Shown: one piece after another, positions 1 through 28,247 of the stretch | Layout: every line of letters begins with the position of its first letter | Numbering within the stretch: the first letter of the stretch is position 1 | Virus record (IMG/VR): IMGVR_UViG_3300042430_000348 | Span: 1-28,247 of that record | Source of the DNA: a virus | Lineage: Duplodnaviria > Caudoviricetes | Length of the DNA: 28,247 nt | Direction: 5' to 3' (one strand) | Made by a program: the position numbers and the translations under genes | The notes under the pieces: model-generated | Databases searched by the model: none | What the model was told of the DNA's origin: nothing | The model's input: the letters and a program-made list of their open reading frames with translations, nothing else

Positions 1-1
1 A

Positions 2-211
2 GGTACTGCAACACGATTAAGCGTGTTAGTATTGAACTTTGAAACGACTGCGGTAACTTGCACAACATATTGGCAGTTACTAACCGAAGAAGGAAAGCAA
101 TTAAGTCAAGGGAACTATACCTTAACTGAAGAACAATTCTTAACTTGGGGAACTGATAACTCAGTCGTGAACGAGTATGTCGCTGAAGCAATCGGAGTAG
201 TAATCATCTAA
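2..211 (+). CDS. Hypothetical protein, 5'-truncated, probably tail-associated
   Basis: Frame is open from the window edge (GTATRLSVLVLNFE...AIGVVII*), so the ORF-track GTG at 23 is probably internal; lies in the tail region. Confidence 0.7.
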   Translation, partial: GTATRLSVLVLNFETTAVTCTTYWQLLTEEGKQLSQGNYTLTEEQFLTWGTDNSVVNEYVAEAIGVVII

Positions 212-221
212 AACACGAAGT

Positions 222-359
222 ATGTTAACATTAAACGAAGAACAAGTAAAGCAATTAGAAGCAATCTTAAGTGAGTTACCGATGAAGTTCGGAGTTCCTA
301 TTTTGAATATCTTAAACGAAGCGAGTAAACCTGCTGAAAACACGGATGAAGCAAACTGA
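222..359 (+). CDS. Small hypothetical protein (45 aa)
   Basis: Hand-translated MLTLNEEQVKQLEAILSELPMKFGVPILNILNEASKPAENTDEAN*; fills the gap between neighbours; below the ORF-track cutoff. Confidence 0.7.
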   Translation: MLTLNEEQVKQLEAILSELPMKFGVPILNILNEASKPAENTDEAN

Positions 360-855
360 ATTACAACTAGAGTTAAACAAGTTTAGAGACTATGTAGTTA
401 GTCAAGCTAAAGCAAACCTTACGAGAGGTGGTAAAAACGTCTCCAAAGGTCTGTATAACTCTATTAAAGGTAATGTCAAAGCTAATCCTAATTCATTTGA
501 GATGGACTTTTCTATGGAAGAGTACGGATTCTATCAGGACAAAGGAGTTTCAGGTATTAAAAAGAAGTACAACACGGACTACAAATACACGAACAAAATG
601 CCACCAGCAAAAGCATTCGACAAGTGGGTAGTTAGAAAAGGACTTGCACCTAGAGAAAAGGGAAAGTTTAAAAACAGAAAGTCTTTGTCTTTTGCTATTG
701 CACGTTCGGTATATATAAACGGAATCAAGCCTAGTTTATTTTTTACTAAACCATTTGAAAAAGCAATCAAGCGTTTACCTAATGACTTAGTAGAAGCATT
801 CGGAATAGACGCAATAAAATTATTTAATAACACAGTATTTCCAAATCAAAAATAG
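346..855 (+). CDS. Putative neck/tail-completion (HK97 gp10-like morphogenesis) protein
   Basis: Basic 169 aa protein with 'SKGLYNSI', 'YGFYQDKG' and 'GIKPSLFFTKPF' segments reminiscent of this class; structural module. Confidence 0.5.
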   Translation: MKQTELQLELNKFRDYVVSQAKANLTRGGKNVSKGLYNSIKGNVKANPNSFEMDFSMEEYGFYQDKGVSGIKKKYNTDYKYTNKMPPAKAFDKWVVRKGLAPREKGKFKNRKSLSFAIARSVYINGIKPSLFFTKPFEKAIKRLPNDLVEAFGIDAIKLFNNTVFPNQK

Positions 856-1902
856 ATGGCAATTTTCGCACGTTCACCTTACATTCTAACAATCAACGAA
901 GCAGGACAAACTGCGTCAATGATACAGGTATTCTTATGGAATGGAAACTCAACTCCGATGCCTGCTTCTCCTGCTTACACATTAAGCAAAAGCATTCCTT
1001 CATCTAGTTCTCCTGCTACTTATTACGATCTATCTCCTTACATTCGTGAGTTTATAAACCACAATACACTTCAAACTATTACAACAAGTAATGCTCCTAC
1101 TCCTTCAGCTCAATGGTGCTGGATAGGAATCAAAACATTTAAGAAAACTATAGGTGGATTCGTTCAGTTTGGCACAACATTAACTTACCGAGCATACGAA
1201 GGGTACGGAAATTATACGGACGGTGCTAATCCTAACTTATTCAGAGTTCACTTAGACCAAGGAACGTACAACTATTATCTGGATGGAACAGGAAACTACG
1301 GACACTTAACAATCGAAAACATTTCAGGAGATACAATCAAATACACGAACTTAGTTACAGGAGCAAATAACACTTCGTCTCTAGGAGCATTAAATGTACA
1401 AGACTATCCTAGAGTATACTCAACGTATTTAAGTGCAGGAAACAAGGTAGAAATCATAAATGCAGGTACTACTGTATGGACTGCAACATTCCAACCAAAA
1501 GCAGAATGTAAATACACGCCTGTAAGATGTGATTTTGTAAACAAATACGGAGCGTGGCAGACTGAGTGGTTTTTCAAAGCAAGTAACCGAGCAATCAACG
1601 TTGAAAACACGGAGTACAATTTAATGCCTGCAACTTATCCTGCTTACGATATTCAGGAAGGACAAAGAAAAGTATTCAACACAAACGCAAAAGAGCAAGT
1701 CAAGGTAAACACGGATTGGGTAAACGAAAGTTATTCGGAAGTGATTAAACAACTAATGCTTAGCGAAAGAATCTTACTAGACAAATCGCCAGTTAAGATA
1801 AACACGAAATCAACTGAGCTATTCAAAAGCATTAACACACATATGATCAACTACCAACTAGACTTTGAATACGCTTACGACACAATTAACTCAGTAGTGT
1901 AA
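856..1902 (+). CDS. Virion structural protein (putative distal tail/baseplate component)
   Basis: 348 aa, T/N/Y-rich beta-type composition; translationally coupled to the next tail gene. Confidence 0.5.
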   Translation: MAIFARSPYILTINEAGQTASMIQVFLWNGNSTPMPASPAYTLSKSIPSSSSPATYYDLSPYIREFINHNTLQTITTSNAPTPSAQWCWIGIKTFKKTIGGFVQFGTTLTYRAYEGYGNYTDGANPNLFRVHLDQGTYNYYLDGTGNYGHLTIENISGDTIKYTNLVTGANNTSSLGALNVQDYPRVYSTYLSAGNKVEIINAGTTVWTATFQPKAECKYTPVRCDFVNKYGAWQTEWFFKASNRAINVENTEYNLMPATYPAYDIQEGQRKVFNTNAKEQVKVNTDWVNESYSEVIKQLMLSERILLDKSPVKINTKSTELFKSINTHMINYQLDFEYAYDTINSVV

Positions 1903-4175
1903 TGAATAGAAAGGTACAAGTATACATCGAAGGACAAAGACTCGAACTATTCAACGATGAGCAGATTCAGGTAAGTTCAACGCAACAAAACGTAGCAGAC
2001 ATTTCAAAGACTTACACGGACTTCTCGCAGAGTTTTACTATTCCTGCTTCGCCATACAACAACGCTATCTTACAACACTTTTATCAGAGTGATGTAGATT
2101 CGACTATTGATCACAACATCCGTAGAAATGCTTTTATCGAGATAGACTTGACATTCTTTAGACGTGGTAAGATTCAGATTGATAAAGCACAACTAAAAAA
2201 CGGAGCTGCAGAAAGCTACACACTTAGTTTCTTTGGTGAAGGCAAAACGTTACTAGATTACTTTGGTGAAGACTTGTTATCTAACTTAGATTACACACCT
2301 GTGAATCACCTTTACAATGGAACGGAAGTCAAGAACAGAATTACGGACGGAACGAATGCTTACAATGTTAAATATCCTTTAATCAGTTCAAAAAGGATTT
2401 GGACTTGGACAGGTCAAACACCTACGACAATTACTCCAAGTTGGTTAACGATACCCACTGCGTCTGTAGATGACATACAAAAAAACGCAGGACACATTCA
2501 CTACAATGAGTTGTTTCCTGCAGTAAGAGTTAAAAACATCTTTAATCAAATCGCATCGAAATACGGAGTTACCTTTAATGGAAACTTTTTAAATGATGAG
2601 AGATTTACTAAGCTATTCTTGTGGTACAAAAACAAGAACGAGTATTACTTTTATTCAGAACCTCAACCGATTGACTTTACAAGTTTATCTACATCAGGAA
2701 ACGAAGCGAGTAATGCTTTTAATTTAGCTAATAATTCTATTCGTGTTCAGTTCCAAGCAGGATTATTTAATGGATTACACACGATTACAATTGACGTAAA
2801 TTCAATCTCAGCAACCACAGGAGCAATCATAGATGTTTACCAAAATGGGAACTTATACCAAACGATTCCATTTAGTACAGCAGGTACATTACCAAGCATA
2901 ACAATACAGAATGTTTCAGGATTAGATGATACCTATACTTTCAAAGTAAAGACACATACTGCAGTAACCGTAAACGTAGACGTCACTTATAAAATAGATG
3001 CGGTTCTTGTTATTTTAGGATTTGTAAATATCGCAACTTGTAATGCAACTTGTGCAAATAACGTAATGGTTATAAACACGGACTTAGCAGCACTTGCTCC
3101 TGTGATGAAAGTAAGCGACTTTTTTAGTGGTATATGTAAGATTTTTAATCTAACGTGTTATGCAACTTCTTCTAACACTTATCAGTTAGAGCCTTTGGAC
3201 GATTGGTACTCACAAGGTGCGATTGTAGACATTTCAAGATTCACAGACGTGGATAGTATTGACGTAGATAAGATGAAGCTCTACAAGAAGATAACGATGA
3301 AATATCAAAACTCTGAATCCTTCTTAAACAAGCAATTTAGTCAACTATTTATGCGTGAGTACGGAGATACTTCTTATCAGTATTCTTACGATGGAGACGA
3401 GTTTACTTTGGATGTACCTTTTGAGAATTTGTTACAGACAAAATTCACAGGAACTAACTTACAAGTAGGTTACTCACTTAATAACGAGTTTGCTCCGTAT
3501 ATTCCTAAGCCGATTCTACTTTATCAATACGACAATAAAGACGTTGACTTTCACTTTAACAACGGAAGCACGACAACTAACATCACAAACTACACGCCAT
3601 TCGGACAAGACCTTTACACGAACTTAACTGACTACACGTTAAACTTTGCTCCTGACATTTCCACGATGCTGAATGTTCCAGTGCAACAAACTTTATTCGG
3701 AACATACTACTTTTCTTACCTGTATAATCTTTACAATTTAAAGCAGAGATTGATCAGCGTGAAAACGATTCTACCTATCGGACTATTGACAGGGCTTCGT
3801 TTAAACGACAGATTGGTGATCAGAGATAAACGCTACATCATTAACTCGATGCAGTCTAATCTAACAACAGGCGAAGTAAACTTCCAATTGATTCTGGACT
3901 TTAGACCGATGGTAAATGCAACACAGATACCAAACGTAGGTATTGCAGGTGGTAACGTTTTAGTGCCAATTGACTTTGTAAACGATACTTACTCAGCTTT
4001 AATGACTTGCACAGATACAGATGTTACAATCACACCTAGTGAGATATTTGCACCTCAATTTGTAACAGTTACAATTCCTGCAGGAGCATCAGGCACGGTG
4101 TACGATTTAAACGTTAGATATGTTTTGAACTCAGGAGTTACAGAAACACGAACAATAAACATAATTCAAAGATGA
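1902..4175 (+). CDS. Large tail tip/hub structural protein
   Basis: 757 aa; N-terminus 'SQSFTIPASPYNNAIL' typical of Bacteroidota siphophage tail proteins; directly upstream of the tape measure gene. Confidence 0.6.
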   Translation: MNRKVQVYIEGQRLELFNDEQIQVSSTQQNVADISKTYTDFSQSFTIPASPYNNAILQHFYQSDVDSTIDHNIRRNAFIEIDLTFFRRGKIQIDKAQLKNGAAESYTLSFFGEGKTLLDYFGEDLLSNLDYTPVNHLYNGTEVKNRITDGTNAYNVKYPLISSKRIWTWTGQTPTTITPSWLTIPTASVDDIQKNAGHIHYNELFPAVRVKNIFNQIASKYGVTFNGNFLNDERFTKLFLWYKNKNEYYFYSEPQPIDFTSLSTSGNEASNAFNLANNSIRVQFQAGLFNGLHTITIDVNSISATTGAIIDVYQNGNLYQTIPFSTAGTLPSITIQNVSGLDDTYTFKVKTHTAVTVNVDVTYKIDAVLVILGFVNIATCNATCANNVMVINTDLAALAPVMKVSDFFSGICKIFNLTCYATSSNTYQLEPLDDWYSQGAIVDISRFTDVDSIDVDKMKLYKKITMKYQNSESFLNKQFSQLFMREYGDTSYQYSYDGDEFTLDVPFENLLQTKFTGTNLQVGYSLNNEFAPYIPKPILLYQYDNKDVDFHFNNGSTTTNITNYTPFGQDLYTNLTDYTLNFAPDISTMLNVPVQQTLFGTYYFSYLYNLYNLKQRLISVKTILPIGLLTGLRLNDRLVIRDKRYIINSMQSNLTTGEVNFQLILDFRPMVNATQIPNVGIAGGNVLVPIDFVNDTYSALMTCTDTDVTITPSEIFAPQFVTVTIPAGASGTVYDLNVRYVLNSGVTETRTINIIQR

Positions 4176-4327
4176 TAAAGAACATAATCGCAATGCTTAC
4201 TATAGATAACTTCTACGGAATATCAGAGAACATAGACATCGCAAAAGGAAAGTACGCTTACACGACATCCTTTAGAAAAATGACACGTCAAGAAAGAAGA
4301 AAACACGCACTTAAAAAAACTAACTGA
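4172..4327 (+). CDS. Small hypothetical protein (51 aa)
   Basis: MIKNIIAMLTIDNFYGISENIDIAKGKY...KKTN*; ATGA overlap upstream and TGATG overlap downstream. Confidence 0.7.
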   Translation: MIKNIIAMLTIDNFYGISENIDIAKGKYAYTTSFRKMTRQERRKHALKKTN

Positions 4328-6201
4328 TGGCTGAAAAGAAAGTAATAGAATTAGACTTACAAACAAACTTAGGTAGTCTTAAAAGTCAATTAAAACAAGC
4401 ACAAGCAGAAGTTCAAACTTTATCCGATAAGTTTGGTGCAACATCCCAAGCAGCAGCAGAAGCAGCTAAGAAAGCAGCAGATTTAAAAGATAGAATCCAA
4501 GATGCAAAAGCGTTAACCGATGCCTTTAATCCTGACGCTAAATTCACTTCTCTTACACGTTCTATTGGTGGAGCATTAGATGGATTCCAAGCGTTTGAAG
4601 GTGCATTAGGTTTAATTGGAGTTGAATCAGAAGACCTACAAAAAACGTTGTTGAAAGTTCAATCAGCAATGGCATTTTCTCAAGGTATTCAAGGAGCATT
4701 AGAAGCAAAGGATTCATTTATTCAATTAGGTGCAGTTGTTAAAAATACATTTAGTGCAATGACTACTGCATCTAAAGCATTTTTAGTAGGTGGAATAGGA
4801 TTAATTATTGCAGCAGTTGGAATACTGGTTGCAAATTATGACGAATGGTTCGGAGTATCTAAAGACGTTGCAGAGCAACAAAAAGTAATCGCAGAACAAG
4901 CAAAAGAACAACGTCAAAATATTGCTAAGGAATCAGGTGAGTTTGCAACTTTAATATCTAGGCTTAAAAACACTAACGAAGGAAGTAAAGAACGTGCAGA
5001 CTTAATTAAAAAGATTAACGGACAATACGGAACTACTTTAAAAAACATTAAAGACGAAACTAAATTCCAAGAATCATTAAACAAAGAATTAGCGTCTTAC
5101 TTAGAATACCAAAAAGCAAAATATCAATTACAAAAAAACGAAGAGTTAATTGTTAAGAATCTTGAAAAACAAGATGAAATACAATCAAAAATAACTAAAG
5201 CTCAAAAAGATTTACCTGCATTAATTGAAGCACAGAAAAAAGCTCAAAAGGGTTTAAATGAAACTAATGCACAGGATACTAATATGGTTGCATTTTATGC
5301 TGAAAAAGTTAGGGAAGCAAAAGCAGCAGTAGCAGCTAAAAATAAAGAAATTAAACTTGAACAGGATGAATTAATTAAAGCAGAAAAACGATTCAATGCT
5401 TATGGTTCAGCTGCTAATAACGCAGCAAACAACGTAGACAAACTTACTAATAGCGGAACTAAATATGTTGAGCAAACCACAGACAAAGTAGATAAGGTAG
5501 AAGAAAACAACGACAAAGAATTTGAAAGCTATGATGCATTAGAATATAAAAAAGCTCAGCTATTAAAGCATTCAGAACTTACTTTACAAGGACACGTTAA
5601 TGAAACTGTAAGAATACAAAAAGAAGCAGCTGAATACGAATTACTAATATTACAAGGTAAAGCAACGAAAGCTGCTCAAATAGATGAAGCGGCACATTCT
5701 AAAAAAGTAGAATTAGCAAAAGCAGGATTAAGTGCTATTGCACAAATAACAGAACTATTCGGAAAGAAAAGCGAGAAAGCAGCAAAACAAGCATTTAAGA
5801 TACAAAAAGCTGCAAATATTGCATCAGCGTTAGTAACTACTTACCAAAGTGCAACTGCGGCTTACGCATCACAATTCACGCCATTACCTGACCCAAGTTC
5901 GCCTGTACGTGGAGCAATCGTAGCAGGAATTGCAATTGCATCAGGTTTAGCAAACGTAGCTAAAATAACTCAACAAAAATTTGAAGGTGGAACTCCTCCT
6001 GGCAATAGTCCTCCTCCTAGTGATGCAGGTGGCGGTGGCACTGTTATATCTCCAAACTTTAACGTAGTTGGAAACTCAGGTTTAAATCAACTCAGTCAAC
6101 TACAACAAAAACCAACAAAGGCTTATGTGGTTTCTGGAGATATGACAACTGCCCAAGCACTAGATCGCAACAGGATTGAAAATGCAACATTAGTACAATA
6201 A
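4327..6201 (+). CDS. Tail tape measure protein
   Basis: 624 aa, Ala/Lys/Gln-rich helical coiled-coil with hydrophobic Gly/Ala stretches (GIGLIIAAVGILV; GAIVAGIAIASGLANV). Confidence 0.8.
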   Translation: MAEKKVIELDLQTNLGSLKSQLKQAQAEVQTLSDKFGATSQAAAEAAKKAADLKDRIQDAKALTDAFNPDAKFTSLTRSIGGALDGFQAFEGALGLIGVESEDLQKTLLKVQSAMAFSQGIQGALEAKDSFIQLGAVVKNTFSAMTTASKAFLVGGIGLIIAAVGILVANYDEWFGVSKDVAEQQKVIAEQAKEQRQNIAKESGEFATLISRLKNTNEGSKERADLIKKINGQYGTTLKNIKDETKFQESLNKELASYLEYQKAKYQLQKNEELIVKNLEKQDEIQSKITKAQKDLPALIEAQKKAQKGLNETNAQDTNMVAFYAEKVREAKAAVAAKNKEIKLEQDELIKAEKRFNAYGSAANNAANNVDKLTNSGTKYVEQTTDKVDKVEENNDKEFESYDALEYKKAQLLKHSELTLQGHVNETVRIQKEAAEYELLILQGKATKAAQIDEAAHSKKVELAKAGLSAIAQITELFGKKSEKAAKQAFKIQKAANIASALVTTYQSATAAYASQFTPLPDPSSPVRGAIVAGIAIASGLANVAKITQQKFEGGTPPGNSPPPSDAGGGGTVISPNFNVVGNSGLNQLSQLQQKPTKAYVVSGDMTTAQALDRNRIENATLVQ

Positions 6202-6212
6202 TTAAGTTTATA
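6183..6212 (+). promoter_or_regulatory. Putative phage late promoter TGCAACA-N15-AGTTTATA (copy 1)
   Basis: Same two boxes and spacing at 6183, 7763, 10442 and 27628, each just upstream of a structural gene start. Confidence 0.75.
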
Positions 6213-6216
6213 AAAT

Positions 6217-6807
6217 ATGAAAATTGTAGAATTAGTAATTGACGAAAAGGACTCACTAAGCGGAATTGACGCAGTTTCTGTAGTACATTCACCTGCTATT
6301 GAAGAGAACTTTATCGCACTAGCAAAACACGAAATAGAACTCAAAGAAGTAGACGCTGAGAAAAAGATTATTATGGGAGCTGCATTAGTTCCTAACAAGC
6401 AAATCTACCGAGTTAATCCTAAGACAAAAGAAGAATACTACATTTACTTTTCAGAGGACACAGTTCGCCAAGCATCAGAGTTATTCTTAATGAACTCAAA
6501 CCAAAACAACGCTACATACGAACACGACAAGAAGTTAAAAGGAATGTCGGTTGTAGAAAGTTGGATAATTGACGATAGTAAATCGGATAAATCCCGATTT
6601 TATGGCTTTGATTTGCCAAAAGGAACTTGGATGATATCAATGAAGGTTAACAACGAGGAAGTTTGGAACGATGTCAAAGAAGGTAAAGTAAAAGGGTTCT
6701 CAATCGAAGGTTACTTTGCTGACAAGTTAGAAATGTCTCAAATGTCAGAGGAAGATTTATTACTAGAACAAATCAAACAAATAATTATACAAGATGAAAA
6801 CAACTAA
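6217..6807 (+). CDS. Prohead serine protease, XkdF-like
   Basis: Motifs 'GAALVPNK', 'TYEH', 'VESWI', 'PKGTW' and 'KGFSIEG'; upstream of scaffold and capsid. Confidence 0.8.
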   Translation: MKIVELVIDEKDSLSGIDAVSVVHSPAIEENFIALAKHEIELKEVDAEKKIIMGAALVPNKQIYRVNPKTKEEYYIYFSEDTVRQASELFLMNSNQNNATYEHDKKLKGMSVVESWIIDDSKSDKSRFYGFDLPKGTWMISMKVNNEEVWNDVKEGKVKGFSIEGYFADKLEMSQMSEEDLLLEQIKQIIIQDENN

Positions 6808-7165
6808 AGAATTAATTATTGCAGACATCACTGCAAAGGTAGAAGCAAAATTAGCAAGTCAAAAAGTAGAACTTGCTATGAAACAAATTGGTGATTTTCA
6901 AAAAGAATCTGATGCACTTTATAAAGAAATGACTTCTAAGGGAGAACAATACAAAAAAGAATATTATAGTAAAACGGCGGCATTAGAAAAACCATTTAAT
7001 CAATTACGTGCTGAACTATATAATACATCTCAAGACTTTTTAAACAAAACAAAAGATTTAGGATTAGACGGAAAATCACTTCCTCCATATAAACAAATGG
7101 AAAAGTTAATTTCTGATATGGATAAAAGAAGCGAGTATTTTGTTAAAGAATATGTTAAACAATAA
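6794..7165 (+). CDS. Hypothetical helical protein, candidate capsid-internal/cargo protein
   Basis: 123 aa; leader motif KLASQKVELA shared with the 7807 ORF and the protease N-terminus. Confidence 0.55.
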   Translation: MKTTKELIIADITAKVEAKLASQKVELAMKQIGDFQKESDALYKEMTSKGEQYKKEYYSKTAALEKPFNQLRAELYNTSQDFLNKTKDLGLDGKSLPPYKQMEKLISDMDKRSEYFVKEYVKQ

Positions 7166-7170
7166 ATAAG

Positions 7171-7368
7171 ATGGGAAAAACTAAAACACCAAGTTATTCA
7201 AGTCCAAAAGGAGGACGCAGAGGATGTCTATGTGAAAACGGAACATACTCAACTAAATGTTGCGATGGAAGTTTACAAGCACAAGGCATAGGAGTGACAC
7301 AAGGCATTGATTCAGTTACGATAACTGAGAATGCAGGAGTAAGAACTACAGTCCGTCAGAACGGATAA
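7171..7368 (+). CDS. Small Cys-rich hypothetical protein
   Basis: 65 aa with CLC...CC cluster (possible metal binding); in the head operon. Confidence 0.7.
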   Translation: MGKTKTPSYSSPKGGRRGCLCENGTYSTKCCDGSLQAQGIGVTQGIDSVTITENAGVRTTVRQNG

Positions 7369-7429
7369 AAACTTTTCTACATTTATTATATGTAAGTGCC
7401 TTTGCATACTTGATATGTAGGTGCACTCT

Positions 7430-7465
7430 AAAAAAGAAAGGGGATGCTTACTGCTCCCCTTTTTC
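7430..7465. terminator. Bidirectional intrinsic terminator
   Basis: AAAGGGGA-tgc-ttact-gc-TCCCCTTT hairpin with an A-run before and a T-run after, between convergent genes. Confidence 0.75.
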
Positions 7466-7732
7466 GTATTTAATAAAATAATACTTCTGACTATTGCAAG
7501 TATTTTCAAAACCACCTGAATCTATATAAATATCATCATTTTTAGCTAATTCATATCCTGCATTTACACCTGCATCGTGAGCTTCGATTATTTGTTTTTT
7601 TTCCATTTCTTTGGCTTTCCCAATACAATCAGTTAATGAATTTAGCATTTGACTAAGTGATATATTACCTTTTGCTTTTTCAATTTCCAATCGCATTGCT
7701 TGTTCTGCATACCATTCCACTGCTGTTTTCAT
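7448..7732 (-). CDS. Moron-like hypothetical protein, 'TAVE...KEMEK.QI...YY' family (paralog 1)
   Basis: Only credible minus-strand gene; has its own promoter and terminator; clearly similar to 17044..17301. Confidence 0.8.
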   Translation of the reverse strand: MKTAVEWYAEQAMRLEIEKAKGNISLSQMLNSLTDCIGKAKEMEKKQIIEAHDAGVNAGYELAKNDDIYIDSGGFENTCNSQKYYFIKYEKGEQ

Positions 7733-7748
7733 AGTTTTTAATTTTTGT

Positions 7749-7756
7749 CAAATATA
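7749..7756 (-). promoter_or_regulatory. Bacteroidota sigma-A type -7 box (TATATTTG)
   Basis: CAAATATA on + strand, 16 nt upstream of the minus-strand ATG at 7732. Confidence 0.7.
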
Positions 7757-7762
7757 TAAAAA

Positions 7763-7792
7763 TGCAACAGATAAAACAAAATATAGTTTATA
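7763..7792 (+). promoter_or_regulatory. Putative phage late promoter (copy 2)
   Basis: TGCAACA-gataaaacaaaatat-AGTTTATA. Confidence 0.75.
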
Positions 7793-7806
7793 TAAAAAAG
7801 ACAAAG

Positions 7807-8163
7807 ATGGGATTAAATGAAGTATTTAAAAAAGTAGCAAGTATCAATGAAGTTACTGAGTTAGCAAGCCACGAAGTACAATTAGGTGCTATTGACGATT
7901 TGCAAGTTAAATATAAAAATATTGCAGCAAAAGCACCAAAAATTAAAGACCAAGTAATTAGATTGTCTAATGAATTAGCAGTTGTTTCGTCAGAACTTAA
8001 AAATTTATCTACTGATTTTAAAAAACTACAAGCAATGGCTAAAGAATTAGGGGCTATGGATGTTGAGAAAACTGCAATAACATTAGCACAACTTACAGCA
8101 ACATTTAGTTCTGATTGGGGAAAAGCCGCAACAAATATTTCTACATCAGCAAAAACAATTTAA
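7807..8163 (+). CDS. Hypothetical helical protein, candidate capsid-internal/cargo protein
   Basis: Start moved to ATG 7807 because 7762 lies in the promoter; leader motif ELASHEVQLG. Confidence 0.6.
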   Translation: MGLNEVFKKVASINEVTELASHEVQLGAIDDLQVKYKNIAAKAPKIKDQVIRLSNELAVVSSELKNLSTDFKKLQAMAKELGAMDVEKTAITLAQLTATFSSDWGKAATNISTSAKTI

Positions 8164-8179
8164 TAAATAAAAACGACAA

Positions 8180-8764
8180 ATGAAAAATAGCACAATTAAC
8201 AAAATCAAATCACTTTTAGGAATGGAAGTGAAATTAGAGCAAATGATGTTAATCGATGGAACTACAATCCTAGAAGCAGACGCATTTGAAATGGACAACG
8301 AAGTATTTATCGTTACTCCAGACGAGCAAATGATTCCTTTACCAATTGGTGAATACGAATTAGAGAACGGAATGATTCTAGTAGTTGCAGTAGAAGGAAT
8401 TATTGCTGAGATTAAAGAAGCAGTAGTTGAGGAAGTTGCTCCTGAAGTAGAAGCTCCTGAGGTAGAGGTAGAAGTTGAAGCGGAAGCTGCAGCACCACAA
8501 GCAAAGAAAACTATCGAATCTGTAGTTAAAGAAACATTCTTTTCAGAAATCGAAGCACTTAAAAACGAAAACATTGAATTGAAAGCGAAATTGGAAATGC
8601 TTTCTAAAGTTGACGAAGTTACAGAAGAAGTAACCGAACTTTCAGAAGAGCCAAAACCAATCAGTTTTAATCCTGAAAACACGAATGTAGTAGAGCCTTT
8701 CCGTTTTGAGAAAAACAGAAGTCGTTCAACTATCGATTCAATCTTTGAAAAATTAAACAAATAA
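8180..8764 (+). CDS. Capsid scaffolding protein
   Basis: Very acidic 194 aa protein with coiled-coil C-terminal half, immediately upstream of the major capsid gene. Confidence 0.7.
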   Translation: MKNSTINKIKSLLGMEVKLEQMMLIDGTTILEADAFEMDNEVFIVTPDEQMIPLPIGEYELENGMILVVAVEGIIAEIKEAVVEEVAPEVEAPEVEVEVEAEAAAPQAKKTIESVVKETFFSEIEALKNENIELKAKLEMLSKVDEVTEEVTELSEEPKPISFNPENTNVVEPFRFEKNRSRSTIDSIFEKLNK

Positions 8765-8790
8765 TATTAACTAACAAACATTTTTAAAAA

Positions 8791-9747
8791 ATGGCAACTA
8801 CAACATCAATTACTACAACTTACGCTGGTGAGTTTGCAGGTAAGTACATCGCAGCAGCTTTATTGTCTGCACCAACATTGGACAAAGGAGGGATCACTAT
8901 CGTTCCTAACGTAAAGTTCAAACAAGTGATCAAAAGAGTAGCAACTGACGATATCGTTAAAAATGCTACTTGTGATTTTGACGCTACATCTACAATTACA
9001 TTAACTGAGAAAATTCTTCAACCTGAGGAGTTCCAAGTTAACTTACAATTGTGTAAAAAAGATTTCGTTTCTGATTGGGAAGCAATTTCTATGGGTTACT
9101 CAGCATTCGAAGTAATGCCGAAAAACTTTACAGACTTCTTATTGGCTCACGCTGCTGAGAAAGTTGCTGCTGCAATGGAAACATCTATCTGGACAGGAGT
9201 TAACGCAACTGCAGGTCAATTCGCAGGTTTGATGACACAACTTACTACTGATGCTGCTTTACCTGCTGCACAAGAAATCGCTGCAGTTGGTGGTGGTGTT
9301 AATGCTTCTAACGTTATTGCTGAGTTAGGTAAAATCGTTGATGCTTGTCCTGCTGCTATCTACGGAAAAGAAGATTTAAGCATCTATGTTTCAAATAACA
9401 TTTACCGTGCTTATGTACGTGCTTTGGGTGGATTCGCTGCATCTGGAGTAGGTGCTAACGGATATGACAACAAAGGAACAAACCAAACATTGAATGACTT
9501 GTACTTTGACGGAGTTCGTATTTTCTTAGCTAACGGATTAGCTTCTAACACAGCTTTACTTGCTGAGAAATCTAACTTGTACTTTGCAACTGGATTGATG
9601 AACGATATGAACGAAGTGAAAGTTTTGGATATGGGTGACCTTGACGGATCGCAAAATGTTCGTGTAATTATGCGTTTCACTGCAGATGCTAAATACGGAT
9701 TTGCTTCTGACGTAGTTACTTACGGAATCACAAACGCTGCTAACTAA
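8791..9747 (+). CDS. Major capsid protein
   Basis: 318 aa, Ala/Gly-rich, strongly biased codon usage, follows protease and scaffold, ends at a terminator. Confidence 0.85.
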   Translation: MATTTSITTTYAGEFAGKYIAAALLSAPTLDKGGITIVPNVKFKQVIKRVATDDIVKNATCDFDATSTITLTEKILQPEEFQVNLQLCKKDFVSDWEAISMGYSAFEVMPKNFTDFLLAHAAEKVAAAMETSIWTGVNATAGQFAGLMTQLTTDAALPAAQEIAAVGGGVNASNVIAELGKIVDACPAAIYGKEDLSIYVSNNIYRAYVRALGGFAASGVGANGYDNKGTNQTLNDLYFDGVRIFLANGLASNTALLAEKSNLYFATGLMNDMNEVKVLDMGDLDGSQNVRVIMRFTADAKYGFASDVVTYGITNAAN

Positions 9748-9766
9748 TATTAACAGACAATAATTG

Positions 9767-9796
9767 AAAGGGGAGGTAAAGTGCCTTCCCTTTTTT
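9767..9796 (+). terminator. Intrinsic terminator
   Basis: AAGGGGAGGT...GCCTTCCCTT hairpin plus T-run after the capsid gene. Confidence 0.8.
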
Positions 9797-9818
9797 ATTT
9801 ACTCTAAAAAAACAAAAT

Positions 9819-10388
9819 ATGTGCGAAATAACAACAGGTAGACTAGAGGTCTGCAAAGATGTAGTTGGTGGAATTGACGCTATCTACTTCATTAATTACG
9901 GAGATTACAACGCAGCAACGGATGTAGTTTATACTGCTTCTACAGATACGATTGATACTATTGCTAACGTAACATCTCTTTACAAATACCAACTTAAAGG
10001 AACAAACACATTTGACCAAGTTATCACAACTTCACGTGAGAACGGAACATCATTTGTTGAGCAAACTTTATCAGTAGTTTTGAAAAAACAAGATGCTGCT
10101 ACACACAAGACAGTTAAATTGCTTTCTTACGGACGCCCTAACGTAGTGATCAAAACACGTAACAATCAATTCTTCCTTGCAGGTTTGGAACACGGAATGG
10201 AGTTAACAACTGCTAACGTGTCTAACGGTACTGCGATGGGTGATCTAGTTGGTTACACTTTGACGTTTGTAGGTACTGAGAAAATCTTAGCTAACCTTTT
10301 GGACGCAAATACTGAAACAGGTGCTACAGGTCTTGTAGGAAATGCAACGGCAGTATTCGGAGCGACTACAACAATCGTTACTACTTAA
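9819..10388 (+). CDS. Major tail tube protein (putative)
   Basis: 189 aa Thr-rich; 'C...GR...C...GGI' N-terminus and 'GYTLTF' C-terminal strand; flanked by terminators. Confidence 0.65.
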   Translation: MCEITTGRLEVCKDVVGGIDAIYFINYGDYNAATDVVYTASTDTIDTIANVTSLYKYQLKGTNTFDQVITTSRENGTSFVEQTLSVVLKKQDAATHKTVKLLSYGRPNVVIKTRNNQFFLAGLEHGMELTTANVSNGTAMGDLVGYTLTFVGTEKILANLLDANTETGATGLVGNATAVFGATTTIVTT

Positions 10389-10410
10389 TTCTTTTTTAAT
10401 AGCTTAATTG

Positions 10411-10438
10411 AAGGGGTGGCTTAGGTTACCCCTTTTTT
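10411..10438 (+). terminator. Intrinsic terminator
   Basis: AAGGGGTGGC-ttag-GTTACCCCTT plus T-run. Confidence 0.8.
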
Positions 10439-10441
10439 ATT

Positions 10442-10471
10442 TGCAACAAAACGGAAAGATTTAAGTTTATA
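10442..10471 (+). promoter_or_regulatory. Putative phage late promoter (copy 3)
   Basis: TGCAACA-aaacggaaagattta-AGTTTATA directly after a terminator and 4 nt before ATG 10476. Confidence 0.75.
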
Positions 10472-10475
10472 AAGT

Positions 10476-10808
10476 ATGATAGTATTAACGCCTTCTACAT
10501 CAGCTCAGACTTTTTCGTTTATTCCCAGATTTGAGAATTACACAACGATGGCAATTACTGACGAAGAAACAAATGTAACTACAACAGTTGCAATCACAAG
10601 TTCAACTCAGGGTGGCTATGTAAACACGATCACTGCAACTTTTGCTTTAAAGAATGATCACACTTACACACTTTTACTATCAAACGGAACAACCATTTGT
10701 CACAAGGATAAGATCTTTTGTACAAATCAATCAATCGCAACATTCTCCGTAAACAACGGACAATATACTTCTAATACTACCACAAACACTTACATAGTTT
10801 ATGAGTGA
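10476..10808 (+). CDS. Structural protein (possible head-closure protein)
   Basis: 110 aa Thr-rich beta protein directly upstream of the portal gene. Confidence 0.45.
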   Translation: MIVLTPSTSAQTFSFIPRFENYTTMAITDEETNVTTTVAITSSTQGGYVNTITATFALKNDHTYTLLLSNGTTICHKDKIFCTNQSIATFSVNNGQYTSNTTTNTYIVYE

Positions 10809-12585
10809 TAATCTACACATACTAAGCCTAAGTGCTTACACAACGCCTACAATTCAAGAATCCAAACGTGATAACTGGGTTGAATATGGAGAAGACAATA
10901 ATTACTATTCTTTCTTGATAGATAGATACACGAACTCAACTACAAATTCGGCTATTATAAACAACATAGCACGACTTGTATACGGAAAAGGACTAAGTGC
11001 ATTAGACGCTAACAGAAAACCTGCTGAGTACGCTCAAATGATGGCTTTATTCAGTAAGGATGACATCCGCAAAATTATTGTAGATCGTAAAATGTTAGGA
11101 CAATATGCTTGGCAAGTTCATTACAACGATAAACACGACAAGATCCTTAAAGCGTTTCATATTCCAGTAAACTTATTACGTGCAGAGAAATGCAACAAAG
11201 ACGGAGAAATCGAAGCGTATTACTACTCAGATGATTGGACAGATGTAAAGAAATATCCACCTTTACGCATACCTGCTTTCGGATTCTCAAATGAGAAAAT
11301 AGAAATCGTTTACTTCAAGCCTTATTCAGTTGGAATGAAGTACTATAGTTACGTTGACTATCAAGGATCTTTACCTTACGCACTTTTAGAGGAGGAGATT
11401 GCAGACTACTTGATCAACGAAGTACAAAACGGATTCTCTGGTACTAAGGTAGTAAACTTTAACAATGGAGTACCTACCGAAGAGCAACAATCAATGATCA
11501 CTTCCAAGGTGATGAACAAACTTACAGGTTCACGAGGTCAAAAAGTAATCGTTGCATTTAACGACAACCAAGAATCCAAAACTACGGTAGACGATATTCC
11601 TTTAAACGATGCTCCAGAACATTACACTTACTTATCAGAGGAGTGTTTACGTAAGATTATGCTAGGTCACAATGTTACTTCTCCTTTGTTATTTGGAGTT
11701 GCTAGTTCAAATGGATTCAGTGCAAACGCAGATGAGCTTAAAAACTCTGCAATCTTATTTGACAATATGGTTATCAGACCATTCCAAGAAGAAATATTAG
11801 AGTCATTTGACAAGATTCTAGCATATAACGGAATCAGTTTAAAATTATTCTTTAGAACATTACAACCTTTAGAGTTCACAGACCTTGAAAACACGCAAAC
11901 TGCTGAAGAAGTAGTTGAAGAAACAGGAGCAGACGCAACTCAGTTAAGCAAAATGGACAACGAAATAGCAGATGAGTTAATTAATTGTGGTGAGGTTGTA
12001 GATGAAAATTGGGTATTAATTGACGAATTTGAAGTTGACTACGACCAAGAGGATGAAATCGACTTAGAGATTGCAAACGCAAACAAATCTAAACAATCTT
12101 TATTGTCTAAAATATACAATTTTGTAAGTACAGGTACTGCTAATCCTAGAGCTAAATCAGAACAAGACGCAGTAGTTGACGGATTCAAGTTCATTACAAG
12201 ATATCGTTACGAAGGTGGCGTAAAAGACAACACACGACCATTTTGCAGGAAGATGGTTGCTGCAAACAAAGTATATCGCAAAGAAGACATCGTTAGAATG
12301 GGTTCTCAGGTAGTCAACGCAGGTTGGGGTGCTAGAGGAGCTGACACATACGACATCTTCCTTTACAAAGGTGGAGGTGCTTGCCATCACAAATGGATGC
12401 GTCAAACATTTGTTGCGTTTGAACAAGGACGTGGAATAGACCCGTTAAGTCCTAATGCAAAAACAATCAGTACAAACAAAGCAGAGAAAGCAGGTTACCG
12501 AGTTAGAAATCCACAACAAGTTGCAATGCGTCCTGTAGATATGCCAAATCAAGGCTTTTTACCAACCAATAAACGATTTAACTAA
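10801..12585 (+). CDS. Portal protein with a C-terminal extra (MuF/head-morphogenesis-like) domain
   Basis: N-terminal ~365 aa portal-like ('WVEYGEDNNY', 'IMLGHNVTSPLLFG', 'VIRPFQEEI'); acidic linker; C-terminal domain with RPFC and GGGACHH motifs. Confidence 0.75.
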   Translation: MSDNLHILSLSAYTTPTIQESKRDNWVEYGEDNNYYSFLIDRYTNSTTNSAIINNIARLVYGKGLSALDANRKPAEYAQMMALFSKDDIRKIIVDRKMLGQYAWQVHYNDKHDKILKAFHIPVNLLRAEKCNKDGEIEAYYYSDDWTDVKKYPPLRIPAFGFSNEKIEIVYFKPYSVGMKYYSYVDYQGSLPYALLEEEIADYLINEVQNGFSGTKVVNFNNGVPTEEQQSMITSKVMNKLTGSRGQKVIVAFNDNQESKTTVDDIPLNDAPEHYTYLSEECLRKIMLGHNVTSPLLFGVASSNGFSANADELKNSAILFDNMVIRPFQEEILESFDKILAYNGISLKLFFRTLQPLEFTDLENTQTAEEVVEETGADATQLSKMDNEIADELINCGEVVDENWVLIDEFEVDYDQEDEIDLEIANANKSKQSLLSKIYNFVSTGTANPRAKSEQDAVVDGFKFITRYRYEGGVKDNTRPFCRKMVAANKVYRKEDIVRMGSQVVNAGWGARGADTYDIFLYKGGGACHHKWMRQTFVAFEQGRGIDPLSPNAKTISTNKAEKAGYRVRNPQQVAMRPVDMPNQGFLPTNKRFN

Positions 12586-13085
12586 TGGCAGAAGCACTAT
12601 TTATCACACGCGATGACATCGTTCGTTACACGGCTTTAAATGGCAACGTAGACACGGACAAGTTCATTCAGTTTATCAAGATCGCTCAAGATATTCACAT
12701 CCAGAATTACTTAGGTACAAAGCTATTCCAAAAGTTACAAGCTGATGTTATCGCAGGAACTCTTGCAGGAAACTATCAAACGTTAGTTGTTACATACGTC
12801 AAGCCAATGTTGATCCATTGGGGAATGGTGGAATATCTTCCTTTCGCAGCTTACACAATTGCAAACAAAGGAGTTTACAAACATTCATCTGAGAACTCAG
12901 AAAACGTAGATAAAAACGAAGTAGACTATTTACTAGAAAAGGAAAGAAGTATTGCTCAGAACTACACACAGCGATTCATTGACTATATGGCATTTAACCA
13001 ACCTTTGTTTCCTGAGTATCGTTCAAACAAGAACAACGATGTATTCCCTGATTCAATGAACAATCATACAGGTTGGTATATATGA
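12585..13085 (+). CDS. Head-tail adaptor/connector (putative)
   Basis: 166 aa helical protein directly downstream of the portal (TAATG overlap). Confidence 0.55.
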   Translation: MAEALFITRDDIVRYTALNGNVDTDKFIQFIKIAQDIHIQNYLGTKLFQKLQADVIAGTLAGNYQTLVVTYVKPMLIHWGMVEYLPFAAYTIANKGVYKHSSENSENVDKNEVDYLLEKERSIAQNYTQRFIDYMAFNQPLFPEYRSNKNNDVFPDSMNNHTGWYI

Positions 13086-13186
13086 GAAAACGGATTAAGC
13101 TAGGTAATTACAAACCTAAAGAAACTAATGTAGAGAAGCTTCGTGTTTTTCTAGCTAAACTAAATAAAACAACAGTGCAAAAATGA
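13082..13186 (+). CDS. Small basic hypothetical protein (34 aa)
   Basis: MRKRIKLGNYKPKETNVEKLRVFLAKLNKTTVQK*; ATGA overlaps on both sides. Confidence 0.65.
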   Translation: MRKRIKLGNYKPKETNVEKLRVFLAKLNKTTVQK

Positions 13187-13608
13187 AAACCAATTTAACC
13201 TTATTAGCATTCTCCATTTGCACAATTTTAGCACCTGTTAAACCTTTAGTAATTATTGCAATTTTATCTATTATTTTAGATACGTGTTTTGGTATTTGGC
13301 GTTCAGTTAAAAAAGGAGGATGGAAGTCCATTCGTTCCCGTAGACTATCTCACACCATTTCTAAGACACTTTTGTACTCAGGTGCTATCGTTTTTGTGTT
13401 CCTGTTAGAAAAGTACGTTGTAGCCGATATTCTTGCACACTTCATTGCTATTGAATTACTAATGACAAAGGCGTTTACTTTCTTCTGCGTTTACACGGAG
13501 ATAAAAAGTATTAATGAAAGTTACTTCTCAGTTACAGGAGTTAATGTATGGGACAAGTTCAAGTCGTTCGCAAAAAGAAGTAAAGAAACCTTAGACGATT
13601 TAAAATGA
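13183..13608 (+). CDS. Holin (phage holin 4-like)
   Basis: Several hydrophobic segments, 'D..FGIW', 'I.SRRL', 'EIKSINE'; immediately upstream of the endolysin. Confidence 0.8.
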   Translation: MKTNLTLLAFSICTILAPVKPLVIIAILSIILDTCFGIWRSVKKGGWKSIRSRRLSHTISKTLLYSGAIVFVFLLEKYVVADILAHFIAIELLMTKAFTFFCVYTEIKSINESYFSVTGVNVWDKFKSFAKRSKETLDDLK

Positions 13609-14168
13609 CATTAATAGAAAAATACGTTAAGTTCACAAAGAAATGGGAAGGTGGACTATCCAGAGACAAATCAGATTCTGCATCTAGCTATCCGTGTCCA
13701 ACTGCTTACAAGGGAAAAACGGGATATCACACAAATGCAGGAATAACTTACAAAGCGTGGGTTTCGTTTTTTGGAACTGACAATGATGCACGTTTCTACT
13801 TAATGAACGCTGCTGATTGGTTTGCAATATTTAAAAAAGGCTACTGGGATGGCGTTAGAGGTGATGCTTATAATTCACAAAACATTGCAGTATTCGTTAC
13901 AGGGATGGCGTGGGGTTCAGGAGTTAAACAAGCGTCTAAATCTCTACAGGTGGCGATCAATCATTGTGGCTTACTTTGTACAGTAGACGGAATTATCGGA
14001 GTAAAAACGATTCTCCTAGCAAACTCAATCGAACCTAAAAAATTGTTTGATGCATTAACTGCTGAAAGAGAAAGATTCTTTTATGCAATTGGAGTAGGTA
14101 AAAACGCTAAATTCTTGACAGGATGGTTAAACAGACTAAACGATTATCGCTTTACATTTCGACCTTAA
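13605..14168 (+). CDS. Endolysin, glycoside hydrolase family 108-like
   Basis: N-terminal 'WEGG', 'TNAGIT', peptidoglycan-binding-type 'VDGIIG..T', C-terminal 'KFLTGWLNR'. Confidence 0.85.
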   Translation: MTLIEKYVKFTKKWEGGLSRDKSDSASSYPCPTAYKGKTGYHTNAGITYKAWVSFFGTDNDARFYLMNAADWFAIFKKGYWDGVRGDAYNSQNIAVFVTGMAWGSGVKQASKSLQVAINHCGLLCTVDGIIGVKTILLANSIEPKKLFDALTAERERFFYAIGVGKNAKFLTGWLNRLNDYRFTFRP

Positions 14169-14575
14169 TTATTTTAGGTTCGTGTTCTGCTAATTATCAC
14201 GTTCTACGTGCCATCAAAAAAGGCTACAGATGTGACGAAACTAGCGACACAATACAAGTTTCGACAATAGACTCAATTCCTTACGTTCTAAGAGATTCAA
14301 TTTATTGGGAGAAGGTAATTGTTCAGAAAGATACGATAGTTCGTTACAAGCGTTCCTACGTACCTCAAACGAGATTTCAGACACGTATTGAATACAAGTA
14401 CAAAACAAAATACATCAAAGCGGAAGCTCAAAAGGTCAAGTACCAAAATAAATACATCACAAAATACAAGACGCGTTGGCTGTTTGTTATCATTGCATTT
14501 ATTGTAGGATTCCTAGTTAGGTTAACCTTAAGCGAAACCTTCAGAAGCAGGATAAGACTTCTCACTAAACTTTAA
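14123..14575 (+). CDS. Lipoprotein, candidate spanin
   Basis: Signal peptide with lipobox LGSC and a C-terminal TM helix (WLFVIIAFIVGFLV); follows the endolysin. Confidence 0.6.
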   Translation: MVKQTKRLSLYISTLIILGSCSANYHVLRAIKKGYRCDETSDTIQVSTIDSIPYVLRDSIYWEKVIVQKDTIVRYKRSYVPQTRFQTRIEYKYKTKYIKAEAQKVKYQNKYITKYKTRWLFVIIAFIVGFLVRLTLSETFRSRIRLLTKL

Positions 14576-14577
14576 GT

Positions 14578-15615
14578 ATGAGCAAACAAAGTAGATTCAG
14601 ATTACAAGAAGACGAAATAGAAATATTAAACTCTTACAGAGCAATTAAATTAGAATCAAACGGACTTGGATTAGACGATAAAGATGTCAAACACGGATGG
14701 ATCAAAAACAAACACGCATCATTGTTCTTTAAAAATCCGAACTTTAAAGAAGCTGAGGAAGTAAATTACAAAGAGCTGCAGGAGTTGATCTTGCAAGACA
14801 TCAAAGATTTCAAACCTGAATATCCTACAATCTTTAGGAATCCATCAACAGACGGACACTTATTAGTAGTTGATCCTGCTGACATCCACATCGGAAAGTT
14901 ATGTGAAGCATTTGAAACAGGAGAAGACTACAACAATCAGATCGCAGTTAAACGTGTGAAAGAAGGAGTTCAAGGAATCTTAGACAAGAGTTCTGGATTT
15001 AATATTGACAAAATACTTTTTATCGGAGGAAACGACATCCTTCACATTGACACACCTAAACGAACTACTACAGGAGGAACACCACAGGACACGGATGGAA
15101 TGTGGTACTCTAATTTTTTAATCGCAAAACAATTGTATGTTGATATCTTGGAAACTCTGCTATCTGTCGCTGATGTGCATTTTACCTTTAATCCATCTAA
15201 TCACGATTACACACACGGATTCTTCCTTGCGGATGTTATTCAGACGTGGTTTAGAAACTGTGATAATATTACTTTCGATTGTTCTATTGCTCATCGGAAG
15301 GGATTTCTATATGGCAAGAATCTAATCGGAACAACACACGGAGACGGAGCAAAACACGAACACTTACCTTTATTGATGGCAACCGAGTTTCCACACGAAT
15401 GGAGCTTAACTAAGCACAGGTACGTTTATACTCATCACGTTCACCACAAAACAAGTAAAGACTACATTGGAGTTACTGTTGAATCATTGCGTTCACCCTC
15501 AGGAACGGACTCTTGGCATCACAGAAATGGCTATCAACATTCCCCTCAGGCAGTCGAAGCATTTTTACATCACAAAGATTTCGGACAAGTTTGTAGAATA
15601 TCACATATCTTTTAG
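14578..15615 (+). CDS. Calcineurin-like metallophosphoesterase
   Basis: Motifs DIHIG, GGND..H, SNHD, HGD, HHVHH. Confidence 0.8.
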   Translation: MSKQSRFRLQEDEIEILNSYRAIKLESNGLGLDDKDVKHGWIKNKHASLFFKNPNFKEAEEVNYKELQELILQDIKDFKPEYPTIFRNPSTDGHLLVVDPADIHIGKLCEAFETGEDYNNQIAVKRVKEGVQGILDKSSGFNIDKILFIGGNDILHIDTPKRTTTGGTPQDTDGMWYSNFLIAKQLYVDILETLLSVADVHFTFNPSNHDYTHGFFLADVIQTWFRNCDNITFDCSIAHRKGFLYGKNLIGTTHGDGAKHEHLPLLMATEFPHEWSLTKHRYVYTHHVHHKTSKDYIGVTVESLRSPSGTDSWHHRNGYQHSPQAVEAFLHHKDFGQVCRISHIF

Positions 15616-15623
15616 TATATTTG
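15616..15623 (+). promoter_or_regulatory. Bacteroidota -7 box TATATTTG, candidate small-RNA promoter
   Basis: Matches TAnnTTTG; followed within about 55 nt by a terminator, with no ORF in between. Confidence 0.5.
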
Positions 15624-15648
15624 TCGCTCATAGTTTTTTGGTTAGGTT

Positions 15649-15678
15649 AGGGGGTGTCGAAAGGCATCCCTTTTTTTT
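15649..15678 (+). terminator. Intrinsic terminator ending the late/lysis region
   Basis: AGGGGGTGTC-GAAA-GGCATCCCTT plus T8. Confidence 0.85.
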
Positions 15679-15680
15679 AT

Positions 15681-16130
15681 GGTTATAACCTTATAATTCA
15701 CATCATTAATTCAAGGTATAACCTGATATTGTGTCGCATATTTAGCAGATATTTGCGACATTTCCGTCACAAATTTGTCTAGTTTATGTGACAAAAAACT
15801 GGACATTCTAGCGGACATTTACCCTTGTTCTGTTTATTTTATCGGACATTTACCCTTGTTCCGTTACAAGAATGTAACATATTTACCCTTGTTTTGTTAC
15901 AAACATTTGCCACTATTTCGATTTATTGGCATTTGTATAGTTGACTATAACCTTACTTTAATGTGATTTTGCACATTATTTTCCACTATAGTGGTCTTAT
16001 AAACGCCAAAAACATATTATAATGTTACTTATAAGTTACTTTTTATACGCTATCAGGTATAAATTAAGTATATTTCTTTACATTATATGTTTTTCCATAC
16101 ATCTCAAATGCCTGTAAAATCAAGGCCTTT
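15681..16130. repeat. Non-coding array of diverse palindromes and direct repeats
   Basis: About 12 adjacent inverted repeats plus CGGACATTTACCCTTGTTC twice (15812, 15843) and a third ATTTACCCTTGTT (15881). Confidence 0.8.
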
Positions 16131-16174
16131 AAAAATAATTGTAAAAAAAATGAAAAAAAATGTTCATAAATTAG

Positions 16175-16202
16175 ATTTATATATAAATAGTCTATATATT
16201 TG
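16175..16202 (+). promoter_or_regulatory. Early promoter (-7 box TATATTTG 16195-16202) with a 14-bp palindrome upstream
   Basis: ATTTATATATAAAT at 16175-16188; first early ORF starts at 16225. Confidence 0.7.
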
Positions 16203-16224
16203 TTGAAACAAAAACGAAATAATT

Positions 16225-16392
16225 ATGAAAAAACGAGAAATGATTCAAATTATGATTGCAGAAGAAAAGCAATTATGGAAAGAAATGATGGAGTGCATTG
16301 ACAAATTTGGAATGCGTGATTCTTTTACGGATATCGCAGTCGCTAGATGGTCAGCTGTTAATAAACTAGTATGTAAATTAAGAGGAATATGA
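16225..16392 (+). CDS. Early hypothetical protein (55 aa)
   Basis: MKKREMIQIMIAEEKQLWKE...KLRGI*; A-rich leader; ATGA overlap with the next ORF. Confidence 0.7.
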   Translation: MKKREMIQIMIAEEKQLWKEMMECIDKFGMRDSFTDIAVARWSAVNKLVCKLRGI

Positions 16393-16586
16393 AAACACTA
16401 AACGAAAATCAAAAAGACATTTTAGGCACAGTAGTAGCATTGTCTTTATTTTGGCTTGTAATGGGTTATCTTTCGATTAACCAAGGAAACTATTGCCAAA
16501 CCAATAAAGTCCCGCAAATCGTAAAAAAACAAACCCAATCGCCAGTATTAGAGAAATACGGAGAATTAATTACTAAAAACAAATAA
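16389..16586 (+). CDS. Small membrane protein
   Basis: 65 aa with one TM segment (ILGTVVALSLFWLVMGYL). Confidence 0.7.
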   Translation: MKTLNENQKDILGTVVALSLFWLVMGYLSINQGNYCQTNKVPQIVKKQTQSPVLEKYGELITKNK

Positions 16587-16587
16587 G

Positions 16588-16929
16588 ATGAACAAATTTG
16601 AAATAACAGATTACACGCTTTCAGCTTTTAATATGCACTTGGAATATGTGTACGGAGAATATTATTACGAAGTTCTTTGCGACTTTGATTGGTCAGATGA
16701 TTGTACAGGACATTACACAGACTTTTCAGTTACTCCTTTGTCAGGTACGTTTTTTCACGAAACTACAGACGAAAAAGGAAACATTGAAATCACGGACGAT
16801 TATAAGCAATGGCTACAAGACAAAGTAAAAGAGTTCAGAAACCAAACGCTTTGGCTATACAACGAATCACTAGAGAAAATGCGTGATTTAGATACTGACG
16901 AAAAAGATTGGAGTTACTATGGTATTTAA
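16588..16929 (+). CDS. Acidic hypothetical protein
   Basis: 113 aa, D/E/Y-rich; tightly packed in the early operon. Confidence 0.75.
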   Translation: MNKFEITDYTLSAFNMHLEYVYGEYYYEVLCDFDWSDDCTGHYTDFSVTPLSGTFFHETTDEKGNIEITDDYKQWLQDKVKEFRNQTLWLYNESLEKMRDLDTDEKDWSYYGI

Positions 16930-17047
16930 ACTACAACGGATGATCAAGTTCTGGAGAACAAAGTCATCGCACGAAACAATAAGAGGAAGCTTTAATGAGG
17001 AGCTTTACAGAAGAATATGTGAAATTAAATTTAATCAAGAGTTATGA
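16919..17047 (+). CDS. Small hypothetical protein (42 aa)
   Basis: MVFKLQRMIKFWRTKSSHETIRGSFNEELYRRICEIKFNQEL*; fills the gap, ATGA overlap downstream. Confidence 0.6.
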   Translation: MVFKLQRMIKFWRTKSSHETIRGSFNEELYRRICEIKFNQEL

Positions 17048-17301
17048 AAAAAACAGCAGTAGAATTTTATGCTGAAAACGCAATGAAATTAGAAATAGAA
17101 AGGTTACACGGTAAAATTTCAACAGAACAAATGCTTAATAAATTATCAAGCGTATTAATTGAATCTAAAGAAATGGAAAAGCAACAAATAATAGAAGCTC
17201 ACGGAGACAAGCAAAAAACGAAATCTAATCCTGATAGCATTGTAACTTATGGATATACTTATACAGGTAAAGATTATTACAACGACAAATACGAGAAATA
17301 A
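17044..17301 (+). CDS. 'TAVE...KEMEK.QI...YY' family protein (paralog 2)
   Basis: Aligns by eye with 7448..7732 over the first ~53 aa. Confidence 0.8.
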   Translation: MKKTAVEFYAENAMKLEIERLHGKISTEQMLNKLSSVLIESKEMEKQQIIEAHGDKQKTKSNPDSIVTYGYTYTGKDYYNDKYEK

Positions 17302-17417
17302 TGAGCTACAAAAGAAAAGAAAACTATGAAGCTTCGATGCTAGGGATAGCATTAAGTTTAGTGCTAGGAGCAGTGATAATTTTAGTATCAGGAATCATTA
17401 AATTATTTACGTTATGA
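17301..17417 (+). CDS. Small membrane protein (38 aa)
   Basis: MSYKRKENYEASMLGIALSLVLGAVIILVSGIIKLFTL*; coupled overlaps at both ends. Confidence 0.65.
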   Translation: MSYKRKENYEASMLGIALSLVLGAVIILVSGIIKLFTL

Positions 17418-17566
17418 AATATAAACTAACATACAAAATAGGACTTGCAGTAGTTCAGGAATGGATCTTTACATCCAAAAGTTTATGCTATTGGAAGAAG
17501 ATGGACTTAATCGAAACAGGACGATTCAATATGGGTAGCTTCTATATAGAAGAATTTAAATTTTAA
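17414..17566 (+). CDS. Small hypothetical protein (50 aa)
   Basis: MKYKLTYKIGLAVVQEWIF...EEFKF*; abuts the next ATG. Confidence 0.65.
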   Translation: MKYKLTYKIGLAVVQEWIFTSKSLCYWKKMDLIETGRFNMGSFYIEEFKF

Positions 17567-17980
17567 ATGATGAAAAACGATTTAATAGAAAGAGTAACGT
17601 ACCTGATTGAAAGGGATGAACTCAATAAACGTAACCGACAAAAGCATAACATCTACAAGAAGTGCTTTCTGATGGCACAACTACGAAAAGAGGAACTAAC
17701 CTTTAACGAAATAGGATCATACTTTAATCAGCATCACGCTTCAGTTATCCATAATATCCAAACGCATAAAAATCTAATGCAGTACAATAAAGACGAATAC
17801 TTGGACGTTGTTAGAGAATACCAAGTGTTCCTAGTGAACTCAAAGTATATCCTGCAACCTAGAAACATCATAGACGATGTAAACGGATGTACAAGTCTTT
17901 ACAAGTTACTAAGAGTTAAACGATGGATTGCAGAAGGACGATATAAAAATTTACAAGATGATGCAACTTTATTAGAATAA
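17567..17980 (+). CDS. DNA-binding protein with a DnaA C-terminal-like HTH
   Basis: 'LTFNEIGSYFNQHHASVIHNI' resembles the DnaA domain IV signature (SL.EIG..F.RDHTTV.H). Confidence 0.65.
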   Translation: MMKNDLIERVTYLIERDELNKRNRQKHNIYKKCFLMAQLRKEELTFNEIGSYFNQHHASVIHNIQTHKNLMQYNKDEYLDVVREYQVFLVNSKYILQPRNIIDDVNGCTSLYKLLRVKRWIAEGRYKNLQDDATLLE

Positions 17981-17987
17981 GTTTCGT

Positions 17988-17995
17988 TATATTTG
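17988..17995 (+). promoter_or_regulatory. Bacteroidota -7 box TATATTTG
   Basis: Upstream of the structured leader and replication operon. Confidence 0.7.
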
Positions 17996-17999
17996 TGAA

Positions 18000-18090
18000 G
18001 AGTTGGCTCGACACCATAAACTCAAAGGAACTATTGAAGCCTTATAATGAAACGAAAGTCGAGCCTCGTGGATTTATAGGGCTTTTTTTT
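18000..18090 (+). ncRNA. Structured leader/small RNA with complementary loops, ending in a terminator-like hairpin
   Basis: Hairpin 1 loop region GGCTCGAC (18005-18012) is the exact complement of hairpin 2 loop GTCGAGCC (18058-18065); hairpin 2 is followed by T8. Confidence 0.65.
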
Positions 18091-18110
18091 ATGTTTAAAA
18101 TTTATTTATT

Positions 18111-18320
18111 ATGAGAAGATTAGTGATTTACAATTTAAAAGAATGTTTTGAGTTTGGTTTAACATTTAAAGATTTAGCAGAAATTGAGCAAATAGCGCAA
18201 AAGATAGAACCAGCTACACCTCAAATACTAGCATTTAATTGCAGTTTTAATTTTATATCTGCTAAAATAGATAAGCTAGGTAAAATGACTTTGTATTATG
18301 AATTTAAAAGTCCTTTCTAA
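18111..18320 (+). CDS. Hypothetical protein
   Basis: 69 aa; TAATG overlap with the initiator gene. Confidence 0.65.
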   Translation: MRRLVIYNLKECFEFGLTFKDLAEIEQIAQKIEPATPQILAFNCSFNFISAKIDKLGKMTLYYEFKSPF

Positions 18321-18976
18321 TGAGTGGATGGATTAAATTACACAGGAAGTTTTTAGATTGGGAGTGGTTTAATAAATCCGAAGCAGTACATTTGTTTTTA
18401 TATATGCTGATAAAAGCTAATCACAAAGATGCTAAATGGCAAGGTAACGATGTTAAACGAGGTCAGTTTATTTCGTCTTTAGGTAACATTTCTAATGCTA
18501 CTGGAATCAGTATTCAGCAAATAAGAACCATTTTAAAAAAGTTGGAAAAGACAAATGAAATCGAAGTAAAATCAACAAGCCAATTTACTATAGTAACTAT
18601 CTGTAAATATGAATGTTACCAAGATGAAAACGAAACTACTAACAAGCCATTAACAAACAATCAACAAACGACTAACAAACCATCAACAACAAACAAGAAT
18701 GAAAAGAAAGAAAAGAATAATATATATAGCTTTTTAGATTCTTTAATTCAAAATGGATTTGATGAAAAATTATCAAGAGATTGGATGGAAGTTCGTAAGC
18801 AATTGAAAGCAGTAAATACAGAAACTGCATTTAACGCATTTATGCTTCAGGTAGAAAAACACGGAGGTAATAAAAACGAAATACTAAAAAAATGTGTTGA
18901 GCGTTCTTGGAAAGGATTTAATCACACTTGGATTGAAAAAGAACACGACAAATTATTAGCAATCCTAAACAAATAA
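18320..18976 (+). CDS. Phage replication initiator (lambda O/DnaD-like)
   Basis: 'GWIKLHRK' N-terminus, winged-HTH-like region, internal iteron-encoded linker, followed by a helicase. Confidence 0.8.
   Translation: MSGWIKLHRKFLDWEWFNKSEAVHLFLYMLIKANHKDAKWQGNDVKRGQFISSLGNISNATGISIQQIRTILKKLEKTNEIEVKSTSQFTIVTICKYECYQDENETTNKPLTNNQQTTNKPSTTNKNEKKEKNNIYSFLDSLIQNGFDEKLSRDWMEVRKQLKAVNTETAFNAFMLQVEKHGGNKNEILKKCVERSWKGFNHTWIEKEHDKLLAILNK
18638..18730. repeat. Putative replication origin: five tandem 11-bp iterons plus an AT-rich tract
   Basis: ACTAACAAGCC ATTAACAAACA ATCAACAAACG ACTAACAAACC ATCAACAACAA (18638-18692). Confidence 0.7.
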
Positions 18977-18979
18977 GCT

Positions 18980-19909
18980 ATGATACTAAAACAAGGAGAT
19001 TCGTTACAATACCTACTTGATGTCAAGGATGGTAAAATTAAACAAGGATTGGGATTAGATTGCTTTTTAGATGAACACCTAAGATTCAAACCTAAACAAC
19101 TAAACATCATTCTTGGACACGACAACGTAGGAAAAACGTACTGGATAAATTGGTACTTTCTTACACTAGCATTAAAGCACAATTTAACCTTCTGCATTTG
19201 GAGTGGCGAGAATCAGAAAGGTCAAATCCTTCGTGATATGATACAGATGTACAGAGGTAAACCATTCAAAGAGTTAACACATTCGCAAATCAGCGGAGAT
19301 CTTGCATTCTTGGAACAATCATTTATGTTCATTGATAACTCCAAACTTTACAAACCTGCTGATATCTTAAAGCTATTTACAGAAAGTGGAGCAGATGTAG
19401 GATTGATTGATCCGTTTACAGGACTTGATAGAGAAATGAGCTTTTCTGGTAATTACGAATTTATGAACCAAGCTAGACAATTTGTAAACCAAACAGGAAT
19501 GACAATTTACATAAACACGCATCCAAACACGGAGAGTGGACGCACAGGAAACCTTTACGCAGAAGGCGAACTAAAAGGACACCTTAAAGCACCGTTAAAA
19601 GACCATATTGAAGGAGGTAAGGCATTCCTAAACAGATGTGATGATATGATTGTGATACACAGACTAATCAAGCACGAAACTTTAAAATACAAAACTTGGG
19701 TACAAGTAGAGAAAGTTAAGGATATGGAAACAGGAGGTAAACATACAGGAATGGATGAGCCTGTAGTTTGTGATTTTAACAAAGGAATTGGATTTGAAAT
19801 ACACGGAAAAGATCCTTTAAAACCATACAGGGTAAAAGAGCCTTTCCAAGCTAAAATTACAATGACAGAACAAAAGTTAAACGCATTAAACAACAAAGGA
19901 TGGACATAG
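18980..19909 (+). CDS. DnaB-like (SF4) replicative helicase
   Basis: Walker A GHDNVGKT, 'WSGE', Walker B 'LIDP', late 'VEKVK' motif. Confidence 0.8.
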   Translation: MILKQGDSLQYLLDVKDGKIKQGLGLDCFLDEHLRFKPKQLNIILGHDNVGKTYWINWYFLTLALKHNLTFCIWSGENQKGQILRDMIQMYRGKPFKELTHSQISGDLAFLEQSFMFIDNSKLYKPADILKLFTESGADVGLIDPFTGLDREMSFSGNYEFMNQARQFVNQTGMTIYINTHPNTESGRTGNLYAEGELKGHLKAPLKDHIEGGKAFLNRCDDMIVIHRLIKHETLKYKTWVQVEKVKDMETGGKHTGMDEPVVCDFNKGIGFEIHGKDPLKPYRVKEPFQAKITMTEQKLNALNNKGWT

Positions 19910-20196
19910 GATTAAAACTACTTTACATTAAGGGACTAATACAAAAGAACATTTGGAAAGTAAAGCTAACACGAGAAGAATTAGAAGAAAAGAAACCATC
20001 TGCAGTAGTGTACATAAACGGAGCAAAGGACACAGAGAACGATTTAAAGCAAGTTGAACAAGCAATACACGAACTAGAGACAGAACTACGCTTACAAGGC
20101 AGGGAAATCAACAGATGTCTACATATAAACGGAGAACTAAAAAAAAGAATTGAAGAACTGGAACACGAATTAAAATTTAAAAACGTAGAATTATGA
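19900..20196 (+). CDS. Coiled-coil hypothetical protein
   Basis: 98 aa, heptad-rich; overlaps neighbours. Confidence 0.7.
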   Translation: MDIGLKLLYIKGLIQKNIWKVKLTREELEEKKPSAVVYINGAKDTENDLKQVEQAIHELETELRLQGREINRCLHINGELKKRIEELEHELKFKNVEL

Positions 20197-20447
20197 GAAA
20201 AGAGCATAAGTTGGTTGCACTATGTGCAGTATTACCTGTATTAGCAGATTGGATTGAAGATTTAAACGACCAATCAGTATTCAAACAAGATCTAAAACGC
20301 AAAGCAAATATGCTGATGCAAGAGATTAGGAAAGTAGACAACCAAGTTTTAAGTATTTACGGAGAGAACCGAGAGCAAATCTACGAACAGCAGGTTGACT
20401 TGCAGATTAGATTTCGTCAATTTGTAGAATCAATAATTGTAGACTGA
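20193..20447 (+). CDS. Hypothetical protein
   Basis: 84 aa; coupled overlaps at both ends. Confidence 0.7.
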   Translation: MRKEHKLVALCAVLPVLADWIEDLNDQSVFKQDLKRKANMLMQEIRKVDNQVLSIYGENREQIYEQQVDLQIRFRQFVESIIVD

Positions 20448-20968
20448 TGCCGAGATGTAAAAACTGCAAACAAAAGTTTGAGCCTATTAGATTCAATCAC
20501 AAATACTGCTTAAAAGATGAGTGCATCCGTGCTTTTGTAGCTGAGGTAAAAGAGAAAACATGGAAAGAGACAAAAACACGAATGAAAACAGACCTAAAAA
20601 CCACACAGGATTGGTTAAAGGAAGCACAAACAATATTTAATCAGTACATAAATTTGAGAGATAAAGGATTACCTTGTGTGTCTTGTGGTAAACCAATCAA
20701 AGGTAGAGTAAACGCTTCTCATTTCTGGAACGCTAACAATCACCATAACGTTCGCTTTGAGGAAGACAATGTACATTCAAGCTGCATCACTTGCAATCAA
20801 TTCCTATCAGGTAACTTATTAGAATATCGAACAAGACTATGTTCTAAAATCGGACAAAAAAGATTTGATGAACTTGAAGCAAAAAGACACGTTACAAAAA
20901 AATGGACAAAAGACGAACTAAAAGAAATTATAAAAAAATATAAAGAATTAGTGCGAGATATGAAATAA
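20447..20968 (+). CDS. ninG: NinG/Rap-family recombination nuclease
   Basis: N-terminal CxxC...C..C; 'FNQYINLRD', 'CVSCG', 'ASHF', 'RFEEDNVH..C..CN..LSGN'. Confidence 0.85.
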   Translation: MPRCKNCKQKFEPIRFNHKYCLKDECIRAFVAEVKEKTWKETKTRMKTDLKTTQDWLKEAQTIFNQYINLRDKGLPCVSCGKPIKGRVNASHFWNANNHHNVRFEEDNVHSSCITCNQFLSGNLLEYRTRLCSKIGQKRFDELEAKRHVTKKWTKDELKEIIKKYKELVRDMK

Positions 20969-20973
20969 ATTCA

Positions 20974-20981
20974 TATATTTG
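20974..20981 (+). promoter_or_regulatory. Bacteroidota -7 box TATATTTG
   Basis: 22 nt upstream of the ERF start with an A-rich leader. Confidence 0.7.
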
Positions 20982-21003
20982 TATAAACAAAAACCAATTT
21001 ATT

Positions 21004-21522
21004 ATGAAACATTTATTTAAATCGTTGGCTGCGTTCCAACAAGAAGTGCCAGTAATCCACAAAGCAACGCAAGGCTATGGATATTCCTACTCGGATTTAC
21101 CAAAAATTTTTAGTGTAATCAATCCATTGCTAAAAAAACACGGATTAGGATTCACGCAGTTAATTAACGAAGGAGATGTCTTGACGATTCTTTTTCACGT
21201 TGAATCAGGAGAGCAGATACAAAGTTCTACAAACATTCCACAGAACGTACAACTCAAAGGAATGAACGACTTCCAAGTTCTAGGTTCTGCAATCACTTAC
21301 ATTCGTAGGTATGCTATCAGTTCAATGCTTGGATTAGTAACCGACAAAGATACTGATGCAGGAGGAGAGCAAGTAAAAAGCGAACCAAAGAAACAAGCAC
21401 TAGACGCTAAACGTTTCCAAGACGCAGTCAAAGCAGTAACGGAAGGAAAGATAACACGTGAGTCTTTAGAAAGTAAGTTCACGTTAACTGATGGTCAAAT
21501 TGATATTTTAAACGCACTATGA
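21004..21522 (+). CDS. erf: ERF-family single-strand annealing protein
   Basis: Signature 'GSAITYIRRYAISSMLGL...DTD'. Confidence 0.9.
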   Translation: MKHLFKSLAAFQQEVPVIHKATQGYGYSYSDLPKIFSVINPLLKKHGLGFTQLINEGDVLTILFHVESGEQIQSSTNIPQNVQLKGMNDFQVLGSAITYIRRYAISSMLGLVTDKDTDAGGEQVKSEPKKQALDAKRFQDAVKAVTEGKITRESLESKFTLTDGQIDILNAL

Positions 21523-21995
21523 AAACTAATCAGCAAGAACTTAATTTAGGTATTATGGCTAGAAAAAAACAAGATAATCAATATACAACAAACAAGTATA
21601 TTGGATTTTTACAGATATTAAGAGACAGGTTAAACAATGAAGAAATAAATGGACTTCATAAAGAAATAAGATTGTATAATATATCAAACCAATGGGGTAC
21701 TTTCTTAAAGCACAATAATATTGTTTATAGAGATGACAATGGATTTTACAGATGGAATAATAAAATACCTGTATCAATTAAATTAATAGAATCATTTAGA
21801 AATTACAATACTAAAATGAATATACAATATACACCTGCAGCATTTAGTAAAGAATTTAAAAATAGAATTGATTCAAAAAAAAGAATTGAAGTTCAGTTTA
21901 GTGATACTCCTTTAGAAGTTGTTACTGAAAACCACAGAAACACGAACACACAAGAAATAGGATTGATTCGTAAATTTTTAAAATGGATATACTAA
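21519..21995 (+). CDS. Hypothetical protein inserted between ERF and exonuclease
   Basis: 158 aa, visibly more AT-rich; coupled overlaps on both sides. Confidence 0.7.
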   Translation: MKTNQQELNLGIMARKKQDNQYTTNKYIGFLQILRDRLNNEEINGLHKEIRLYNISNQWGTFLKHNNIVYRDDNGFYRWNNKIPVSIKLIESFRNYNTKMNIQYTPAAFSKEFKNRIDSKKRIEVQFSDTPLEVVTENHRNTNTQEIGLIRKFLKWIY

Positions 21996-22666
21996 TGAAA
22001 GTACGTTGTTCAGCTATCGGAAAAATTATGAGTAGTCCTCGCAATAAGAGTGAGGTGCTTTCACAGACTGCAAAGACATACATTCACGAATTAGTCTTGC
22101 AAGATAAATACGGAATCAGAAAAGAGTTTAGTTCACGTTACACAGACAAAGGAAACGAAGTTGAGAACGAATCAATCAACCTAGTCAACGAAGTTCTGGA
22201 TGTAGGATTTATTTACAAGAACGAGGAGCATTACGAGAATGATTGGATCACAGGTACTCCTGATGTAAACACGGAGCAAGTATTGTTAGATGTTAAAAGC
22301 TCTTGGGATGGTACAACGTTTCCATTTTTTGAAACTGAAATTCCTACAAAGGATTATTACTACCAACTGCAAGGGTATATGTGGCTAACAGGAAAACAAC
22401 AGTCAATGTTATGTTATTGCTTAGTTGATACTCCTGAATTGATGGTTGAGGATGAAATCAGAAGAACTCACTGGAAGTTAAACCTAATGGAGGAAAGTTT
22501 AGACCTAAGAGATGAAATCCAAAAGAAGCACATCTTCTCACACATTCCAAAGAACAGACGTGTGAAGGTATTCTATGTACAAAAAGACGAAGCAGTCATT
22601 GAACGAATAAAAGAGCAGGTAGAGCTTTGCCGAGAATATTACAACACCTTAATAAATTTCTTATGA
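21995..22666 (+). CDS. YqaJ/lambda-exonuclease-like PD-(D/E)xK nuclease
   Basis: 'KGNEVE', 'GTPD', 'DVKSSW', 'YYYQLQGYM'; start placed at the TAATG overlap. Confidence 0.8.
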   Translation: MKVRCSAIGKIMSSPRNKSEVLSQTAKTYIHELVLQDKYGIRKEFSSRYTDKGNEVENESINLVNEVLDVGFIYKNEEHYENDWITGTPDVNTEQVLLDVKSSWDGTTFPFFETEIPTKDYYYQLQGYMWLTGKQQSMLCYCLVDTPELMVEDEIRRTHWKLNLMEESLDLRDEIQKKHIFSHIPKNRRVKVFYVQKDEAVIERIKEQVELCREYYNTLINFL

Positions 22667-22851
22667 ATTATTTATATAAAATAGGTCAAATAGTTTATTT
22701 AAAAACAGACGAAAGACAATTTCAAAGAATAGTAACACAAATAAGAATAACAGAACACGGACACTTATACCAACTTTGTGAGGGTATAAATGAATCAGTT
22801 CATTACGAAATAGAAATAAGCGAAGAAAAAAACATATTAATAACATTATGA
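22663..22851 (+). CDS. Hypothetical protein (62 aa)
   Basis: MNYLYKIGQIVYLKTD...; ATGA overlaps at both ends; start preferred over 22627. Confidence 0.7.
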   Translation: MNYLYKIGQIVYLKTDERQFQRIVTQIRITEHGHLYQLCEGINESVHYEIEISEEKNILITL

Positions 22852-23126
22852 ATCAGCAAATAGAAGACCAAATAGTAATACGCGTTCTAAGCCGATTCAG
22901 CGAACGTTCGCAAGCAGGAATAAACAAGTACAAGACAACGCTAGAAAGAACCGACCTAAGTACATTAGAATGGCTTACACACGCACAAGAAGAAGCAATG
23001 GACTTTGTGCTTTACTTGGAACGACTAAAAGACGAATACAGAGGTAGCTTATTAACTAAAATGGTAAAGCAATCTGAACAAGACGGATTGTATGAAGACA
23101 AATTAAAACAAACAATGCCTAAATAA
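22848..23126 (+). CDS. Possible all-alpha NTP pyrophosphatase (MazG-like) family protein
   Basis: 'G..KY.TTL.R.DL', 'WL.H.QEE.MD..LY' acidic helix motif. Confidence 0.5.
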   Translation: MNQQIEDQIVIRVLSRFSERSQAGINKYKTTLERTDLSTLEWLTHAQEEAMDFVLYLERLKDEYRGSLLTKMVKQSEQDGLYEDKLKQTMPK

Positions 23127-23132
23127 ACACGG

Positions 23133-23315
23133 ATGAAAATAACAATAGAACAATACGAACACAAAATCACCCACGAAGTACCTCATAACGATGTAACTCT
23201 AGACGAAGCTTTACAAATGATTGAAGGACTTTTAAAAGCTACTGGATATTCTTTCAGTGGGAATCTTGAGATAGTGGATGAGTGGGTTGATAATGATGAA
23301 ACCTTTAAAGGATAA
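23133..23315 (+). CDS. Small acidic hypothetical protein
   Basis: 60 aa ending in DETFKG; first member of the cassette chain. Confidence 0.7.
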   Translation: MKITIEQYEHKITHEVPHNDVTLDEALQMIEGLLKATGYSFSGNLEIVDEWVDNDETFKG

Positions 23316-23370
23316 GTCCCAATTTTTACCACATATCGTAAATAGAAATGATAACTAAACAACAAGAACA

Positions 23371-23475
23371 ATGAAAAGAAATGAAGACACATCTATACTA
23401 ACCATTTTTGTTATTGGTTTAATTGAACTTATAATAATCGGTATTGGTATCGGTATTTGGGCATATACAATTTAA
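23371..23475 (+). CDS. Small membrane peptide (34 aa)
   Basis: MKRNEDTSILTIFVIGLIELIIIGIGIGIWAYTI*; starts and stops inside junction repeats. Confidence 0.7.
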   Translation: MKRNEDTSILTIFVIGLIELIIIGIGIGIWAYTI

Positions 23476-23487
23476 ACAACAAGAACA

Positions 23488-23697
23488 ATGAAACAGACAG
23501 CAGTAGAAAAATTATTTAAGATTTGGTTAGAAAAAGAATACATAACAGACAATGAATGGTTAGAGGCAATTGAGCTAAACAAGAATCAGATAGTTGATGC
23601 AGTTGATACAACTATTGAAAGAATGAATGTGCTTGATAATTTCAGAACATTAAAAAACGGAGAACAATACTACAACGAAACCTTTAAAGAGCAATGA
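23488..23697 (+). CDS. 'TAVE...QI...YYNETF' family protein (paralog 3)
   Basis: MKQTAVE...NQIVDA...GEQYYNETFKEQ. Confidence 0.75.
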   Translation: MKQTAVEKLFKIWLEKEYITDNEWLEAIELNKNQIVDAVDTTIERMNVLDNFRTLKNGEQYYNETFKEQ

Positions 23698-23801
23698 GAG
23701 AGATATTAAATGCTATATTCTATTTTGTAATGGGATGTGCAGTTGGACATTTAATAGCCAATTTAGTAATTAAAATAATAACCTTTAAACAAGACAAATG
23801 A
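23694..23801 (+). CDS. Small membrane peptide (35 aa)
   Basis: MREILNAIFYFVMGCAVGHLIANLVIKIITFKQDK*; ATGA overlaps inside junctions. Confidence 0.65.
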   Translation: MREILNAIFYFVMGCAVGHLIANLVIKIITFKQDK

Positions 23802-23965
23802 AAGAAACAACACTAGTACCTAATCAAACATTAAATGTTAGCGGGTATAAATTAGGAAACACAACATTAGCAATGCCTAACAAACCAAAATGGATTCACA
23901 GAAAAATGATGAAGATATTTTTTGGAGTACAATGGGTTGATGAAACTAAACAACAAGAACAATGA
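23798..23965 (+). CDS. Small hypothetical protein (55 aa)
   Basis: MKETTLVPNQ...KPKWIHRKMMKIFFGVQWVDETKQQEQ*. Confidence 0.7.
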   Translation: MKETTLVPNQTLNVSGYKLGNTTLAMPNKPKWIHRKMMKIFFGVQWVDETKQQEQ

Positions 23966-24312
23966 AGATAGACATTGATGACTTCAACCGAAAAGCAGAA
24001 CACATCATTGAAACAGTTGTCAAACCACAAGTAGCAAAATACGAATTAAGTAAACAATTAAATAAACATAAAATGGAAAACAAAGTAAACACAGGAGCAA
24101 TCTTTAAAAACACGAACAAGAAAGCTGAAAACCACCCCGACTACAAAGGAAAAGTAAACGTAAACGGCAAAGAAATGGAAGTTGCGTTATGGGTAAAACA
24201 AGGTAAATCAGGATCATTCTTTTCTGCAGCATTCTCAGAACCATACGTTGCACCTGAAAAAATGGAAAGAGTTACAGTATCAGATTCATTGGATGACGAT
24301 TTACCATTCTGA
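23962..24312 (+). CDS. ssb: Single-stranded DNA-binding protein (OB-fold-like), core probably from ATG 24073
   Basis: 'HPDYKG', 'VALW', acidic tail 'DDDLPF'; 37 extra in-frame N-terminal codons start in the junction repeat. Confidence 0.7.
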   Translation: MKIDIDDFNRKAEHIIETVVKPQVAKYELSKQLNKHKMENKVNTGAIFKNTNKKAENHPDYKGKVNVNGKEMEVALWVKQGKSGSFFSAAFSEPYVAPEKMERVTVSDSLDDDLPF

Positions 24313-24512
24313 TGTACATTGATGAGGGAGGATTGCGAAAGCAATTAGAGATGTTGCTTCGTACCAAAACACGAAACCAAATTGTGCAGGACATTAAATC
24401 AAAGACGGGAAAGTTTCATCAATATCAAATAGATAAATTCTTGCAGGGTAAAGACATAACCTTAAGCACTGCAATTAAATTAGATGAATACTTACTACGT
24501 GAAACAATGTAA
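24312..24512 (+). CDS. Small HTH-like DNA-binding protein
   Basis: 66 aa; 'HQYQIDKFLQGKDITLSTAIKL' resembles a Cro/XRE C-terminal half. Confidence 0.5.
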   Translation: MYIDEGGLRKQLEMLLRTKTRNQIVQDIKSKTGKFHQYQIDKFLQGKDITLSTAIKLDEYLLRETM

Positions 24513-24551
24513 TCTAAAGCATACCATAAGAACTGCAATAGATTCTTTTTA

Positions 24552-24577
24552 GAGCCACTTTAACAGGTGGCTTTTTT
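24552..24577 (+). terminator. Intrinsic terminator
   Basis: AGCCACTT-taac-AGGTGGCT plus T-run. Confidence 0.8.
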
Positions 24578-24618
24578 ATTGTTGAAAACTTTTTAGCAAC
24601 GTGATTAGATTTTCGTCG

Positions 24619-24626
24619 TAAGTTTG
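24619..24626 (+). promoter_or_regulatory. Bacteroidota -7 box TAAGTTTG for the sigma gene
   Basis: TAnnTTTG between the terminator and ATG 24642. Confidence 0.55.
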
Positions 24627-24641
24627 ATTAGAATTTAATCA

Positions 24642-25169
24642 ATGGAATTACTAACAGAGATTTGTAAGCATCACAATGAATGGCTAAAAATAGTCAAAAC
24701 ATTCGGCTGCGACTTTCCAGAGGATGTAGTTCAGGATGCTTACCTACGCATTCACAAGTATGGTAATGCAGAAAAGCTCATCATAAACGGAGAGATCAAT
24801 AAATTAATTATGTGGACAATACTTCGCAATGTATCACACGACACCAACAAAGCAAATAAAATCGGGTTTATATCTTTAGAGGATGTATGGAACATTGCTG
24901 ATTCAGAAAACAACGTATCAAAACATCAATCACTAAACAAAATAGATCTATTAATTGATAAGGAATCTAATACATGGCATCACTATGATAAGATGTTATT
25001 TGATTTGTACAGAAAAACGGAGCTATCAATGCGAGAAATAGCAGAAGCTACTGGAATACATTACACATCAATATTCCATACGTTAAAGAGATGTAAGAAA
25101 AGACTACAGGAATCAGTAGGAGAAGACTACCAAGATTACTTAAATAAAGATTTTGAACTAATAAAATAA
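24642..25169 (+). CDS. ECF-like RNA polymerase sigma factor
   Basis: Region 2 'EDVVQDAYLRI...WTILRN'; region 4 HTH 'LSMREIAEATGIHYTSIFHTLKR'. Confidence 0.8.
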   Translation: MELLTEICKHHNEWLKIVKTFGCDFPEDVVQDAYLRIHKYGNAEKLIINGEINKLIMWTILRNVSHDTNKANKIGFISLEDVWNIADSENNVSKHQSLNKIDLLIDKESNTWHHYDKMLFDLYRKTELSMREIAEATGIHYTSIFHTLKRCKKRLQESVGEDYQDYLNKDFELIK

Positions 25170-25171
25170 CT

Positions 25172-25345
25172 ATGAAACACGTTTTAAAAGTATTGGATAA
25201 ATACATTGAAAGTAATGTCAAGCAATTAAAGTATAAGGATGAAAGAATTCAAGAACTTAATATTGCTAATAGAGAATTAGAAAAACAAAATGAAATGCTC
25301 AAAAATGAGTTAGTTAAATTAAATAGAGAAAACTTAATAAAATAA
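25172..25345 (+). CDS. Small coiled-coil protein (57 aa)
   Basis: MKHVLKVLDKYIE...NRENLIK*; fills the gap between sigma and the 25350 ORF. Confidence 0.65.
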   Translation: MKHVLKVLDKYIESNVKQLKYKDERIQELNIANRELEKQNEMLKNELVKLNRENLIK

Positions 25346-25349
25346 ACAA

Positions 25350-25724
25350 ATGGCAAAAACACGAACACCAAGAAAGAAAGCAGAAGGACTAGGAGATACA
25401 GTAGAGAACGTACTAAAGCTAACAGGTATATCCAAACTAGTAAACTTTGTGGCAGGAGAAGATTGCGGATGCGAAGAACGTAAAGAAAAGCTAAATGCTT
25501 TGTTTCCTTACAGAACACCTAAATGCCTAACAGAAGACGAATACACATACCTAACAGAATCTCAGGTATTAAACAAACAAACACTTAGACCTAGTGAGCA
25601 GGATGCAATCTTAAAGATATACAATAGAATCTTTGGGATCAGCAGAGAACCTACTTCGTGTGCAACTTGTTGGTTGGAGATTATTAATAAGATGAAACAA
25701 GTATTTAATCAATACGAAATCTAA
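25350..25724 (+). CDS. Hypothetical Cys-containing (possibly Zn-binding) protein
   Basis: 'GLGDTVE', 'CGC', 'CATC' motifs. Confidence 0.75.
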   Translation: MAKTRTPRKKAEGLGDTVENVLKLTGISKLVNFVAGEDCGCEERKEKLNALFPYRTPKCLTEDEYTYLTESQVLNKQTLRPSEQDAILKIYNRIFGISREPTSCATCWLEIINKMKQVFNQYEI

Positions 25725-25924
25725 TGAAATACTATTTAGTTGATCACGGTAAGTATATGATCGAAGCTGCTAATATCTTAACAGACTTTTTAACATCACA
25801 AGGACATCACTATGTGGTTTACTTGACCAATGCTGATGGACTAATGTGCGTAGAAGAAATAGATGAAGATGAATTTTTAAATCACTTTAAAAAACGACCA
25901 AAACACGAAACCAATGAAAAATAA
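25724..25924 (+). CDS. Hypothetical protein
   Basis: 66 aa; TAATG overlap. Confidence 0.65.
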   Translation: MKYYLVDHGKYMIEAANILTDFLTSQGHHYVVYLTNADGLMCVEEIDEDEFLNHFKKRPKHETNEK

Positions 25925-26327
25925 AGTAGGAAGACCTAGAAACCTAGAATCACCTGAACAACTAAGTGAACTATTTGACAAATACAAAGCAGACGTAAAA
26001 GCCAATCCAAGAATAAAAAGCGTATTCGGAGGAAAGGAGTTTGAGGAGAGAGCTGAGCCATTAGAAAGACCTCTAACCCTAGAAGGCTTTGAATTGTTTT
26101 GCTACGATGAAGTTGGAGTTGTAGAACAATACTTTAAGAATACAGACAAAAGATACGAAGAATTTGTTCCCATCTGCTCGCGTATAAGAAAAGCAATACG
26201 ACAAGACCAAATCGAAGGAGGCATGGTAGGACAGTACAATCCGTCCATTACACAACGTCTGAACGGATTAACTGAAAAAGTTGAAAGCACGATTATAACA
26301 GAACAACCATTGTTCCCTGAGGAGTAA
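25914..26327 (+). CDS. terS: Terminase small subunit (P22 gp3-like)
   Basis: 'GRPR', 'RPLTLEGF', 'G.YNPSITQRLNGL'; directly upstream of the large subunit. Confidence 0.8.
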   Translation: MKNKVGRPRNLESPEQLSELFDKYKADVKANPRIKSVFGGKEFEERAEPLERPLTLEGFELFCYDEVGVVEQYFKNTDKRYEEFVPICSRIRKAIRQDQIEGGMVGQYNPSITQRLNGLTEKVESTIITEQPLFPEE

Positions 26328-26329
26328 GT

Positions 26330-27490
26330 ATGTTTAAAAGAACGACTGCAATAAACAAGATTCTTTCGTTAAAAAAACGGATTAAGATAATTCAAGGAGG
26401 AACCAGTGCGGGAAAGACATTTGGGATTTTGCCCGTGCTTATTGACAAGTGTGCTAAAGAGCCAAACCTAGAAGTTTCTGTAGTTGCAGAATCAATCCCT
26501 CACTTACGAAGAGGTGCGTTAAAAGACTTTATCAAAGTGATGAGGTGGACAGGACGCTACAATGACGATAGGTTTAATAAGACTCTCTTACGTTACGAGT
26601 TTGGTAATGGTAGTGTAATGGAGTTCTTCTCAGCAGATGACGCATCTAAGTTAAGAGGAGCAAGAAGAGATATCCTTTATATCAACGAATGTAATAACGT
26701 AAGCTTTGAAAGTTATAACGAATTATCAATAAGAACTAAGAGAGAAGTATTCTTAGACTTTAACCCTGCTAACGAGTTTTGGGTACATAAGGAACTCAAA
26801 GACGAACCTGACTCAGACTTTATAATCTTAACTTACAAGGACAATGAAGCATTAGACGAATCAATAGTAAGTCAGATAGAAAAGAATCGTGAGAAAGCAG
26901 CAACGTCATCTTACTGGGCGAATTGGTGGAGAGTTTACGGACTAGGACAGATAGGTAGTTTAGAAGGAGTAATCTTTAACAACTGGAAAACGATTGACAC
27001 GATACCAAGCGAAGCTAAGTTAATCGGAATAGGGCTTGACTTTGGATACACGAATGATCCTACTTCAGCAATAGAGATCTATAACTACAACGGACAAAGA
27101 ATCATAAACGAGATTTGTTACCGTACAGGAATGGTAAACTCAGATATTGCAAAGGTGCTACCGAATAGCGTTACTATTTACGCAGATAGCTCAGAGCCAA
27201 AATCAATCGAAGAGATTAGACGCTTCGGCAAGATGATTAAAGGCGTAACCAAAGGAGTTGATTCAATCAAGTTCGGAATCGATGTAATGCAAAGACAAGA
27301 TTACTTAGTTACCAGTTCCAGTACAAACCTAATCAAAGAGCTTAGAAGCTATTGTTGGAGCGTAAAGAAAGACGGAGAGAAAACAAACGTACCTATCGAC
27401 CATTACAATCACGCTATTGATGCATTGAGATATCACGAGATGGAAACACTAGGACTAAAAAAGAACTATGGACAATACAACATCAGATGA
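26330..27490 (+). CDS. terL: Terminase large subunit (PBSX/SPP1-like)
   Basis: Walker A 'QGGTSAGKT', Walker B 'YINE', 'DFNP', nuclease 'GLDFG', 'NHAIDALRY'. Confidence 0.95.
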   Translation: MFKRTTAINKILSLKKRIKIIQGGTSAGKTFGILPVLIDKCAKEPNLEVSVVAESIPHLRRGALKDFIKVMRWTGRYNDDRFNKTLLRYEFGNGSVMEFFSADDASKLRGARRDILYINECNNVSFESYNELSIRTKREVFLDFNPANEFWVHKELKDEPDSDFIILTYKDNEALDESIVSQIEKNREKAATSSYWANWWRVYGLGQIGSLEGVIFNNWKTIDTIPSEAKLIGIGLDFGYTNDPTSAIEIYNYNGQRIINEICYRTGMVNSDIAKVLPNSVTIYADSSEPKSIEEIRRFGKMIKGVTKGVDSIKFGIDVMQRQDYLVTSSSTNLIKELRSYCWSVKKDGEKTNVPIDHYNHAIDALRYHEMETLGLKKNYGQYNIR

Positions 27491-27650
27491 TTTACCAATG
27501 ATGAAAAGAGTAGTTGAGGACTACATCTATCAGCGTACAGGAAAACGGATTACAATAGTATTCGATGATGTTATGCAAATACGCAGACACTTCCAAATGT
27601 TGACTGCAGCCTTCGACATTATCGTAGTGCAACAAAACAAGAACAAATAA
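27468..27650 (+). CDS. Hypothetical protein
   Basis: 60 aa overlapping the end of terL. Confidence 0.55.
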   Translation: MDNTTSDDLPMMKRVVEDYIYQRTGKRITIVFDDVMQIRRHFQMLTAAFDIIVVQQNKNK

Positions 27651-27657
27651 GTTTATA
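27628..27657 (+). promoter_or_regulatory. Putative phage late promoter (copy 4)
   Basis: TGCAACA-aaacaagaacaaata-AGTTTATA, 4 nt before ATG 27662. Confidence 0.75.
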
Positions 27658-27661
27658 TATT

Positions 27662-28247
27662 ATGAAGTTAGAAATTAACGTACCTTCAAGCCTAAGTGAA
27701 ATCCCACTTAAACACTACCAAGACTTCCTAAAAGTTCAGGCAGATTCCAACGATGAGGAATTTGTCGCTCAGAAGATGATTGAAATCTTTTGCGGTATAT
27801 CTTTAAAGGACGTAGTTAAAATGAAGCTAACGAGCTTAAATGAGCTAATAGCACACTTCACACAGTTGTTCTCTGAGAAACCTAAGTTTCAAAACAGGTT
27901 TAAAATACAATCAGAGGAAGGCGAGATTGAGTTTGGATTCATTCCAGAATTAGAGCAAATCAGTTTTGGAGAATACGTTGATCTTGAATCGCATCTTACA
28001 AATTGGGAAAGCTACCATAAGGCAATGGCAGTTATGTATCGTCCTATTATCAAAACACGAAAGGATAAATACGATGTTTTACCCTATGAGCCAAACAAAG
28101 ACTTTCAGGAGTTAATGAAGTTTGCACCTCTGGATGTAGTTATAGCATCTAGTGTTTTTTTTTGGAATTTAGGAAACGAGTTACTGCAGGCTACCCTGAG
28201 TTATTTGGAGAACGAGATGAAGAAGAACAAGAAACTTACAACGACTT
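27662..28247 (+). CDS. Probable tail assembly chaperone, 3'-truncated, with a slippery site
   Basis: Hand-translated MKLEINVPSSLSEIPLKHYQ...GFIPELEQISFGEYVDLE...; open to the window end (absent from the ORF track); T9 run at 28155-28163. Confidence 0.6.
   Translation, partial: MKLEINVPSSLSEIPLKHYQDFLKVQADSNDEEFVAQKMIEIFCGISLKDVVKMKLTSLNELIAHFTQLFSEKPKFQNRFKIQSEEGEIEFGFIPELEQISFGEYVDLESHLTNWESYHKAMAVMYRPIIKTRKDKYDVLPYEPNKDFQELMKFAPLDVVIASSVFFWNLGNELLQATLSYLENEMKKNKKLTTT

Follow-up and report, generated by a model that had tools for sequence, protein, structure and literature searches.

The window analysed here, the whole record of 28,247 bp, is that of a tailed phage with genes for a tape measure, a capsid protease, a portal, a holin, an endolysin, replication, Erf/NinG recombination and a terminase. 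The gene order is unusual (346-15615, 25914-27490), with tail genes, tape measure, protease, capsid, portal and lysis following one another and the terminase placed after the replication block, and an ECF-sigma-like gene is present at 24642-25169. Near-complete relatives measure 28.5-32 kb, and a tyrosine integrase, an HTH_3 protein and DUF6088 were found in none of the five studied, so that the phage is likely to be lytic. The best read sets for it are lake metagenomes; in run X1, possibly the source sample, four pieces with zero differences cover nearly the whole of the array that is the subject of this work, and a metagenome scan with the terminase gave further relatives only. Promoter type and operator matches point to Flavobacterium-type bacteria as the likely host.

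The array (15681-16130) is bounded on the left by an intrinsic terminator at the end of the late operon (15649..15680, plus strand), which is also found in relatives, and on the right by an octamer that precedes the first early gene at 16225 (16195..16202, plus strand), which no site overlaps and which we take to be a Bacteroidota-type promoter element. The first-pass annotation had claimed that palindromes are densely packed in this interval, and comparison with shuffled sequence confirms an excess. Inverted repeats with arms of at least 5 number 30, against 12.9 +/- 3.6 in 1000 dinucleotide shuffles of which none reached 30; with arms of at least 6 there are 12 against 3.6 (2 of 1000 shuffles reach this) and with arms of at least 7 there are 4 against 1.0 (27 of 1000). 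The three densest 450-bp stretches of the contig all fall within the array region (32, 28 and 25 inverted repeats, contig mean 9.5). The list of thirteen palindromes that accompanied the claim proved sound in its positions, twelve being exact and that at 15711 imperfect, but its parsing was off. The entries at 15681 and 15711 form a single pair of similar sites, those at 15863 and 15959 are probably junctions between the arms of adjoining sites, the palindromy at 15936 and 15983 is not retained in 10 relatives, and two sites, 15776-15805 and 16083-16102, had been missed.

In the genome collection the pattern of the site at 15732-15760 matches about 630 stretches, with Bacteroidota in 68 of 80 titles among the matches listed. 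A DUF6088 gene starts no more than 250 bp away in 73 of 120 loci, 40 of the 120 having only about 300 bp of flank, and in 53 of these 73 the distance is 18-20 bp. The ORFs that start within 60 bp of such a class-1 site encode DUF6088 in 39 of 46 cases, the gene that follows is AbiEii in 9 of 10 tested, and PADLOC called AbiEi for 4/4 antitoxins and AbiEii for 2/2 toxins. Host toxin-antitoxin operators of this kind thus lie over the promoter at a fixed distance from the first gene; the promoter octamer overlaps 55 of 61 host AbiE sites. It has been reported that AbiEi represses its own operon via inverted repeats in the promoter and that it bends DNA (PMC7319586). The class-1 host set was first obtained with a phage-derived query and was re-tested with 14 sites from the family search only, against which 15732 scores 33.8. 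An independent search in the genus of G001, the genome that holds locus L131 and is titled Flavobacterium, found AbiEii in 108 of 221 genomes.

The promoters of 90 AbiE operons found by family carry the same palindrome in four arm classes, together with a 30-bp form before antitoxins of 240 aa. Host sites of the 240-aa class lie 30-31 bp before the start codon in L413, L415, L417, L429 and L430, and host examples of arm class 3 are L345, L360, L372 and L420. Among 80 antitoxins, the residues at positions 33 and 40 covary with arm class. The adjusted mutual information is 0.62 and 0.69 against a median of 0.11, and the covariation is partly due to kinship, with 8 label changes on a quick tree. 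Several host loci show more complex arrangements. In L082, L088, L101, L133 and L134 a class-1 operator lies about 155-170 bp upstream of the DUF6088 gene, four of these genes having a proximal operator of a different class, and L161 has three AbiE sites of two classes within 300 bp; hosts may cross-wire their own AbiE operons. Clear palindromes also accompany the host AbiE families DUF6922, AbiEi_3 and a 194-aa DUF6088-like group (L378-L396, L343-L347 and L398-L404), of which only the 194-aa operator passes in a phage array (1 of 65).

Two further families of host operon were matched. The pair of sites at 15678-15726 keeps a spacing of 32-34 bp in 36 of 40 phage observations, and a phage-built model of this pair matches 20 of 150 genomes. 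Of the eight best loci examined, six immediately precede the gene of mobile mystery protein A, with that of the Fic-domain protein B coming next where the contig extends far enough. This host set was obtained through a phage-derived query; a profile rebuilt from the host promoters themselves, in which the period is 33 bp, ranks 15711 and 15678 first in the contig. The other family is headed by Y4mF-type HipB genes, which exceed the cut-off in 23 of 121 genomes. In 41 of 48 host operons, of three classes, the order is HTH, 110-aa HipA-N and kinase, which is the layout of hipBST, where HipB is reported to autoregulate and HipS to be the antitoxin (PMC8262856). The Hip host promoters contain 20-bp palindromes with a period of 39-41 bp in 67 of 67 cases, and the class-1 and class-2 HipB sites of phages are 40-41 bp apart in 22 of 28.

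Profiles built from Flavobacteriaceae and Bacteroidota promoters, 15 in number plus one more for mobile mystery, assign ten sites of eight classes, which cover 211 of the 425 bp of 15678-16102 and leave 214 outside assigned sites. All ten outscore everything elsewhere in the 28 kb contig; five host families have no passing site in the window and one is marginal. Two copies of the operator that hosts carry before the mobile mystery A (XRE) and B (Fic) genes are assigned, at 15678..15693 (score 16.5, best outside the array 10.4) and at 15711..15726 (17.3), 33 bp apart as in host promoters. These are followed by the DUF6088/AbiEi-AbiEii operator of arm class 1, that of the antitoxins of about 200 aa (15732..15760; 34.7 against -2.3 outside), by a degenerate DUF6088 operator of arm class 3 (15765..15793; 18.1 against 5.4), second-best for its profile after 15732 and overlapping the next site, and by the operator of the 240-aa DUF6088/AbiEi subfamily (15776..15805; 32.3 against 7.9). 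A DUF6088 operator of arm class 2 lies at 15873..15901 (25.6 against 4.2; host examples L355, L363 and L418). HipB class 4, the profile of which comes from 3 operons only, is represented by a degenerate site at 15949..15968 (11.3 against 6.3), with better copies in relatives, and by another at 16010..16029 (14.1 against 6.3) whose score is reached by 4 of 1000 shuffled arrays and which in the reverse test places L490, L498 and L499 first. A HipB (Y4mF) class-1 operator at 16043..16062 (20.6 against 7.3) is followed after 40 bp, as in hosts, by one of class 2 at 16083..16102 (14.4 against 6.4; 5 of 1000 shuffles). Four of the ten, at 15765, 15949, 16010 and 16083, fall short of the lowest score among the host sites of their own class, and with the same profiles HipB classes 3 and 5 have no passing site in the window.

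Between these sites are segments to which a host family could not be assigned. Two 30-bp direct repeats (15806..15868) matched nothing in hosts better than the control did; counted together with the spacer of the site that follows, they make three copies, 31 and 33 bp apart, that by eye look like a mobile mystery half-site. A symmetric 28-bp site at 15906..15933 is conserved in 19 of 73 family loci, and a model of 15904-15935 run on 150 genomes, with 48 candidates scored in each, pointed to no consistent host gene, the best match being coding. A block marked by its conservation, with a symmetric 20-bp frame at 15991, occupies 15981..16009. The symmetric 20-bp site at 16022..16041 has the shape of a HipB operator, and the nearest host class is HipB5, whose profile fails in the window; it may also resemble the boxes of controller proteins. 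A model of 15940-16045 gave mostly coding noise in 150 genomes, with one HipB4 promoter among 25 loci. SatD promoters (9 loci) did not account for 15806-15868, 15906-15933, 15981-16009 or 16022-16041, nor, among the matches listed, did 60 further XRE/HipA regions account for any of these four. Phased palindromes do occur upstream of SatD-family genes in hosts (L622-L625), with no match in the window, and most host RhuM genes (L535-L564) contain a variable palindrome within the coding sequence, some 185-220 nt from its start; these internal palindromes (29 of 30 loci) gave no window match above control. Several leads were dropped. A loose HipB-like pattern did no better than its control in 5 genomes, a tighter one matched 23 of 151 genomes with HipB promoters at only 2 of the 23 loci, and a plain count of palindromes fails to separate viral from host flanks (2.8 vs 2.7). 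A CRISPR mini-array or integron-like cassettes were also considered and rejected, there being only one degenerate repeat of 3 copies and no tyrosine integrase. The search of the region by blastn against 50,697 annotated phage records returned short chance matches only.

The phage copies control no toxin-antitoxin operon, as there is no cognate gene in the window, where tblastn with 20 host proteins gave no match, or in 5 relatives. DUF6088 was likewise found in none of the fetched flanks of 119 class-1 viral matches, on contigs of up to 133 kb. The class-1 pattern itself occurs in about 260 viral stretches against 5 for an arm-reversed control. Among 65 distinct family loci HipB1 sites are present in 30 where the flanks predict 0.5, HipB2 sites in 15 (0 predicted) and HipB4 sites in 10 (0.2), the two 240-aa profiles are found in 9 and 15 (0.2 expected), and four host operator families are found in none. 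In 8 of 9 classes the arms resemble one another more closely than the spacers do, and the array keeps the host site spacings of 33 and 40 bp. The promoter octamer, by contrast with the host AbiE sites, overlaps only 5 of 22 phage sites, which are related and so do not count as independent events, and none in the window's array. Of 80 viral class-1 sites that were classified, 25 belong to arrays of several sites, 40 are solitary and intergenic, and 15 fall within ORFs. Overlaps of a class-1 operator with a phage ORF (L222, L226, L232, L209, L221, L227, L210, L245 and others) number 19 in 11 protein clusters, among them lipoprotein-like and terminase-like proteins (labels by eye), and could be either embedded decoys or chance amplified by kinship.

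The locus was followed across relatives through the left-hand gene of the array, which recovered 80 viral loci with a gap behind it of 7 bp to more than 450 bp. At L001 the flanking protein is 99% identical and only 7 bp stand in place of the array, which is thus dispensable in some relatives. The 34 near-clade loci hold 26 site repertoires, some being without an array, in a single order in 258 of 264 site-pair observations, and array lengths take all three values modulo 3. Contigs of four lake runs omit blocks such as 15802-15899, 15760-16040 and 15939-16012, with ends near site ends (the sides are short, and related phages may be their source). Insertions were seen in the same place: L005:1231-1830 is a GIY-YIG/NUMOD3 homing endonuclease between the flanking gene and the array, and in L020, L024 and L026 there are insertions at or inside the array.

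Taken together, these sequence comparisons indicate that, independently of the purpose it serves, the array is very probably a collection of operators from host toxin-antitoxin systems. The first-pass annotation had proposed a collected panel of host protein sites that would be gained and lost as units and would serve several different proteins and not one phage repressor. Its core has stood, in that all ten sites match the promoters of host toxin-antitoxin operons and the repertoires vary among relatives as predicted; no site was traced to a recombinase or to a general regulator, which had also been suggested, and the proposal is partly supported. The operator region of a phage repressor was rejected as a candidate, the motif classes being eight and not one and HTH_3 and integrase being absent from 5/5 relatives.

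The presence of host operator copies, in subsets that differ between related phages, makes it rather probable that the array acts as a DNA decoy that titrates host toxin-antitoxin autorepressors during phage replication. Each palindrome would attract the protein that the first gene of the matching operon encodes, and the tens to hundreds of copies made by replication would out-compete the single host operator. The operon would then be derepressed and fresh antitoxin would keep the toxin neutralised, or the complex of repressor and toxin would be parked on phage DNA; abortive infection would thereby be blunted. Recombination between relatives would update the panel and, with one specificity class per site, the panel would set the host strains in which the phage finishes infection. 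Lactococcal AbiE is reported to act after phage DNA replication (PMC13064643), at a stage when phage DNA would outnumber the single host operator, and it is from this, together with the autorepression by AbiEi and its neutralisation of AbiEii, that titration is inferred. Several points count against a decoy. Some relatives do without the array, about half of it matches no host family and the scores of four sites are weak. AbiE of S. agalactiae is reported to have left E. coli unprotected from 32 coliphages (10.64898/2026.01.19.700257), stripping away the antitoxin might equally free the toxin, and derepression would fail if the phage shuts off host transcription. The anti-phage role of these Hip and Fic operons is putative.

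A different use of the same sites would be as a sensor in cis, in which host repressors that occupy the panel adjust the neighbouring early promoter through DNA loops or bends and early anti-defence genes respond to the toxin-antitoxin set of the cell. The array is always directly upstream of the early promoter in this phage family, the early genes are small unknowns and, as mentioned, AbiEi bends DNA (PMC7319586). The distances speak against such control: the nearest site ends 93 bp before the octamer and the farthest lies about 500 bp away, whereas host sites overlap theirs, and an array that ranges from 7 to more than 450 bp has no fixed phase. Moreover, 55 of the 80 viral class-1 sites are more than 300 bp from any other scored site and occur in many contexts, and we regard a sensor as unlikely. 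A decoy of opposite sign, by which antitoxins are drawn off or toxin is raised and host translation is slowed or competing phages are excluded, would leave the same sequence evidence as titration that protects the phage. Toxins of the AbiE and Hip type interfere with the charging or the use of tRNA, on which a small lytic phage depends, and a collection of eight classes fits evasion better. The location of AbiEi could matter for such an effect since it is reported to neutralise AbiEii by direct binding (10.64898/2026.01.19.700257), but overall we consider this quite improbable.

It might also be that the array has no function and consists of pieces of host promoters that were acquired through Erf/RecE-like recombination and left in one tolerant gap. 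Recombination genes are indeed present, several relatives do without an array and some sites are degenerate; yet the sites, of eight classes, are cut back to the bare operator, overlap and keep a single order (258/264), their arms are better conserved than their spacers, the promoter element is mostly gone and the excess over the control pattern is about 50-fold, so that debris has a very small chance of being the explanation. Dense, overlapping sites for several dimeric proteins would likewise be expected if bound host proteins shield or organise phage DNA as it enters or replicates and leave host operons unaffected. The assigned binders would make a poor coat, toxin-antitoxin regulators being of low abundance and patchy in distribution (AbiEii in 108/221 genomes, Y4mF over the cut-off in 23/121), and we give coating a chance just as small. 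As for a functional product, either a structured RNA or a short protein, the plus strand has a better fold than shuffled sequence (z -5.5) and G-T mismatches in the arms outnumber A-C (65 to 43). Palindromes fold by construction, however, and mismatches of other kinds number 163; the array comes after a terminator and is without a promoter octamer, Rfam returned 6 matches to the region that were all far under cut-off, array lengths take all three values modulo 3, and the array's two ORFs have no Pfam or PHROG match. A structured non-coding RNA was accordingly rejected, and a product of either kind appears the least probable of these explanations.

Titration of host repressors, the use that we favour, has its nearest published case in aba, which acts against BstA in prophage BTP1 and as multi-copy DNA suppresses BstA in trans (PMC8585504). 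As described there, aba is, like the array, a short phage DNA element; it counters abortive infection, its effect is confined to one variant of the protein, and in high copy number it also acts in trans. The array appears to share this variant specificity, with separate sites for four AbiE and three HipB classes. It differs in that aba is a single element of 63 bp in the bstA locus that the phage itself carries, where it provides self-immunity (PMC8585504), whereas the present phage has neither integrase nor cognate gene and its array holds at least 10 copies of autoregulatory operators from foreign operons of three families. The operators of AbiEi/Rv2827c (PMC7319586) and of hipBA/hipBST (PMC8262856) are described as inverted repeats over their own promoter to which the first gene product binds; those of the array are detached from gene and promoter and carried on a phage. 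Synthetic decoy sites for transcription factors (PMC7826281) also titrate by means of extra copies of a site, but are engineered, single-target and unrelated to phage defence.

The counters to toxin-antitoxin defence that are known from phages consist of protein or of RNA. The pseudo-ToxI RNA repeats of phage TE are an example of the latter. Orphan DarG, ICP1 Gp145, TifA and T7 Gp4.5 are described as proteins that act on the toxin or on a protease, Gp4.5 being proposed to act by preserving an antitoxin (PMC13728456). The array is unlike either kind in being double-stranded DNA that would be aimed at repressor function and at many targets. The literature searched, mostly the main text of open papers and including 2026 reviews, yielded no phage array of toxin-antitoxin operators and no published operator for DUF6088 or mobile mystery proteins. 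There is perhaps an even chance that Bacteroidota phages run a DNA-only library that can be updated, a cassette-like array with one operator per specificity class that blocks abortive infection by titration.

If the array does act in this way, a non-coding panel of 430 bp against eight repressor classes would represent a new and very cheap form of counter-defence that is invisible to gene-centred screens. An arms race between decoys and hosts would explain the many specificity classes of antitoxin operators. The array would already point to the mobile mystery A/B and Y4mF-HipST operons as acting against phages, and reading the remaining sites would name further anti-phage host systems. Because the phage names its targets, two poorly studied families included, the question of which chromosomal toxin-antitoxin systems fight phages becomes directly testable. 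Predicted operators are in addition supplied for DUF6088 and for mobile mystery protein A.

A candidate small RNA of 50-60 nt was noted immediately to the left of the array, at 15616-15680. It comprises a promoter octamer, a segment with complementarity to the contexts of start codons and, after this, the terminator, and has a weak match to the Rfam family FopS (21 bits, cut-off 56). The seed target word is found downstream in 33 of 64 loci, an uncontrolled count, and in 60 of 75 family loci the octamer lies no more than 12 nt from the upstream stop codon.
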